Assembly: GCA_965219445.1 (NCBI GenBank)
Contig: CBDCNQ010000004.1
Location: forward strand, 1,056,001-1,120,000
Source of the DNA: Longimicrobiales bacterium
GTDB taxonomy: Bacteria > Gemmatimonadota > Gemmatimonadetes > Longimicrobiales > Gaopeijiaceae
DNA: 64,000 nt
Reading direction: 5' to 3'
Positions 1-64,000 of this stretch are shown piece by piece. The stretch's first letter is position 1; each line of letters starts with the position of its first letter. The position numbers and the translations under genes are program-made. Below the pieces are notes generated by a model that did not search any database, was not told where the DNA came from, and saw only the letters and a program-made list of their open reading frames with translations.

Positions 1-926
1 CCGAAAAGCAGGTGCCCCGTCGAAGCGTAGCGTGGGTTGTTTCCTAAAGTGAGGAGTCTTCTCTCGTGAGTGTCGAGGTCGATAGCCCAGATCTCGGCAT
101 CCTCACCGGTCACGGAATACCACACCTGGAACACCCCCATCCTCCCGCCGGGAAGGACCCTGAGATTGCCGTGTATCGTTTCGGGTCCTAGAAGCTCGGT
201 AACGATCTCGACCGCCTCGCTACCTCCGCCCGTGGCTGGAATTCGGCCGAGCCCTCGCCCGCCGTTGAAATACAAAGTCCCGTCGGTAGCCCAATCTGTG
301 ACCATGTAGACTTGATTGAGCAGCGTCCGGCTCGCGCCACCTTCTGGCGCCACCACTCGTAATGGAGCGGGAAATCCAGCAACGAAAGCTACTTCTCCCC
401 CGTCAGGCGACCGAGCGAACGTTACCGCACCTTCGGTTCCACGAATGGGTGCTGCATCGAGGTCGGCCCACCGCCGAGTCCACAACTGTGAGCCCTGGCC
501 TGACTCGCCCGGTCCCACGTACACCAACACGGAGCCGTCCGTCGTGAACTCCATCATGGTCCCTGTCGGACCCTGCCGCTCCTCGAAGAGCAACGCGAAT
601 CGGGTGACCGGCGTGGGAGGCTGGGGGCGGAAGAACGACCAGGCCGCGAAGACACTGGCCAGAACAGCGACTCCGGTGAGCGTCAAGAAACGGGGGGGGC
701 GGGTGGTCCGACGGGTCTCGAGGGTTTTCAGCGGCGGGAAGTGCGGCAGCGGCGCGTCGAGGAGCTGAAACAGCCGATGGGGCTCACTCAGGTCCTTGAG
801 GCGATGCTCCCCGAGATCGAGGACCCCGAAGCCGGTGTCGTCTTCCTCGATGAGGCCATGCGTCGTGTGCGAAAGGAGAACCTGGCCGCCGTGCGCTGCC
901 GCGCAGATGCGTGCCCCGCGGTGGAC
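1..926 (-). CDS. Partial (runs off left edge): C-terminal remnant of a class III adenylate/guanylate cyclase domain, TM helix and TolB-like beta-propeller; N-terminus disrupted
   Basis: Manual minus-strand translation (absent from ORF track because no stop lies in the window): VHRGARICAAAHGGQVLLS...DLGEHRLKDLSEPHRLFQL...FPPLKTL, then hydrophobic LTLTGVAVLASVFAAWSFF, then SPDGGEVAFV...NPRYASTGHLLF. Confidence 0.7.
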
Positions 927-929
927 ACC

Positions 930-1075
930 TCGAGCTACAGCATATAGTGCACGACTGCTGAGCTGATACCGGATATAGGGTGGCTCCCTTGACAACTCGA
1001 GAACGCTGCGTAGCTTAGGGCGCGTAGCTATGGAGCTACAGAGCGAAGCGAGCGAAACGGCGTTTTGACAGCCCG
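930..1075. mobile_element. Probable MITE-like remnant
   Basis: GTAGC-tatgga-GCTAC hairpin at 1024-1039 like those in the 28.8-kb element; ends in TTTTGACAGCCC, resembling an IS5/IS1182-type terminus; no partner end found. Confidence 0.35.
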
Positions 1076-1243
1076 GCCGCAACACGTTGGAGGTGGGGAA
1101 CTCGATGTCGGTGAGATCCTCACTGCAAGGCGTGCGGCCGGGTTTTTTTCCCGACCTCCCTCTGGCTCCTCTACCACCTCCCGCCCTACTTTGTCCTCCG
1201 GCCCCGAGTGCCCTTAAAGCTCCCATCCATATTGGAGGTTCCG

Positions 1244-3190
1244 GTGCGACGCTTAAGCCTCTTGCTGCTCCTTGTCCTGCCCCTTCCCGCCCTCGCTCAG
1301 GAACCCACCCACCCGCTCGACGAGCTCACCGCCACTGAGCACTGGGCACTCTACGAGACCCTCCGCGCACACGACGGCGTCGAGGAGGAGGTCGAGTTTC
1401 TCTATGCCGGGCTGAACGAGCCGCCCAAGGCCGAGATCCTGGCTTGGCGGCCCGGCCGGCCGTTCGGCAGACAGGCGCGGGTACATCTGGTCCAGTCCCA
1501 CACGGGCTACGAGGCCGTGGTGGACGTGGCCAACCGCACCGTCCTCGAGTTTCGCGAGGTCACCGACCGTCAGTACATGCGGGGGCCCATGGACCGGCGC
1601 GCCCTGAGCGAGCTCAAGGAGCACCCGGACATGGTGGCCGCCTTCGAGGCTCGGGGAATCACGGACCTGAGCAAGGTGCGGTGCAGCGTCGGTTCCGACG
1701 CCTACTTCGATACGGAAGAAGAGCGCGGCCGGAGGGTGGGCCGGGCTCGGTGCACGAACCAGGTGGGACGGGTGTCCGGCCTGGGCGTTCCCATCGAAAA
1801 CCTCGTCGCCATCGTGGACCAGCAAAGCGGCGATGTGCTCCGGATCATCGATGATGGCCCCACCGGCGCCGCCGCGCCCTCCATCGGAGAGCACCACCCC
1901 GAGGCACTGGGGCCGGCCCGCAAGCCGCTACCCCCCATGATCATCTCCCAGCCCGAGGGACCCGGCTACGAGCTCGACGGCCATGAGGTGAGCTGGGAGG
2001 GCTGGCGCTTCCACTTCCGGGTGGACCAGCGCCGGGGCCTCGTGCTTTCGCGGGTGGGTCATCAGGAGGGTGACGAGTTCCGGTCGGTGCTCTACCAGGC
2101 ATCCCTTTCCGAGCTGTTCGTCCCCTACCAAGACCCCGCGGAGCCCTGGAATCACCAGGCCTACTATGACCTCGGCTCGTATCCCTCGAGCTTCGGCGGC
2201 GTGGCAAGCGCCATGGAGCCCGGACGGGACTGTCCGGCCCACGCTACCTTCTTCGACACATGGGTCGTGCAGCCCGATGGGGCGCCGAGGGAACGACAGC
2301 GCGTGGCCTGCCTGTACGAACGGCCCGGAGCCGAGCCGGCATGGCGCCACACCCGCGACGGTGGCGTGGTGGAGAGCCGCGCCCGCCGTGACTTGGTCCT
2401 TCGCATGATCATGGGAGCGGGGAACTACGACTACCTCTTCGACTGGGTCTTCATGCAGTCTGGTGTAATCCGTGTGAACCTGGCTGCCACGGGAATCGAC
2501 CAGATGAAGTCCGTGAGAGCCAAGAACGCCACAGAGGATACGGGCAATTCCGACGGTCGCTACGGGCGGTTCGTGGCTCCCCACCTGGTGGCCGTGAACC
2601 ATAGCCACGTCTTCAACTTCAGGTTCGACTTCGACATCGATGGGCGGGACAACAGCCTGGTCGTGGACCGTCTCGTCACCGAGCGCCAAGGCAACGACAA
2701 CCCCCGGCGCAGCGTCTGGCGGGTCGAAAGCGAGGTTGCCAAGCGCGAAATAGACGCCAAGCGCACGGCCTTGCTGACGGCTCCGGAACGCTGGCGGGTG
2801 GTGAACTCATCTCGGATCGGTCCCACCGGCTACCCCAGCGGCTACATGGTCGAGGGACACGGGATCATGAGCCTCCTGAGCCAGGACGATTACCTGCAGC
2901 AGCGCGCCGGGTTCACCGAACACACGCTCTGGGCCACCCAAATGAACCCACGGGAGCTCTTCGCGGCCGGTGACTACCCCACCAATGGTGCCGCTGGTCA
3001 GGGACTTCCTAAGTGGACCGAGGCCAATCGGGACATCGAGAACACCGACATCGTGCTCTGGTACACGACCGGCTTCCATCACGTGGCCCGTCCGGAGGAT
3101 TGGCCGATCCTTCCGCTGGAGCTTCACGGCTTCAATCTCATCCCAGCAGGGTTCTTCGACCGAAATCCGGCCATCGATCTGCCGCGGTGA
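1244..3190 (+). CDS. tynA: Copper-containing primary amine oxidase (TPQ), Sec signal peptide
   Basis: GNYDYLFDW TPQ motif, NHSH and GFHH-RPEDWP copper ligands, YYDLGSY catalytic Asp region; GGAGG precedes GTG 1244; signal LSLLLLLVLPLPALA-Q. Confidence 0.92.
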   Translation: MRRLSLLLLLVLPLPALAQEPTHPLDELTATEHWALYETLRAHDGVEEEVEFLYAGLNEPPKAEILAWRPGRPFGRQARVHLVQSHTGYEAVVDVANRTVLEFREVTDRQYMRGPMDRRALSELKEHPDMVAAFEARGITDLSKVRCSVGSDAYFDTEEERGRRVGRARCTNQVGRVSGLGVPIENLVAIVDQQSGDVLRIIDDGPTGAAAPSIGEHHPEALGPARKPLPPMIISQPEGPGYELDGHEVSWEGWRFHFRVDQRRGLVLSRVGHQEGDEFRSVLYQASLSELFVPYQDPAEPWNHQAYYDLGSYPSSFGGVASAMEPGRDCPAHATFFDTWVVQPDGAPRERQRVACLYERPGAEPAWRHTRDGGVVESRARRDLVLRMIMGAGNYDYLFDWVFMQSGVIRVNLAATGIDQMKSVRAKNATEDTGNSDGRYGRFVAPHLVAVNHSHVFNFRFDFDIDGRDNSLVVDRLVTERQGNDNPRRSVWRVESEVAKREIDAKRTALLTAPERWRVVNSSRIGPTGYPSGYMVEGHGIMSLLSQDDYLQQRAGFTEHTLWATQMNPRELFAAGDYPTNGAAGQGLPKWTEANRDIENTDIVLWYTTGFHHVARPEDWPILPLELHGFNLIPAGFFDRNPAIDLPR

Positions 3191-3303
3191 TCTCGAGCGG
3201 GCCCAGGGCGCCTCTACAGCCGACCCTTGGCCCTGGTGCGTCTCGCATGAAGGCGCCGCGATGTCCTCGCCGACAGCGCGGGACTCATCGCTGGGGAGCG
3301 GGC

Positions 3304-3522
3304 TCAGGTAATGAGGATGGCGAGAAACCTGGCGCCCGTCTCTGCTGTGGTGGCGAGGACATTAATAGCCCCGTACAGAAGGGTACCGAGTATCAAGAGC
3401 CCGATGAGCGGGTGACGCTGGAGGAATCTCTGAGCGGGTTTCTTCGTTCTGCACCACGGGCAAGCATCTGCTCTGGGACTCACCATGTGACCGCAATCGC
3501 GGCACGGCTTCAAGCTCGCCAT
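3304..3522 (-). CDS. Small zinc-ribbon membrane protein
   Basis: CRDCG...CPWC zinc ribbon followed by a hydrophobic segment; G-rich RBS before ATG 3522. Confidence 0.65.
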   Translation of the reverse strand: MASLKPCRDCGHMVSPRADACPWCRTKKPAQRFLQRHPLIGLLILGTLLYGAINVLATTAETGARFLAILIT

Positions 3523-3912
3523 GCGTCTCCCCCCCTCGTCCACGGCATCGGGCTCGACACTGCTTTCTGCATGCCGAATTCGGGTCCAGTCACGGAAAAA
3601 TGTGTTTCTCATTGCAAAGTAGGTGACGGTTCTCATTTCGACAACCGAGCGAGCCCCTCTATCCCACAGACGTAGCTATACTACTCGGTTCTCGAGGATA
3701 CTGTTGATGCGATAACCCACGTTTTCCCGGTCAGTGCCGGCTTTGAGTAACGGAAACATATGCTTCCTTCCTCGCCGGCGGCCGTTCCCCACCTGCCTCA
3801 CAGTCGCACTGACCATCGGCGAGTACTGGCGTCCGCTCGTGCGACATCCCACGTTGAATCGCCGCACGATCTGACGCGGCATGGGCGAGCCACCCACGAA
3901 GAGGAGGCTATC

Positions 3913-4269
3913 ATGTCGACGACGCGATCGTTTCTGCTTTTGGGCCTCCTTGCAGTACTTCCCGTTTGCGCATCCGCGCAGGAGATCGGGCCGGCGCGTG
4001 GCAGCCTTGTGATCAGCGGTGGTGGCGAAACAACGAGCCACATCAGGGAGCGGTTCATCGAGCTGGCCGGCGGCCCCGACGCTCCGATCGTGGTCGTTCC
4101 CACGTCCGGCCGGGATGACGAGAGATACAACGCGTCTTGCCCGTGCCTACAACGCTTTCGGGATGCCGGCGCGCGGAATCTGACGGTGCTGCACACGTGG
4201 GATCGGAACGTAGCCAACACGAACGCGTTCGTGGAGCCGCTACGCCAGGCACGCGGAGTTTGGTTGTAG
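3913..4269 (+). pseudogene. Truncated secreted cyanophycinase-like (peptidase S51) gene
   Basis: Signal peptide, GSLVISGGG, FIELAGGPDAPIVVVPTS, LRQARGVWL then stop; the GG and GxSAG catalytic half is missing in all frames before the next gene. Confidence 0.75.
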
Positions 4270-4329
4270 GGCCCCATCCTCCGAAGCCGCGGAAACCGCC
4301 GTCCAGTCAAGCCAGAGGAGGCCGAACTG

Positions 4330-5682
4330 ATGTCGCAGAACCTGGAGCTAAATCGCAGAGCGTTCCTCAAGAGTGCGGGAGTGACAGCGGTCCTTGGCGC
4401 CGTCGGTACGAAATCCGCGTCGGCGATCCAGGCGAGCAATCTACCGGCCGCGCCGCCCTATCCCACGTACGACTTCGATGAGGTCTTCGACCGCGTCGGC
4501 ACCGACTGCAGCAAGTGGGACAGCCCCATCGCGACTTTCGGGGAGGATATCGAGGTCGCGATGGGGATCGCGGACATGGACTTCCGAGTGGCCCCGTGCG
4601 TCACCAGGGCCCTTGCTGAGCGCTGCGCGCACGAGAATTGGGGCTATCTGAGGAGGCCTGAGTCGTACGTCCAATCGATCGTGGACTGGAACAAGCGACG
4701 GTACGGTCTGGACATCGACCCCGAAACCGTCGTTTTGAACACCGGCGTCCATGCGGGCCTCATCGCCGGACTGCAGACGTTCTCGCCTCCCGGATCCCGG
4801 GTACTTCTGACCGCTCCAGTCTACAGTGGGTTCTACAGTGATCTCCGCTTCACCAGGACCGTGCCCGAAGATAGTCCCATGAGGCTCGTCGACGGGCGCT
4901 ACTCGATAGACTTCGAAGACTTCGAGCGCCGGGCCAGTCGCACCAACGTGTTTATCCTCTGCAATCCACAGAACCCGACGGGCAACCTGTGGTCTGCGGA
5001 GGACATGACGCAGATGGGAGAAATCTGCCTCGAGCACCGCGTCGTCATGCTCGTCGACGAGATTCATTGCGATTTCGTCAGAAGCGACGAGCAGTACATA
5101 CCGTTCGCGAGTCTGCCCAATAGGGAGATCGTGAACAACAGCATCACGTTCAAGTCGGCGAGCAAGTCGTTCAGTCTATCGGGCATGAAGGCCGCTTGGT
5201 ACTTCTCGACCAACCGAGACTACGTCGAGAGGGTGACGGCGAACACGAGAGCGGACTTGAATACGCTCGGCATGGTCGCGACCCGGGCCGCCCTGACCGA
5301 AGGGGACGAGTGGCTGGACGAGTCGCTCGTGTACCTCGACGGCAACCACGACTTCGCCGAGACCTACATCAGGGACCACATGCCGCTCGTGAAGTACCGG
5401 AAGGCCCAAGGAACGTACCTGGCCTGGCTGGACGTCAGTGAGGTCGTCGAGAGGATCGGCGCCGAGCGGACGGCTACCGAAGAGAATGCGATCTCGGAAA
5501 CAGAAGTGACGCCTGAGAGGATCGTTCAGCGGTGGTTCGCCGAGAACGCGAGGGTCTACCTGAATCCCGGATCGTCCTACGGCACCGGGGGTGCGGGACA
5601 CATGCGCATGAATCTCGCGACCACCCGAGGGCTCGTAGAACGGGCCCTCGAGAATATGGCGAGTGCGCTAGCGGAGGCGTAG
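4330..5682 (+). CDS. MalY/PatB-family PLP enzyme (cystathionine beta-lyase-like) with twin-arginine leader
   Basis: ADMDF, LCNPQNPTG, DEIHCD, SASKSF (PLP Lys), RMNLA; N-terminus NRRAFLK, hydrophobic stretch, ASA. Confidence 0.9.
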   Translation: MSQNLELNRRAFLKSAGVTAVLGAVGTKSASAIQASNLPAAPPYPTYDFDEVFDRVGTDCSKWDSPIATFGEDIEVAMGIADMDFRVAPCVTRALAERCAHENWGYLRRPESYVQSIVDWNKRRYGLDIDPETVVLNTGVHAGLIAGLQTFSPPGSRVLLTAPVYSGFYSDLRFTRTVPEDSPMRLVDGRYSIDFEDFERRASRTNVFILCNPQNPTGNLWSAEDMTQMGEICLEHRVVMLVDEIHCDFVRSDEQYIPFASLPNREIVNNSITFKSASKSFSLSGMKAAWYFSTNRDYVERVTANTRADLNTLGMVATRAALTEGDEWLDESLVYLDGNHDFAETYIRDHMPLVKYRKAQGTYLAWLDVSEVVERIGAERTATEENAISETEVTPERIVQRWFAENARVYLNPGSSYGTGGAGHMRMNLATTRGLVERALENMASALAEA

Positions 5683-5687
5683 GACGC

Positions 5688-5722
5688 TACCGCCCGGCGG
5701 CTGGGTACACCGCCGGGCGGTA
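5688..5722. terminator. Hairpin between convergent genes
   Basis: 13-bp perfect stem TACCGCCCGGCGG / CCGCCGGGCGGTA. Confidence 0.55.
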
Positions 5723-5755
5723 ATGAAGAGCCGTCGAGGTCCTCAGGTCAATACG

Positions 5756-6904
5756 TTACGCCAATACCTTCCGGAACACCTGGACCGCCATCTCCATCTC
5801 CTCCATCGTCCCGAGCGAAATCCGGGAGTACGTGTGCTCCAGGGGCGGAAAGTCCCTGCCTACGCGCACCTTCTGTGCCAGGCACGCGTCGCGGAACTCG
5901 CTCGCCGGACGCCCGAGGTCCAGAAAGATGTGGTTGGTGTGGCTGGCGGGTGTCTCGAACCCCATGTCCCGGAACGCCGCGAGCGTGAACTCGCGAACCC
6001 GGGCGTTCTCCTCGCGTTCCTCATCGATATGTCCCGTATCCGTGAGCGACGCGATCGAGGCGGCGGCGGAAAGCGTGTTCACGCTACCGAGACCCCACGC
6101 CGAACGGATCGCACTGAGGGTCTCGAGTTGGCCGATCGCGTAACCGACCCTCAGACCCGCCATCCCATGTGCCTTCGACATGGACCGGGTGACAAAGACG
6201 CTCGAAAACTCCTGTGTCAACGGAGCCGCGGTCCTGACCGCCGGGTCAGACGCATAGTCGATATACGCCTCGTCGAGCAGGATCTTCGTGTCGGGTGATG
6301 CCCGCATCACCCGTCGGACAAAGTCCTCCACATCAGCCGCCTTGTGCACCGTCCCGGTCGGATTGTTCGGGTTGCAGAAGAACACCATGCCCGCCCCGGG
6401 CGCGGCCGCTACCATCGCATCGATATCCAGTCCCAGCGAGCCGTCGACGGGGATAAACTTGATCGGCGCGCCGATCCGGCTCGCCGTCGCGTCGGGCCTG
6501 CCATAGCTCGGCGCCCCGGTGACCAGCGGCTTGGTCGCCGAACAGAAGGCGCGGGTCGCTCCCTCGAGGAGGGGACCCGAGCCCGTAGACACGATGACAT
6601 TCTCGTCCTCGACGTGGTACTTCTCGGCGATCGTCGTTACCAGCTCGTTCGTGTGGTCGGGCGGATAGCCCCGCCCCGCCCTGAACGAGATCGTTTCGTG
6701 CAGCGCCTGCATCGCATTCGGGCCAGGTCCCCGGGCGTTCTCATTGGAGCTGATCCGGAGGATGCCGTCGTCATAGGGCATCTGCTCCACCTCGGGCTCG
6801 AACTCCTCCGCCTCCAGGCCACGGCCGATGATGAGCGAGCTGGAAAGGACTCCGGCCGTACCCATGCCGACCGTTTGAGCGAACCCGCGACGTGTCAACG
6901 ACAT
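5756..6904 (-). CDS. HisC-like class I/II aminotransferase with twin-arginine leader
   Basis: ISSNEN, CNPNNPTG, DEAY, RSMSKAHGMAGLRVGY, RISLGT; N-terminus TRRGFAQ. Confidence 0.9.
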   Translation of the reverse strand: MSLTRRGFAQTVGMGTAGVLSSSLIIGRGLEAEEFEPEVEQMPYDDGILRISSNENARGPGPNAMQALHETISFRAGRGYPPDHTNELVTTIAEKYHVEDENVIVSTGSGPLLEGATRAFCSATKPLVTGAPSYGRPDATASRIGAPIKFIPVDGSLGLDIDAMVAAAPGAGMVFFCNPNNPTGTVHKAADVEDFVRRVMRASPDTKILLDEAYIDYASDPAVRTAAPLTQEFSSVFVTRSMSKAHGMAGLRVGYAIGQLETLSAIRSAWGLGSVNTLSAAASIASLTDTGHIDEEREENARVREFTLAAFRDMGFETPASHTNHIFLDLGRPASEFRDACLAQKVRVGRDFPPLEHTYSRISLGTMEEMEMAVQVFRKVLA

Positions 6905-7035
6905 GACATCCTCCCTGCACCGGCTAAGCCGGCACGCTGAAAGAACGGACTGACTCGCGCCGCATCATAACGCCATTGAGGCGCGAAATCCAAGTACGGT
7001 TGGTACGGAGATGAGCTCCGACCGGCTCTACCCAA

Positions 7036-9198
7036 TCACGGCAACGCGTACGCCACAAGCGAGCCCGGAAAGTCCGTTCGGAAGCTACCGATCTGCACGA
7101 CGACGTACTGCTTGCCTTCGTGCATGTAGGTCATCATCCCGTACTGGCCGGGGGCCGGAAGATCGACGCTCCCCAGGATCTCGCCGGTCCGCTTGTCGCG
7201 GGCATGGAGCTCCAGCGGAGCGTCGGGGTCATACTGCGCTTCGCCTTGACTGAGCGCCCTGGTCTGGACCAGGAGATCGCCCGCGACCATCTGGATCGAC
7301 CAGCCGACTCCCCCCGAATTGGGAACGTCCACGCCCGCCAGAAGCGGGTGGTTCCTGATCCGCTCGGGAGTCTCGCCGACCGGCAACGACCAGATGCGCC
7401 TGCCCATGTTCATCTGGAAAGCCGTGAGCTGGTTGTCCATGGGCTTGTAGAGCCGCAGGCCCTCGATCGTCGGCAGCCCCCCGCCGCTGCCGGGTAACCA
7501 CGCTGATACTGTGGTGCCCGTGGTGGGAGTACTGTTGGGGGTAGCGCCGCCATCACCAGGTACGGCATAGGCCGTGACCTCCCTGTCCTCCCCGCCCGTG
7601 GGCTCCATGAACCCGGGGGCGTTGCAGCCCCGTCTGTGCGACGCGTACATCATTCCCGTGGTGGGATCCGCGACCGGAGGGTGGGGAATGACGTTCCCCC
7701 CCGCTGTGCAGCCGACGTTGTTGACGAAGTCGTTGTCGTGGTCGAAGGGAAGAGGCGGCACGTAGAGACCCCCGATCTGGTACTGACTCAGCATGATCTG
7801 CGCCTGCGCCTTCAGATCCGGCGTGTAGTCGATGACGAACTCTTCGGTCAGCCCGCTCAATATGATCGGGTCGACAGGTTCCGGCAGCGTCGGGTAGGGC
7901 TGCGTGGCCGCCGTATAGTTTCCGGGGACTTGGGTCTGAATGACCGGACGCTCCTCGATGGGCCAGATGGGCTCGCCGGTCTCCCGGTTGAACGCGAATA
8001 CGAGGCCCTGCTTCGTGTTCTGGATGACCGCGGGGATCTCCTCTCCGTCCACCGTCAGATCCATCAGAATGGGCGCCGCCGGAAGGTCGTAGTTCCACTG
8101 GTCGCTGTGGTGGATCTGGAAGTGCCACCTCCGCTCGCCCGTCTGGACGTCCAACGCGAGGAGGCTGCCGCCGAAGAGGTTGTGCCCCGGCCGATGGCCC
8201 GCATAAGTCTGGACCGTCGAGGCGTTCGTCACGAAGTACACGAGCCCCAGCTCCGGGTCGGCGGACGCGGGAGCCCATGACGACAGGTCGCCCGACCACT
8301 GCCAGGCGTCGTTCTCCCACGTCTCGTGGCCGAACTCCCCGGGCCGGGGAATGATGTGGAACTTCCAGAGGAACTCTCCGGTTCTGGCGTCGAACCCCAT
8401 GATGTCGCCCGGGATGTTTTCGACCCGGGTCTGGCCGTAGCTGGGCTGGTGGCCCACGAGGACCACGACCACCCCGTTCACCACGATCGGCGGCGCCGAG
8501 GCGGTGACCATGCCGAGCTCCCTCGGGACCCCGTAATCGGGGTCGTATGGTCCTTCGTCCCAGCGCTCCCACGGGCCCCAGCCCTCCAGGAGCTGCTGGA
8601 CCAGGTCGACGACCCCGGTCTGTGAGAAATCATCGAGCGGTACGGGTGCCCCCCAGTCCTCCAGGGGCCGGCCCGTCTTGGCGTCGAGCGCCCAAAGGAA
8701 AAAGCCGGGGGTCGTGATATAGATCACTCCGCGGCCGTCCACCTCACCGTACGCGACCCCCTTCCCATAAGACCGCCTCGGAGAACGCAAGAATCTGGTG
8801 GTCTCTGGCTCCCGAAAGACCCAGAGCGTCTCGCCCGTGGCGGGATCGATCGCCACCACCTGCCGGCGCGGAGTGGCCACCGTGTAGAGCATCCCGTCGA
8901 CGTAGATCGGGGTGGAGCGGGCAAAGTAGTCGATGTTGGGGCCGAAGTTGTCGCCCCGCCAGATCCACTGCACCTCGAGGTCCTCAAAGTTGTTGGCGTT
9001 GATTTGGCTCAGGGGCGAGGAGCGGGTGTGCCCGGCATCGCCACCCAGATAGCGCCATTCACCGTTCTCGGTCCCTGTCAAGCGCTGGGCGAAGGCGCTC
9101 GCCGCCGCTGTCATCAAGACTGCGAACCCGAGGCCGAGGCAAGACACCAGAGTCCGCGTTCGGAAGGGTCGAAGCTCAACTTTCATCATGTTCGTCAT
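7036..9198 (-). CDS. PQQ-dependent dehydrogenase (glucose/quinate-type), secreted
   Basis: Signal peptide; EWRYLGGD, Trp-docking propeller repeats (AIDPATGETLW, ALDAKTG, FDARTGEFLW), HHSDQWNYD, MTYMHEGKQYVV. Confidence 0.88.
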   Translation of the reverse strand: MTNMMKVELRPFRTRTLVSCLGLGFAVLMTAAASAFAQRLTGTENGEWRYLGGDAGHTRSSPLSQINANNFEDLEVQWIWRGDNFGPNIDYFARSTPIYVDGMLYTVATPRRQVVAIDPATGETLWVFREPETTRFLRSPRRSYGKGVAYGEVDGRGVIYITTPGFFLWALDAKTGRPLEDWGAPVPLDDFSQTGVVDLVQQLLEGWGPWERWDEGPYDPDYGVPRELGMVTASAPPIVVNGVVVVLVGHQPSYGQTRVENIPGDIMGFDARTGEFLWKFHIIPRPGEFGHETWENDAWQWSGDLSSWAPASADPELGLVYFVTNASTVQTYAGHRPGHNLFGGSLLALDVQTGERRWHFQIHHSDQWNYDLPAAPILMDLTVDGEEIPAVIQNTKQGLVFAFNRETGEPIWPIEERPVIQTQVPGNYTAATQPYPTLPEPVDPIILSGLTEEFVIDYTPDLKAQAQIMLSQYQIGGLYVPPLPFDHDNDFVNNVGCTAGGNVIPHPPVADPTTGMMYASHRRGCNAPGFMEPTGGEDREVTAYAVPGDGGATPNSTPTTGTTVSAWLPGSGGGLPTIEGLRLYKPMDNQLTAFQMNMGRRIWSLPVGETPERIRNHPLLAGVDVPNSGGVGWSIQMVAGDLLVQTRALSQGEAQYDPDAPLELHARDKRTGEILGSVDLPAPGQYGMMTYMHEGKQYVVVQIGSFRTDFPGSLVAYALP

Positions 9199-9282
9199 CC
9201 CTCATTCCTCCCTGATTCCTCGCCTCAATGGAGCAGAGTCGTAACCCTTATGGAGTTGCGACCGATGGAACCGTCCTCTCAA

Positions 9283-10413
9283 TCACGGGTTGGAGTCATT
9301 CGATCCCTGCGCCTCCATTCTCTCCTCATAACGCGCGCCGCTCAGAACGCCGGCCATACTGTAGTTCCCCTCGTGGCAGGCGTACTCGTAGAGCATGTCG
9401 TCGAACTTATTGAGCGGGACCTCTCCTCCCCAGGCTTGAGTGTACATCGTCGGATCCTCAACGGTGAATTCGTAAAGGATCGTCTCTTCGTCGACCCGAG
9501 TGAAGCGTTCGGTCACCCTCATGTGCTCCGAGGGGGGGACTCCCTGGAGAGCCTGTTGTGGATTGAGGTTCGTCGTCTCGACCACGAGTGCGTCGCCCTC
9601 CCACCGAGCCCAAGAGTCACCGAACCACGGGCGTATGTGTGTGGGCAGCCGCGGCCCGTCACCGATCCGGATAATCCGCGCGTCGTGGATCATCTCGACC
9701 ATAATCATCACGTGATCCGCCGTCTGTACGATCGTGAAGTTGCCGTTGTAGGAGGTTTTGGGGACCATGGGGGGTCCGGCAGGGTTGGACGAGGAACTGT
9801 TAATGATGCAGCGTTCGCCGAGTGGTCTCAGCTCCGGGTGGTCGTAGAGGCCAAATTGGGCCCGGAGGTCCTCGTACTCCTGGACCTGCCGCTCGCCCTC
9901 CGGCGTGAGGGCCGGACGGCGCCCATTCGCCGGATGGGTGATAAGAGAGGTTCTGGGCTCGCCATCGACGATCGCTACCCGCGAGCCCCGATCCCAATAG
10001 ACCTCGCTGTACTCCGCGCCACTCAGTCGACGCTCATTACTCAGAGACGCATCCCCTTGGTTGTCCTCCCTTCCGCACTCGACCGTCCCTGGGTTAGCGG
10101 GGCAATCTCCTGATGGCTGCTCCATCTCCTCCACTTCCGCCCATGTGAACACCGGACCCCTACCCTCTTCCCGCTCGAATGGAGTGAGCGTCATGTTCGT
10201 CCAGTTCCCCTGAAGGTCCGGATGGCCGTCGGGTGTCCTGGGGACTTCCCACTTCCCAGTGTCGGAGGCTCTGTTCTGCGCCGCCGCGGTCGTGACGACG
10301 CCAGGTGCTGAGGTTGCACAGAGAACGGCAAAAAACAGAGCCGAGTAACGCAACATCACTTCTTGGCCTCGGCCACCAAGCCCTCGATCACCCACCGCAA
10401 TACGATTGCTCAT
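9283..10413 (-). CDS. Uncharacterised secreted protein, PDLQGNW...YACHEGN family, paralogue 1
   Basis: Signal peptide; strong similarity to 10488-11612 and 58695-59807. Confidence 0.85.
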   Translation of the reverse strand: MSNRIAVGDRGLGGRGQEVMLRYSALFFAVLCATSAPGVVTTAAAQNRASDTGKWEVPRTPDGHPDLQGNWTNMTLTPFEREEGRGPVFTWAEVEEMEQPSGDCPANPGTVECGREDNQGDASLSNERRLSGAEYSEVYWDRGSRVAIVDGEPRTSLITHPANGRRPALTPEGERQVQEYEDLRAQFGLYDHPELRPLGERCIINSSSSNPAGPPMVPKTSYNGNFTIVQTADHVMIMVEMIHDARIIRIGDGPRLPTHIRPWFGDSWARWEGDALVVETTNLNPQQALQGVPPSEHMRVTERFTRVDEETILYEFTVEDPTMYTQAWGGEVPLNKFDDMLYEYACHEGNYSMAGVLSGARYEERMEAQGSNDSNP

Positions 10414-10478
10414 TTCGACCTCCGTCTCCAGCGTGAATCCACGACTCTGACCAGCACTCTTATCAAATAGCCCTCTGA
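10414..10478 (-). promoter_or_regulatory. Conserved leader upstream of paralogue 1
   Basis: Minus strand TCAGAGGGCTATTTGATAAGAGTGCTGGTCAGAGTCGTGGATTCACGC...GGAGG, shared with the other two copies. Confidence 0.6.
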
Positions 10479-10487
10479 AGCTGTCTC

Positions 10488-11612
10488 TCAGTCACGGTTG
10501 TCGTCACTCGATCCCTGCGCTTCCATTTTCTCCTGGTAACGCGCACCGCTCAGAACGCCGGCCAGACTGTAGTTGCCCTCGTGGCAGGCGTACTCGTAGA
10601 GCTGGGCGTCCAGCTTCCTGATCGGGATCTCTCCGCCCCAAGCTTCGGTGTACAGCGTCGGATCCTCCACGGTGAACTCGTAAAGGATCGTCTCTTCGTC
10701 GACACGGGTGAAGCGCTCGGTCACCTTCATGTCCTCCGAGGGCGAGACTCCCCGGAGACGCTGTTGTGGATTGATGTTCGTGGTCTCGACTACGAGCGCG
10801 TCGCCCTCCCACCGACCCCAGGAGTTGCCGAAGTACGGACGGATGCTCTTGGGCATCGGGGTGGGCTCACCAAGCCGGATAAGCCGCGCGTCGTGAACCA
10901 TCTCCGACATGATCATCACGTGATCGGCCGTCTGTACGATGATGTAGTTGGAGTTGTACGCTCCGACAGGGATCATGGGGGGGCCGGAAGGGGAGCCGAA
11001 AAGGATGCAGCGCTCGGCGAATGGTCTCAGCTCCGGGTGGTCGTATAAGCCAAATTGGTCCCTGAAGTCCTCGTACTCCTGGACCCGCCGCTCACCCTCC
11101 GGCGTGAGGGCCGGACGGCGCCCATTCGTCGGATGGGTGACCAGAGAGGTTCTGGGCTCGCCATCGACGATCGCTACCCGCGAGCCCCGTTCCCAATAGA
11201 CCTCGTTGTACTCCGCGCCACTCAGTCGACGCTCATTACTCAGAGACTCATCCCGTTGGTTGTCTGCCCTTCCGCACGCGACGGTCCCTGGGTTAGCCGG
11301 GCACCCATCTCCTGGCCGTTCGATCTCCTCGACTTCCTCCCACGTGAACACCGGACCCTTACCCTCTTCCCGCTCGAACGGAGTGAGCGTCGAGTTCGTC
11401 CAGTTCCCCTGAAGGTCCGGATGGCCGTCGGGTGTCCTCGGGACCTCCCATTTTCCGGCGTTGGAGGCTCTGTTCTGCGCCGCCGCGGTCGAGACGACGC
11501 CGGGCGCTGCGGTCAGACAGAGAACGGCTAGAAGTAGAGCGGAGTAACGCGACATCACTTCACGGCCTCGACCACCAAGGCTTCGATCACCCACCGCAAT
11601 ACGATCGCTCAT
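10488..11612 (-). CDS. Uncharacterised secreted protein, YACHEGN family, paralogue 2
   Basis: Tandem duplicate of 9283-10413; GGAGG RBS before ATG 11612. Confidence 0.85.
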   Translation of the reverse strand: MSDRIAVGDRSLGGRGREVMSRYSALLLAVLCLTAAPGVVSTAAAQNRASNAGKWEVPRTPDGHPDLQGNWTNSTLTPFEREEGKGPVFTWEEVEEIERPGDGCPANPGTVACGRADNQRDESLSNERRLSGAEYNEVYWERGSRVAIVDGEPRTSLVTHPTNGRRPALTPEGERRVQEYEDFRDQFGLYDHPELRPFAERCILFGSPSGPPMIPVGAYNSNYIIVQTADHVMIMSEMVHDARLIRLGEPTPMPKSIRPYFGNSWGRWEGDALVVETTNINPQQRLRGVSPSEDMKVTERFTRVDEETILYEFTVEDPTLYTEAWGGEIPIRKLDAQLYEYACHEGNYSLAGVLSGARYQEKMEAQGSSDDNRD

Positions 11613-11784
11613 TTCAACCTCCGTTCCCGCGTGATCCACGACTCTGACCGGCACTCGTATCCAATAGCCCGCTGACGGCCTTATCAAATGGCCCTCTGAC
11701 CTGTGGGGATAACGTGAGGGGCAGAACCGAAGCGGTCAATATATGGGGCCCCACGGCCTGACATATGGGGCGCTAAGGCCTGAC
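11613..11784 (-). promoter_or_regulatory. Leader/promoter of paralogue 2 plus two 22-bp direct repeats
   Basis: TTGACCGCTTCGGTTCTGCCCCTCACGTTATC shared with 58592 onward; ATATGGGGC-N5-GGCCTGAC twice at 11741-11784. Confidence 0.6.
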
Positions 11785-11944
11785 ATGTTTTCGCAACTGA
11801 TGTGGCGCCACGTCCGCTAGCCGTCTTTCGGGTCAGACGCCCACCGCCTAAGGTTCTGGCTCTGCTGAGCAGCGGTTCTCGAACGAGAGGGAGGGAGAGA
11901 TCTCCGACAAAGTCGCGACTTTCGACAATGGGAGGACGGTCTCT

Positions 11945-14161
11945 GTGCTGTTCACCGCGGCCGTCTTCGTGGCGGCGGCGCTGCTCTTCGTCGTGCAGCC
12001 GATGGTGGGCAAGATGGTGCTCCCCCGTGCGGGGGGGGCTCCTCAGGTGTGGAACACTTCCTTGCTTTTCTTCCAGACGGCTCTGCTGGCGGGCTACCTG
12101 TACGCGCACGTCAGTGTCAGATGGCTCGGCGTGCAGCGCCAGGCGCTCCTCCACGTGGCTGTCCTCGCGCTCCCGCTGCTCGTCCTGCCGATCGCGCTCC
12201 CCGATACGTATCCGGCCGAGGGAGCTCGATTGTCACCCTGGGTCCTGGGCGTTCTCACCGTCGCCGTCGGGGCCCCCGTCTTCGTGCTCGCCGCAGCAAG
12301 CCCCCTTCTCCAGCGCTGGCTCGCGTCAACGACGCACGAGGATGCAGGGGATCCGTACTACCTTTACGCCAGCAGCAACGCGGGAAGCCTGGCGGGCCTC
12401 CTCGCCTACCCCTTGCTTCTCGAGCCTTTCCTCTCCGGTAGCGACCAATCGCGGCTGTGGGCGTTCGGCTACGCAGGGTTCGTCGGGCTCGCGCTCCTGT
12501 GTGTCTTTACGGCGCTGTACTCCGCGCGCATGCGACCCGAGGCCCTCACGTCGCCGCTTCGCGAATCGAGTCCAGTCGAGGGTGCGAGACGAGTCGACGG
12601 TGCCGTCACGTCGCAAGACCGCCTTTTCTGGGTAGCGTGTGCGGCCGTCCCGTCGGCCCTGCTGCTCGGCGTGACTCAGTATTTGACGAGCCAGATCGCA
12701 CCGGTATCACTCTTATGGGTTCTCCCGCTAGCGGTGTACCTCGGAACCTTCATCGCCGCTTTCTCGCGACGCGAGGTCGTGGCCGTGTCATGGTCTTCCC
12801 GTGTCCTGCCGATCCTCACCATCGTGATGACCGTTGTCCTGGCTCTGCGGATCGACCGCCCGGCTTGGGCCATCACCCTCCTCCACCTCGCCGTGCTCGC
12901 GTCGGCCGGAATCCTGTGTCACCGACGTCTCGCAGAACGCCGACCGCCCACGACCCATCTCACGGAGTACTACCTCCTCATCACCACCGGCGGCGTCCTC
13001 GGCGGCGTCTTCAGTGCCCTCCTGGCTCCGTACCTGTTCAACTTTCTGGCGGAGTATCCGATCGCCATCGTGCTGGCTTGTCTCTTCCGGCTGCCGATCT
13101 CCGCGAAAAAGCGGGAGGTGGGCGTGAGCCGCTTCCTCTACAGGGGGCGGAAGCTGGACGTCCTCCTTCCGGGGGCGCTCGCCCTTTACATGCTCACTCT
13201 AGCGTCCTTCATCGAGTGGTTGCCAGCCAGCGTGACCGCGATTTTTCTAGTGGTCGTGCCTGGAGCCGTCTGTTTCACCTTTTCCCCGCGTCCCATGCGC
13301 TTCGTTCTCGGCCTCTCGGTCCTCCTCGCATCGGCCGAGTCTGGTCGGATGTACGGAGGGAACCTTCTCCACGGTGAGCGCACTTTCTTCGGGATCTACC
13401 GCGTCTCCCATGACGTCTCGAGTCAGGTCAATATCCTGTCCCACGGATCGACCATTCACGGTGTCCAAAGCGTAGATCCCGCCCGGGCTCGTGAGCCCCT
13501 CGCCTACTATCACCCTACCGGACCGGCGGGTAACGTCATGCTCGCGACGGCCGGGCAACCAGAAAAGCGCAATGTAGCGCTCGTGGGCGCCGGCACGGGG
13601 GCACTCGCGGTGCTTGCAGGTCCCCACCAGTCCGTGACGCTGTACGAAATCGATCCGGCCGTCGTAAGGATCGCGGAGGAGTCAGAGTATTTTACCTATC
13701 TGTTCAATTCACGCGCCTCCATCGAGACAGTGGTCGGCGACGGGCGCCTCGCCTTGTCCCGGAGTACACGACGCTTCGACCTCATCGTGCTGGACGCGTT
13801 CTCATCCGGAACGATCCCCCTTCACCTTCTCACGCGCGAGGCGCTCCTCTTGTATTTGGATCGGCTCACGCCCGGTGGAGTGCTTCTCTTCCACATCTCC
13901 AATCCCTATCTGGAGCTCGCGCCTGCTCTCGGAGCACACGCCCGTGACCTCGGGCTGGCCGCGTTCGAGTGGGCAGATGAGAGAGGGGAAGCGGACCTCG
14001 AGCGGGGGATCTTCGGATCACACTGGGTGCTTATCGCGCGGACCATGGAGGACCTGACATACCTACCGACCGCGGGGTGGCGGCCACTCGACACGCCACC
14101 CGTTACCCGCGCGTGGACCGACGACTTCTCCAACCTTCTGTCGGTGCAGGTGTGGAATTGA
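11945..14161 (+). CDS. Fused MFS-like membrane domain / spermidine synthase-like SAM-binding protein
   Basis: LLFVVQPMVGK..LP..GG, WNT..LFFQ, DPYYLYASSNAGSL, HGSTIHGVQ, VGAGTG, YEIDP, GDGR, LDAFSS, WTDDFSN. Confidence 0.9.
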   Translation: MLFTAAVFVAAALLFVVQPMVGKMVLPRAGGAPQVWNTSLLFFQTALLAGYLYAHVSVRWLGVQRQALLHVAVLALPLLVLPIALPDTYPAEGARLSPWVLGVLTVAVGAPVFVLAAASPLLQRWLASTTHEDAGDPYYLYASSNAGSLAGLLAYPLLLEPFLSGSDQSRLWAFGYAGFVGLALLCVFTALYSARMRPEALTSPLRESSPVEGARRVDGAVTSQDRLFWVACAAVPSALLLGVTQYLTSQIAPVSLLWVLPLAVYLGTFIAAFSRREVVAVSWSSRVLPILTIVMTVVLALRIDRPAWAITLLHLAVLASAGILCHRRLAERRPPTTHLTEYYLLITTGGVLGGVFSALLAPYLFNFLAEYPIAIVLACLFRLPISAKKREVGVSRFLYRGRKLDVLLPGALALYMLTLASFIEWLPASVTAIFLVVVPGAVCFTFSPRPMRFVLGLSVLLASAESGRMYGGNLLHGERTFFGIYRVSHDVSSQVNILSHGSTIHGVQSVDPARAREPLAYYHPTGPAGNVMLATAGQPEKRNVALVGAGTGALAVLAGPHQSVTLYEIDPAVVRIAEESEYFTYLFNSRASIETVVGDGRLALSRSTRRFDLIVLDAFSSGTIPLHLLTREALLLYLDRLTPGGVLLFHISNPYLELAPALGAHARDLGLAAFEWADERGEADLERGIFGSHWVLIARTMEDLTYLPTAGWRPLDTPPVTRAWTDDFSNLLSVQVWN

Positions 14162-14220
14162 TCATCGGTGACTTTCACCCTCAAAGCCGTAGTCGCACCC
14201 GCCGTTATTCCAAACAGCAA

Positions 14221-14249
14221 TGGCCGGAGGCGACATTCGCCTCCGGCCA
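14221..14249. terminator. GC-rich hairpin
   Basis: 13-bp stem TGGCCGGAGGCGA / TCGCCTCCGGCCA. Confidence 0.5.
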
Positions 14250-14301
14250 CGTCGAGCCCGCTGGTGCATCTAGCTTGGGAGCTGGTCTATCCAGCTTGAG
14301 A

Positions 14302-14347
14302 GTTAGGTACCGAGCGTTTCGAAGGTTAGGTACCGAGCGTTTCGAAG
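14302..14347 (+). repeat. Perfect 23-bp tandem duplication
   Basis: GTTAGGTACCGAGCGTTTCGAAG twice. Confidence 0.9.
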
Positions 14348-14355
14348 GTTGGCGC

Positions 14356-14529
14356 GTCCAGCCCGCAGACCGTCCCACCATCCTGAGAGTCGAGGGACTC
14401 GTTGTCATGCTCGGCGCCGTGGCGGCCTTTCAGGCATTGGACGGGTCCTGGGGCTTCTTCGACCGCGCCCTGGGCTACGGGCTGAAAGACGTCTCCGGCT
14501 TTAAGAACACGCATCTTCATCGTGTATGA
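14356..14529 (+). pseudogene. DUF4260-like membrane protein with internal deletion
   Basis: N-terminal LRVEGL joined directly to C-terminal FDRALGYGLK..GFKNTHL; central helices absent; no clear start codon. Confidence 0.65.
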
Positions 14530-14666
14530 GCCCTGGAGGGCCGGGGGGCCGGGCTAGCTGACAAGCGATTGCTACTGTCACATACAGCACGAGGGTCGCG
14601 CGCTGCGCACGCGGAGGGCAAATTGGTCACGCGTCGAAGGGTCGAAGCTCAGTGAAGGAGGGCTGT

Positions 14667-15596
14667 ATGCGGTTCGCCGTGGTCGGCACAGGCGGTGTGG
14701 GCGGGTACTTCGGGGGGCAGCTCGCTCGGGCCGGCCACGAGGTACACTTCATCGCGCGCGGTCCGCACCTTGCCGCCATCCGGGAGCACGGCCTCCGCGT
14801 CGACAGCATCGGGGGAGACTTCGTGGTCAATCCGGTGGACGCGACTGATGATTCCGCTGCCGTGGGCCATGTCGATACCATTATCGTTGCCGTGAAGACA
14901 TGGCAACTCGCGGAGGCCGCAGGGCAAGCCCGGTCCCTCGTAGGCAGCGAAACTGTCGTGCTCCCATTGCTCAACGGTGTCGACGCATCCAACGAACAGA
15001 TCGATATACTCGGCCAGGATCACGTACTCGGTGGCGTTTGCCGGATCGCGGCGGAGATCGCTGAGCCGGGTCGCATCCGTCACAGTGCGATAGAGCCTTC
15101 CATCATGTTTGGTGAGCTTGACAATTGACAGAGCGCCCGAGCGGTGGCACTTTTGGGCGCCTTGGTCGACGGGGGAATTCAGGCCGAGATCGCGCCGGAC
15201 ATCAACGTCGCGCTTTGGGAGAAGTTCATGTTGATCGCCACATGGAGTGGCATTGGCGCTGTGACCCGAGCTCCGGTCGGCGCTTGGCGTGCATCGCCCG
15301 GCTCGCGCTCGATGGCGGAAGCATGCCTTCGCGAGATTCTAGAGCTGGCCCACGCGCGCGAAGTACCCATGCCGAACGATCACGTCGTGACAATGTTGAA
15401 GGTCATCGACGGCGTCCCCCCCGAAAGCATGGCCTCCATGCAGCGAGACATCATGTCCGGGCGCCCCTCGGAGCTCGAGGCTCAAAACGGGGCAGTGCTT
15501 CGGCTCGGCGCCGCGGCAGGCGTGGCCACCCCGACGCATTCGTTCATCTACCACAGCCTGCTTCCTCAAGAGGACGTGGCCCGTAGCAATTTGTGA
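14667..15596 (+). pseudogene. panE: 2-dehydropantoate 2-reductase with in-frame TGA at 15126-15128
   Basis: GTGGVGGYFG, AVKTWQ, LLNGV, WEKF, SMQRDIMSGRPSELEAQNG; ORFs 14652-15128 and 15144-15596 share one frame. Confidence 0.85.
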
Positions 15597-15618
15597 TGAA
15601 GGCGGTCGATAGGGTGGT

Positions 15619-16143
15619 ATGATGAGAACCATCGTGTCGTTAATCGAAGGCGAGTTCCACCGCTACAAGGCCCTTGGCGAGGGCGCCCTGGATCAGATGA
15701 CGCCCGAGCAACTCGTGGAGGGCTCCACGGTGACCAATTCGATAGCGACGCTCATCTGGCACGTCTCCGGCAACCTCGAATCGCGGTTCACGGACTTCCT
15801 CACATCTGACGGTGAAAAGCCCTGGCGTGACCGGGAGTCAGAATTCGAAGCTAGAAGTGCGTCGCCCGTCGAGATCCGGGAGAAATGGGACAGAGGCTGG
15901 GGCGTGCTGCTCACTACGTTGAGTGAGCTTCAGGATACCGACCTCTCGAGAATGGTCACGATTCGGGGGGTTGAGTCGAGGGTGGACGAGGCCCTTTTCC
16001 GATCGCTCGCGCACACGAGCTACCACGTCGGGCAGATCGTGTTCGCCGCGAAACGTTTTCTCGGAGAGTCGTGGAGATACCTCAGTATCCCGCCTGGGGG
16101 CTCCGCGGCTTCGCGTTTCCCTAGAACGAAAACAGGTACGTGA
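15619..16143 (+). CDS. DinB-like (DUF1572-type) protein
   Basis: NSIATLIWHVSGNLESRFTDFLTSDGEKPWRDRESEF; HTSYHVGQIV; LSIP. Confidence 0.85.
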   Translation: MMRTIVSLIEGEFHRYKALGEGALDQMTPEQLVEGSTVTNSIATLIWHVSGNLESRFTDFLTSDGEKPWRDRESEFEARSASPVEIREKWDRGWGVLLTTLSELQDTDLSRMVTIRGVESRVDEALFRSLAHTSYHVGQIVFAAKRFLGESWRYLSIPPGGSAASRFPRTKTGT

Positions 16144-18397
16144 CCTTCAGGAGGAGCTGCCGATCGCGGAACTCCTCTATGAAAGGATCCAAGGCGATGG
16201 GAGTATCGCGACGCACTTCGTCGTAGACGACGTAGATGTCGCTTCCGGGTCGGAAGATGTAGCGGAGCCTCGCGCTCGTGCTCCACTGCTCGGACAAGGA
16301 ATTGTACTGCGTGAGGCTCCGGAGCGAGACAGTCGGCGAGAAGGCATAGTCGATCTGGAGCGATGCGATGTCGGCTTTGAACGCGCCGTTCGGTATTTCC
16401 ACGTCGTTGCGCGATACGCTCGCGGACGTGGCGAGCTGGTCGGTCACCCGGAGGCCGGCTGTCACCCTCAGGTCCGTCCGGTTCCCGTCGTAGAACGTTT
16501 GTGGCGAATAGCTGAGGCGGTAGAAGAACTGGCGCGAAGGATCGCTGCGGAACGAGAAGCTCCAGGAGTGGAACCGGTACTTCCCGGGGTCGATTGCCAC
16601 TCCTCCGACGCTGAACGGATTGTCGATCCGCTCGAAGACGCGATTGTGGGTGACGGTGAAGTTGGCACCGTTGTCGAAATTCGTGCCCACCATGTTGTGG
16701 AACTCGCGCGTCATGAGACGACCAGTCTGGTCGGTGATGTTGACCACGTTCCACATCGGATCCATCATCCGGATGCCCCACTTCCCGGGTCTCGGGTTGA
16801 ACTCGAGGTGGAGCTTGCTTCTACGCATATCCACTCGAGGCACGAACCCCACTTCCGGATTGAAGTTTTCTCCCAGGTCCGTGTACTCGGTGTAAACCCG
16901 CCATGACTGGTCGAGCCACCCCGCCCGGAGGTGGGCCCCAAAATCTCCCCCGGATATGCCACGTGTCGAGGTGCCCGCGATGAACCCGTCAACCGTGAGA
17001 GCCGACGTGAGCGCGAGGTTCATGTCGGCGGCATACGTCCGATTGAAGTGTCCCCCGGAATTGGCTTGCTTGTTGATGACGATCCCCCCGATCTGGGATC
17101 GTCCCAATACGTCCCTGCCGTAGCGAGCGACAAAAAAATTCTCCCCCGGCTGCCCGAACGCGTCGTCGGTTTGGAGATCCATGACCGCGATGTTGTTCCC
17201 GCCCACTTTGCCCGTAACGCGGCCGCCACCAAGAATGGGGATGCTCGCGCCGCTTTCGTTGAGGCCGATCCGCCGGCTGAAGAAGAGGTCCGCGATGCGC
17301 CCGAGGGTATTAGGCGTGCCGACGGCGAACTGGCCCGAGTTCTCGAGGAAGAAGTCCCTTTTTTCCGGAAAAAAAAGAGGGAAGCGGGTCAGATTCACCT
17401 GCTCGTTGTCCACCTCGGCCTGCGCGAAATCCGTGTTGACAGTGACGTCGAGGTTCAGGCTCGCGGTCAGGCCGTACTTGACGTCGAGTCCGATGTCGCC
17501 GTCGGTCGAGTTGTCTGCGTTCCCCGCGTCCAACGTTCTCCGCCCTCCGCCCGTGACGAACGGCTTGACGCGAAGGTCGAGCCCGCTGTCGAGCGATCCC
17601 AAGTCCCTCAGGCTCCCCGCGAGGCTGACTCGGGTCAAGCTGAAGGCGCGAGGGATCGGTGCCCAGAACACCTGCTCGTTCTTGCGGCGAATGTTGCGCA
17701 TGAAGTTGATCCCCCAGGACTGGGGATCTGCGTCCGGGAACCTGAGCGTGACCATCGGGATCTCGATCTCCGCCACCCACTGGTCCGACGCCCGCGTCGT
17801 GGCGACGGACCAGACGCCGTCCCAGTCCCGGTTGATGGCGTTGGCGGTGGCCCGGCGATCGCGCCCGCCCTCGTCGAACACTTGCTGGTCGAGCTTCGCC
17901 CCCAGTGGCGTGACGACGAACATGTAGGCGGACCGTAGGTCCATGAACGTGTCGAGGATGATCTGGAAATTGTCCTCGTCCAGGATTCGGTCAGCGTCCC
18001 GCCTCATTTCGGTGGCGACCACACCCTCCGGGTCCGAGTCGAAGGCGCGGACGCCGAGAAAGAGGCTGCTCCCATCGTACAGCACCCGCACCTCGGTCCT
18101 TTCGCTCGCTGGTGCGCCCTCGTCGGGCTCCTGCTGGGTGAAGTCGTCGATGAGGGCAGCGGACTCCCAGAGCGCCTCATCCAACACTCCGTCGATCTGT
18201 GGGCGCTGCTCTACCTTCACCGCGTTGACTTGGTATTCCTCCCAGCTCTCTTGGGCCCGGGCCGGGGGTGCCGCGACGAGCGCGACGATGAGCGGGAGTG
18301 CGAGTGCCACAGTGAGGCCCTGCCGCGACGGACGTCGCTTCGGTGGAAAGGGCACGGGCGCCACGCGTTGCTCGAGTGTCGAGAGAACCTGCATCAA
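16121..18397 (-). CDS. CBM9-like / DUF5916 outer-membrane protein
   Basis: Signal peptide, PQIDGVLDE..W, TEVRVLYD, NTDFAQAEVD..QVNLTRFPLFFPEKRDFFLE, LFFSRRIG, C-terminal YLFSF. Confidence 0.88.
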   Translation of the reverse strand: MMQVLSTLEQRVAPVPFPPKRRPSRQGLTVALALPLIVALVAAPPARAQESWEEYQVNAVKVEQRPQIDGVLDEALWESAALIDDFTQQEPDEGAPASERTEVRVLYDGSSLFLGVRAFDSDPEGVVATEMRRDADRILDEDNFQIILDTFMDLRSAYMFVVTPLGAKLDQQVFDEGGRDRRATANAINRDWDGVWSVATTRASDQWVAEIEIPMVTLRFPDADPQSWGINFMRNIRRKNEQVFWAPIPRAFSLTRVSLAGSLRDLGSLDSGLDLRVKPFVTGGGRRTLDAGNADNSTDGDIGLDVKYGLTASLNLDVTVNTDFAQAEVDNEQVNLTRFPLFFPEKRDFFLENSGQFAVGTPNTLGRIADLFFSRRIGLNESGASIPILGGGRVTGKVGGNNIAVMDLQTDDAFGQPGENFFVARYGRDVLGRSQIGGIVINKQANSGGHFNRTYAADMNLALTSALTVDGFIAGTSTRGISGGDFGAHLRAGWLDQSWRVYTEYTDLGENFNPEVGFVPRVDMRRSKLHLEFNPRPGKWGIRMMDPMWNVVNITDQTGRLMTREFHNMVGTNFDNGANFTVTHNRVFERIDNPFSVGGVAIDPGKYRFHSWSFSFRSDPSRQFFYRLSYSPQTFYDGNRTDLRVTAGLRVTDQLATSASVSRNDVEIPNGAFKADIASLQIDYAFSPTVSLRSLTQYNSLSEQWSTSARLRYIFRPGSDIYVVYDEVRRDTPIALDPFIEEFRDRQLLLKVTYLFSF

Positions 18398-18645
18398 GCG
18401 TAGCGGCCTTCGAGGGCGGCATTAAGATGGGCGACGGCATGAGACATGGCAGACAAGATGTCTGTGATCCGTACGAGGCGGCAAGGATCTCCCCCCTCGA
18501 AGCCTCGATCGGCGAGTCTCACGTGATGCCGAATCAGAAGGCAATGGACCGCCGAATGGCTCGAATTCGATCAACTGCGGTACGAATCCTGCGGCAGATG
18601 TCATAGACGACGGTAGCACTCACTCGGAGTGGAGGCGCGACGACC

Positions 18646-19284
18646 GTGTTTGACAAGACGACCAAAGACCGGGAAGTGACCGGACGGGCGCGGAAGACCG
18701 CGGAGACAGGGGAGAGCATCTTCTCGGTAATCTCGAGGGACATGCACATCGACGGAAACTGTGAGACAGACGGCCAGTTACGAATAGAGGGGAAGATCTC
18801 GGGCAATATCACCGCCCACGCCGTCGAGTTGGTGGCGTCAGGCTCGGTAGACGGAGACGTCGTTGCAGCCGAAGAAGCCGAATCAGACCAGACCTTCATT
18901 ATCAGCGGCCTGGTCACCGGCGCCGTCCACGCGGCTAAGGTCGAAGTACGGCTGGGCGGCAAGGTGCACGGCGGAGTCGTCGCGGACGAGGCCGTCATCC
19001 ACGGTCAAGTGCACGGCGGAGTCGTCGCGGACGAGGCCGTCATCCACGGTCAAGTGCACGGCGGAGTTCTCGCGCGGAACCGGCTGGCCCTCGAGGAGAC
19101 GGCCGAGGTCGAGGGCGATGTCCACGCCCGTCGACTCGCGCTCAAAGAAGGGGGACAGGTGAACGGCAATATCAGCATGGGAGAGCGCGCGGACCTCGAG
19201 TCCTCGGCTAAAAAGCCTGCGCCTGTCCCAGATCCGGTCGAGGATGAGGACGAGGTCCTCGTTTCGGCGGGACCCCGCACATAG
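18646..19284 (+). CDS. Bactofilin (polymer-forming cytoskeletal protein)
   Basis: SVISRDMHIDG..ETDGQLRIEGKISGNI, VEGDVHARRLALKEGGQVNGNISM beta-helix pattern. Confidence 0.85.
   Translation: MFDKTTKDREVTGRARKTAETGESIFSVISRDMHIDGNCETDGQLRIEGKISGNITAHAVELVASGSVDGDVVAAEEAESDQTFIISGLVTGAVHAAKVEVRLGGKVHGGVVADEAVIHGQVHGGVVADEAVIHGQVHGGVLARNRLALEETAEVEGDVHARRLALKEGGQVNGNISMGERADLESSAKKPAPVPDPVEDEDEVLVSAGPRT
18964..19067 (+). repeat. In-frame 45-bp perfect tandem duplication in bactofilin
   Basis: GTGCACGGCGGAGTCGTCGCGGACGAGGCCGTCATCCACGGTCAA twice, plus a 14-bp partial copy. Confidence 0.95.
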
Positions 19285-19356
19285 AGCCGACGGGCGTGCC
19301 CGCAGGCCGACCCTCGGGATTACGCCGAGCCTTGGGACTACATGGTCACTCCATGA

Positions 19357-19391
19357 CCGTACGTACGTTCCTGTCGCAAACGTACGTACGG
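19357..19391. terminator. Hairpin between convergent genes
   Basis: 13-bp perfect stem CCGTACGTACGTT / AACGTACGTACGG. Confidence 0.55.
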
Positions 19392-19417
19392 CCCACCGAG
19401 GAGTGTAACGTACGAAC

Positions 19418-20470
19418 CTACGGACGCACCCGTATGTACTTTCGGAGCTGCCGCGGCCGAGGTTCCCCTCCGTACATGTTACCCTCACGATCCACCGCGA
19501 TGAACTCCGCCCCGTTCCCTGACGTGTCGCGGGGATCCGCCCAGGGGAAGCGGATGAACTCCGTCACCCAACCCGTCTCGATCTCCCCGATCCGAATCCC
19601 CATTTCCCAGCCCGGGTTCTGCACGTCGTCGGATTCGGAGTCCGCCACGTAGATCTGCCCGTTGTTGTCGAAGGCGATTCCGCTGGGGCGCCCGAACTGG
19701 GTCCAGGTCGCGATGTGATTCCCCTGCTGGTCGAAGATCTGAATGCGGCTGTTGCTCCGATCTCCCACGAAGACCCGCCCGCTCGCGTCGATGTCGATGG
19801 CGTGGAGCGTACGGAACTCGCCCGGGCCGTACCCGGTCTGTCCCCAGGACATGAGGAATTCCCCCCGGCGGTTGAACTTTACCACACGGTTGTTGCCGGT
19901 ATTGCCGTGGCCATCCGCGACGAAGATATCCCCGTTTTGGGCAATGGCGACGTCGCTCGGGGACGTAAAGTGATCCGTGCCACCCCCCTCCTCTCCGCCC
20001 GTACCCAGCGTCATGAGCACATCGCCGGTTGGGCTGAACTTGATGACCTGGTGGCCCCGCTTGTCACCTGCGGGAATATTCCCCGAGCTCACGCCGTCCG
20101 TGACCCACACATTGCCATCAGAATCTACGTCGATGCCGTGCGGCCAGATGAACATCCCGCCTCCGAAGCTCTCCACCACGTTGCCGTCGGGATCGAATTT
20201 GATGGCCACGTCCAGATCGGAGTCGCGGCACTCGGTCCCGAACCTGTCGCCCCCCGCATCGCAGCGGACGACCGCCCAGATATGCCTTCCATCCGGATCG
20301 ACGGTAGCCTTGCCCACGGCCCCCATCTCTCTTCCACCCGGCAGCTTCGCCCAGCCGTCAACGATCGCGTACGCATTCGAGGAGTTCTGAGCGACGGCCT
20401 GTTCGGTCGAAGCAATCAGAGCGATGGCGAGCAACGTGGCAAGCCACACAACGGATCTGGGAATCGACAT
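19418..20470 (-). CDS. NHL-repeat protein, peptidyl-alpha-hydroxyglycine alpha-amidating lyase-like, secreted
   Basis: Signal peptide; WPHGIDVDSDGNVWVTD, PSDVAIAQNGDIFVADG, VGDRSNSRIQIFD. Confidence 0.88.
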   Translation of the reverse strand: MSIPRSVVWLATLLAIALIASTEQAVAQNSSNAYAIVDGWAKLPGGREMGAVGKATVDPDGRHIWAVVRCDAGGDRFGTECRDSDLDVAIKFDPDGNVVESFGGGMFIWPHGIDVDSDGNVWVTDGVSSGNIPAGDKRGHQVIKFSPTGDVLMTLGTGGEEGGGTDHFTSPSDVAIAQNGDIFVADGHGNTGNNRVVKFNRRGEFLMSWGQTGYGPGEFRTLHAIDIDASGRVFVGDRSNSRIQIFDQQGNHIATWTQFGRPSGIAFDNNGQIYVADSESDDVQNPGWEMGIRIGEIETGWVTEFIRFPWADPRDTSGNGAEFIAVDREGNMYGGEPRPRQLRKYIRVRP

Positions 20471-20546
20471 GATGTCACCTCACTTCGGCGGGGTCCAAGA
20501 GACCCTGGTCAAGGAGCGTTTACGCGCGTCAGCATCACGCGTGCGC

Positions 20547-20606
20547 AAAAGAGAAGCCCCGCAGGACTCCTCGCTAGGGGGGAACCGTACGCGTCGGGGT
20601 TTTCCG
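20547..20606 (-). terminator. Possible terminator downstream of LeuD-like gene
   Basis: Minus strand GAAAACCCCG...CGGGGCTTC followed by TCTTTT. Confidence 0.35.
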
Positions 20607-20680
20607 GGGCAAGGGGTGGAAGAGGTTGTCCGGATTGGGGGCCTCGATCACCTTTCTTGCATCAGGTGATCAGGGCGCGA

Positions 20681-21289
20681 TCACGCTTCGCGACCACCAC
20701 TCTTGCTACCTGGTGACGTGGGGTTCGGCGGCGGCGGAGGTTCATTTCGCAAATCGTATATCCAGGGCCGCCTGTTCCGATCGTGGTTCCGAAACGCCAC
20801 AACATTCTCACTGTGCTGACTTAGTTCATCCAGGTCGCTCAAACCCTGTAACAGCTTGGTGCGCGCACGAGCATCTATGCTGAAGGAAATGGGGTCCATA
20901 CCTGGGACCTCGATCACCTCCCTTTCCAGGTCGACCGTCACTTCCACCCCGGGATTCGCCCCGACTCGGTCGGATATCTCCTTGATCACCTCTTCGCCCA
21001 GAGTCACCGGCAACATGCCGAAGGTCAAGCAGCTGCTGTAAAACGCCGTTCCGAAGTCGGGCGCGATAACCGCTCGAATGCCATAGGCCATGAGCCGGAA
21101 AACCTCAGACTCCGGCACTGCGCCGGTGCCGAAGCTCTCGCCAGCGAGCAGGATCGAAGCATCGTCGTAAGGCTCCTGATCGAGGCCGAAGTCCCCGTCT
21201 TCCGAGCCGTCCGGTAGAAGCGGCGCCGCTGTGCCGGTATGCCGCACAAAGCGTGGACCACTTCCTCCTGGGACCATCGGTAACTTCAC
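20681..21289 (-). CDS. Degenerate LeuD-like aconitase small subunit (paralogue A)
   Basis: FVRHTGTAAPL, ASILLAGESFGTG, GIRAVIAPDFG, VTVDLE; lacks the NVDTD segment, GSSRE replaced by GAVPE; GGAGG before GTG 21289. Confidence 0.8.
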   Translation of the reverse strand: MKLPMVPGGSGPRFVRHTGTAAPLLPDGSEDGDFGLDQEPYDDASILLAGESFGTGAVPESEVFRLMAYGIRAVIAPDFGTAFYSSCLTFGMLPVTLGEEVIKEISDRVGANPGVEVTVDLEREVIEVPGMDPISFSIDARARTKLLQGLSDLDELSQHSENVVAFRNHDRNRRPWIYDLRNEPPPPPNPTSPGSKSGGREA

Positions 21290-21353
21290 ACCGGTCCTCC
21301 TTGCGTCAGCGCCGAACGTCGACGACGAGCGCCTCCGGCGGGCTCGAATACTC

Positions 21354-21383
21354 ATTCTGGCGGGGGTAACGAGCAGCTGTCAA
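21354..21383 (-). promoter_or_regulatory. Sigma70-like promoter (copy 1)
   Basis: TTGACA-N18-CAGAAT on the minus strand; near-identical copy at 27491-27520. Confidence 0.6.
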
Positions 21384-21388
21384 GATAG

Positions 21389-21970
21389 TCAGTGGGGTTC
21401 CGGCCTTTCATCGTTTATTGGCCGGGGAGAGGCGATCGCCTCTCCCAAGAGACGATCGATCGTGCCGTCGGACAGGAGCTCGGGGTGAAGCGAGTGAGCC
21501 AGGCGGGCTCGGATCTCCATTCGGAGCTCCCGGGTGTTCTCGTCCGGCCTTCCCTGCTCCTTCAGTTGCTCGAACACGTCGACGACGGTCTCGGAAAGCA
21601 GCGTCTGTGCCCTCTCAAGCGACACGTCCCCGTCCACGGTGGGTTGCCTTCGCCCTTTCAGCACCCGGAGGTGCCTGTCGAACTCATAGCCCCCTTCGTC
21701 GAGGGTCGTCTCGACCGCTTGAGCGGTCTGTCGAACGGTCGTAAGCCGTTCCAACACCGTGTCGAGCGCGCTTCCCGCCTCGTCATCCTCGGCCGGCACC
21801 TCCTTGGACGCCCACCAGGATGCGATCCGACGAAGCTCGGCGATTCGCGCATCGATCTCCTCCGAGGTTCCCCACCGGAGCAAGAAGGCGTGGTGCTCCC
21901 GCAGGGTGGCGCCCACGTCTTGCACGCCGGCCGCTGCGCCTTGCTCCGCCTCATCGTTTCGGCGTGTCAT
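21389..21970 (-). CDS. Hypothetical helical protein
   Basis: 193-aa ORF with GGGGAG RBS and acidic helical composition; no motif recognised. Confidence 0.65.
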   Translation of the reverse strand: MTRRNDEAEQGAAAGVQDVGATLREHHAFLLRWGTSEEIDARIAELRRIASWWASKEVPAEDDEAGSALDTVLERLTTVRQTAQAVETTLDEGGYEFDRHLRVLKGRRQPTVDGDVSLERAQTLLSETVVDVFEQLKEQGRPDENTRELRMEIRARLAHSLHPELLSDGTIDRLLGEAIASPRPINDERPEPH

Positions 21971-22218
21971 CTCCCCTTTTCCTCCACCTCTGCCATCATC
22001 GACCGCCCCAACTTCCCGAGGGCGTCGGGCCTCCCGTCAAGCATGTATCTGTCGGTCGGCACCGGCAACCCCAACTGGGGCCGCCCCCGATCCCGAAAGG
22101 GGCGCGGTGCTGCCTTCGACGAGCACTCCGAAATCCTCGAAAGAGCCCGGCTGGCTCGCTTGTCCCCCCGAAGGGCCCTCAGTACCTTGTCGCTACCCAT
22201 GGGCTTCAGATCTTCCAT
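21967..22218 (-). CDS. Possible small hypothetical protein
   Basis: ATGA overlap with the next gene; no motif recognised. Confidence 0.3.
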   Translation of the reverse strand: MEDLKPMGSDKVLRALRGDKRASRALSRISECSSKAAPRPFRDRGRPQLGLPVPTDRYMLDGRPDALGKLGRSMMAEVEEKGR

Positions 22219-22257
22219 CCGTCGCCCTCGCGACCCCGAGATCATCCGTCCGGCTCC

Positions 22258-24159
22258 ATGAAGCACTCCTACCGCATCGTACTCGGCGTCTGCGCGCTGC
22301 TCGCGGTCGGCGCGGGGCTTCTTTGGAGCCCAGACGTGGACGAGGACCTGAGGGAGAACCTTCCGGAGCAGACGATGGGGGAAGGGTTCACGACCTCGGT
22401 CACGTGCCAAACGTGCCATCCGGCTCAGTACGACGCCTGGCACCGTTCCTACCATCGGACCATGACCCAGGCGGTTACGCCTTCCACGGTGCTGGGAACG
22501 TTCGACGACGTCGTCCTCGAGGACCGCGGCTACCGGTGGCGCCTCGAGCGCCGGGGCGACGAGTTCTGGGTCGAGATGCCGGACCCGCTCTGGTTCAATC
22601 AACCACCGGGGTTCATGCAGCGTTGGCCCGAGAGCCCACCGCGCTTCGAGGCCCGGGTGGTGATGACCACTGGCTCCCACCACATGCAGAACTACTGGAT
22701 ACGCCGACCGGAGGAGGCCGAAGGCCCTCTCGGGCCCGACAATGGCGCACTCGTCCAGGTCCCATGGGTCTGGCTGATTCCCGAGGGGAGATGGATCCCC
22801 AACCAGGATTCGTTTCTCAGGCCATCGAGCTCCTCCGTCCAGGGAGCGACACCCTGGAACGGTACCTGCTCCCAGTGCCACTCGGTAGGGACCGAGCCTC
22901 GGGCTCTGGAGTACCTCGGCCGCTTTGACACCCGGACGGTGGAGCTGGGCATCGCGTGCGAGGCCTGCCACGGTCCGGCCGAGGAGCACGTCCGTTTCTA
23001 TCAGTCGCCGGTGAGGCGTTATCTCCGGTATTTTCGCCAGTGGCAGGATCCGGACGCCCGCGATCCGACCATCGTCAACCCCGAGAAGCTCGAGCCCCGC
23101 CGCTCCGTGGAGACGTGCGCTCAATGCCACAGTTTCGGAGAGTGGACGGATCAGCAGGCGTACGGGAGGAATGGGGTGCCGTTCCGAGCCGGAGACGAAC
23201 TGGACGAGTACAGGTCCGTGTTCCGCTACACGGATGACCCCGAAGATCCGCTACTGCCGGAGATGCTAGGGAGCGATCCCCTCGCCCTAGAGGGCAATTT
23301 CTGGCCCGACGGAACGATTCGGGTGGCGGGTCGGGAGTACAACGGCCTCCTCGAAGACGCCCATCTCCAAGCGAGCGAGCTGACGTGCCTTTCGTGCCAT
23401 TCGATGCACGAGTACGAGGCCCCGGACACCCAGCTCGATCCCGAGGTGGCTGGAGACCGATCGTGCCTGAACTGCCACGCGGACTTCGCCGACCAGATCT
23501 CGGAGCACACCCGACACCTTCCCGAGTCTTCGGGCAGCGAGTGCATGAACTGTCACATGCCACACACCACGTACGGCCTCTTTTCAGCCATGCGGAGCCA
23601 CCGGATCGACAATCCTAGCGTTCAGGTCTCGGTGGAGAGCGGGCGTCCCAACGCGTGCAACCTCTGTCACCTCGACCAGACTCTGGAGTGGTCGAGTCGG
23701 TATCTGACGGAGTGGTACGGCCAGCCCCTTGTGGAGCTGGACGAGGACGAGCGATCCATCGCCGCCTCAATCCTCTGGACTCTGAAGGGTAATGCGGCCC
23801 AGCGCACGATCCTCGCCTGGCACCTGGGCTGGGACGCGGCTCGGGAGGCGTCGGGCGGTACCTGGATGGCCGCGTATCTAGCGCAGCTCCTCACGGATTC
23901 GTATTCGGCGACCCGGCAGGTGGCCTATCGATCGATCGTCGAACTCCCCGGGTTCGAAGCGTTCGAATACGATTATGTGGCCCTCCGTTCGGAGCTCGAG
24001 GAAAAGGCTACCGAGGCAACGGAGCGCTGGCTCGGATTCGGCGGGCCGGATCAGGCCAGGCCTCATCTTCTCATCGCCGCAAACAGCGAGATCGACGTCT
24101 CCGAGTGGCTCCGACTACTCGCGGAGCGGGACCAGCGGCCCCTGGCAATCATCGAATGA
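22258..24159 (+). CDS. Multihaem c-type cytochrome (8 CxxCH) with N-terminal membrane anchor or signal
   Basis: CQTCH, CSQCH, CEACH, CAQCH, CLSCH, CLNCH, CMNCH, CNLCH; hydrophobic N-terminus from ATG 22258. Confidence 0.9.
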   Translation: MKHSYRIVLGVCALLAVGAGLLWSPDVDEDLRENLPEQTMGEGFTTSVTCQTCHPAQYDAWHRSYHRTMTQAVTPSTVLGTFDDVVLEDRGYRWRLERRGDEFWVEMPDPLWFNQPPGFMQRWPESPPRFEARVVMTTGSHHMQNYWIRRPEEAEGPLGPDNGALVQVPWVWLIPEGRWIPNQDSFLRPSSSSVQGATPWNGTCSQCHSVGTEPRALEYLGRFDTRTVELGIACEACHGPAEEHVRFYQSPVRRYLRYFRQWQDPDARDPTIVNPEKLEPRRSVETCAQCHSFGEWTDQQAYGRNGVPFRAGDELDEYRSVFRYTDDPEDPLLPEMLGSDPLALEGNFWPDGTIRVAGREYNGLLEDAHLQASELTCLSCHSMHEYEAPDTQLDPEVAGDRSCLNCHADFADQISEHTRHLPESSGSECMNCHMPHTTYGLFSAMRSHRIDNPSVQVSVESGRPNACNLCHLDQTLEWSSRYLTEWYGQPLVELDEDERSIAASILWTLKGNAAQRTILAWHLGWDAAREASGGTWMAAYLAQLLTDSYSATRQVAYRSIVELPGFEAFEYDYVALRSELEEKATEATERWLGFGGPDQARPHLLIAANSEIDVSEWLRLLAERDQRPLAIIE

Positions 24160-24208
24160 GCGGCCGGCCCGGTGACCCGCAGGACAGGCAAAAGGCCGTT
24201 GAAGTGCC

Positions 24209-24919
24209 TCAGGGAGGATCTCGGTCACCACGAGTGTCATAGATCCAAGGCCGTAGGATCCGATCTTTGCTCCTCATCTCCGCCGCACTGTCGCTGTGCT
24301 GAAGCCGTTCATCCAGGGTGACGTCCGAGCCCCGAAGCAGATTCACGCGCCGTCTGGAGTCAATCTGGAAGGGAATGGGCCCCATACCCGGGCGCTCGAT
24401 CGCCTGTCTCACGAGGTCGACCGTCATTTCCACTTCTGGATTCGCCCTGACCCCGTCAGCGATCCTTCCGACCACCTCTTCGCCGAGAGTCACCGGCAAC
24501 AGACCGTAGTCAAAGCAGTCATCATAGAACACCGTTCCGAAGCTGGGCGCGATGACCGCTCGCATGCCGCACTGCATGAGCCGGATGACCGCAAACGCCT
24601 GTAGGCTGCCACGGCCGAAGTCCCGACCAGCGAGCAGGATCGAAGCATCGCGATAAGGCTCTTGATTGAGGACGAAATTCGGATCTTCCGATCCGTCGGG
24701 TCGATATCGGAAGCCATGAAAGGCGTGTTGCCCGGCCCATGAACCGTCGTGGGTGTGCGGCTCGAGCTCTGCCGCGCCTGGGTCTATATGCACGGCGTGA
24801 AGGTCGTGAAGCTCGGGGCCCACTGGGGCGATGTACTCGCCTTCGATGTCGCGTTGCAGGAAAGGCGCCGCGATGCCGGTATGCCGCACGAACTGGGGGG
24901 CGGTTCGAAAGATGGTCAC
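24209..24919 (-). CDS. Degenerate LeuD-like small subunit with His-rich insertion (paralogue B)
   Basis: FVRHTGIAAPF, FRYRPDGSEDPNFVLNQEPYRDASILLAGRDFG, AVIAPSFG; GSSRE replaced by GSLQA; insertion LHDLHAVHID..EPHTHDG. Confidence 0.82.
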   Translation of the reverse strand: MTIFRTAPQFVRHTGIAAPFLQRDIEGEYIAPVGPELHDLHAVHIDPGAAELEPHTHDGSWAGQHAFHGFRYRPDGSEDPNFVLNQEPYRDASILLAGRDFGRGSLQAFAVIRLMQCGMRAVIAPSFGTVFYDDCFDYGLLPVTLGEEVVGRIADGVRANPEVEMTVDLVRQAIERPGMGPIPFQIDSRRRVNLLRGSDVTLDERLQHSDSAAEMRSKDRILRPWIYDTRGDRDPP

Positions 24920-24960
24920 GACTCCTCGAGCGTTTCCTCCGGGAGCGAACTCCGGCTACT

Positions 24961-24990
24961 ACCTTGGCACGACTGACAGTTTGCTGTCAA
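24961..24990 (-). promoter_or_regulatory. Promoter with palindromic operator over the -35 box
   Basis: TTGACA at 24985-24990 (minus strand); inverted repeat TGACAG-tttg-CTGTCA at 24974-24989. Confidence 0.45.
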
Positions 24991-25042
24991 TTCAGCCTCC
25001 CGAGCCGGGCAAGGTAGGCGAGCTGCTGGCTCATCCCACGCG

Positions 25043-25075
25043 AAGAAAAGAAGAGGGGCCCCCAGGGGCCCCTCT
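25043..25075 (-). terminator. Rho-independent terminator after the leuC-leuD pair
   Basis: AGAGGGGCCC stem followed by TCTTTTCTT on the minus strand. Confidence 0.75.
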
Positions 25076-25102
25076 CGCTGCCCAGCACCGTTCCCTCAGG
25101 CC

Positions 25103-25789
25103 TCAGCGGCCAGCGCTACGATAATCATAGACCCAGGGACGCTCTCTCTCGTCCTCCGCTCTCTTCGTCCTGGCCGCCGGCAGGTGTGGATTGATTTCTT
25201 CCAGGTCGTCGATAGCGGTCAACAGCTTGTTGCGCGTTCTGGCTTCGGTCTGGAAGGGAATGGGCTCCACGCCGGGCATCTCGATCACCTGCCTTTCCAG
25301 ATCCACCGCCATCGGTATTCCCGGGTTTGCCCGGACCCAGTCCGCGATCCTATCGACCGTCGGCCTGGGAAGCTGCACCGTCAACACGCCGTACTGCATC
25401 GCGTTGGTCAAGAAGATCGGTCCGAAGCTTTGGCCGATGTATACTCGTACTCCCCACGCTGCCAGGGGCCGCGTGATCGCGCCCGAGCGCGAGCTGCCAG
25501 TGCCATAATTCAGACCAACGATCATGATCGAGGCACTGCGATACTGCTCTTGATTGAAAACGAAGTCCGGCCTTTCCGATCCGTCAGCAAAGTACCGGAT
25601 GTTGGCGAAGGCGAGCTCGGACGGGGTATCTATACCCACGCCGGCGAGGCCAGTCGCTGCACCCCCCGGACTGGAGACGTCCGTGCTCACGTTGTTAAAC
25701 ATGAAGGGTGCCGCCAAGCCGACGTGCCGTACGAAGCGTTGGCCTCCTCTTCGCGGACCTGTCTGCTGGTTAGCTTGTTGCATAGTCAT
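25103..25789 (-). CDS. leuD: LeuD-like aconitase-family small subunit (paralogue C, catalytic loop retained)
   Basis: NNVSTD, RYFADGSERPDFVFNQ, NYGTGSSRS, SFGPIF..N; starts 20 bp after the leuC-like stop. Confidence 0.85.
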   Translation of the reverse strand: MTMQQANQQTGPRRGGQRFVRHVGLAAPFMFNNVSTDVSSPGGAATGLAGVGIDTPSELAFANIRYFADGSERPDFVFNQEQYRSASIMIVGLNYGTGSSRSGAITRPLAAWGVRVYIGQSFGPIFLTNAMQYGVLTVQLPRPTVDRIADWVRANPGIPMAVDLERQVIEMPGVEPIPFQTEARTRNKLLTAIDDLEEINPHLPAARTKRAEDERERPWVYDYRSAGR

Positions 25790-25809
25790 TTCCTCTACAG
25801 GCCTCTCCT

Positions 25810-27306
25810 CTACAGGTAGGTTCGCACGTCGGCGACGTAACCGGCGATGGCCGAAGCGGCTACCGTGCTCGTGCTGGCCAGAATGGTGTTGGTGCCTCCG
25901 CCCTGGCGACCGATGTAGTTGCGATTGGAGTTCGACACGCAGCGGTTACCCCGCGTTACATAGTCGCCGTTCGAGCCGTAGCACTTCGAGCAGCTGGGCT
26001 CACGCCACTCCCATCCCGCCTCCCTGAAGATGCGGTCCAGGCCCTCCGCCTCTGCCTGACGCTTGACTGGCTGTGACCCTGGAACGACCCACGCGGACTG
26101 GATGTTCGATGCGACCCGGCGTCCGCGGACCACTTCGGCCGCGGCGCGAATATCACTGATTCGATTCTCGGCGCAGGATCCGATGAACACTTCGTCGATC
26201 GGCGTTCCCAGAATGGGCTCACCCGGGGTGAGGCGGCTGTACTCAATGGCCTGCCGCAACGTCGCCCGCTTCTCCGCGGGCGCATCGTCGGGATCGGGAA
26301 TCCGGTCGTTGATCCCTATGGCGTGCTCGGGATTGATGCCCCACGTGACCTGCGGCTCCACCCCAGTCATGTCGATCGTCTCTTCCCGGTCGAACACCGC
26401 AGCCTCGTCGGTGGGCAGGCCTCGCCAGAACCTCACGGCCTGATCCCAGTAGCGGTCCGCGGGGGCGAACTCCCGGCCCGCCAACCACTCGAACGTCGTG
26501 TCGTCGGGACCCACCATTCCCGTCAGAGAAGCCATCTCTATGGCGAGATTGCAGATCGTGAACCGGGCCTCCTGCGGAAGGGCCCGCACGACGGGACCGG
26601 CGTACTCCACCGCGTAGCCGGAGCCCGAGTCCGTACCGAGCTGGGAGATGATACGAAGGATGATATCCTTCGATCTGAGCCCGGGGCCGAGCCTGCCCAC
26701 GACGTTGACCCGCATGGTCATCGGACGGAGCCGGATGACGGTCCCCGTGCGGAGAATGTTGGTTGAGCTTTCACCTCCCCAGGAGATCAAGCCCATCGCC
26801 CCGTGCGTGCAGGTGTGGCTGTCGCCGGCACAGAGCACCATGCCCGGCTGGCTCAACCCGGTCTCGGGGCCGATGATGTGCTGGATGCCGTGTCTGGGAT
26901 CGAACTGGCCGAACGTGTTGAAGCCCAACTCCCTCATCAACTCGGCATGCTCCTCGTACGCCTGCCAGCCCCTACCCAGCGAGCGGTCCGTATACCTGTT
27001 CGGTGACGTGGAAACCCCATGGTCGGGCACGGAAAAGAAGATCTCGGGATTCGCGACCTCGACACCCTCCGCGCGCAGATCCAACACCTGATCGGGACTA
27101 CCACCGATACACCGGTCGACCTGGAGCAGATCGGTGCGGCCGCCGAGGTTAGTCACCACGTGCGCATCCCAGATCCTGTCGAACAGGGTCGTCGCCACTT
27201 GCTGGCGTTCTCGTGACGCTGACTGACCGTCGCGATCCGCGAAGGGATTGGTCGACACCGCGAACCCTGCCCCTACAGACGTCTTGATGAAGTTCCTTCT
27301 TTTCAT
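25810..27306 (-). CDS. leuC: LeuC-like [4Fe-4S] aconitase-family large subunit with twin-arginine leader
   Basis: TLFDRIWDAHVV, PDH, GDSHTCTHGAMG, FIGSC, CSKC, SNRNYIGRQG; N-terminus MKRRNFIK. Confidence 0.88.
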   Translation of the reverse strand: MKRRNFIKTSVGAGFAVSTNPFADRDGQSASRERQQVATTLFDRIWDAHVVTNLGGRTDLLQVDRCIGGSPDQVLDLRAEGVEVANPEIFFSVPDHGVSTSPNRYTDRSLGRGWQAYEEHAELMRELGFNTFGQFDPRHGIQHIIGPETGLSQPGMVLCAGDSHTCTHGAMGLISWGGESSTNILRTGTVIRLRPMTMRVNVVGRLGPGLRSKDIILRIISQLGTDSGSGYAVEYAGPVVRALPQEARFTICNLAIEMASLTGMVGPDDTTFEWLAGREFAPADRYWDQAVRFWRGLPTDEAAVFDREETIDMTGVEPQVTWGINPEHAIGINDRIPDPDDAPAEKRATLRQAIEYSRLTPGEPILGTPIDEVFIGSCAENRISDIRAAAEVVRGRRVASNIQSAWVVPGSQPVKRQAEAEGLDRIFREAGWEWREPSCSKCYGSNGDYVTRGNRCVSNSNRNYIGRQGGGTNTILASTSTVAASAIAGYVADVRTYL

Positions 27307-27331
27307 GACGTTTCCCTCCTCAAAAGCCTCT

Positions 27332-27475
27332 TTAGATCGCGATCATGCTTCTCGACCACCGCTCTTGCCACCTTGAGCCAGGTCGTTCATACCCTGTTAA
27401 TAGCTTGTTGCGCTGTCTGAGATCCATCGTGAAGGAAATAGACTCCATGCCGGGGCGCTCGATCACCTTGCGCAG
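27332..27475 (-). pseudogene. C-terminal fragment of a fourth LeuD-like gene
   Basis: RKVIERPGMESISFTMDLRQRNKLLTG matches the paralogue C-termini (REVIEVPGMDPISFSIDARARTKLLQG). Confidence 0.75.
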
Positions 27476-27490
27476 CGGGCTCCGCAACTC

Positions 27491-27520
27491 ATTCTGGCGG
27501 GGGTAAGCACCCGCTGTCAA
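27491..27520 (-). promoter_or_regulatory. Sigma70-like promoter (copy 2) upstream of the leuC-like gene
   Basis: TTGACA-N18-CAGAAT; duplicate of 21354-21383. Confidence 0.6.
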
Positions 27521-27751
27521 GATGACCCGATGGGGTTCCAGCCCTTCCTCCCTTTGGGACTGGGTTACCCCGGGGGTACGAGAGCGAGAGCCCTTTGGCC
27601 CTTGCCGGATCTAAGGCCGTTCCCTACCGTCCGTGCAACTTCAAAACGCTGAGATCGGGGAGGCTCGGCCCGTCCCCCACCTCTCCCAAGAGGCGTTCGC
27701 CCACAAGAGGTTATCGCCCACTCAGCTCCAACTCGAGATCCCAGGGTTAAA

Positions 27752-28768
27752 GTGTCGATATCCATTGAAGCAGCAGGATCCACCGAAACAGCAGGATTCC
27801 AACTCCTCAGAGAGGTGGAAGAATCCGTCGACCGGAGAGTCGTCGGACAGAAAGACACCCTGAAAGGGCTTCTGATCGCGTTCCTCACCGGTGGACACGT
27901 CCTTCTGGAGGGGTTCCCCGGAGTGGCGAAAACTCTGCTCGTCCGATCTCTCGCCGGGGCCCTACACACCTCATTCGGACGGATTCAATTCACGCCAGAT
28001 CTCCTTCCCGGGGACGTGGTGGGGGCCCCGGTCTATCATCAAGCGACGGGCGAGTTCGTCGTCCACAAGGGACCGGTGTTCACAAATCTGTTGCTGGCTG
28101 ACGAAATCAACCGGGCCCCGCCGAAGGTTCAGTCCGCCCTCCTGGAAGCGATGGAGGAGGGGAATGTCACGATCGACGGGACGACGTACGCCCTTCCGCA
28201 CCCTTTTTTCGTTCTCGCCACCCAGAATCCAATCGAACAGCACGGCACGTATATGCTCGCCGAAGCCCAGATCGATCGGTTTATGATGAAGCTGCGAATG
28301 GGTTATCCCGAGCGGGAGCAGGAACGGGAGATCATCGAGCGCATCGCCCTGAGCCCGGCCGAATCACCCGACGCCCCGGCCACCGACATGAGTGATCATG
28401 GGACTCGGGGCGCGTCACAGATCCTGGAGGCTCGGGCCGAACTCGACGGCGTGAACGTCGACCAGAAGATCCAGGAGTACGTCGTTGATCTGGTGTTCGC
28501 GACCCGGGATCCTGCTGACGCGGGTCTGTCGGACTTCGTGCCCTTACTCGAGTTCGGCGGTTCACCGCGGGCCTCCATCTTTCTAACCCGGGCAGCGCGG
28601 GCGCACGCATATCTCGCGGGTAGGGACTTCGTGCTCCCCGACGACGTGAAGGGTGTGGCTCACCCCGTCCTCCGGCATCGCCTGCGGACGACCTACGAGG
28701 CGGACGCTCAAGGAATCGACCCCGACGAGCTGATCGACCGGCTCCTGGCCGCGGTGCCTGCGCCCTAG
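27752..28768 (+). CDS. moxR: MoxR family AAA+ ATPase
   Basis: HVLLEGFPGVAKT, RIQFTPDLLPGD, LLADEINRAPPKVQSALLEAMEE, ATQNPIE, VLRHR. Confidence 0.95.
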   Translation: MSISIEAAGSTETAGFQLLREVEESVDRRVVGQKDTLKGLLIAFLTGGHVLLEGFPGVAKTLLVRSLAGALHTSFGRIQFTPDLLPGDVVGAPVYHQATGEFVVHKGPVFTNLLLADEINRAPPKVQSALLEAMEEGNVTIDGTTYALPHPFFVLATQNPIEQHGTYMLAEAQIDRFMMKLRMGYPEREQEREIIERIALSPAESPDAPATDMSDHGTRGASQILEARAELDGVNVDQKIQEYVVDLVFATRDPADAGLSDFVPLLEFGGSPRASIFLTRAARAHAYLAGRDFVLPDDVKGVAHPVLRHRLRTTYEADAQGIDPDELIDRLLAAVPAP

Positions 28769-29070
28769 GAGGGTGATCGGAAAGGGGGGCGGGTCGCGCA
28801 CAGGGCGCTTGTGCGCGTTCAGACAAGGAACGACGACGAGGCGTAGCAGAGCTACTCCGAGGAGGAGAGACGCAGGATCAACCGCACAACCGCCCTGTGC
28901 CCACAACCATGTGGAGCATGATCTTACACGTTGATGGGTTGCTGTGGCACGACCCCATCTCCGTTGTTGGAGCTCCTAGCCGTAGCGAATGCTATGGCGT
29001 CGTTGCTCCGCCTCGGAGCTAGGGCCGTGGCATCCGCAACGCGGCCCACCCCCCTTTCCGATCACCCTCC
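28768..29070. mobile_element. Non-autonomous inverted-repeat element (MITE-like), about 300 bp
   Basis: 30-bp terminal inverted repeats, 28/30 identical (GGAGGGTGATCGGAAAGGGGGGCGGGTCGC); internal 18-bp stem 28798-28815 / 28883-28900; GTAGC-GCTA(C/T) hairpins; no transposase. Confidence 0.8.
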
Positions 29071-30042
29071 ATGCCTCTTGGGAACCCGACGCGGATGTTG
29101 AGAAGCCTGCCGAGGCGTGCTCTTCGGCTGCTGGCGCGCCCTGCGCGCGACCTTCCGTCCCCGGAGCCGCTCCGGGAAGTTCGGCGGCTCGATCTGCGCA
29201 CCCGTGGATTCGTGGACTCACTCTACGTCGGTGAGTACGATTCCATCTTTCTCGGTCAGGGCATGGAATTTTCGCACGTTCGAGCCTACCAGCCCGGCGA
29301 GGACGTCCGCATGATCGATTGGAGGGTCACGGCGCGGGCCGGCACGCCTTTCGTTCGCCAGTTCATCGAGGAGCGCGACCTCCACGTCGTACTCCTCGTG
29401 GACGTCTCGGGGTCGGCCAGATTCGGTCCCGGGGAGAAGAGTCCGCAAGAGGTGGCGGCGGAGATCACTGCCGCGCTGGCCTTCGCAGCGACTCGGCACA
29501 ACGACCGAGTTTCCCTCGTACTCGTGAGTGATCGAGTCGAGCACTTCGTTCCCATAGGATCGGGGCGCAGGCATGTCTTTCGTCTGCTGACCGAACTGAT
29601 CACCCACACTCCGCAAGGGCGGGGCACCGACCTGAGCGTCGGGCTGAACCGGCTCGGCGATACCCTCCTTGGCCGGGCCACGATCTTCCTCATCAGTGAC
29701 TTCATTCAGAGCAACGCCGACGCGTCCTTGCGTAACGCGTTGATGAGGGTGGGATCCGTGCACGATCTGGTAGCGGTCCGGCTTTTGACAGCGGCCACGC
29801 TGGAGCTACCCGACGTAGGATGGGTCGAGATGAACGATCCCGAGAGTGGTCGCAGGATCATGTTCGACAGTGGGCAGCGGAAGGTACGGGAGGAGTACGA
29901 TCGTAGCGCCCTCCGAGCTCAGGCGGACACGGCGGCCCTCATTGGCGAGGTCGGGGCCGAGCTGCTCGACGTCGACACCGCTTCCGATCCGCTTGCCGCT
30001 CTCACCCGCTTCTTCCGAATGCGTGGGGGCAGGCCCCGATGA
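29071..30042 (+). CDS. DUF58 family protein
   Basis: GQGMEFSHVRAYQPGEDVRMIDWRVTAR, EERD, LLVDVSGS, FLISDF. Confidence 0.92.
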   Translation: MPLGNPTRMLRSLPRRALRLLARPARDLPSPEPLREVRRLDLRTRGFVDSLYVGEYDSIFLGQGMEFSHVRAYQPGEDVRMIDWRVTARAGTPFVRQFIEERDLHVVLLVDVSGSARFGPGEKSPQEVAAEITAALAFAATRHNDRVSLVLVSDRVEHFVPIGSGRRHVFRLLTELITHTPQGRGTDLSVGLNRLGDTLLGRATIFLISDFIQSNADASLRNALMRVGSVHDLVAVRLLTAATLELPDVGWVEMNDPESGRRIMFDSGQRKVREEYDRSALRAQADTAALIGEVGAELLDVDTASDPLAALTRFFRMRGGRPR

Positions 30043-31046
30043 GCTCCACGCTAGCGAAGGCCGCGATTCTCTTCGCCTTACACGCGACCGTGGCTACGGG
30101 CGGGGCTCAAGCACAGTCCCTGGACCTACCCTCTGAGGCCCGACTCGTCGGGTTCACGGTGGAGCCCGACGCGCCGGAGTTCGGGCACGCGTTTGACCTC
30201 CGAATCACCCTCAGGATCGGACCGGGGGTTGTCGCGTTCCTTCCGGATACGCTGGATCCGGGGGACGCCTCGGCCAGCGCAGGGACGGGGGATTGGAGTG
30301 AGACGTCCGGCCCAGCCGACTCGGTGGATATCCTGGCGCGTTATCCGGTCATGGCGTTCCTGAGCGGTCCCGTGGAGCTGCCGTGGCTGGAGCTATGGAC
30401 TCGGCCTGCAGGGGTTGGCGAAGTGGGCGGTGCGAGGCCGATGAGTGACTTGGCGGGTACCAGTTTCAGCGACGAATTCCAACCAACCCTGATTTCGGTC
30501 GGGGCCACCGAGATCACTCCGCTCGCGGAGATGGCCGAGGCGACCGGCGATCTCTTCCCCCGGCCGGCAGCGGATGTGCTCGGTGGCGAGTGGAGCATTT
30601 GGATGCTCTCGGCGGTCGCTACCGCCATCGCCGGTGCGAGTTTGGCCTGGCTCCTCATCGCCCGGCGTCGGCTGGCGAGTCGAGGCGACGCCGAACTGAA
30701 CGGGCGAGATCGTTCTCCGCGAGGTGAGGCGCTTCGTGAGCTCGATCGGATCCGGGGTCTGGGTTGGCTTACCGAGGGCCGGATGGTCGAGTTCTACGAC
30801 GCTTCGACAGGCGTGCTCCGTCGGTTCTCGGAGCAGGAGGAGGCGGATTGGGGTCTCGCCCTGACGAGCAGCGAATTGCTGGTGAGGCTCCAGGGCCGTT
30901 GGGGTTCCAGCTCCGTAGAGAATCTCGGTTCGACAATATCGGTAGCCGAGCGGGTGAAGTTTGGAGGGCATCACTCAGAGGTCGAAATCGCTGAAGGCCA
31001 CTGGATGACGATTCGTGACTGGATCGAGGGGATGGCGCAAGATTGA
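30039..31046 (+). CDS. Bat-operon-associated membrane protein
   Basis: Signal peptide, single TM, ALRELDRI..FYD..LRRF..AERVKF; overlaps both neighbours. Confidence 0.75.
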   Translation: MSSTLAKAAILFALHATVATGGAQAQSLDLPSEARLVGFTVEPDAPEFGHAFDLRITLRIGPGVVAFLPDTLDPGDASASAGTGDWSETSGPADSVDILARYPVMAFLSGPVELPWLELWTRPAGVGEVGGARPMSDLAGTSFSDEFQPTLISVGATEITPLAEMAEATGDLFPRPAADVLGGEWSIWMLSAVATAIAGASLAWLLIARRRLASRGDAELNGRDRSPRGEALRELDRIRGLGWLTEGRMVEFYDASTGVLRRFSEQEEADWGLALTSSELLVRLQGRWGSSSVENLGSTISVAERVKFGGHHSEVEIAEGHWMTIRDWIEGMAQD

Positions 31047-32041
31047 TGCGGATCGAATTCGCTCGCCCCGAATTTCTCTATCTCCTCTTGCTCCTCCCCC
31101 TGTGGGGCCTACTCGTTTGGCCGAGAACGGGGCGAGGCCTCCTGTACACGCATGGGGATCCCGGGCAGGGACCGACACGGTGGCCTGGCCTGCGATCGGT
31201 CCTGATCCGCATCGTACCACCGACCCTGAGAGCGGCGTCTTTGGCGTGTTTGGTGGTGGCACTCTCGGGGCCCGATCGAGTCGAAACAGTCGAGGAGTTT
31301 GCCCCACAGGGAATAGGTCTGGGGTTGGTCGTCGACCTCTCCAGCTCGATGTTGGCCTCGGACATGGGCGAAGGAGTCAGTCGGATTGCCATGGCCCGAG
31401 AGGAGGCCGTTCGCTTCGCCCGAGGGCGTCCCTACGATGAGATGAGCCTGATCGGCTTCGGGATGGAGGCCGTCACGAGGGTTCCAGCTACCACGGATCC
31501 GGAATTGGTGGCTCAGGGTGTCGAGTCGCTGGAGGTACAGCTCGTTCGCGACGGCACCAATATTTCGGGCGCCGTCCTGACGACCATCTCGCGGCTCCTC
31601 GAGTCGGATCGCGAACCGAGGGTCGTGGTGCTCCTGACGGATGGCGCCCATAACGGCATCGAGTTGCCTCCCCTTGCGACGGCCCGTGCTGCAGCAGCCC
31701 TGGGCGTCCGGATCCATTCCATCAGCATTCTCTCTCCGGAAGACGCACCTCTCGCTCCCGGTGCGACGATGAGGCGGCGAGGCGGCGTGGAGCCGGATTC
31801 GGATAGGGAGACCGTGCTCCAGGGCCTGGCGGGCCTGACCGGCGGACGGTACTTCCACGCGTCGAATCCCGTTGCGTTGGATTCGATCTACCGTGTGATC
31901 GACCAGATCGAGCCACAGGTCCAGCGGCTCGCCGAGCGGGACGTGTCTCACCCCGTCCGCCACTGGTTTTTTCTCTTGGGCTTGAGCCTGTTGGCGGCGC
32001 AGCTCTTGTTCCGTGGATCTCGATGGGGGCTGGTCCCATGA
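31046..32041 (+). CDS. batA: VWA domain protein, BatA-like
   Basis: FARPEFLYLLLLLP N-terminus, MIDAS DLSSSM, GTNI, LLTDG, TGGRYF, C-terminal TM. Confidence 0.85.
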   Translation: MRIEFARPEFLYLLLLLPLWGLLVWPRTGRGLLYTHGDPGQGPTRWPGLRSVLIRIVPPTLRAASLACLVVALSGPDRVETVEEFAPQGIGLGLVVDLSSSMLASDMGEGVSRIAMAREEAVRFARGRPYDEMSLIGFGMEAVTRVPATTDPELVAQGVESLEVQLVRDGTNISGAVLTTISRLLESDREPRVVVLLTDGAHNGIELPPLATARAAAALGVRIHSISILSPEDAPLAPGATMRRRGGVEPDSDRETVLQGLAGLTGGRYFHASNPVALDSIYRVIDQIEPQVQRLAERDVSHPVRHWFFLLGLSLLAAQLLFRGSRWGLVP

Positions 32042-33162
32042 CGTTTCTGGATCCGTCGTTCTTCCAGGTCGGAGTGGGGCTGACCGCACTCGTCCTCGTC
32101 GGTCTCCTGAGCCACGCGGGGCGCCGACGCCGGTTGGCCGATTTCATCGGTGGACGACGGGCGGTCCATCGGCTCTCTCGGTCCGACCTGTACCGGCTCC
32201 GGGTTGAACGGGCTCTTCTGCTGGGGATCGGTGGCTTGGCACTCGCCGCCGCAGCGGCGGAGCCGCACTGGTCGGGATCTCCCGAGCTGCCAGCGGTGAA
32301 CAGCGTAGTCCTCGGGATCGACGTATCGGCGTCGATGCAGGCAGTCGATGTAGCTCCGACCAGACTAGCGCGGGCCGTAGAAGTCGCAGGCGAGTTGCTC
32401 GACGCCCTCGAAGATCACCGGGTGGGGCTCGTGCTCTTCGCGGGCACCGGATATTCCATCGCACCACCAACGCACGACCACCAGGCCCTTCGTTCCCTGC
32501 TGGAGGGTGTGACACCGACGATGGCGAGTGCGTATGACCCGGGGTCGCTCCTGTCGGCCGGAATCGAAGAGGGGATCTCGCTCCTCGGGCGCCAAACGCC
32601 TCTGGCTGTCGAGACGGACGGGCTGGGGGTCGGCGCCGATACGGTGGCTCAGGAGCGGGAGGGGGAACAGCTCATCGTGCTGCTCACCGACGGTGAGGCC
32701 GGCGAGGCCGACGGGGATGTGTCGCGAGCGGTCGAGATGGCCCTGGAAGCCGGGATCGGGATTCACACGATCGGTGTTGGCACGGAGCAAGGTGCGGGCA
32801 TGATCATGCCTGCCAGCGCGTACCAGATCGGCGGCCCGGTTCTGGACGCGACGGGGTCCCCGAGCACTTCGCGGCTTCGGGAACCGCCCCTTCGTGATTT
32901 GGCAGCGGCCGGCGGCGGCCGATATGCGAACGCCGGAAGCGGAGCCCAAGTCCGGGCGCTCACGGGAGAGCTCCAGGCATCGGGATTGATCCGGCAACAG
33001 AATCCCGGCGACGAGGTGCCTGGCTGGGCCCGTTACGACCTCCCGTTCCTTCTGGGCCTCGTGGCGCTCGTCCTTATTCTGACTGAGAGCTTGCTCGATA
33101 TGACCCTGCCGGAGCGCTGGTCTTCGCGTATACGGGAATGGGCATGGGGGAAATCGGCATGA
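32038..33162 (+). CDS. batB: VWA domain protein, BatB-like
   Basis: DVSASMQAVDVAPTRL, RVGLVLFAG, LLTDGE, HTIGVGT..G. Confidence 0.85.
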   Translation: MTFLDPSFFQVGVGLTALVLVGLLSHAGRRRRLADFIGGRRAVHRLSRSDLYRLRVERALLLGIGGLALAAAAAEPHWSGSPELPAVNSVVLGIDVSASMQAVDVAPTRLARAVEVAGELLDALEDHRVGLVLFAGTGYSIAPPTHDHQALRSLLEGVTPTMASAYDPGSLLSAGIEEGISLLGRQTPLAVETDGLGVGADTVAQEREGEQLIVLLTDGEAGEADGDVSRAVEMALEAGIGIHTIGVGTEQGAGMIMPASAYQIGGPVLDATGSPSTSRLREPPLRDLAAAGGGRYANAGSGAQVRALTGELQASGLIRQQNPGDEVPGWARYDLPFLLGLVALVLILTESLLDMTLPERWSSRIREWAWGKSA

Positions 33163-33893
33163 CGAAATACGTCTTGGTGGCCACGATCCTTCTGGCGATT
33201 TTTTTGCTCTGGCGGGATCATCACAGCCTCGAGCGCGGCAATCGGCTCTACCGGGCCGGCGATTCCCCGGGCGCTGCGGAAGTCTATCGGGGTTCCGAGA
33301 GGGCGGGCGATGCGCTCCCGACGGTGGAATACAACTTGGGTACGGCCCTCCTTCAGATCGATCCGGACTCCGCGCAGGCCTACCTTATCCGGGTGGCGGA
33401 AGGGGAGGATCGTACGACCGCTCAAAAGGCCTTTTACAATCTAGGATACCGCTTCCTTACGGCAGTCCAGAACCCCATGGAGCTCGACGCTACCGTGAGT
33501 GCTCTGAGGGCAGCGGTCGCGAGCAATCGGTTGGCCCTTCGCCTCGATCCCGCCGATGAGAGCACCCGCTGGAACCTGGCTCTGGCGCAGGACTGGCTCG
33601 ACGCGCTGGCTCCGCCCGAGGAAGAAGAAGAGGTCCCCAGTTCGGGTGCGGAATCAGGCGACGAACCGGAGAATACGGGGGTCATCATTTCCGCCCCACG
33701 TCGGGGCGCGGTCGAGGGCGAACGTGAAGCTCTGGCCGGCCAGGATCCAGGGCCCATGAGCGCAACGGAGGCGTCCGGCCTGCTGGAAGCCGTAATCGAC
33801 GAGCCCGAATCTCTCATGAGAAGGATTCTCTGGTCTCATCGGCCGGACGTCCCCTGGTGGGAGGCCCAAGCGTACCCCGGGGGTGGATGGTAG
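33159..33893 (+). CDS. TPR protein, BatC-like
   Basis: GNRLYRAG, YNLGTALL, AFYNLG, ALRLDPADESTRWNLALA. Confidence 0.8.
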   Translation: MTKYVLVATILLAIFLLWRDHHSLERGNRLYRAGDSPGAAEVYRGSERAGDALPTVEYNLGTALLQIDPDSAQAYLIRVAEGEDRTTAQKAFYNLGYRFLTAVQNPMELDATVSALRAAVASNRLALRLDPADESTRWNLALAQDWLDALAPPEEEEEVPSSGAESGDEPENTGVIISAPRRGAVEGEREALAGQDPGPMSATEASGLLEAVIDEPESLMRRILWSHRPDVPWWEAQAYPGGGW

Positions 33894-33901
33894 GAGGCCG
33901 C

Positions 33902-34816
33902 ATGTCCCATCGATCAGGCAATCTGTTTAGGGCCATGCGAATGGCCGTCATCGGCACCGCCTTCGTGGCGGCAGCCGTAACGGGCGCTGCACGGCCCGCG
34001 GCGGGGCAGATCCAGCTCGATGTCATGACGTTCAACATCCGGACGTCGAACATCCCCGATGGGGGCAACGCTTGGCCGCATCGCAGAGAGCTGGTGGCGG
34101 AGACGATCCGTCGATTCGCACCCCAGGTGATCGGCATGCAGGAGGCCATGGACGAGCAGATCGAGTATCTCGCGTCCGCGCTACCGGACTACCGCTGGCT
34201 GGGAATGGATCGCCGGCTCAACGGGGGCGAGGGGCTCAGTGAGGCCACACCCATCTTCTACCGGCATGACGAGTTGACGCCGATCGAATCGGGCAACTTC
34301 TGGCTCACGGAGACACCGGACGTGCCACCGGTGCCGAGGAGCGGAACCGGCCGGCGCCGGCGAGGTGGCGGTCGCATCGTCACCTGGGCGAGGTTTCATC
34401 ACCAGGCCAGCGGGCAGGCGGTGTACGTCTTCAATACCCATCTCTCGCCGAGGCGAGGGCAGGGACAGATCGACGCGGTCAACTTGATCCTAGAGCGGGT
34501 CGGGGCGTTGCCGTCGGGTAGCGCCGTGATCGTCCTGGGCGACTTCAACAACGTCGGGGAGGAGAGCGACCTCTGGCGAATCGCCACGAGCCATGGGCTC
34601 GACGACGCCTGGGTCATGGCTGACGAGCGGCGGGGTCCGCCCATGACTCGGAGCGACTTCGGTCCGCCGGAAAACGGGTACGCCGAGCGGATCGACTGGA
34701 TTCTGGTCGGAGGTCCGATTCGCGTCCGCTCGGTCGAGACGGTCCTTCACAACGACGGAGGCCGCTACCCGTCGGATCATTACCCGGTCACCGCGCGTCT
34801 CGAGGTCGACTATTAG
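33902..34816 (+). CDS. Endonuclease/exonuclease/phosphatase family protein, secreted
   Basis: VMTFNIR, IGMQE, FNTH, LGDFN, RIDWI, PSDHYPV. Confidence 0.92.
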   Translation: MSHRSGNLFRAMRMAVIGTAFVAAAVTGAARPAAGQIQLDVMTFNIRTSNIPDGGNAWPHRRELVAETIRRFAPQVIGMQEAMDEQIEYLASALPDYRWLGMDRRLNGGEGLSEATPIFYRHDELTPIESGNFWLTETPDVPPVPRSGTGRRRRGGGRIVTWARFHHQASGQAVYVFNTHLSPRRGQGQIDAVNLILERVGALPSGSAVIVLGDFNNVGEESDLWRIATSHGLDDAWVMADERRGPPMTRSDFGPPENGYAERIDWILVGGPIRVRSVETVLHNDGGRYPSDHYPVTARLEVDY

Positions 34817-34828
34817 GCCCGTGCCGAC

Positions 34829-36088
34829 CTAGCAGTAGCCGACCGGCGCGTCGATGAGGACCCGTCGCTCCCGCAGTTCCTCGTATCCCGACCCGAGGGT
34901 CTCGCGCAGGATCGGGCCACTCAGGTCCGCCTCCACGGTGATGCGGTCCGGCAGGTACCGGCGGCATTCACCGAACTCTGCCTCGTATTCGGGTGTGGGG
35001 AAGGTGAGCGTCAAGATCGACGACTCGCCGCGCCGTTCAACCCGATACAGCGGGTTGACCGACAGCTGGCCTGTCACGTCACGCTCATCCGTCAGCTCGT
35101 AACGACGAAAGAGATCAGCCCGAGTGCTGGCGACCAGCGTGAGCGACGGCTCGGTGCCGAGCTGCTCGGGCGACATATCTCGCGTCAGGTCGACGACACG
35201 GTGCTCGATCACGTCGTTGAAGATCCGCTCATCGCTGAACAGTCGCGGCTGGAGTGGCTCGAAGAGCGCCCGATACGCCGCTGGCGTGAGCGTGTCGCCC
35301 GCCGAGAAGTTGTCGCCGAGCGCGCTGTGAAGGTGCGGCATCACCACGACGCCATCCGCGCCCGCAAGACGCATCATCTCTTCGGCCAGCAGTCGCTTGT
35401 GCCAGATGTACGGAAACGCGTCGGCGAGGACCACGGTCGAGAACGTCCCGCGAGCGAACGGGAGCGGATGGTTGGCGTCGCAGCAGACCGGTTCGGAGTC
35501 GGGCGCAGTGAACCGGCTGGCGAGCCACAGCTTCCAGAAGTGCACGTCGGCGAGCACCGTGCCCGGGACCAAAGGCCCCCCGGGGGGGCGCAGACCGGCG
35601 AGGACCCGGGTCAGATGACCTGAGCCGCCGCAGAGATCGAGGGTGCGGCCTTGGACGGGCCAGTGTTCCTGGCCGATCGCCCGCAGCAGCGTTTCCCCGG
35701 TCAGAAACGTCGGGTCCGTGAAGCGATAGAGAAAGTACGGGCCCTCGGCGTCGCTGCACAGAATTTCGAGGGCGTCGCGATACGTCGCGGTGTCAAGCGC
35801 CATGAGCGCGCGAAAGCGTTCGCTGCGTGCCGCATCGTCAGAAAGGCCCAGGAGGCCGAAGAGCGCCTCCTCCCCCCGGCCCGCCTCGAGGGCATGCAGA
35901 GCGTGCCGCGTCACATCGTCGGCCATCATCACGGGGATACCGGCGACGACAGGAAAGGCGCAGCACTCGCACGCGAGCACCCCCGCGTCGATGCGGGCGC
36001 CCTCGCGCGTCAGCGCGTCGTTCTCGACGATCGAGACAACGGTACCGCAAAACGGGCAGCGCAGGATGTCCAGGAGGCTTGCGTGCAT
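34829..36088 (-). CDS. SAM-dependent methyltransferase with N-terminal Trm112-like zinc module
   Basis: LLDILRCPFCG..LACECCAFPVVAGIPV; LDLCGGSGHL; CCDANHPLPF. Confidence 0.8.
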   Translation of the reverse strand: MHASLLDILRCPFCGTVVSIVENDALTREGARIDAGVLACECCAFPVVAGIPVMMADDVTRHALHALEAGRGEEALFGLLGLSDDAARSERFRALMALDTATYRDALEILCSDAEGPYFLYRFTDPTFLTGETLLRAIGQEHWPVQGRTLDLCGGSGHLTRVLAGLRPPGGPLVPGTVLADVHFWKLWLASRFTAPDSEPVCCDANHPLPFARGTFSTVVLADAFPYIWHKRLLAEEMMRLAGADGVVVMPHLHSALGDNFSAGDTLTPAAYRALFEPLQPRLFSDERIFNDVIEHRVVDLTRDMSPEQLGTEPSLTLVASTRADLFRRYELTDERDVTGQLSVNPLYRVERRGESSILTLTFPTPEYEAEFGECRRYLPDRITVEADLSGPILRETLGSGYEELRERRVLIDAPVGYC

Positions 36089-36104
36089 GAAAAATCTCAG
36101 CTGC

Positions 36105-36797
36105 TCAGAGCAGCACGGCCGCATTCTCGGCGAGACGCCTGATGAGCCTCAACGCCCGCTCGGCCGGACCGTCGGCCTCGAGCAGCTCCTGTCGGTGGGC
36201 AGGCTCGAGCCGGAGAAGGAGCGAGAGACCGTCGACGACCTGCTCGTCGGAGAGCTCCGGAGGAGGAGGCGGTAGTGGGGGCGAGACGGAGAGGAGGGCT
36301 TCTTCGAGTTCTTGGCGTCTCTGAGCGAGTAGCGGGCGTTCGCTCATCTCGACGGCCTCCGGAAGCGCCTCCACCTCCGCGAGCCGGTAAGAACGGCTCG
36401 CATCCTCGCTCAGGACACGAAACTTCACGAGCCCGGCCAGGACGATGTTGTACCGCCCGTCCGGTAGTTCCTCGACGTCGATGATGACCCCAGCGCAGCC
36501 GACAGAGTAGACCGGGGGTCGTCCTTCGTACTCCGCTTCGTAGCCCGGTTGCAGCAATATCATGCCGATGATGCTGTCGCCTTCGAGTGCGTCGGCCACC
36601 ATCGCGCGGTAGCGCGGCTCGAAGATGTGCAACGGCTGGATGCTGTTTGGAAACAGCACGACGTCCTGAAGAGGGAAGATCGGAATCGTCGCCGGCAGCG
36701 GCCTGGCTTCAGCCGATCCGGATTGGGCCGCGCCGAGACCCGGGGTACACAGGACAGCGATGGGCACGATCGCCCATCCCAGCGTCATGGGTCTCAT
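36105..36797 (-). CDS. Stand-alone Lon N-terminal (substrate-binding) domain protein with apparent signal peptide
   Basis: IPIFPL..VVLFP...PLHIFEPRYRAMV..AL, LPDGRYNIVL.G..KFRV. Confidence 0.88.
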   Translation of the reverse strand: MRPMTLGWAIVPIAVLCTPGLGAAQSGSAEARPLPATIPIFPLQDVVLFPNSIQPLHIFEPRYRAMVADALEGDSIIGMILLQPGYEAEYEGRPPVYSVGCAGVIIDVEELPDGRYNIVLAGLVKFRVLSEDASRSYRLAEVEALPEAVEMSERPLLAQRRQELEEALLSVSPPLPPPPPELSDEQVVDGLSLLLRLEPAHRQELLEADGPAERALRLIRRLAENAAVLL

Positions 36798-37624
36798 GTG
36801 CCGCCTCCTATCGAGACCGGGTTGCCAAAGCGTTCGATGAACACGTCGTTGCGCGAGCCGACCACCGCACGCCGGTAGTGCTCGGTCCCGAGGAGCCGCT
36901 CGGCGTCAAGTTCGTTGAGGTACTCCAGCGCACTCCCGTCCAGCTGCGTTCGGTGGCATCGTAGCGCGGCCAGCTTCCGGCCCGCAAACTCTCCGGCCTC
37001 CACGACGAGTGTCGGCTCGGGCGCCATCGATCCAAACGCATCCGCATCGGCCACACCGAGGACAAGCCTCGGAGGCTCGTCACCACTCTCAGGGCTCTTC
37101 GAGGCCGCATCCACGATGGCACGCATTCTGCCTGCGGGCATGCTGACGTAGCGGAGGGCCGGACCGGCGGCGCCAAGCCGGGCGACCACGGCAGTAGTTC
37201 GTTCATGCACCGCGATGTGGTCAGGATGCCAGTAGAGGCCGTCCTCGTCGAACGTTACGACGACCTGTGGCCGGAACCGGCGGATGGCGCCGAGGATGTC
37301 AGCCTCGAGCCGCGCTCCGTCGATCCAGGGGAGCATGCCATCCTCGTGGTCGAGCAATACAACGTCACGAATGCCGAGAACCCGCGCGGCATCTCCCAGC
37401 TCAGTCGCCCGGGTGTCGCGAAGCCGTGCGCGATCGTGCCTCGGCCCGTGTTCGTGATCCTGCCCCGGACCGTGTTCGCCGTGTGTGAGGCAGAGGAGCG
37501 AGAGCCGCACCCCACATTCGGCACACCGAGCGAGCAGGCCGCCACACGCCAGCGATTCGTCGTCGGGGTGCGCGAAGACCGCCAAAAGGGAAGACCCGCT
37601 CAGATCATCGAGTGGCGTCGACAT
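36794..37624 (-). CDS. PIG-L / MshB family deacetylase
   Basis: AVFAHPDDE, LTHGE, HPDH, KLAALRCHRTQ. Confidence 0.92.
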   Translation of the reverse strand: MSTPLDDLSGSSLLAVFAHPDDESLACGGLLARCAECGVRLSLLCLTHGEHGPGQDHEHGPRHDRARLRDTRATELGDAARVLGIRDVVLLDHEDGMLPWIDGARLEADILGAIRRFRPQVVVTFDEDGLYWHPDHIAVHERTTAVVARLGAAGPALRYVSMPAGRMRAIVDAASKSPESGDEPPRLVLGVADADAFGSMAPEPTLVVEAGEFAGRKLAALRCHRTQLDGSALEYLNELDAERLLGTEHYRRAVVGSRNDVFIERFGNPVSIGGGT

Positions 37625-37625
37625 G

Positions 37626-38666
37626 TCAGGCCGTGCGCTCGGCGCGATGACGCTTCGTGACCAGACGCGAGTAGGCCTCGACGTGTGCCTCGACCATGCG
37701 GTCGGGGCCGAAGCGCTCCACGGCGCGACTCCGCACCCGGCCCCGGTCGAGCGCCAGCACGCGTGGGAGCCCGTCGACGAGTGCGTCGAGCGAGTCGAAG
37801 ATCCCGCCGGTGACACCGTCATCGACGAGCTCACCGACGGCGCCGCGACGAAGCGCGGCAACGGGTGTTCCGCAAGCCATGGCCTCCGCCATGACGAGCC
37901 CGAAGGGCTCACTCGATTGCACGGGATAGAGCAGGGCTCGAGCCCCGCCGAGGAGTGTCACCTTCGCGGCGAGGTCTACCTCGCCGGCGTAGACGACCTG
38001 CCGGCCGTCGACCACGGGCGCGACGACGTCTCGATAGTAGTCATTCGCCGCCGCCGCGAGCATCAGATGCAGGCCGGTCCGTCGGGCTACGTCGATCGCC
38101 TGCAGTACGCCCTTGCCCTCCGTGAAGCGACCGAGAAAGACGAGGTAGTCGTCAGGTTGCGGGCGAAGAACGAACGTGGCCGTGTCCACTGCGTGATGAA
38201 TCGTCCCCACGACGTTGAGTCCGGCGAGCTGCCGCTCTTGCACGGCCGAGATGGCCACGAACGGCGCCGCCGGATAGCGCGACCAGAGCGCAACCTCGGG
38301 CGACGTCGGCGCGTGGTGCAGGGTGAGCAGTAGCGGTGTGGGCGAGAGCCGGGCGAACGCCAGCGATATCGGAGCGTACTCCGCCTGATAGTGAATGATA
38401 TCGAATTCGGCGGCCCGCTCGACGGCAGCGGCGAGGTTGAACAGCTCGCAGAGCTCCCATGGCCACAACGACGTGTCCTCGTGATAACCGGTTGAAAAGG
38501 TCGCTTGGAGCTTGGCAGTCGTCGTCGATGATCCGGTCGCGAAGAGGGTGACTTGGTGGCCTCTAGCTACGAGGCCGTCGGTGAGGAGCGCCGTGACGGT
38601 TTCGACCGAGCCGGACCGGGTCGGCGGTATCGACTGAGCGACCGGGCCGACTACAGCGATACGCAT
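37626..38666 (-). CDS. GT4 glycosyltransferase
   Basis: GLVARGHQVTLFA, FLGRFTEGKG, EPFGLVMAEAMACGTPV. Confidence 0.92.
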   Translation of the reverse strand: MRIAVVGPVAQSIPPTRSGSVETVTALLTDGLVARGHQVTLFATGSSTTTAKLQATFSTGYHEDTSLWPWELCELFNLAAAVERAAEFDIIHYQAEYAPISLAFARLSPTPLLLTLHHAPTSPEVALWSRYPAAPFVAISAVQERQLAGLNVVGTIHHAVDTATFVLRPQPDDYLVFLGRFTEGKGVLQAIDVARRTGLHLMLAAAANDYYRDVVAPVVDGRQVVYAGEVDLAAKVTLLGGARALLYPVQSSEPFGLVMAEAMACGTPVAALRRGAVGELVDDGVTGGIFDSLDALVDGLPRVLALDRGRVRSRAVERFGPDRMVEAHVEAYSRLVTKRHRAERTA

Positions 38667-38670
38667 CGTG

Positions 38671-39792
38671 TCATCCGCATGCCTGCTCCAGAAACGGGGG
38701 CAGGACGTGAGACGCGTCGAAACACTCTCGTGCGATCTCAGTGGCACGGCCCGCATGAAGGGAGTAGTCGCTTTCTAGCCGCTCGAGGCCGTCGAGCGCC
38801 TCGTCGAGGGTCGAGAAGCCGATCAGACCGGTGCCCGAAGGGATGTGGGCGCTCCACCCGGTGTCCTGCACAAGAGCCGGTCGCCCGGCCGCCAGGTAGC
38901 ACTCCGTCCGATCGCTGAACCAGCCCGAGCGCCGAGCTACATAGGCGTGCTTGGCGACGCCGAACTCCGCCTTCGAGTCACGGATGAAGTCGCGGTAGTC
39001 CCAGAGCGATCTGGAGACGCCCATCGCGTCGATCGGCGACCAGCCGTGATCCCGGAGCAGCCCCATCGGACCGTTCACCGCGATCTCGATTCGCGACGGG
39101 GTGCGAGACGGTATCTCAATGAACCGAATGAACTCCCGGTCCTTGTCGCCGTCGACATCGGTGAAGCTCTCGGTCTTCCAGGTCATCACAGTGGTGAAGC
39201 GGTCACCGGCCGGCGGCTCGTCGGTGTGCCAGAGCTCGGTCACGACGGGCTGCCGGGTCGGGTGCCAGTCCAAACCGCTCGTCGGCACGTCGCAGGCCGG
39301 CGTGCCGATGTTCGTCCCGAACGTGAACAGACGGTCGAACCGCTGAAAGAACTCGACATACCACTCCTCGCCTTTCGCGATCGCGAGCTGTGTGAACACC
39401 GGGTCCGAGTCGACGAACACCCGGCGCGGGATCGCCGCGTACTCGTCACGCCAGAACCATGAGCCGCCGGAGAGGTTCACGAAGAGGTCGGCCTCGGCGC
39501 AGTAGGCGCGAACGGCATCCTTCGAAAGACCGTGATAAGACCCGTCGTAGTTGACGAAGCTCCAGCGGTCGCCGAGGCCGAACGGCTCGAGCGCTTCATG
39601 GATGTAGCGCGTGCCATAAGCGGGGTCGGTCGCGATCTCGTCGCGCTCCGGGTCGTAGATACACTCGCCAGTGTCCTCGATGTAGAGGACCTCGTGCCCC
39701 AGCGCCCGGAGGCCGAGGAGATACATGAGGGAACACCAGGTGACGCCACCGAACGGATACCGAGCGATGATGCCGGCGAACAGGATCTTCAT
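38671..39792 (-). CDS. Putative GT-B fold glycosyltransferase
   Basis: LGLRALGHEVLYIED, SKAEFGVAKHAYV..SGWFSDRTECYLAAGRPALVQDTG. Confidence 0.75.
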   Translation of the reverse strand: MKILFAGIIARYPFGGVTWCSLMYLLGLRALGHEVLYIEDTGECIYDPERDEIATDPAYGTRYIHEALEPFGLGDRWSFVNYDGSYHGLSKDAVRAYCAEADLFVNLSGGSWFWRDEYAAIPRRVFVDSDPVFTQLAIAKGEEWYVEFFQRFDRLFTFGTNIGTPACDVPTSGLDWHPTRQPVVTELWHTDEPPAGDRFTTVMTWKTESFTDVDGDKDREFIRFIEIPSRTPSRIEIAVNGPMGLLRDHGWSPIDAMGVSRSLWDYRDFIRDSKAEFGVAKHAYVARRSGWFSDRTECYLAAGRPALVQDTGWSAHIPSGTGLIGFSTLDEALDGLERLESDYSLHAGRATEIARECFDASHVLPPFLEQACG

Positions 39793-41612
39793 GTGGTGGC
39801 CCACAGGAGCTCGTCCACCGTACCTATGTCATCGAGCGATTTACCTACCGATAGGCGCGCACACATCCGTCGGTAGAGCTCGCACGTCCTGACCAACTCG
39901 TGATGGCGTCCCTGGGCGACCACCCCCCCCTCGTTCAGCACGACGATGCGCGTGGCGTCGCGGATCGTGGAGAGGCGGTGGGCGATGACGAGCATGGTGT
40001 GGCTAGCGCGGAGCCGCCGCAGGGTGTCGAAAATCGCCCCTTCAGAGATCGCGTCGACTGCCGAGGTCGGCTCGTCGAGAATCAGGATCGGAGCCGCTTT
40101 CAGAAGCGCGCGGGCGATACCGATTCTTTGACGCTCGCCGCCCGAGAGTGTCGCGCCCGCCTCATGGACAGCGGTCTCGTATCCCTGTGGCAGACGAGTC
40201 ACGAAATCGTGAAGGTTCGCGTCTCGTGCCGCGGCCTCGACGTCGGCATCGGAAGCGTCGAGCCGCCCGTACCGGATATTGTCTCCGATCGTGCCGGTGA
40301 ACAGTACCGGCTGCTGCGGGACCAACCCGATCTGCTCACGAAGCGATTTGAGGGAGTACAGGGCAACATCAATGTCGTCGATGAGTACGCGGCCAGTGCC
40401 GGGCTCGAAGAATCTCGGGACGAGGCTGGCGATGGTCGTCTTGCCGGCGCCGGTGAGACCGACCAGGGCCACCAGTTCTCCGGGACGGGCCTCGAAGCTG
40501 ATCGAGTCGAGTACGTTCCGTTGGTCGTCGTAGGCGAAGCTCACTGCATCGAAGCGGACGTGTCCGGCGATGCCGTGGGCGTCGATAGCGTCAGGAGCGT
40601 CGAGAACCTCAGGGGTGAGGGCGAAGATCTCGCGGACGCGGCGAGCGCTCGCGACAGCCTGCTGCAGTGATCCGGCCGAGTGAGCGATCGCCGAGATCGG
40701 GTCGTAGACCGCGGCCAGATACGCGATGACGACGAGCAAGCTCCCGAGCGTCAGCGTGCCATTCAGGACATGGAGTCCGCCCACGATGAGGATCAGAGCA
40801 GTGCCGGCGAGCGTGATCGCGGTCACGGCGACCGAGAAGAGCGATTCCTGCCACGTCAGCCTGAGGCGGGCACGCATGGTGTCATCGCCGGAGCTCGAGA
40901 AGCGCGACAGCTCGTGGCGCTCCCGTGTAAAGCTCTTGACCGCGGCGACCGAGGACAACACCTCGAAGGCGCGCTCGATCAACGTCGCCTCCAGCGCCTT
41001 CACCCGCTCGGCGCGTTCCAGCATGGTACGTGAGTAGAAGCGAAGGCACACATAGAGAAATGGCGCCACCACGAGTGAGAGCAGGGCGAGCGTCAGGTCC
41101 ACGTAGACGAGGACGACGAACATGACCCCCAGATTGAGCATCGCGAGGGCCAACGGAAACACACCACCGATGATCAGGTCGTCCACGCAGTGGGCGTCGG
41201 CATCGAGCCGATAAACCGAATCAGCCGTTGGGGTCAGGACGTGGCGCCGCAACGGGAGCGCCTGGAGGTGTGCCAGCAGCTTGGACCGAAGGGTGTAGAC
41301 GACGCGCTGGGCTACCTGCACCTGCATCTGGGTGTGGATCATGCGGACCACCTCGTTGGCGACCTGGATGAGGAGACCCACCAGGACCACGGCCACGAGG
41401 ATGGCGACAGCGCTGCCAGCGACTGCTAAGGGGACGATGGCCGCCAGCTGTGCCGGGAGGGGGAGACCGCCCAGCACGTAATCCACGATCACCTTGAGCG
41501 GCCAGGGCGCCAGCGCCGCGAGGCCGACCTCCAGGATCGACAGCGCAAGGATCGCTACGGCCTGTCCGCGATACGGTCGAAGGAATCCAAGCGTCCAGGA
41601 AATCACGGTCAC
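39789..41612 (-). CDS. ABC transporter fused permease/ATPase (exporter)
   Basis: TM domain, GLTGAGKT, LSGGERQR, ILDEPTS, IAHRLST. Confidence 0.95.
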   Translation of the reverse strand: MTVISWTLGFLRPYRGQAVAILALSILEVGLAALAPWPLKVIVDYVLGGLPLPAQLAAIVPLAVAGSAVAILVAVVLVGLLIQVANEVVRMIHTQMQVQVAQRVVYTLRSKLLAHLQALPLRRHVLTPTADSVYRLDADAHCVDDLIIGGVFPLALAMLNLGVMFVVLVYVDLTLALLSLVVAPFLYVCLRFYSRTMLERAERVKALEATLIERAFEVLSSVAAVKSFTRERHELSRFSSSGDDTMRARLRLTWQESLFSVAVTAITLAGTALILIVGGLHVLNGTLTLGSLLVVIAYLAAVYDPISAIAHSAGSLQQAVASARRVREIFALTPEVLDAPDAIDAHGIAGHVRFDAVSFAYDDQRNVLDSISFEARPGELVALVGLTGAGKTTIASLVPRFFEPGTGRVLIDDIDVALYSLKSLREQIGLVPQQPVLFTGTIGDNIRYGRLDASDADVEAAARDANLHDFVTRLPQGYETAVHEAGATLSGGERQRIGIARALLKAAPILILDEPTSAVDAISEGAIFDTLRRLRASHTMLVIAHRLSTIRDATRIVVLNEGGVVAQGRHHELVRTCELYRRMCARLSVGKSLDDIGTVDELLWATT

Positions 41613-41622
41613 GGGGGCACCA

Positions 41623-44397
41623 TCAGCCTCTCGAGTCGGACACCACTGTCTCGGTGGAGCGCCACAATGTGGGTTCGACCGCGGGTTCGACCGCGGGTTC
41701 GACCTTGGCTTCGACCGTGGGTTCGACCGTGGGTTCGGCGGTGGCGGCTACCGCGGGCTCGACCCTGGTGGAGATCGGAAGTTTCAGCAGCCCGGCGGAG
41801 ATGCCGACCCGCGTCACCGCCTGGTCGAGTACCGCCGTGGCACGGATCACCTGCCAGGCGGCGCGTGCGCCGACCGCCGCGATGGCAACCGCCGAGACGA
41901 GGAGGGTCACCGACGGGTCGTAGAGAAAAATCGACGCGCTCATGCCGCCCGCCACCAGTACCGCCACCGTCCCACCGCGGAGGGTGCCGGCGAAGCTGGG
42001 ACGCAGCCGCGCTCGGATCCGGAAGAGACAGGCTCCGCGCTCGTGCTCCTCCACCAGCGTCTGCACGTGCAGCCAGCCCCAGCGGCCGATCGCCAGGCTG
42101 AGATCCCGGTCGGGACGCCATCCCTCGTCGACATCGACGATCTGAGCCGGCCGCGAGGCGCGCAGGACCCCGACGAGTTCCGTCAACAGCGTCGTGTGCT
42201 GTGCCCACGCCTCGCTCCAGAACGAGCGCTCCATACCGGCGCGGGTCAAGAGCCGCGCGGACGCGACGACGTCTCGGAACGTCGGCATCGGCGACTTCCA
42301 CGGATGCCTCGTCATGTGCTTCGGTGCGACCGCCTTGGGCCGTGACAAACCGCGCAGCCTGCCCCTGAATCGGGCCAGCGGCTGGAGCAAGTGGAGCCAT
42401 GCGATGAGGCCCCGATACAGCAAGCGACTCTGTCGTATGGACCAGCGTCCGATGGAGGGCAGACCGTCGAGGTTGGAACGCCAACCACACATAGTGCATC
42501 GGGTGATGGTAGTGGCCCCCCCAAGAATACCGGCGATCAGAGGCAGCCATGCGGCGTCCATGCCCGCCAGGGGACCGAAGACGCCGATGAGCAACAAGAC
42601 GAGCGAGGCCGCCATCCACGCGGGCGAGTGGGGCAGGTAGTGCCACCGGTGGGCTTGCGTGCTGTAGACCGACGGAAACGACGCGGTGCCCCAAACGCCC
42701 GTGTTGACGCGCCGCTCTGCCGCAGTGCGCAGGAAGGGGAGCGGGCTGTAGATGCGCCCACGCCAAACCATCTGCCCGCCGAGAAATTTCTCGGGATGAT
42801 GCGCGTCGAGCCACGCCTCTCCCTCACCGTAGCCGACCTGCTGACGCCAGTACGATCGTACGCTCGCCCGGCGATGGTGCCAGACCAGCGCTGACGGCGC
42901 GAAGACGATGTCCAGCTTCTTGGCCTGAAGCCGCCAGCAGATGTCGACATCGTCGCCGGCTCGGACATAGACCGGATTGAAACCGTCGGCCGCCAGGAGC
43001 GCGTCCCTTCTGAACGCCATGTTGCAACCCGGCACGTGCTCGGCGATCCGGTCGTCGAGCATGACGTGGATCGGCCCACCCGGGGCACGTGCGACACACT
43101 GCGCCACCCACGGGTCGTCTATTGGCACGACGTTCGGACCGCCGACGCCGGCCGCGTCGGAGGTGAGTAATGGTTGGACCAGGTAGGTCAGCCAATCGGG
43201 GTCGACCCTGACATCCGCGTCGGTATACGCGATGATCTCACCACTCGCGGCAGCGAGTCCGGCATTCCGGGCCGCGCTCAGGCCGCTGTTCGGCACCTCG
43301 ACGACACGGACACCGGAATACCCTCTCGCGATGTCGCCGGTCGTATCGCGCGACCCGTCGTCGACGACAATGACCTCCGTGTCGGGGTAGGTCAGCGCGT
43401 CGAGCGACGTCAGACACTCGGCAATGGTGTCTGCAGCGTTATACGCGCACACCACCACCGACACCTTCGGCCACGTCGCTCGTTCCCTGGGCGGGAACGG
43501 GGCGCTGGCGAAGACCTCTTGTACGGCGGCGAGCGCCGGCTTGCGCTGTCGCGCCTCATCCACCAGGCCAAAAGCCCAATCGTCGACCGCCCGACCTCCA
43601 CGCCACCATTCGTCAGTCCAGGAGTAGGCCACCGCGCCGCAGGCGCCTTCGGCAAAGGCCGTCCGAAGGTGTGTCGCCGTGATGGACGCCTGGCCATCGA
43701 GCCCCTCACGCAGACTATCCCCGCCGGCTTCCGCGAGGAGCAGGGGTCTGGTACCTGCGAGATGCTGCAAACGCGCGAGGTAGCCACGGAGCTCGGTCTC
43801 TCGATGCAGATAGACGTTGTAGGCGAAGATGTCGAACGCATCGAGCTCGAGGTGCTCGGTGGGTGGGAAGTTTACATACGTCAACAGGCTTTCGGGTGCG
43901 GCCGCCTTCACGTCTTCGTAGAGCTCGCGCAGGAAGCGCTCGATCCTCCGGTGGCCGTGCCAGCGCACGATCCCGGCGGGGATCTCGTTGCCCAGCGCGA
44001 AGAGAAGCGCCGCGGGGTGCGCCGCGATCCGGCGCACTGTGGTGACGGCGTCGCGTTTGATTCGTCGCTTGAGCCTCTTGTCGTCGAGAAACGGGAGGTG
44101 TTGCGGCCACGCCAGTCCGACCATGACCCGGAGCCCGTGCCGATGGGCCGCGTCGAGGAGGGCGGGAGATGGCGGCGTGTAGGTGCGCACCGTGTTGATC
44201 CCGGCGGCAGCCATCAGCCTAAAGTCTTGCGCCATGCGCCCTGCCGACGGGAACTGCGCTCCCTCGCTGTCTGGAGCGAAGGTGCCGTAGGCCACTCCCT
44301 TGATCAGGACGCGACGCCCATCGACCTCCAGGAACTTGCCATCCACGCGGGGGCAGCCGGTGGAGGCGCTCGGGGTGGAGCCGTTCAGGATCGCCAC
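41623..44397 (-). CDS. Glycoside hydrolase TIM barrel / GT2 glycosyltransferase / TM fusion
   Basis: GINTVRTY, ALGNEIP, LLAEAG (GH-A-like acid/base and nucleophile); VSVVVCAYNA, VDDGS, YTDAD, GDDVD, RQQVGYG. Confidence 0.9.
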   Translation of the reverse strand: MAILNGSTPSASTGCPRVDGKFLEVDGRRVLIKGVAYGTFAPDSEGAQFPSAGRMAQDFRLMAAAGINTVRTYTPPSPALLDAAHRHGLRVMVGLAWPQHLPFLDDKRLKRRIKRDAVTTVRRIAAHPAALLFALGNEIPAGIVRWHGHRRIERFLRELYEDVKAAAPESLLTYVNFPPTEHLELDAFDIFAYNVYLHRETELRGYLARLQHLAGTRPLLLAEAGGDSLREGLDGQASITATHLRTAFAEGACGAVAYSWTDEWWRGGRAVDDWAFGLVDEARQRKPALAAVQEVFASAPFPPRERATWPKVSVVVCAYNAADTIAECLTSLDALTYPDTEVIVVDDGSRDTTGDIARGYSGVRVVEVPNSGLSAARNAGLAAASGEIIAYTDADVRVDPDWLTYLVQPLLTSDAAGVGGPNVVPIDDPWVAQCVARAPGGPIHVMLDDRIAEHVPGCNMAFRRDALLAADGFNPVYVRAGDDVDICWRLQAKKLDIVFAPSALVWHHRRASVRSYWRQQVGYGEGEAWLDAHHPEKFLGGQMVWRGRIYSPLPFLRTAAERRVNTGVWGTASFPSVYSTQAHRWHYLPHSPAWMAASLVLLLIGVFGPLAGMDAAWLPLIAGILGGATTITRCTMCGWRSNLDGLPSIGRWSIRQSRLLYRGLIAWLHLLQPLARFRGRLRGLSRPKAVAPKHMTRHPWKSPMPTFRDVVASARLLTRAGMERSFWSEAWAQHTTLLTELVGVLRASRPAQIVDVDEGWRPDRDLSLAIGRWGWLHVQTLVEEHERGACLFRIRARLRPSFAGTLRGGTVAVLVAGGMSASIFLYDPSVTLLVSAVAIAAVGARAAWQVIRATAVLDQAVTRVGISAGLLKLPISTRVEPAVAATAEPTVEPTVEAKVEPAVEPAVEPTLWRSTETVVSDSRG
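41669..41764. repeat. Eight degenerate 12-bp tandem units encoding VEP(A/T)
   Basis: GYGGGTTCGACC units in the tail of the GT2 gene. Confidence 0.85.
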
Positions 44398-44406
44398 GCC
44401 GGCCGC

Positions 44407-45534
44407 CTAATCCCCAGAGGCGCGCTGCGAGATCATGTCCATCAGCCAGTGGCCCGAGCGGTCTACCTTGGCCTGGACGTAGCGCAGGTTGTGGCGGTTG
44501 ATCCCGCCGTAGATGGGGGTGCGCTCCGCGACTTCGATGCCGCCTTCCTCCACGGCCGTCACCTTGTCGGGGTTGTTGGTGAGGAGCTCGACCCGCACGA
44601 TCTCGAGGTGGCGGAGGATCGCCACCGCGGCGTCGTAGCGCCGCTCGTCGGCGCCGAAGCCGAGCACGCCGTCGGCGTCGACGGTATCCAGGCCTTCCTC
44701 CTGGAGGGCGTAGGCGCGGATCTTGTTGCCCAGTCCGATCCCACGTCCCTCCTGGGCCAGGTACACCAGCACGCCTCCGCCCCGATTCTCGAAGTAGCGG
44801 AGACTCCCGCGCAACTGCTCACCGCAGTCACAACGCAGGCTGCCAAAGAGGTCTCCCGTGAGGCAGGCCGAGTGGAGTCGCACGGGCACCGGATCGGGCC
44901 AGCCTTCGCGGGGGCCGATCAGGACCGCCACGTGCTCCAGGAAGCCCCCGCCTTCGCGGAAAAACATGAAGCGGGAGTGCCCGGCATCCGCCAGGGGAAC
45001 CGGGGCCTCGGCCACGCTCGTGACTTCGATCCCGGACCGGGCCACCGCATGCTCGACCTCCTCGCTCGAGACGTCGAGAAGCGTCCCCTCCTCGATCCAC
45101 CGCATGAGCACGGAGGAGCCGGGATCCACCTCGACGCTCACGAGGGCCGGAAGGAGACGCCCGAATCGGGTGAGCGCCAACGCCGCCAATTCTGTGGAGG
45201 TGGCCGGACGCGTGTCGAAGCGGAGCGGAGAGCCCGACGGAGCAACTCTCCTCGCCGTCGCAAATCCCAGGATCGTATCGGGCGTCTCGCCCGCGCCCAG
45301 CCCGAGGCTGAGGTTCGTCTCGCTTTCGTGCGTGGCGATCCCCATCGCTCGACCGCGATGTTGGGTCACGACCAGGCGAAGGGGCGAGCCCAGGGAGCGG
45401 AGCTGCTCCAGTCTGTCCAGGCCGAGACACTCGACTGCGGCGACCAGGGCGCGCACACCCCGGACCGCATCGGTCACGCAGAGAGCTCGCCCCTGTCTGA
45501 GCTCGAAGAGTCCTCGTTCCGCTTTGTGCGCCAT
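44407..45534 (-). CDS. ribA: GTP cyclohydrolase II with degenerate N-terminal domain
   Basis: VRLHSACLTGDLFGSLRCDCG, QEGRGIGL.NKIRAYALQ, DERRY, LLTNNPDK. Confidence 0.92.
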   Translation of the reverse strand: MAHKAERGLFELRQGRALCVTDAVRGVRALVAAVECLGLDRLEQLRSLGSPLRLVVTQHRGRAMGIATHESETNLSLGLGAGETPDTILGFATARRVAPSGSPLRFDTRPATSTELAALALTRFGRLLPALVSVEVDPGSSVLMRWIEEGTLLDVSSEEVEHAVARSGIEVTSVAEAPVPLADAGHSRFMFFREGGGFLEHVAVLIGPREGWPDPVPVRLHSACLTGDLFGSLRCDCGEQLRGSLRYFENRGGGVLVYLAQEGRGIGLGNKIRAYALQEEGLDTVDADGVLGFGADERRYDAAVAILRHLEIVRVELLTNNPDKVTAVEEGGIEVAERTPIYGGINRHNLRYVQAKVDRSGHWLMDMISQRASGD

Positions 45535-45685
45535 TGGGTCAGGTGATATCGTTGGGCCAGCGTGTGCCCCGAACCGGGGGTCGTGGGCTGGCGAGCCGCT
45601 CCGCTGTTCGCCCCCGGACGCCGGTTCCGGGGCCGTCGGGTGAATGATGCACCTGTGGGAGTCCGGCTGATGAGGTACCCTTGAG

Positions 45686-47311
45686 ATGATCAGGCTCGTG
45701 TCCGCGTGGGTGCTTGTCAATGGGCTGCTCATGACGCCGTTCTGGCTCTCGGGCGCCGTGACGGACGCGCCGGCGCCCGCTTGGCTTTCACTGGAAGCGG
45801 CCCTGATCGTCGGTGCAATGGCTCTCCTGCCGCGACGGCCATGGAGCCGCGGGTTAGCCTGGATCTTGGCCGTGGGACTCGTCGTGTTCGCCGTCGCCGC
45901 GCTCGTGGATCTCCTCTTCCGGGTGAGCCTGGGCCGCCCGCTCAACCTCTCTCTGGACCTCTACCTGATCAGTGCCGTCTACCGCCTCGCGGTGGGGAAT
46001 TCGGGCTTCCTCCGGACCCTCTTCGGGTTCGGGACGATCACCGTCTTGCTCGCCCTGTCGGCGGTCGCGGCGGCCTGGCTCCTGACGCCAGCCCCTTCGG
46101 AAGGCGACAGAACTCTGCCCCGCCTCGTACCGCGGCTCGGCGTGGCGGTCCTCGTGGCCGCGATCACGCTCGGCCTGATCGGTCACAGCGCGCCCGTCGT
46201 CGGACACCGGCTGGCCACACCCGCCGTACGGCTCGTCCTCGAGCAGGCGGAGCAGTTTCGGGCGACTCACAGGGAGCGGGAAGCGTTCGCCGCCGAGCTG
46301 GAGAAGCAGCCCGACGGATTCGCGGACCTGCCCGGGCTACTCTCGAGGCTGGAGGGGGGTAACGTCGTCGTGACGTTCATCGAGTCCTATGGGATGGCCG
46401 CGCTCGAGGACCCTGAGTTGGCGGCGACCATCCGGCCGAGCCTGGACATGGCCGCGGCTCGAATCGAGAGCGCGGGGCTCCACTTCGCGACCGGCGAGCT
46501 CGCCTCCCCCACCCTGGGTGGGCAGTCGTGGTACGCGCATGGGACCATGCTCAGCGGGCTCTGGCTCGAGAATCAGCTCCGCTACGACCTCTTGCTCGCG
46601 AGTAAACGAGAGACGCTGGTCGACGACTTCCGTCGGGCCGGCTACCGCACCGTGGTCGTGATGCCCGCCATCACCACGAACTGGCCCGAGGGGCTCCGAC
46701 TCGGCTACGACGAGGTGTACACGAGGCCTTCCATTCCCTATGCCGGCCCACCCCTCTACTGGGTCACCATGCCGGACCAGTACACATGGTCGTTCCTCGG
46801 GGAGATGGTCCGGGACGCAGTGACCCCGCTCTACGTCGAGGCGGCGATGGTGAGCAGCCACGCGCCCTGGACCCCCGTCCTGCCCCTCCTCGACTGGGAC
46901 TCTGTGGGGGACGGAGCGATCTTCGAACCCTACCGAGAGGATGGGTATCCGCCCGAGGAGCTGTGGATGGACACCCAGGTTCTGCGCGAGAGCTACGCCC
47001 GTTCGCTCGACTACTCGCTTCAAGCGATGGCCGAGTTCGCCGAGCGGTTCCTGGACGAACGGACCCTGCTTGTCGTGCTCGGGGACCACCAGGCGGCTCC
47101 GTGGGTGACGGGGACGAGCGACCCCAACGTTCCGGTGCACGTGTTCACGCGTGACCCCGCCCTGCTCGAGCCCTTTTTCGAGTGGGGGTTCCTCCCCGGC
47201 CCTTTCCCAGACTCAGACGGCTCGCCTCCCGGCATGGACGAGTTCCGCGAATGGTTCGTGCGGGGATTCAGCGGCACTTCCGCCTCCGCCGCTCTTTCGA
47301 TGAAGGAGTGA
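45686..47311 (+). CDS. Membrane-anchored sulfatase/alkaline-phosphatase-superfamily (LTA synthase-like) protein
   Basis: About 5 N-terminal TMs; FIESYG, SPTLGGQSW, SSHAPW, LGDHQ metal-site motifs. Confidence 0.8.
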   Translation: MIRLVSAWVLVNGLLMTPFWLSGAVTDAPAPAWLSLEAALIVGAMALLPRRPWSRGLAWILAVGLVVFAVAALVDLLFRVSLGRPLNLSLDLYLISAVYRLAVGNSGFLRTLFGFGTITVLLALSAVAAAWLLTPAPSEGDRTLPRLVPRLGVAVLVAAITLGLIGHSAPVVGHRLATPAVRLVLEQAEQFRATHREREAFAAELEKQPDGFADLPGLLSRLEGGNVVVTFIESYGMAALEDPELAATIRPSLDMAAARIESAGLHFATGELASPTLGGQSWYAHGTMLSGLWLENQLRYDLLLASKRETLVDDFRRAGYRTVVVMPAITTNWPEGLRLGYDEVYTRPSIPYAGPPLYWVTMPDQYTWSFLGEMVRDAVTPLYVEAAMVSSHAPWTPVLPLLDWDSVGDGAIFEPYREDGYPPEELWMDTQVLRESYARSLDYSLQAMAEFAERFLDERTLLVVLGDHQAAPWVTGTSDPNVPVHVFTRDPALLEPFFEWGFLPGPFPDSDGSPPGMDEFREWFVRGFSGTSASAALSMKE

Positions 47312-47313
47312 GT

Positions 47314-47916
47314 GTGACGAAAGGCTTTGGCGCCGGCGCCCGGCTCTTCCACTGGCTCGTCGTGCTCCTCCTGTTGGTGCAGATCCCGGCGGGGATCGCG
47401 ATGATCGCGCCCGCCCTCGAGCAGGGATCGATCGACCGGCTCTTCATCCTGCACAAGGGACTCGGCGTCGTGCTGCTCGTGGTGGTGGTGGCCCGAGTGC
47501 TGTGGCGGCTGACCCACCCGGCGCCGCCGATGTCGGAGACCATCCCGGAGCTGGAACGACGCATCGCGACCATGGCGCATGGGGTCATCTACGGAGTCCT
47601 GGTCCTGGTTGCGGGGAGCGGATACGTGCACGTCGTCGGGGATGGCTTCCCCATCGAGATGATGGACGCGCTCGGGCTGCCGACGCTGCTGCCTCTGATG
47701 CCCGAGGTCGCGTCGTGGGCATCCCTAGTGCACCGGTTCTCGACCTTCCTGCTGGTGGCCCTGGTGTCGGTTCACGTGGGAGAGGTGATGCGGCACCATC
47801 TGGTGGTGCGGGACGGGACGCTGGAGCGGATGTGGCCCCCACTAGGGAGCGGGAGCGCCGCCGCTCCCCCCGAACCGACGCCGGGGGGAGGGACCGGTGG
47901 GGTGGACCCGAGCTGA
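47314..47916 (+). CDS. Cytochrome b561 family protein
   Basis: RLFHW, LHKGLG, RVLWRLTHPAP, H..IY, VH...H..H, TLERM. Confidence 0.88.
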   Translation: MTKGFGAGARLFHWLVVLLLLVQIPAGIAMIAPALEQGSIDRLFILHKGLGVVLLVVVVARVLWRLTHPAPPMSETIPELERRIATMAHGVIYGVLVLVAGSGYVHVVGDGFPIEMMDALGLPTLLPLMPEVASWASLVHRFSTFLLVALVSVHVGEVMRHHLVVRDGTLERMWPPLGSGSAAAPPEPTPGGGTGGVDPS

Positions 47917-48772
47917 GCGGTGGCTCGGCCTGGTCCGCTCGCTGATCATGTACTGGCGGCCGGGCCGGCAGCGCGGGCTGCGGGAGCTATACCGCCCCTT
48001 CGTCGGAGCGGGGGATCTCGTCTTCGACGTGGGGGCGCACCTGGGCGACCGCACAGCGGCATTCCGGACGCTGGGCGCGCGCGTGGTAGCCTTGGAGCCC
48101 CAGCCCGCCGTGCGCCGCTGGCTCGTACGGCTGGTTGGGCGCAAGCCGGACGTCTCCGTGCGGGCGGAGGCGGTCGGGCGCGCGGTCGGCACCGCACGCC
48201 TGGTGCTGAGCCACCGTACGCCCACCGTGTCCTCGCTGGCCGAGGACTGGCCGAGCACGATGCCGGAACGGAACCGCGGCTTCCGCGGTGTGCGCTGGGA
48301 CGACTCGGTCGAGGTACCGGTGACGACCTTGGACGCGCTGATCGAGCACCATGGACTGCCGCGCTTCTGCAAAATCGACGTGGAGGGGTACGAAGCCGAG
48401 GTGTTGGCCGGCCTGAGCCACCGCATCCCTGCGCTCTCTGTCGAGTTCGTGGCAGGGGCGCTGGACATCGCCCAGGCCTGCGTGCGGAGGCTCGAAGCGC
48501 TGGGTGGGTACGAGTTCAACGCGGTCGTAGGAGAGGAGAGGAGCTTCATGTCGAAGCGGTGGCTTGGGGCCGATGACATGGTCGCCTGGTTGAGGCGCGG
48601 TGGGGCGAGTGTTTCTTCGGGGGACGTCTACGCCCGGCTGAGGAGTGAAGTCGAGCAGAGGGGCGAAGCCGAGCAGAGGGGCGAAACAGACACCGTGAGA
48701 GACGCTGAGTCCGACCGGGGCGCTGGGGACGGCGAGCCCGATCGGGGCGCCGAGGCCGCGAACGATGGCTGA
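47897..48772 (+). CDS. FkbM family methyltransferase
   Basis: FDVGAHLG, ALEPQP, TTLDAL, KIDVEGYE. Confidence 0.92.
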   Translation: MGWTRAERWLGLVRSLIMYWRPGRQRGLRELYRPFVGAGDLVFDVGAHLGDRTAAFRTLGARVVALEPQPAVRRWLVRLVGRKPDVSVRAEAVGRAVGTARLVLSHRTPTVSSLAEDWPSTMPERNRGFRGVRWDDSVEVPVTTLDALIEHHGLPRFCKIDVEGYEAEVLAGLSHRIPALSVEFVAGALDIAQACVRRLEALGGYEFNAVVGEERSFMSKRWLGADDMVAWLRRGGASVSSGDVYARLRSEVEQRGEAEQRGETDTVRDAESDRGAGDGEPDRGAEAANDG

Positions 48773-49577
48773 CGGGGCGGTCCGGTGGTGGCAGTCGCTG
48801 ACGACGGTGGACGCCGGGGCGATCGAGCTGAGCGATCCGGTGGTCGTCCTGCCCATCGCCGCGATCGAACAGCACGGACCACACCTCCCCCTCTCCACCG
48901 ACCTCGATATCGGGCTCGGCTTGCTCTCGGAGGCGTTTCGGCGGCTGCCGGCCGACTTTCCGGCCTGGGCTCTGCCACCGCAGGCAATCGGTTGCAGCCG
49001 GGAGCACGCGCGCTTTCCGGGAACGCTCTCCCTCGAGCCGGACCAGCTCTCCACTCTGATCGAGGAGGCGGGTGACACCCTCGCGCAAATCGGGGTGCGG
49101 CGGATCGTGCTGAGCAACAGCCACGGTGGGAACCGGCCCGCGCTGGAGACAGCCGGTCTCAGGCTTCGCGACGAGCTGGGAATGCTGGTCGTGCACGCGA
49201 GCTGGTTCCGTTTTCCCCCTCCGGAAGACGTGGGTCTCCCTGAGGGGGAGTGGCGTCACGGCCTCCACGGCGGGGCGGTGGAGACGGCCATGATGATGCA
49301 TCTCCAGCCCGATCTGGTGCGCACCTCCGAAGTGGCTCGGGCGCGTTCCCTCGGAGAGGAGTTGGAGGAGACGCTACGCCGGGTGGCTCCGGCGGGTTCG
49401 GCCTCGTTCTCTTGGCTCGCCGGAGATCTCAACCCCGACGGTGTGGTTGGGGACGCGACGCTGGCCGACGCCGATCTGGGGGCGCGGCTCGTGTCGCACT
49501 ACGGGGCGGTGTTGGCGGATGTGATCGAGGACGCGCGGGCGTTCCCCCTGGACCGGCTGGTGGCGGACGCCCCGTGA
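48765..49577 (+). CDS. Creatininase family amidohydrolase
   Basis: LPIAAIEQHGPHLPLSTD, SREH..FPGTLSL, NSHGGN, HGGAVET. Confidence 0.92.
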   Translation: MADGAVRWWQSLTTVDAGAIELSDPVVVLPIAAIEQHGPHLPLSTDLDIGLGLLSEAFRRLPADFPAWALPPQAIGCSREHARFPGTLSLEPDQLSTLIEEAGDTLAQIGVRRIVLSNSHGGNRPALETAGLRLRDELGMLVVHASWFRFPPPEDVGLPEGEWRHGLHGGAVETAMMMHLQPDLVRTSEVARARSLGEELEETLRRVAPAGSASFSWLAGDLNPDGVVGDATLADADLGARLVSHYGAVLADVIEDARAFPLDRLVADAP

Positions 49578-49604
49578 GCGGTTCCGCGAAGGCGGCGTGT
49601 CCTG

Positions 49605-50513
49605 TTGGCTGAGGTCGACGCCCGGCTCGACGAAGCCGCCGCCTGGGCGCTGGTGCGTGCCGCCGTTCCGCACTCGGCCCTCGAGACCGGGCCTCGTCGT
49701 GTGGCTCATCCCTCGCGCCCGGAACTCTGGCTGGAGTTGAGCGAATCCGGAGGCTGGGATCTGTCGGCCCCACCCACGCCAGCCGCCCGAGATCTACTCG
49801 ACCTCTATCTGCCGCTCACGAGTGGGCCCGATTTCGTCATCGGGCAGCTCGGCCAGAGCCTGGACGGCCGCATCGCGACGGTGAGCGGGAGGTCCCACTA
49901 CATCACCGGACCAGAGGACATCCGCCGCCTCCACCGACTTCGGGCCCTGGTCGATGCCGTGATCGTGGGGGCCGGAACCGTGGCACAGGACGATCCGCTG
50001 CTCACCGTGAGGGAGGTCGAGGGGGAGAATCCGGTCCGCGTGGTGCTCGATCCGGACGGCCGCCTCGGGAAGGACCGCCGGGTCTTCTCGGACCGGGCGG
50101 CCCGGACACTCGTGATGCGGCGCGCGACGGCTCCCCCGGGCCGCTCCCGCGTGCCGAGGGATCAGCGGCCCGGCGCGGGCGAGGTATCGCCAGAGGATGG
50201 CTCCCGAGCCCCGGAGGTCCTCACTCTTTCCGCCTCGGACCCCGAGGGCTTCGAGCCGGGGGCCGTGCTGGAAGCGCTCCGTGCCCGTGGGCTTCGGCGG
50301 GTGCTCGTGGAGGGGGGAGGGGTCACGGTGTCGAGGTTCCTCGATGCCGGCCTCCTCGACCGGCTCCACCTGACCGTCGCGCCTCTCCTGATGGGCTCGG
50401 GCCGTCCGGGCATCACGCTTCCACAGATCGAGAGCCCCGACCAGTCGCTGCGGGTCCGGTGCCGTCACGTACCCCTGGGAGACGACCTCCTCTTCGATCT
50501 CGACCTGAGCTGA
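49605..50513 (+). CDS. RibD C-terminal (reductase-like) family protein, no deaminase domain
   Basis: GQSLDGRIAT, HRLRALVDAVIVGAGTV..DDP.LTVR, VLVEGGG, APLLMGSG. Confidence 0.9.
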   Translation: MAEVDARLDEAAAWALVRAAVPHSALETGPRRVAHPSRPELWLELSESGGWDLSAPPTPAARDLLDLYLPLTSGPDFVIGQLGQSLDGRIATVSGRSHYITGPEDIRRLHRLRALVDAVIVGAGTVAQDDPLLTVREVEGENPVRVVLDPDGRLGKDRRVFSDRAARTLVMRRATAPPGRSRVPRDQRPGAGEVSPEDGSRAPEVLTLSASDPEGFEPGAVLEALRARGLRRVLVEGGGVTVSRFLDAGLLDRLHLTVAPLLMGSGRPGITLPQIESPDQSLRVRCRHVPLGDDLLFDLDLS

Positions 50514-50556
50514 GCAGCACTGGGGATCACGGGGCGCCCAGCCTCAGGGGGGAGGA

Positions 50557-51375
50557 TCACGCGCCTGACCTCGGCGGGAGGGCCAGCAGGTCCACGTGTC
50601 CGACCTCGAGCCCGATCCCGGCGGCGGTCGTGGTGCGGCGGCGTTCGGCCCAATCCCGGATGAGCAGGGCGTCCTGGGGGCGCTGCTCCGAGGCAGCGGC
50701 CGTCCATACGTCGATCAGCTCGCGAAGCAGCGAAGTGTCGGCGTCGCCCAGGCGCCAAGGGCTCGGCCGGAGCCGGGTGTCGAATCCCGCCGCGCGGAAC
50801 GCGCGCTCCGCCGCCGGGCCCGCCGCCGGGCCGAGCGCCGGCCCCATTCCCTTGTCCCGGAGCTGATGGCTCCGCACCGCGTCCGTGACGAGCGCGTCGT
50901 CGGGGTCGGACTCACCCCAGGTCATCGTGCCGTCCCAGGTGAGCGTAAGCAGGGCCGCGTTCCCGGCCGCCCCGCATGCCGCGACGAGCCGCTCCAGCCA
51001 CTCGTGCGTCACCAGGTCCAGCAGCGCGGAGGCCGTCACGAGGTCGGCTCCGGGGACGAGTCCCAACCCTTCTCGGTCCAGCTCGCCCCGAACGCGCTCC
51101 ACCTGAGCCACCCCGGGGACGGCGACGGCCGCGCCCGTCGCCCGGTCGAGCAGCGCGGCGTCCCTGTCCACCAACGTCCACTCCTGCTCGCCCGGGAGCC
51201 GAGGCGCGAGGTAGCGGAGGTTGGATCCGGTGCCGCTGCCCAGGTCGAGCACCCGCCGGCTCGGACGGGACTCCCACCACTCGGTGAGGAGGGCCACGAG
51301 ATCGGCGGCGCGGGAGCGGTGATCCACCGGCTCGCGCAGTACCAGCCAGCCGGCGGTGAACGTCTTCTCACCCAC
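50557..51375 (-). CDS. Class I SAM-dependent methyltransferase
   Basis: WLVLREPVD..SR, LDLGSGTGSNLRYL, DLVTASALLDLV. Confidence 0.88.
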   Translation of the reverse strand: MGEKTFTAGWLVLREPVDHRSRAADLVALLTEWWESRPSRRVLDLGSGTGSNLRYLAPRLPGEQEWTLVDRDAALLDRATGAAVAVPGVAQVERVRGELDREGLGLVPGADLVTASALLDLVTHEWLERLVAACGAAGNAALLTLTWDGTMTWGESDPDDALVTDAVRSHQLRDKGMGPALGPAAGPAAERAFRAAGFDTRLRPSPWRLGDADTSLLRELIDVWTAAASEQRPQDALLIRDWAERRRTTTAAGIGLEVGHVDLLALPPRSGA

Positions 51376-52441
51376 CCGGCGAGATCTCCAGAACGGCCCG
51401 CTCGAAGGCCAGCGCCGCGTCGCTCCAGGTCGGGAGGGAGTGGCCGTGGCGGAGCGAGCCCTCGGCTAGGCCGGCCCTTCGGGCGGCCCCTTCCGGGCCC
51501 GAAACAAGCGCCTGCAGCGCTGCCGCCAGGGCCCGATCGTCCCCGGGGGGAAGGAGCACCCCCGCCTCGGGGGGCACGGTGTCCGGAACCGCTCCTACGT
51601 GCGTGCTCACGATCGGAAGCCCGCGGGCGAGGGCCTCGGCCAGCGCCATACCGTAGCCCTCGTAGTGCGTAGCCAGCACGAAGATCGAGGCGGAGTGATA
51701 GAGCACGTCGAGTTCCGGGGCGCCGAGCTCGCCGGGGAAGTCGATCCGGTCCTCCAGATTCAGCTCTCGCACCAGCGCCAGCACCGAGTCGGCGAATTCG
51801 GGCGTGTGCGTCAGGCTCCCGGCGCAGAGGCAGCTCCAGGGGAGGGCGGGGATGCGGGCGAGCGCGCGAACCAGCACGTCCTGCCCCTTTCGGGGGCTCA
51901 CCGAGCCCACGCACAGCAGGCGGGGAGGCTCGCCGGGCCCGGGGCCTACCGCGGCCTGCACCGGGTCCGTCCCGGGCGGTACCACGCGGACGCGCGAGGC
52001 CGGGACGCCGTACGCCCCGAGCCGGCGCGCCGTGAAGGCGCTCGTCACGAGCGCCCCGGCGCACTGCGCCAGAGACTCGCTCTCCAACCGGGCGAGACGC
52101 GAGCGCTCGGCGGACTCCAACCCCGTCTCGTCGGCAAGGGGATGGTGAATGAGGGCGATCAGTCGAAGGCGATCTGGGTGCGCCCGGAGAGGATCGGGAA
52201 GGGGGCTCATGGCGAGACCGTCCAGGACCACCCAGGCGCCCTGGGGGATCTCAGCAAGGGTGTGGGCGAGGCTGGACTCCGCGCACGCGTCGCCCTCGGG
52301 GAACGCGCCCTCGAGCCCGTGGGCGATCACCGTCCAGCCCAACGCGGTCAGGCCCTCGGCGATCCGCGCGTCGTAGAGGTAGCCGCCGGTCCGCTGCTCG
52401 AGCGGCCCGGGGACGATCAGATGAAGCTCACGCGCGCTCAA
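51368..52441 (-). CDS. GT4 glycosyltransferase
   Basis: [36 protein letters not shown]. Confidence 0.92.
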
Positions 52442-52836
52442 ACCGACCCTTCGTAGGACGCCCAGGCCACGTGCGACTCGTGAAGCGTCACGCTCAGCCG
52501 CTGGAGACCCTGCGCTCCGTCTCCGAGGTGGCCCCCTCGGATCGCTTCTACGAGCCGATCGAAGATGGTGCGCGCCAGGAACTCGGTCGTCGTGTTCTGC
52601 CCCGTGAACGCCACCTCGTCGTCCAGGTTCCGGTAGTCGAGCTCCGCGAGGACCGCCTTCAGGCTCGCGCTGGCGAGCCCGATGTCGACGACCAAGCCGT
52701 CAGCGTCGAGCTCGTCGCGCCTGAAGGTGGCGTCGACCACGTAGGTGGCTCCGTGGAGCCGCTGGGCCGGTCCGAAGACCTCGCCCCGGAAGCTGTGGGC
52801 GATCATGAAGTGATCGCGAACGTTCAAGCTATACAA
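52438..52836 (-). CDS. 6-pyruvoyl-tetrahydropterin synthase / QueD (COG0720) homologue, FGPAQ-type subfamily
   Basis: [32 protein letters not shown]; no CxxxHGH motif; TTG start after GGAG. Confidence 0.88.
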
Positions 52837-52886
52837 CGATTTGGTCTCCAGGCGGCTCCGGGCCGCAGTCAGGGTTGAGCGTACCG

Positions 52887-53879
52887 TCAGGGTTGAGCGT
52901 AGCGGATGCGGTGACACAGGACCCCCCGCCCGTCCTCGGCGAGGCGGCCCATCACCTCCGGGAGCGTCTCGAAGTCGCTCTCTCCCGAGATGAGGAGGTC
53001 GAGCCGCTCGTCGCAGAGGAGGTCGAGCGCGACCCCGAGCCGGCGAGAGTGATCCCAGCGCGGAGCCCGCTCCGCGGGGATGCCGCCCACCTGGCTGCTC
53101 CGGAGGGTGAGCCGGCGGGAGTGGAACGCCTCTCCCAGAGGGAGCGGAACGGACCGGGTGCCGTACCAGCTCAGCTCGACCACCGTGGCCTCGACACCTG
53201 CCACCGACAGGGCGGCTTCGAGGCCCTGCGGGCTTCCGCTCGCGTGGAAGACGAAATCGGCGTCGGCCCCGGCCGGGGCCCGATCGGAGAATTCCAGCCC
53301 CAGACCCCGGGCCACGCTCTCTCGTGAGGGGTCGACGTCCACCAGGCTCACTCGAGCCGCGGGAATCTGACGGCACAACCACGCGACGAGGAGCCCCACG
53401 ACCCCACCCCCGATTACGACGATCCTGTCGCCAGCCGAGGGTCGCGCGTCCCACACCGCGTTGAGGGCGGTCTCCATGTTCGCGCCGAGGACGGCGCGCT
53501 CGGGAGGCAGGCCGTCCGGCAGCACGCGCACGACCCTCGCCGGCACCAGATAGAGGTCCTGGTGAGGGTGGAGGCAGAAGACGTGCCGCCCGAGGAGCGA
53601 GGGTTCAGGCCGTTCCGGCGCCTCGAGGACTTCGCCCACGTTGCTGTACCCATATTTCACGGGCCCGGGAAAGTCGCCCTCTTGGAACGGCGCCCGCATC
53701 ACCTGGTGCTGGGACGGCGGCACCTCGCCCCGAAAGACTAGCGACTCCGTACCTCGGCTGATGCCGGAGTAAAGAGCACGCACGAGCACTTGGTCCGGCT
53801 CGCGGCTACCGAGCGGCGACGTGACGATTTCTCCGCGGCCCGGAGCATGGATCCAGAATTGGCGAGTGGTTCTCGGCAC
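52887..53879 (-). CDS. Medium-chain dehydrogenase/reductase (alcohol dehydrogenase superfamily)
   Basis: [45 protein letters not shown]. Confidence 0.88.
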
Positions 53880-53915
53880 GAGCGTTCTCGTTCCTCCGAA
53901 GTTAATGTCGTTCCC

Positions 53916-54680
53916 ATGAGTCGGACTACTTGGACGCAATCTCCGCCTCCCACTTCAAGGGAGGGCCCCTCGTGGCCGGTGGGCGATGTGGCGCTGGGGC
54001 TCCTACCCCTCTTGGGTGTGTCCCTCGCAACTTGCCGGATGCTCGCCCTTCCGACCAGCCACGCGTTTCTCGTCGTCGCGCCGTACGCCGCACTGGGCGC
54101 GCTGCTGCTCGCTAAGCTGCCACCCTCACACCCCGGGCCCGGCTTGGGGCCCGCCAACCGGCTGACGCTGGCCCGCGCCACTCTCGTGCTGCCTCTTGCG
54201 ACGCTGGCTCTCTTGCCCGGCAAGTTCACGGGAGCGGGCTACTGGTGGATCGTGGGGCTGTCCACAATAGCGCTGGTGCTGGACGGGCTCGACGGACACC
54301 TCGCGCGGCGAACCGGCACGGAGAGCGCCTTCGGAGCCCGCTTCGACCTGGAGCTCGACGCATTCCTGCTCCTGACGCTGTCCGCGTTGGTTTGGCGGAG
54401 CGGGAGCGTGGAGTCCTGGGTCCTGCTCGTCGGTGGGCTGCGATACCTCTTCGTACTCGGAGGGCTGTTGTGGCCAACGCTCCGGGGGGCGCTGCCGCCG
54501 AGCCTGCGGCGGAAGGTGATTTGCGTGGTGCAGGGGATCGTGCTCGTCGTCTGCCTGGCCCCCGTGACCCGGCCTGCGCCGGCCACCGCGCTCGCAGCCT
54601 CGGCCCTGCTCCTCCTCGTCTATTCGTTCGTCGTCGACACCTTGTGGCTGGCGCGGAGCCACGAGGGCAAGATCCAGTGA
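53916..54680 (+). CDS. CDP-alcohol phosphatidyltransferase family protein
   Basis: ANRLTLAR, DGLDGHLARRTGTESAFGARFDLELD signature, multiple TMs. Confidence 0.92.
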   Translation: MSRTTWTQSPPPTSREGPSWPVGDVALGLLPLLGVSLATCRMLALPTSHAFLVVAPYAALGALLLAKLPPSHPGPGLGPANRLTLARATLVLPLATLALLPGKFTGAGYWWIVGLSTIALVLDGLDGHLARRTGTESAFGARFDLELDAFLLLTLSALVWRSGSVESWVLLVGGLRYLFVLGGLLWPTLRGALPPSLRRKVICVVQGIVLVVCLAPVTRPAPATALAASALLLLVYSFVVDTLWLARSHEGKIQ

Positions 54681-54710
54681 CCGGCATAGATGGCATCAGA
54701 CATGGCGGAC

Positions 54711-56435
54711 TTATTCGCCATCCAACACCTGGAGCGCGATGAGCGAGGCTCCGTGGTTACTTCCGATCCAGAACGTCACCGGCGTCGTTGAATCGTCCAC
54801 GAACACACGGCGAATGTTGACGCCCTTTTCGGGTAGGAGATACTCGACAAACTCCCCCGTCCCGGGAATGAGCCGCACCACCCGATCGGTGAACATAGAC
54901 CCAGTCCAAACGTCGCCGTTCCTGTCGACGTGCGTATCGTACGGCTTGGTGCGAGGCGTTGGCGGGATCCACTCCTGGAACTGCTCGGTCCGAGGGTCGA
55001 ACATCCCAATCACGTTGCCACCGAATCCAGCGTACCAGACGCGGTCTTGCGAGTCGACCTCGCCCCTGCGCGGGCGCGACCCGAGCGTCGGCGTCTCATA
55101 GAGGTTGATTTCCCCGGTCTTGGCATCGATCCGACCGATGTGCTCGTTCGAGAAATCCATGAACCACAAGTTGTTCCGCGAGTCCGGTTGAATACCGTAT
55201 AGGTTGTGCGAGCTACGTGTCGACTTGAAGAACGGCTCGAAGGACTCGAATTCACCGGTCGCCAGGTCCAGACGGTGAACCCCGGCGATCGACCGGTTTT
55301 GGAGCCAGACCTTCCCGTCTACGTGGGAGCTCTCCGGAGCCGCGTGGTTGATCTGGAAGATGCGGGTGCCGTACGGCCCCTTTGGCTGCTCCAACTCATC
55401 GGGAACCTTCCACACCTGGAACTCCTCGCTTCGCCGATCAAATTTGAAAATGGAACCCTGAAACATGTTGCCCCCCCAGGGATTGCCATCTCGGTCCAAC
55501 TTCACGGCCAGGGTGCCGGTCGGATTGCCAGGTCTCGCCTCGGGAACTTGGTATTCCGTGACCTCGCCCGTCCGTGGGTCGAGCTTGCCCAAGTACTGTT
55601 GCCCGAAGTCGACGTACCACACCATGCCGTCCGGATCGACTTCCGCGTCGTGCGGCGCTGTCGATGGGTTCGGAAGATCGTACTCCGTAATGATCACCTG
55701 TGTGGCTCGGCCTGTAGGACGGGGGAAGGTCTTGAGGTCGTACTCCCGTTTACCTGAGCTCAAATTGATGCTGGCCAGGTAGTCGGCCTGCCGCCGCCGA
55801 GCCTCCTGCTGCCGCTCGCTCCGCTCGGCGAACGGTGTCACCTGGTCGGTGGGGCGCCTCTGCGGGTTGCCCGGGAAAGCCGACGTCACATAGCCATCCA
55901 TTCGTTCCAAGACGTGCAGCCAGGCGTCCGCATCGTACTGCGACCGCATGACTCGATCGAGCGTATGGCAGCGCACACAGGATTCGAACATGCGCTTCTG
56001 ATCTTCAGTCCCGGGAATGCTCTCGAGCCATTCCGCGTTCGTGAGCTGAGCCTCGAGGTCCTGGGTCGGGCGGAGCGCGAGATCGACTGTGGCCATCCCC
56101 GACGCCCCAATTTCCGTCGCTTTCGGACCCTCCAGATCATAGCCCACGGCGCGGATGCTGAGTGTATGCCGCCCCGCTTCCAGTCTGCCCACAGGAAAGC
56201 GATACCGTCCCTGAGCATCGCTGATCACGCTGACCGCGATCGTGGAACCCTCCCGCTTTGCAGTGACGACCACCCCCTCCATGGAGCCTTCCGCCGCGGA
56301 CGTGACCTGGCCGGTCACCGCGACCTCAGCTTGCGCGGGAGGCGCCAGCTCTGTTTGAGGAGCGAGAGTGACCAGCGCACCGGTGAGGACCGCCAGGGTC
56401 CCAATGACTCCGAACAGCATGCGCCTTCTCAGCAT
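54711..56435 (-). CDS. Secreted protein: carboxypeptidase-regulatory-like domain, monohaem (CVRCH) and Vgb-like beta-propeller
   Basis: GVVVTAK..SDAQGRYRF, CVRCH, PHDAEVDPDGMVWY, LDPRTGEVTEY repeats; AAGGAGG RBS. Confidence 0.85.
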   Translation of the reverse strand: MLRRRMLFGVIGTLAVLTGALVTLAPQTELAPPAQAEVAVTGQVTSAAEGSMEGVVVTAKREGSTIAVSVISDAQGRYRFPVGRLEAGRHTLSIRAVGYDLEGPKATEIGASGMATVDLALRPTQDLEAQLTNAEWLESIPGTEDQKRMFESCVRCHTLDRVMRSQYDADAWLHVLERMDGYVTSAFPGNPQRRPTDQVTPFAERSERQQEARRRQADYLASINLSSGKREYDLKTFPRPTGRATQVIITEYDLPNPSTAPHDAEVDPDGMVWYVDFGQQYLGKLDPRTGEVTEYQVPEARPGNPTGTLAVKLDRDGNPWGGNMFQGSIFKFDRRSEEFQVWKVPDELEQPKGPYGTRIFQINHAAPESSHVDGKVWLQNRSIAGVHRLDLATGEFESFEPFFKSTRSSHNLYGIQPDSRNNLWFMDFSNEHIGRIDAKTGEINLYETPTLGSRPRRGEVDSQDRVWYAGFGGNVIGMFDPRTEQFQEWIPPTPRTKPYDTHVDRNGDVWTGSMFTDRVVRLIPGTGEFVEYLLPEKGVNIRRVFVDDSTTPVTFWIGSNHGASLIALQVLDGE

Positions 56436-56657
56436 TGAAGCACCTCCTTGCGCCATATTGTGCGTTACCGGAACCGCGCCCGAGGTGAAGCCACGGAGAA
56501 GATGGGCCGCACCGCAATGCCGAGCAAGCAAGTGGATTTTTTTCTACTCAGTCCACGAGTAGCATTGTATCTTGTCTATGAACCACCCCACCCGGCCATT
56601 CTGCCCAACCAGTTGGCGTCCGAGTTAGGGGAATACCCTGTGCTTCGGAGGCTGGAA

Positions 56658-56882
56658 ATGAAGAAGGGATCTTTTTTCGTAACGGATGGCATTCCCGGTA
56701 TTGCCGCAAAAGGCGAAATCATCAAGATGGACGATAACGGCATACTCGTAGGCCGCTGGCTGCCGATGTCGAAGTATCCCCAGCTCATGAACAATCGTCA
56801 TCGTCTTCGCGCCCTCGCCCCGGGTTCATATTCCCCGGAAACCCGTCCACCACGTCGTCCTAGGGGTTCGTCGGCACTATAG
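56658..56882 (+). CDS. Small hypothetical protein
   Basis: GGAGG RBS, ATG and a protein-like 74-aa frame. Confidence 0.4.
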   Translation: MKKGSFFVTDGIPGIAAKGEIIKMDDNGILVGRWLPMSKYPQLMNNRHRLRALAPGSYSPETRPPRRPRGSSAL

Positions 56883-56960
56883 TCGGGACCATCTAGCGAG
56901 AACACTTCTGACGCTCGGCTCGAGCTTGGCGATCCCGGATGAGGAGACCTTGATCCTCAG

Positions 56961-57287
56961 ATGAGCAAGCGCCGAAAGCGACGGCGAAAGGGCGCCCCCA
57001 GCCCAACCCCTGCCCCAACCGGGATCGCCCAGCTCCTGAGCGAGATGGCCGTCGCCACGCTCGACCTACATGGTTACACGGCGGCCCAGGCTCGACCACG
57101 CCTGCGGGACTTCCTCACCACCCACTCTCGCATCTCAGCTGGAGGCGTGGTCCACGTCATCACCGGCAAGAGTACCGCCGTGCTCTTGGAACTCGTGCGA
57201 GACATGCTCGACAACGAGGCGGCTAGCCATGTCGACGAGTATGCGGGGATGTTGGGCGGAGGTGGGTGGGTGGTACGTGTGAAGTAA
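56961..57287 (+). CDS. Stand-alone Smr (small MutS-related) domain protein
   Basis: TLDLHGYT..QA..L..FL, VHVITGK, GGGWVVRVK. Confidence 0.8.
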   Translation: MSKRRKRRRKGAPSPTPAPTGIAQLLSEMAVATLDLHGYTAAQARPRLRDFLTTHSRISAGGVVHVITGKSTAVLLELVRDMLDNEAASHVDEYAGMLGGGGWVVRVK

Positions 57288-57403
57288 GCGGGGGTGCTTC
57301 GATCGCATCTCAGGCCAGAAGTGTGTCTCGGGAGCATCAACACACCGTAAACTGTTGCAAAGAGCCCACATAATGGCTTGTAAACGTGCCGGATCCCCGC
57401 GGC

Positions 57404-58540
57404 ATGAGCTTTGCCTCGCAATCAGTTCGATTGTGCCCCGACGAAGAGTGGACAGACGTAGCCTCGTACTTTGGACCGGTCTTCTCGAAGTGGTGCAACG
57501 GAAGACAGTCAGGAGGCTATTTGTTCGCGGTGGAAAATTTTGGTGGGCTGCGCCAGGCTCGTGCGACAGCCCTTTGCGGAGTGTTCCTGTGCGGATTCTC
57601 GTGCGGATCCTTGATAGCGCTATTGGTCGGTTGGGGGCACGGCTACAGGTGGGTCCCGGGAATGCAATCCTATCGGAGCGCCAATAACCTCGATCCCGCC
57701 GCACTTGCGGAGATGGAGTGGGAGATACGGCGCGCGAGGCTCCCCATGGAGGTGAATAAGGCTGTAGAGTCCTGGATGCTTCACCTCACAACCGACCGCA
57801 AATCAACCTTCAAGTACGCTCTCTCCCGGGCCGGCCTATACTCGAACATGATCCGGACCAAGCTCCGCGAGCGCGGAATGCCGGAAGACCTGTTGTATCT
57901 CGCCCTGATCGAGTCCGACTTCTACACCGATGCGCGGTCGCGTGTATTGGCAACCGGCATGTGGCAGTTCATGGAACCGACGGCGAGGCGATACGGACTG
58001 CGAATCGACGCTTTCGTGGACGAGCGGTACGATCCGGTGAGGTCGACGGATGCTGCTGTCGACCACCTGAGTGACCTCTACCAAGAATATGGCTCCTGGT
58101 ATCTTGCTGCCGCGGCTTATAATGCCGGCTCAATACGCGTGTCTGATGCCCTTCAGCGGTACACGGACGGACACGTTGGAGATGACGGTCTCTACTGGGC
58201 GATCGTGGATCACCTACCGTCGGAGACGGCGAACTATGTGCCGAAGCTGCTCGCTGCCACGCACCTCGCACGATCAGCGGCGGCCTACGACCTCGACGTG
58301 ACGCTCCTGGATGCCTACGAATACGACTTCGTCTGGTCTCCGGGGGGTGTGGATCTCGGTGAGGTGGCGCACTCCCTCGGCGTTGCGGCCGAGCAGATGT
58401 ACGACTTGAACCCTCAGCTCATCCGCCAGGCGACGCCGCCGGATGAGATCTATCCGTTGAGGGTTCCCGTAGGGATGGCCAGTCAGGTCGTGGCCGCACT
58501 CGCCTGGCCGAATCACGGGACCCGCCTGGCGGACGACTGA
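57404..58540 (+). CDS. MltD-like lytic transglycosylase (SLT plus LysM-like); start uncertain
   Basis: GMPEDLLYLALIES, ATGMWQFM, DERYDP, LAAAAYNAG, ETANYVPKLLA, LNPQL. Confidence 0.9.
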   Translation: MSFASQSVRLCPDEEWTDVASYFGPVFSKWCNGRQSGGYLFAVENFGGLRQARATALCGVFLCGFSCGSLIALLVGWGHGYRWVPGMQSYRSANNLDPAALAEMEWEIRRARLPMEVNKAVESWMLHLTTDRKSTFKYALSRAGLYSNMIRTKLRERGMPEDLLYLALIESDFYTDARSRVLATGMWQFMEPTARRYGLRIDAFVDERYDPVRSTDAAVDHLSDLYQEYGSWYLAAAAYNAGSIRVSDALQRYTDGHVGDDGLYWAIVDHLPSETANYVPKLLAATHLARSAAAYDLDVTLLDAYEYDFVWSPGGVDLGEVAHSLGVAAEQMYDLNPQLIRQATPPDEIYPLRVPVGMASQVVAALAWPNHGTRLADD

Positions 58541-58591
58541 TCGGCGAAGAACTGTAAGTCGGCCACTTTCATACTCGCGTGAAGCCTCATG

Positions 58592-58694
58592 TTGACCGCT
58601 TCGGTCCTGCCCCTCACGTTATCTTCACCGGTCAGAGGGCTATTTGATAGGAGTGCCCGTCAGTGTCGTGGATCACGCCTGAATGGAGGTCGAG
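58592..58694 (+). promoter_or_regulatory. Conserved leader/promoter of paralogue 3
   Basis: TTGACCGCTTCGGTCCTGCCCCTCACGTTATC...TCAGAGGGCTATTTGATAGGAGTGCCCGTCAGTGTCGTGGATCACGC...GGAGG. Confidence 0.6.
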
Positions 58695-59807
58695 ATGAGC
58701 AATCGTGTGGCGGTGGTTGGTCGAGGCCATGAAGTGATGTCGCCTTACTCCGCTCTACTTCTAGCCGTTCTCTGTCTGACCACAGCGCCCGGCGTCGTCT
58801 CGACCGCGGCAGCGCAGAACAGACCCTCCGACGCCGGAGAGTGGGAAGTTCCCAGGACACCCCACGGCCATCCGGATCTTCAGGGGAACTGGACGAACGT
58901 GACGCTCACTCCGTTCGAGCGGGAAGAGGGTAGGGGTCCGGTGTTCACCAGGGAGGAGGTCGAGGAGATCGAGCGGCCATCAGGGGAGTGCCCCGCTAAC
59001 CCAGGGACGGTCGAGTGCGGAAGGGAAGACAACCAAGGGGATGCGTCTCTGAGTAATGAGCGTCGACTGAGTGGCGCGGAGTACAGCGAGGTCTATTGGG
59101 ATCGGGGCTCGCGGGTAGCGATCGTCGATGGCGAATACGTAACCTCCCTGGTCACCCATCCGGCGAATGGGCGCCGTCCGGCCCTCACGCCGGAGGCCGA
59201 GCGGCGGGTCCAGGAATACGAGGACTTCAGGGACCAATTCGGCCCATACGACCATCCGGAGCTGAGACCGCTCGCCGAGCGCTGTATCGTGTCGTTCGGT
59301 TCCAGCGCCGGACCCCCGATGATCCCCAACACGGCCTACAACAACAACTACACCATCGTACAGACCGCCGATTACGTGATGATCAAGGCGGAGATGGTTC
59401 ACGACGTGCGGATCATCCGACTCGGTGAGCCCGACCGGTTGCCGGCAGACGTACATCCCTGGTTCGGCGACTCCTGGGGCCACTGGGATGGAGACGTACT
59501 CGTGGTCGAGACCACGAACATAAACCCGACCCACAGATTCCGGGGAATCGCTCCCACGGCGGACCTGAAAGTGACCGAACGCTTCACGCGGGTCGATGAA
59601 GAGACGTTCCTCTACGAGTTCACCATCGACGACCCGACGACGTACACCCAACCCTGGGGAGGAGTGATCCCGTACAAGAGGCTCAACGACAAGCTCTACG
59701 AGTACGCTTGCCACGAGGGCAACTACTCTTTGTCGAGCGTACTGAGCGGAGCGCGCTATGAGGAGAGGATGGAAGCCCAGGGGTCGGGTGGGTCCAGGCC
59801 GAAGTGA
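58695..59807 (+). CDS. Uncharacterised secreted protein, YACHEGN family, paralogue 3
   Basis: WEVPRTPHGHPDLQGNW, YEYACHEGN; near-identical blocks to the two copies at 9-11 kb. Confidence 0.85.
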   Translation: MSNRVAVVGRGHEVMSPYSALLLAVLCLTTAPGVVSTAAAQNRPSDAGEWEVPRTPHGHPDLQGNWTNVTLTPFEREEGRGPVFTREEVEEIERPSGECPANPGTVECGREDNQGDASLSNERRLSGAEYSEVYWDRGSRVAIVDGEYVTSLVTHPANGRRPALTPEAERRVQEYEDFRDQFGPYDHPELRPLAERCIVSFGSSAGPPMIPNTAYNNNYTIVQTADYVMIKAEMVHDVRIIRLGEPDRLPADVHPWFGDSWGHWDGDVLVVETTNINPTHRFRGIAPTADLKVTERFTRVDEETFLYEFTIDDPTTYTQPWGGVIPYKRLNDKLYEYACHEGNYSLSSVLSGARYEERMEAQGSGGSRPK

Positions 59808-59888
59808 GCCCTCGCATATATGGCGTTCAGACCGTTTAGGATAGCTTCTCAACGACAGTCTCACCGCAGAAACCAGAAGGAGAAAATC

Positions 59889-60542
59889 ATGAAGCGCGGA
59901 TCCATCTTCGTGGGGCTTGTGCTCCTCGCAACGGCGGGTTGCGGACCCGCAGAGGAAGAGCCCGCAGCTCAAGAGCCGGCCTCGCAGCCCGCCCCCACCC
60001 GAGTGGCATCCCAGCCTCAATGGACGGTGCTCTTCGACGGGTGGAGCGCCTATCGAGAGGAGATCCTGAATGGCTGGAACATTGTCGGTGAGGCTAACTG
60101 GACCCTGGACGCGAACGACGGATCCGTGATGGCCGATATGGGAGGGGGGTTCCTGGTGACGGAGTCCCCCTACGCCGATTTCGAACTGACGCTCGAGTTC
60201 TGGGTGGATGAGCCGGCTAACTCCGGCGTCTTCATCCGATGCCAGGATCCGACGTCGATTACCGCAGCGAACTGCTACGAGGTGAACATCTTCGATACCC
60301 GTGCGGACCAGACCTACCGCACGGGCGCGATCGTCGGCGTGTCACCTCCCTCGGAAATCATCAACGCCGGCGGACAGTGGAACACATTCGTGATACAAGC
60401 GGATGGACCGCGTCTTACGGTTACGCTCAACGACATCGAGACCGTCGACGCCGAGGATTCGAATCTTTCGACGGGTGTGATCGCCCTGCAGTATGGAGGC
60501 GGCGTGGTCAAGTTCCGGAACGTTCGGATTCGATCACTCTAG
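59889..60542 (+). CDS. DUF1080 (3-keto-disaccharide hydrolase-like) lipoprotein
   Basis: Lipobox-like TAGC; WTVLFDG, YADFELTLEF, NSGVFIR, YEVNIFD, GQWN, IALQ, FRNVRIR. Confidence 0.88.
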   Translation: MKRGSIFVGLVLLATAGCGPAEEEPAAQEPASQPAPTRVASQPQWTVLFDGWSAYREEILNGWNIVGEANWTLDANDGSVMADMGGGFLVTESPYADFELTLEFWVDEPANSGVFIRCQDPTSITAANCYEVNIFDTRADQTYRTGAIVGVSPPSEIINAGGQWNTFVIQADGPRLTVTLNDIETVDAEDSNLSTGVIALQYGGGVVKFRNVRIRSL

Positions 60543-60927
60543 GGGTGCGATAAGCAGACTGCAGACCATAGTACAAAACATGGTACAAAAGTTGAGGCCG
60601 TGACCGAGAGGGCCTAGTGAGGGGCGGCCCTTCCCGGCAAGACCAGTGCGCTGATGGCCGCAAGAACCAGGGCCGCGGAATAGACGACGGCAGCAGCACC
60701 GTGCGCGTCGACACCCACCTGTTCCCCGCCGAGTAGATATCCGAGCGCGGAGATGCCGATTACTCCTCCGATGTACCTCGCCGTCGAGACGGCTCCGCCC
60801 CCCATTCCGGCGTGGTCACGAGCCACGGCACTCATCGCCGCGGCCTGAGACGGAGCCGAGGTCAGTCCTAGGCCGGCACCGATCAGGACGAGTCCAAGCA
60901 GGGCATCGGCGGGCGTCTGTAAGGCCT

Positions 60928-62030
60928 CTTGGATTCATATAGTAAGTGCAACAAACCACCCGACCGAACTGCACAAAGAAGTTGAGGCGAGCTGGGACGC
61001 CCTAGACCTTCCTTCTCGACGAAAAGGAGGAAGTTCATGAACAGGTATCGCCAGCTCACCTCTGGTGAGCGATATGCGCTCTCTGCGCTCAGAAAACAAG
61101 GATGCAACCAAGCTGCGATCGCTCGAGCACTGGGCCGACATCGAAGTACGATCAGCCGTGAGGTGCGCCGCAACTCGAAGGATCGTCAGGGCCGGGCCTA
61201 TCGACCGGACCTGGCCGATGACTACGCCCGGTGGAGACGAGGCAGATCGCGCCGTCAATGAGCGCTTCGGTGCATCGGACTGGCGAATGGTGGAGGCGTG
61301 CCTCAGGCAACAGTGGAGCCCTGAGCAAGCCGCAGGCTGGTTACGGCGCAAGGCTCGGCTCTCGATCAGCCACGAGACCATCTACCGCCACATCTGGCGC
61401 GACCGAAAGCGCGGTGGCCGCCTGTATCTGCATCTGCGCTGTTCGCCCAAGCAACGCCGAAAACGGTACGGATCCTATGATTCCCGAGGTCGGTTGGCCG
61501 GCAAACGGCCGATATCTGAGCGCCCAGCTGGCGCACAGAACCGAAGCCGAGTCGGCCACCTCGAAGCCGATACCGTGATCGGTACCAGCTCCGACAAGCA
61601 CTGCGTCCTCACCTTCGTCGATCGTAAGACGGGCTACGTGATGATCGGCAAGCTCGAGGCTCGTACCGTCGAGGCTACGAACCGTCGAGCCGTTCGTCTG
61701 ATCAAGACTGCCGCTCGCCCCACTCACACCATCACGGCCGACAACGGAACTGAGTTCCACGGCTATGGGGCGATCGAAGCAGAAACCGGATCGAAATTCT
61801 ACTTCGCCGCGCCCTACCACTCTTGGGAAAGGGGGACCAGCGAGAACACGAACGGTCTGATTCGTCAGTACCTACCGAAGCGTACCAGCATGGCTCACAT
61901 CACCCAGCATGCTTGCAACCGCATCGCTCACAAACTCAACAACCGACCCAGGAAGCGTTTAGGCTATCGCACCCCCGAGGAATGCTATGTACAGATCTAG
62001 CTCGTGTTGCACTTCAAAGTTGATCCGAAG
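60928..62030 (+). mobile_element. IS30 family insertion sequence
   Basis: 26-bp imperfect TIRs CTT...AAGTGCAACA; 3-bp target duplication CCT at 60925-60927 and 62031-62033. Confidence 0.92.
61037..62000 (+). pseudogene. IS30 transposase, frameshifted near 61255
   Basis: HTH IARALGRHRSTISREVRRN in one frame; WSPEQ, ISHETIY, EADTV, DNGTEF, ERGTSENTNGLIRQY in another. Confidence 0.88.
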
Positions 62031-63194
62031 CCTCGAAATCGGACAAGAGGTAAAGCCCGCCCAGTGAGGTCAGAGTGCCCACGAACGCGGTCGTACGGAT
62101 GCCGACCGACTCCGATACCCGGCCCCCCAAGGGGGAGAAGACCACCATCGAGATCATCATTCCGATGATGGTTCGCCCAGTAATCCCGGCCTCCACGTTG
62201 CGCACCTGCTCGAAGAAGATCGGGAGCTGGAAGAGGAGCGCGTACATGGCCAAGTTCTGCAGCCCAATGACGGCGCTCGAGGCGGCGAATGTGGGCCGCA
62301 GGAACAGCCTGAGCTCGAGGACGGGCTCCTCCACACGGCGCTCCCACCAAACAAACACGGCCAACAACCCTGCGGCGGCCAGCGCCGACCCCAGGGCGGT
62401 CGAACCCGAGGTCTGAGCCGCCACCACGAGCAACGTCAGGCCGGATCCCAGCAATACGCTGCCAAGGATATCGAAGCGAGGCGACGGGCGGTCCCCTCCA
62501 TCCCGCGAAGACTTATCCGAGTCCGCTCCGCGTCGAAGCGCCTCGGTACCCCGCCGAATGAGGTAGTACGCGAGCAGAATGACGGGAATGTTGGCGATGA
62601 ACACGGACCGCCACCCGAAGAGGGCGGTCAGCTCCCCCCCGACGAGTGGGCCGACTCCGGCCGCGGTTCCCATCACGGAACCGAAATATCCAAACGTGCG
62701 CGCCCGCCTCTCGGGGGGCACGAGATTTCGCAGCAATGCCATCGTCGCCGGTACCGACATGGCTCCGCCGGCGGCCATCGCGATCCGAGCAAGCGCTAGG
62801 CTGGGCAGGGTCGCCAGCGTAAACCCGGCGATCGAGCCGACCCCGTAGATTGCCATGCCGATCACGAGAGCGCGTCTGTGACCGATGCGGTCCCCGAGCT
62901 TACCACCTGGGCTCATGGTGGCGATCCCGACGATGAGGTAGCTGGAGACAAGCCACTGCGTCAGCGCCCCGCTTCCGATCCCGAGCTCGAATCCGATCGA
63001 CGGCAGTGCCACCGCGATCATCGTGGACCCCAGCGGAGATAGGGAAGCGGCGAGGAACATTCCCACGTAGAACGACGGGGACGGCCGCCGGGTGGGAGCG
63101 TGAGGCACGGAGGCCGTTTCCTGAGTCATTTCGGCAGGTTCACGCGGGTCGAAGTACGCGTCTCGATGGGCTCAAAGGGGAAGTGTCGAGGATC

Positions 63195-63280
63195 TCAGCG
63201 GGTGATCCCCCGGCATTGAAGAAGGTAGAGCCGTCCGTCCGCAAACGCCCATTCGATGTCCAGCGGGCGCGGATCGGGCG
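63195..63280 (-). pseudogene. Relic of a PEP synthase/PPDK nucleotide-binding domain C-terminus
   Basis: Minus-strand PLDIEWAFADGRLYLLQCRGITR-stop; an in-frame stop lies shortly upstream. Confidence 0.65.
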
Positions 63281-63439
63281 GAATCGTATCGGAAGCGGGA
63301 AGGAGCGTCAATCAAACAGCTCAGGCCCCCACGAGGTTGCGTTTGCGGCTTTCGAACCTTCCTTTTAAATCGGTTCGAGGCTTGGTGCGGCGTTCGACGG
63401 GGAAGCTAAGCCTGATCAACCCATGAGCGGGAGGGCCAG

Positions 63440-63910
63440 ATGAACACGAAGCAGGTCGTGACGGGAATGGTCGTTGGCGGGATTACGATGTTCGTAGTCG
63501 GCTATCTGATCTTTGCGCTAGCCATGGGCGGCTTCTACGATGCGAACGAGGGCTCGGCCACCGGCCTGGCACGTGCATCGACTCTCTGGTGGGCGATCGC
63601 CCTAGGCACCCTTTCGCTAGCCACGCTGGTCACGCTCGCCGTCGGTTGGTCGGGCGCCAAATCCGCCGGCCAAGGCTTCAGGATCGGTGCGATAGTGGGC
63701 TTTCTCGTCTGGTTCGGCGTGGATTTCATCCTTTACGGGAACCTCAATATCTCGACGATCAATATCCCACTGGTCGATCCGCTGCTGGAGATCGTCCGCA
63801 CGGGAATCGGCGGGGCGGTTATCGCCGCCGTGCTGGGCAGAGGTGCTACCGGCGCAGTCCCCATGGGTGGTGAGGAGCACGGAGGGGAATCCCCACATAC
63901 GGTCCCGTAA
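63440..63910 (+). CDS. Hypothetical four-TM membrane protein
   Basis: Four hydrophobic segments; GGGAGGG RBS. Confidence 0.8.
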   Translation: MNTKQVVTGMVVGGITMFVVGYLIFALAMGGFYDANEGSATGLARASTLWWAIALGTLSLATLVTLAVGWSGAKSAGQGFRIGAIVGFLVWFGVDFILYGNLNISTINIPLVDPLLEIVRTGIGGAVIAAVLGRGATGAVPMGGEEHGGESPHTVP

Positions 63911-63927
63911 TAGTCACCACAGTGCTT

Positions 63928-64000
63928 CTATCGCACGACCTCCCGGACCACACCGTCCCACTTGTTCAGCAGGAAGACCCGCCCACCCGGTCCCCGCCCA
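63928..64000 (-). CDS. Partial C-terminus, possibly glucose/sorbosone dehydrogenase-like propeller
   Basis: GRGPGGRVFLLNKWDGVVREVVR-stop, running in from the right edge. Confidence 0.45.
   Translation of the reverse strand, partial: GRGPGGRVFLLNKWDGVVREVVR

Follow-up and report, generated by a model that had tools for sequence, protein, structure and literature searches.

The window, i.e. the whole 64,000-nt stretch of Longimicrobiales DNA analyzed, carries a cluster of LeuC- and LeuD-like genes. The large subunit gene (25810..27306 (-)) encodes a LeuC-like protein of the aconitase family, 498 aa long, recognized by profile matches and alignment (Pfam Aconitase, 402 bits, residues 44-489). 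Its N-terminus, MKRRNFIKTSVGAGFAVSTNPFA in the ORF translation (25810-27306 (-)), starts with MKRRNFIK, as an earlier note on this DNA had read it, and features a twin-arginine leader at residues 1 to about 23, the LeuC core beginning at about residue 40. Direct reading of the sequence reveals a Shine-Dalgarno-like GGAGG (27315..27319 (-)) 8 nt 5' of the ATG at 27306, which supports translation of the leader, and no Met at the canonical start position. The ribosome site from which the leader is translated is a good one.

Three full LeuD-like ORFs, all scoring more than the 22.8-bit cut-off of Pfam Aconitase_C, and a fourth fragment accompany the large subunit gene, as the earlier note had claimed, but the fragment is a pseudogene, and the full genes are not equivalent members of a subunit family, GSSR being found in LeuD-1 only. 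LeuD-1, the class A small subunit (25103..25789 (-), 228 aa, 60.3 bits), starts 20 nt past the LeuC-like stop, and retains NVSTDVSSP and GTGSSR. A script placed a class A LeuD immediately downstream of the LeuC-like gene at 24 of 26 loci, and inspection by eye added one more. The class B protein LeuD-2 (24209..24919 (-), 236 aa, 51.1 bits) has GSLQ in place of GSSR, and its substrate loop is supplanted by an insertion rich in His, five of which are invariant. The class C protein LeuD-3 (20681..21277 (-), about 198 aa, 34.5 bits) has GAVPESE in place of GSSR, and its N-terminal substrate loop is deleted; the ORF reaches 21355 (20681-21355 (-)), M27 being the likely start. LeuD-3 and the class C gene that G006 has upstream of its LeuC-like gene share 76% identity. 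Classes A, B and C share a clade-specific C-terminal tail, RPW[IV]Y, and no signal peptide was found on any LeuD-like protein checked. Over all four cluster genes dN/dS varied from 0.20 to 0.39, and was 0.20 for LeuD-1 against its G006 orthologue, 0.33 for LeuD-2 and 0.36 for LeuD-3 (dS 0.39). Missing the catalytic Ser/Arg, LeuD-2 and LeuD-3 probably do not act as ordinary alternative catalytic subunits.

The fragment (27338..27550 (-)) is a class C pseudogene with internal deletions. DNA alignment to the LeuD-3 locus resolves three blocks (27550-27475, 27468-27378 and 27338-27373), 78-89% identical to that locus, with two internal deletions; the 62-aa ORF at 27332-27520 is a genuine LeuD remnant. 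The pseudogene is at the ancestral upstream position, and includes a promoter-like TTGACA-18-CAGAAT, the same as precedes LeuD-3.

Canonical leuA, leuB, leuC and leuD reside together on another contig of the genome, each scoring above its NCBIfam equivalog cut-off, and the LeuC-like gene is therefore a paralogue of canonical leuC. A Pfam scan of 49 window ORFs in three sets (9, 20 and 20) detected neither leuA nor leuB, in line with the earlier note. Alignment with canonical and related LeuC locates the cluster cysteines at C378 (GSCAENR) and C439/C442 (CSKC). D95-H96, H143, D162-S163-H164-T165, E257 and N461-R462/R467 are also kept. The large subunit retains its Fe-S ligands as well as a catalytic set of Asp, His, Ser, Asn, Glu and Arg. 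The three [4Fe-4S] cysteines, DSHT and both replacements reported by the earlier note, CIGGSP where canonical LeuC has HEVTS and GSCAENR for GSCTNGR, are found as it had described them. In LeuD-1, VSSPGGAA occupies the site of the IIPKQFLK-type substrate loop of LeuD. Replacement of substrate-lining segments in both subunits fits a non-leucine substrate, which may be a carboxylate of the hydroxy or enoyl type, but not isopropylmalate.

Of the 98 best homologues, 83 have an RRxF leader; all 83 are full-length, and the other 15 are short or N-terminally cut entries. R3, R4 and F6 are invariant in an alignment of 18 sequences. In the tree the 83 RR tips cluster with three truncated tips in one clade (support 1.0), distinct from canonical and PRK12466-like LeuC, leaderless LeuC forming the sister group. 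The motif spotted by the earlier note is thus not due to chance, and the clade that the leader defines is monophyletic and crosses phyla, while being rare and patchy in distribution (4/401 and 2/401 genomes in two phyla). The full n/h/c layout is kept across the clade: best-10 hydropathy averages 1.72 over 84 leaders, 63 of which have small-x-small sites and two a perfect lipobox (LAAC). The h-region is rich in glycine, a trait described for Tat signals (PMC7317946). TatC is encoded in the genome. The window copy has the weak h-region that the earlier note had pointed out, its best 10-residue hydropathy being 1.17 (rank 13 of the 15 RRxF[LIVM][KR] leaders of this genome) and its Pfam TAT_signal score 12.5 bits vs. 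a cut-off of 22.7. TAT_signal reaches E <= 5 in only 12 of 22 aligned members, and TIGR01409 matches 6 of them. The c-region of the window leader, NPFA followed by D, has Pro at -3 and is a poor signal-peptidase site.

An intrinsic-terminator-like hairpin of 11 pairs, 8 of them G-C, with a T-rich tail (25051..25076 (-)), is found just past LeuD-1, within a 180-nt spacer which is single-copy in the genome and absent from relatives; RNA-library contigs of the latter skip 24919-25100. These contigs (95-99% identical; 4 runs from 2 studies) span the LeuC-like, LeuD-1 and LeuD-2 genes, and are not proof of transcription. Convergent with LeuD-2 is the gene of an octahaem c-type cytochrome (22258..24159 (+); 633-634 aa, eight CxxCH, N-terminal membrane or signal segment). 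A conserved 193-aa protein (21389..21970 (-)), predicted to be all-helical and featuring the motif LREHHAFLLRWGTSEEI, is linked to the cluster: its homologues, known from 9 distinct loci, are without exception encoded on the same strand as LeuC, and at 4 of these loci they immediately precede the LeuC-like gene; searches of Pfam, NCBIfam and Atlas and a fold search gave no match. The genomic context is periplasmic, and elsewhere the neighbours are exported redox proteins; encoded at the various loci are RR-leader FAD_binding_2 flavoproteins, exported FMN_bind proteins, a TonB receptor, PQQ dehydrogenases and the octahaem cytochrome. At L043, L180, L182, L130 and L184 the cluster has RR-leader FAD_binding_2 or FMN_bind proteins at its flanks, while no flavoprotein lies next to it in this window. 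As flavoprotein and cytochrome neighbours vary by subclade, and are missing at both loci of the other phylum, redox coupling is weakly supported.

The cluster has the two-subunit aconitase-superfamily architecture of LeuCD (TIGR00170/TIGR00171), with three Cys ligands, DSHT, Asn/Glu and NRN..GR in the large subunit, GSSR in the adjacent LeuD-1, and about 45% identity between the LeuC-like protein and the LeuC of the same genome. It differs from LeuCD in the twin-arginine leader, CIGGSP for HEVTS, the replaced small-subunit loop, the RPW[IV]Y tail, the missing leuA/leuB context, scores below equivalog cut-offs, and the additional non-catalytic LeuD paralogues. The nearest relatives in the tree (sister clade, 50-53% identity) are PRK12466-like LeuC paralogues, to our knowledge uncharacterized in function, one of which its source labels as a protein of Bradyrhizobium diazoefficiens. 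They share GDSHTCTHG and, leader apart, overall length, but are leaderless and have HDLGG where the clade has CIGGSP or other variants. Hydrogenase small and large subunits and DmsAB are cofactor-loaded heterodimers that hitch-hike through Tat on one signal peptide; in the cluster, likewise, one Fe-S subunit bears an RRxF[LI]K leader and its partner, encoded next to it, is signal-less, but the cluster belongs to the aconitase family, and no recognizable proofreading chaperone was found.

That the LeuC-like gene simply encodes another isopropylmalate isomerase of leucine biosynthesis, its start codon being mis-called and the LeuD copies decaying as duplicates, is hardly credible. One LeuD copy is a pseudogene, and the LeuC-like protein passes the NF009116 cut-off (544.1 vs. 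531); yet canonical leuC passes it too (737.8), and the model thus has no discriminating power here, while the cut-off of the leuC equivalog TIGR00170 is failed (464.5 vs. 560.25). The absence of Met at the canonical start, GGAGG before the leader ATG, leader conservation across phyla and the replaced substrate segments already contradict this assignment, and LeuD-2 and LeuD-3 (dN/dS 0.33-0.36) have orthologues at many loci. It is quite improbable that the protein is exported as something other than a hydro-lyase, its [4Fe-4S] domain and the degenerate LeuD-like proteins making up a module for binding, sensing or electron transfer that serves the adjacent octahaem cytochrome. Two of three LeuD-like partners miss the catalytic Ser/Arg, the new loop of LeuD-2 has its five invariant His, and the cytochrome adjoins the cluster in 9 distinct loci; against this, the full set of large-subunit catalytic residues and a GSSR-bearing LeuD are kept at nearly every locus, the cytochrome is absent from other subclades and from both loci of the other phylum, and aconitase-type clusters, with three Cys ligands and free iron, are typical of catalysis, not of electron transfer.

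A cytoplasmic enzyme, the leader being vestigial or bound by a chaperone for cofactor insertion or membrane docking, is unlikely. In its favour are the weak h-region and poor cleavage site of the window copy and the sub-threshold Pfam and TIGR Tat-signal models. All aconitase-family enzymes known to us are cytoplasmic or organellar, and an oxygen-labile cluster of the aconitase type, its iron being exposed, fits poorly with the periplasm of a probably aerobic organism. NarG of nitrate reductase, similarly a cofactor-containing subunit with a twin-arginine N-terminus, keeps a remnant Tat motif and is not exported, and the gene-linked 193-aa helical protein could be a dedicated chaperone. However, no TorD/DmsD-like fold was found in this protein, and NarG-type remnants have no working h/c-region, whereas the RR-leader clade keeps both, lipobox variants included. 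Lipobox and small-x-small sites are meaningful only after translocation, and the neighbours are exported proteins.

We consider it reasonably probable that the cluster encodes a leader-tagged, paralogous [4Fe-4S] hydro-lyase of LeuC/LeuD type, exported by Tat to the periplasm together with the class A LeuD. The conserved leader suggests that the LeuC-like protein is likely folded and loaded with its cluster in the cytoplasm, predicted Tat export following, and signal-less LeuD-1 would ride along. Classes B and C, which have lost the catalytic Ser/Arg but are constrained and keep the RPW[IV]Y tail, may be non-catalytic partners with assembly, regulatory or metal-binding roles. We know of no aconitase-family member among Tat substrates, and a literature search retrieved no paper on such an enzyme or on any aconitase-family Tat substrate. 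As a non-leucine LeuC/LeuD copy combining a conserved twin-arginine leader with LeuD-like genes, one intact and two catalytically degenerate, this is likely the first aconitase-family enzyme working in the periplasm. More speculatively, its product might feed the neighbouring exported flavoprotein or cytochrome in several loci. The Shewanella woodyi system (bioRxiv 10.1101/2025.08.13.670108), where periplasmic histidine betaine trimethylammonia-lyase and urocanate reductase couple a lyase to a flavin reductase, offers a precedent for an exported lyase making an enoate for a neighbouring exported flavoprotein, by analogy and not by membership, that lyase being Mg-dependent and of another family. 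The hydro-lyase would then be a coupling enzyme for extracytoplasmic redox metabolism.

The LeuC-like gene (25810-27306, minus strand, 498 aa) encodes an aconitase-family large subunit, matching Pfam Aconitase (PF00330) with 402 bits (cut-off 28.7) over profile positions 2-463 of 463. It is a paralogue, and not the leucine enzyme of the organism. The score falls below the cut-off of the leuC equivalog TIGR00170 (464.5 vs. 560.25) and above that of the subfamily model NF009116 (PRK12466; 544.1 vs. 531), which cannot tell LeuC-like from canonical LeuC because the canonical LeuC of the genome passes it as well (737.8). Four aconitase-family large domains and six Aconitase_C domains are found in the genome. 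The separate canonical leuABCD that the earlier note had asked after exists: leuA, leuB, leuC and leuD lie in a row beside ilv genes on another contig, each above its NCBIfam equivalog cut-off (676.2 vs. 598.7, 448.7 vs. 353.2, 765.3 vs. 560.25 and 259.9 vs. 116.25, respectively). The LeuC-like protein is about 45% identical to this canonical LeuC. A leucine-pathway context is missing, the gene being neither the only leuC of the genome nor close to leuA or leuB, neither of which was found among the 49 ORFs scanned in the window, as first read.

Residues were compared by aligning 18 clade members with canonical LeuC and with three leaderless relatives. The cluster cysteines C378, C439 and C442 are invariant, as are D95-H96, H143, D162-S163-H164-T165, E257, N461-R462 and R467; N253 is nearly so. 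The catalytic and cluster motifs line up with those of the solved homoaconitase large subunit 4kp2. Variation concentrates elsewhere. The canonical HEVTS segment, found after the DRH motif, is replaced by CIGGSP, and is hypervariable across the clade (HHMADN, NIMxDG, MMxPDx, HFIHDL). Similarly, the loop following NV(D/S)TD in the small subunit LeuD-1 reads VSSPGGAA, vs. IIPKQFLK in canonical LeuD. Judging from LeuCD and homoaconitase, these two stretches presumably line the variable side of the substrate. Since both are replaced, we infer that the LeuC-like/LeuD-1 pair acts on a substrate other than isopropylmalate.

The large subunit opens with a twin-arginine leader, in which KRRNFIK is followed by TSVGAGFAVS, corresponding to an RR motif, an h-region and a c-region. 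A GGAGG sequence lies 8 nt ahead of the leader ATG, and the position at which canonical LeuC starts has no Met. The RR pair is encoded by AGA AGG (window 27304-27297, codons 2-4), codons that would be expected to be rare in a genome of 62% G+C. Eighteen diverse clade members all have R3, R4 and F6. Among the best 120 database matches, the first 98 (49-91% identity) group with the LeuC-like protein, and 83 of these start with M-[KR]-R-R-x-F-[ILV]-[KR]-T-S-x-G-A-G; short or N-terminally cut entries make up the remaining 15. Matches 99-120 are leaderless LeuC of 462-495 aa. In a FastTree analysis of 121 sequences, each of at least 455 aa (twelve leaderless LeuC from the 80 genome-contig loci mentioned below were taken as outgroup, 11 of which entered, judging from the 121-sequence count), the 83 RR tips and three N-terminally cut tips form one clade with support 1.0. 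Conservation of the leader in homologues, on which the earlier note had made its proposal depend, is thus found. The sister group is made up by leaderless PRK12466-like LeuC. A single RR clade with a leaderless sister argues that the leader was gained once and then retained.

The features of the leader bear on export in both directions. The best 10-residue Kyte-Doolittle value averages 1.72 over 84 leaders (range 0.95-2.39), and a small-x-small site is found in 63 of the 84. In two leaders the lipobox is perfect (LAAC), and FIAC is found in a third; a lipobox makes sense only after translocation. The genome encodes TatC (PF00902, 207.6 bits; G000:C4:591952-592584). The h-region of the window protein is weak, as had been cautioned: its value of 1.17, vs. 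the clade mean of 1.72, ranks 13 of 15 among the RRxF[LIVM][KR] ORFs of the genome, above a 1013-aa ORF (h-region 1.02) which we take, without a family scan, to be a molybdoenzyme. The weak h-region and the c-region NPFA|D, a poor signal-peptidase site, speak against export, and so do two short, low-power models, which fall below their cut-offs: PF10518 gives 12.5 bits vs. 22.7, 12 of 22 members reaching E <= 5, and TIGR01409 matches 6 of 22 members (best E 0.0067). The leader resembles the Tat motif defined in the accessible text of PMC7317946 as S/T-R-R-x-F-L-K-like, and the h-regions of the clade are rich in glycine, a trait of Tat signals described in the same text. Twin-arginine leaders (…NRRAFLKSAGVTAVLGAVGTKSASA; MSLTRRGFAQTVGMGTAGVL) are likewise found on two class I/II PLP aminotransferases encoded in the window at 4330-5682 (plus strand) and 5756-6904 (minus strand). 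For the second of these, the nearest models are PRK09105 and that of the pyoverdine transaminase PtaA, below the cut-offs (255 and 227 bits). The genome seems to export several usually cytoplasmic enzyme types.

Three LeuD-like genes, all on the minus strand, accompany the large subunit. LeuD-1 (25103-25789) starts 20 nt past the LeuC-like stop, LeuD-2 is found at 24209-24919, and LeuD-3 at 20681-21277, in an ORF extending to 21355. All exceed the Aconitase_C cut-off of 22.8 bits (PF00694; 60.3, 51.1 and 34.5, respectively) and fall below the TIGR00171 cut-off of 116.25 (92.6, 102.2 and 88.3). The count of three full genes and a fourth fragment made in the earlier note stands as far as the ORFs go; the catalytic GSSR, whose Ser and Arg we take to be the equivalents of aconitase Ser642 and Arg644, is kept by LeuD-1 only (GTGSSR), being replaced by GRGSLQ in LeuD-2 and by GTGAVP in LeuD-3, and the fragment is an internally deleted remnant (27338-27550, minus strand). 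Coordinates and motifs in that note are correct. A C-terminal RPW[IV]Y tail is common to all LeuD-like classes, and is missing in canonical LeuD. No signal peptide was found in any class.

The organization of the system was compared in 26 distinct loci: the window itself, 16 loci from metagenomes, and nine stretches that belong to eight other genomes. A DNA-pattern scan of metagenome contigs gave 52 loci, about half with a leader-bearing LeuC-like gene, three being duplicates. A further 80 genome-contig loci from the pattern search were useless for synteny: all carry leaderless LeuC (42-51% identity), the patterns fitting canonical LeuC as well. Class A, typified by LeuD-1, is defined by NV[SD]TD..P and G[TA]GSSR, and immediately follows the large subunit in 24 of the 26 loci by script, in one more by eye. 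Class B (LeuD-2) features DVEGE[YF]IAP, G.GS[LQ]QAF and an inserted His-rich stretch in which five His are invariant. Of the 15 loci with a [CS]I[GA]G.P large subunit, 11 have class B after class A, both other-phylum loci included; three of the remaining four stop at a contig edge. The AF2 model of LeuD-2 has a mean pLDDT of 38.7, too low to place the His-rich loop. In class C (LeuD-3) the substrate loop is deleted, and GSAPESE or GAVPESE is found in place of GSSR. In three loci, a class C gene precedes the large subunit. The upstream copy in the window is the remnant, three blocks 78-89% identical to LeuD-3 with the same promoter-like hexamers; the intact copy, LeuD-3, resides 4.4 kb downstream.

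Compared with the orthologues in the genome G006, the large subunit has a dN/dS of 0.39, and the LeuD-like genes have values of 0.20 (class A), 0.33 (class B) and 0.36 (class C). The values for classes B and C indicate that the degenerate copies are maintained, and not decaying. An orphan class A gene (220 aa, with GAGSSR and a RPWIYQ tail) is found at G000:C4:849339-850179 (L044 6339-7179), adjoining what remains of a second LeuC of the leader clade, 58 aa from the C-terminus; the two give the impression of a second such system that has decayed. The 437-aa protein P0174, in which the leader is joined to a LeuD domain, was considered as a natural fusion and discarded, since it reads as the product of a deletion or frameshift.

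Within the cluster all genes are on the minus strand except that of an octahaem cytochrome c (22258-24159, plus strand; 8 CxxCH motifs), which is convergent. The 180-nt spacer between LeuD-1 and LeuD-2 has no repeat copies in the genome; the fold of the spacer as a whole is unremarkable (z = -1.09), despite a terminator-like hairpin inside (25051-25076). Four metatranscriptome libraries, generated in two studies, contain contigs 95-99% identical to the cluster; these span the large subunit, LeuD-1 and LeuD-2, and join LeuD-1 to LeuD-2 without the spacer. In the metatranscriptome runs X2 and X3, contigs also link LeuD-2 to the start of LeuD-3, with 158 other letters in between in X3. These contigs, which come from related strains, are a hint of expression and cannot prove transcription; the uncovered parts of 20500-27800 (27332-27800 and most of the cytochrome) are not to be read as silent.

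Neighbours vary among loci. Nine distinct loci have the octahaem cytochrome beside the cluster. A conserved 193-aa protein, predicted to be all-helical (21389-21970, minus strand; LREHHAFLLRWGTSEEI), is likewise linked to the cluster in nine, and in four of these its gene immediately precedes that of the large subunit; the protein has no Pfam, NCBIfam, fold or Atlas match. Its identification as a Tat chaperone of the TorD/DmsD type found no support, there being no family match and, with an AF2 pLDDT of 68.7, no Foldseek PDB match at E <= 0.001. In other subclades an RR-leader FAD_binding_2 flavoprotein and a partner of 312-335 aa are found (L043, L180, L167, L182). In L043 (6439-9027) and L180 (3866-6501) the flavoprotein gene, then that of the partner, which is Pfam-less, are directly upstream of the leader-bearing LeuC-like gene; the two proteins are candidates for an exported pair acting as a reductase. 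Exported FMN_bind proteins (L130, L184), PQQ dehydrogenases (L141, L154, L165, L185) and a TonB-dependent receptor (L131) flank other clusters. None of these neighbours, cytochrome and 193-aa protein included, was found in the two other-phylum loci. The common denominator is an extracytoplasmic setting; no specific redox partner is conserved. A periplasmic lyase feeding an adjacent periplasmic flavin reductase is described, in the accessible part of bioRxiv 10.1101/2025.08.13.670108, for histidine betaine lyase and urocanate reductase; the likeness to the LeuC-like cluster is an analogy only. Divergent from the cluster, genes for a MoxR AAA ATPase, a DUF58 protein and several vWA proteins (27752-33893, plus strand) form a BatA-like aerotolerance operon, which also adjoins the cluster in G006, L167 and L154, probably as a result of regional shared ancestry.

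Other features were observed in the window. The N- and C-terminal domains of ketopantoate reductase (ApbA) lie in two consecutive ORFs (14652-15128 and 15144-15596, plus strand), which suggests that a frameshift or stop codon has split panE. Three ORFs (9283-10413 and 10488-11687, minus strand; 58683-59807, plus strand), each about 375-400 aa long, are paralogues with similar N-termini, MSNR[IV]AVG.RG..., and have no Pfam match. The 48000-53000 region has a G+C content of 69-74% vs. about 62-65% elsewhere, and hosts glycosyltransferase, methyltransferase and RibD_C genes.

Full-length matches to the large subunit are rare. Among 61 close relatives, 3 have one. A sample of 401 genomes from the same phylum gave 4, all of one family, and a sample of 401 from the phylum to which a Holophagales genome belongs gave 2 (77-78% identity). 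Source names of the protein clusters include Longimicrobiales, Acidobacteriota and Gammaproteobacteria. Because the canonical LeuC proteins of these groups share only about 45% identity, the leader clade has probably moved horizontally. Clade proteins are publicly named '3-isopropylmalate dehydratase large subunit' or 'aconitase family protein', and for this reason leucine-pathway reconstructions in these lineages count a gene probably outside leucine synthesis.

On balance we favour, with some confidence, the following mechanism. The LeuC-like subunit would acquire its [4Fe-4S] cluster and bind LeuD-1 in the cytoplasm; the Tat system would move the pair across the membrane on the single leader, LeuD-1 hitch-hiking; in the periplasm, the pair would hydrate or dehydrate a carboxylate other than isopropylmalate, and classes B and C may act as non-catalytic partners. 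The sequences show the paralogy, the conserved residues, the conservation and monophyly of the leader, the gene order and the constraint; export, hitch-hiking, the class of substrate and the role of classes B and C are proposals. A wider reading is distinctly more tentative. The clade might be a new extracytoplasmic aconitase branch, a Tat-exported [4Fe-4S] hydro-lyase in which one catalytic LeuC/LeuD pair is joined by dedicated non-catalytic LeuD paralogues, one with a His-rich metal-binding loop. In the periplasm it might convert environmental hydroxy-carboxylates to enoates, or enoates to hydroxy-carboxylates, with a coupling role towards exported flavoprotein reductases, PQQ dehydrogenases and multihaem cytochromes, and might have spread horizontally as a module among marine and sediment Gemmatimonadota, Acidobacteriota and Gammaproteobacteria.

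To our knowledge, the characterized enzymes of the aconitase family (aconitase, LeuCD, homoaconitase, DmdAB and AcnX types) are all cytoplasmic or organellar. A literature search found no report of a Tat-dependent or periplasmic member; the accessible text of PMC6110883 merely lists an 'extracellular' aconitase from an in-silico screen. If the mechanism is true, the Tat-tagged clade would take Fe-S hydro-lyase chemistry into the periplasm and add a new cofactor class to the cargo of the Tat pathway. The cluster would then provide a cloneable test case both for the survival of an oxygen-labile, solvent-exposed Fe-S cluster outside the cytoplasm and for the role of catalytically dead LeuD paralogues.
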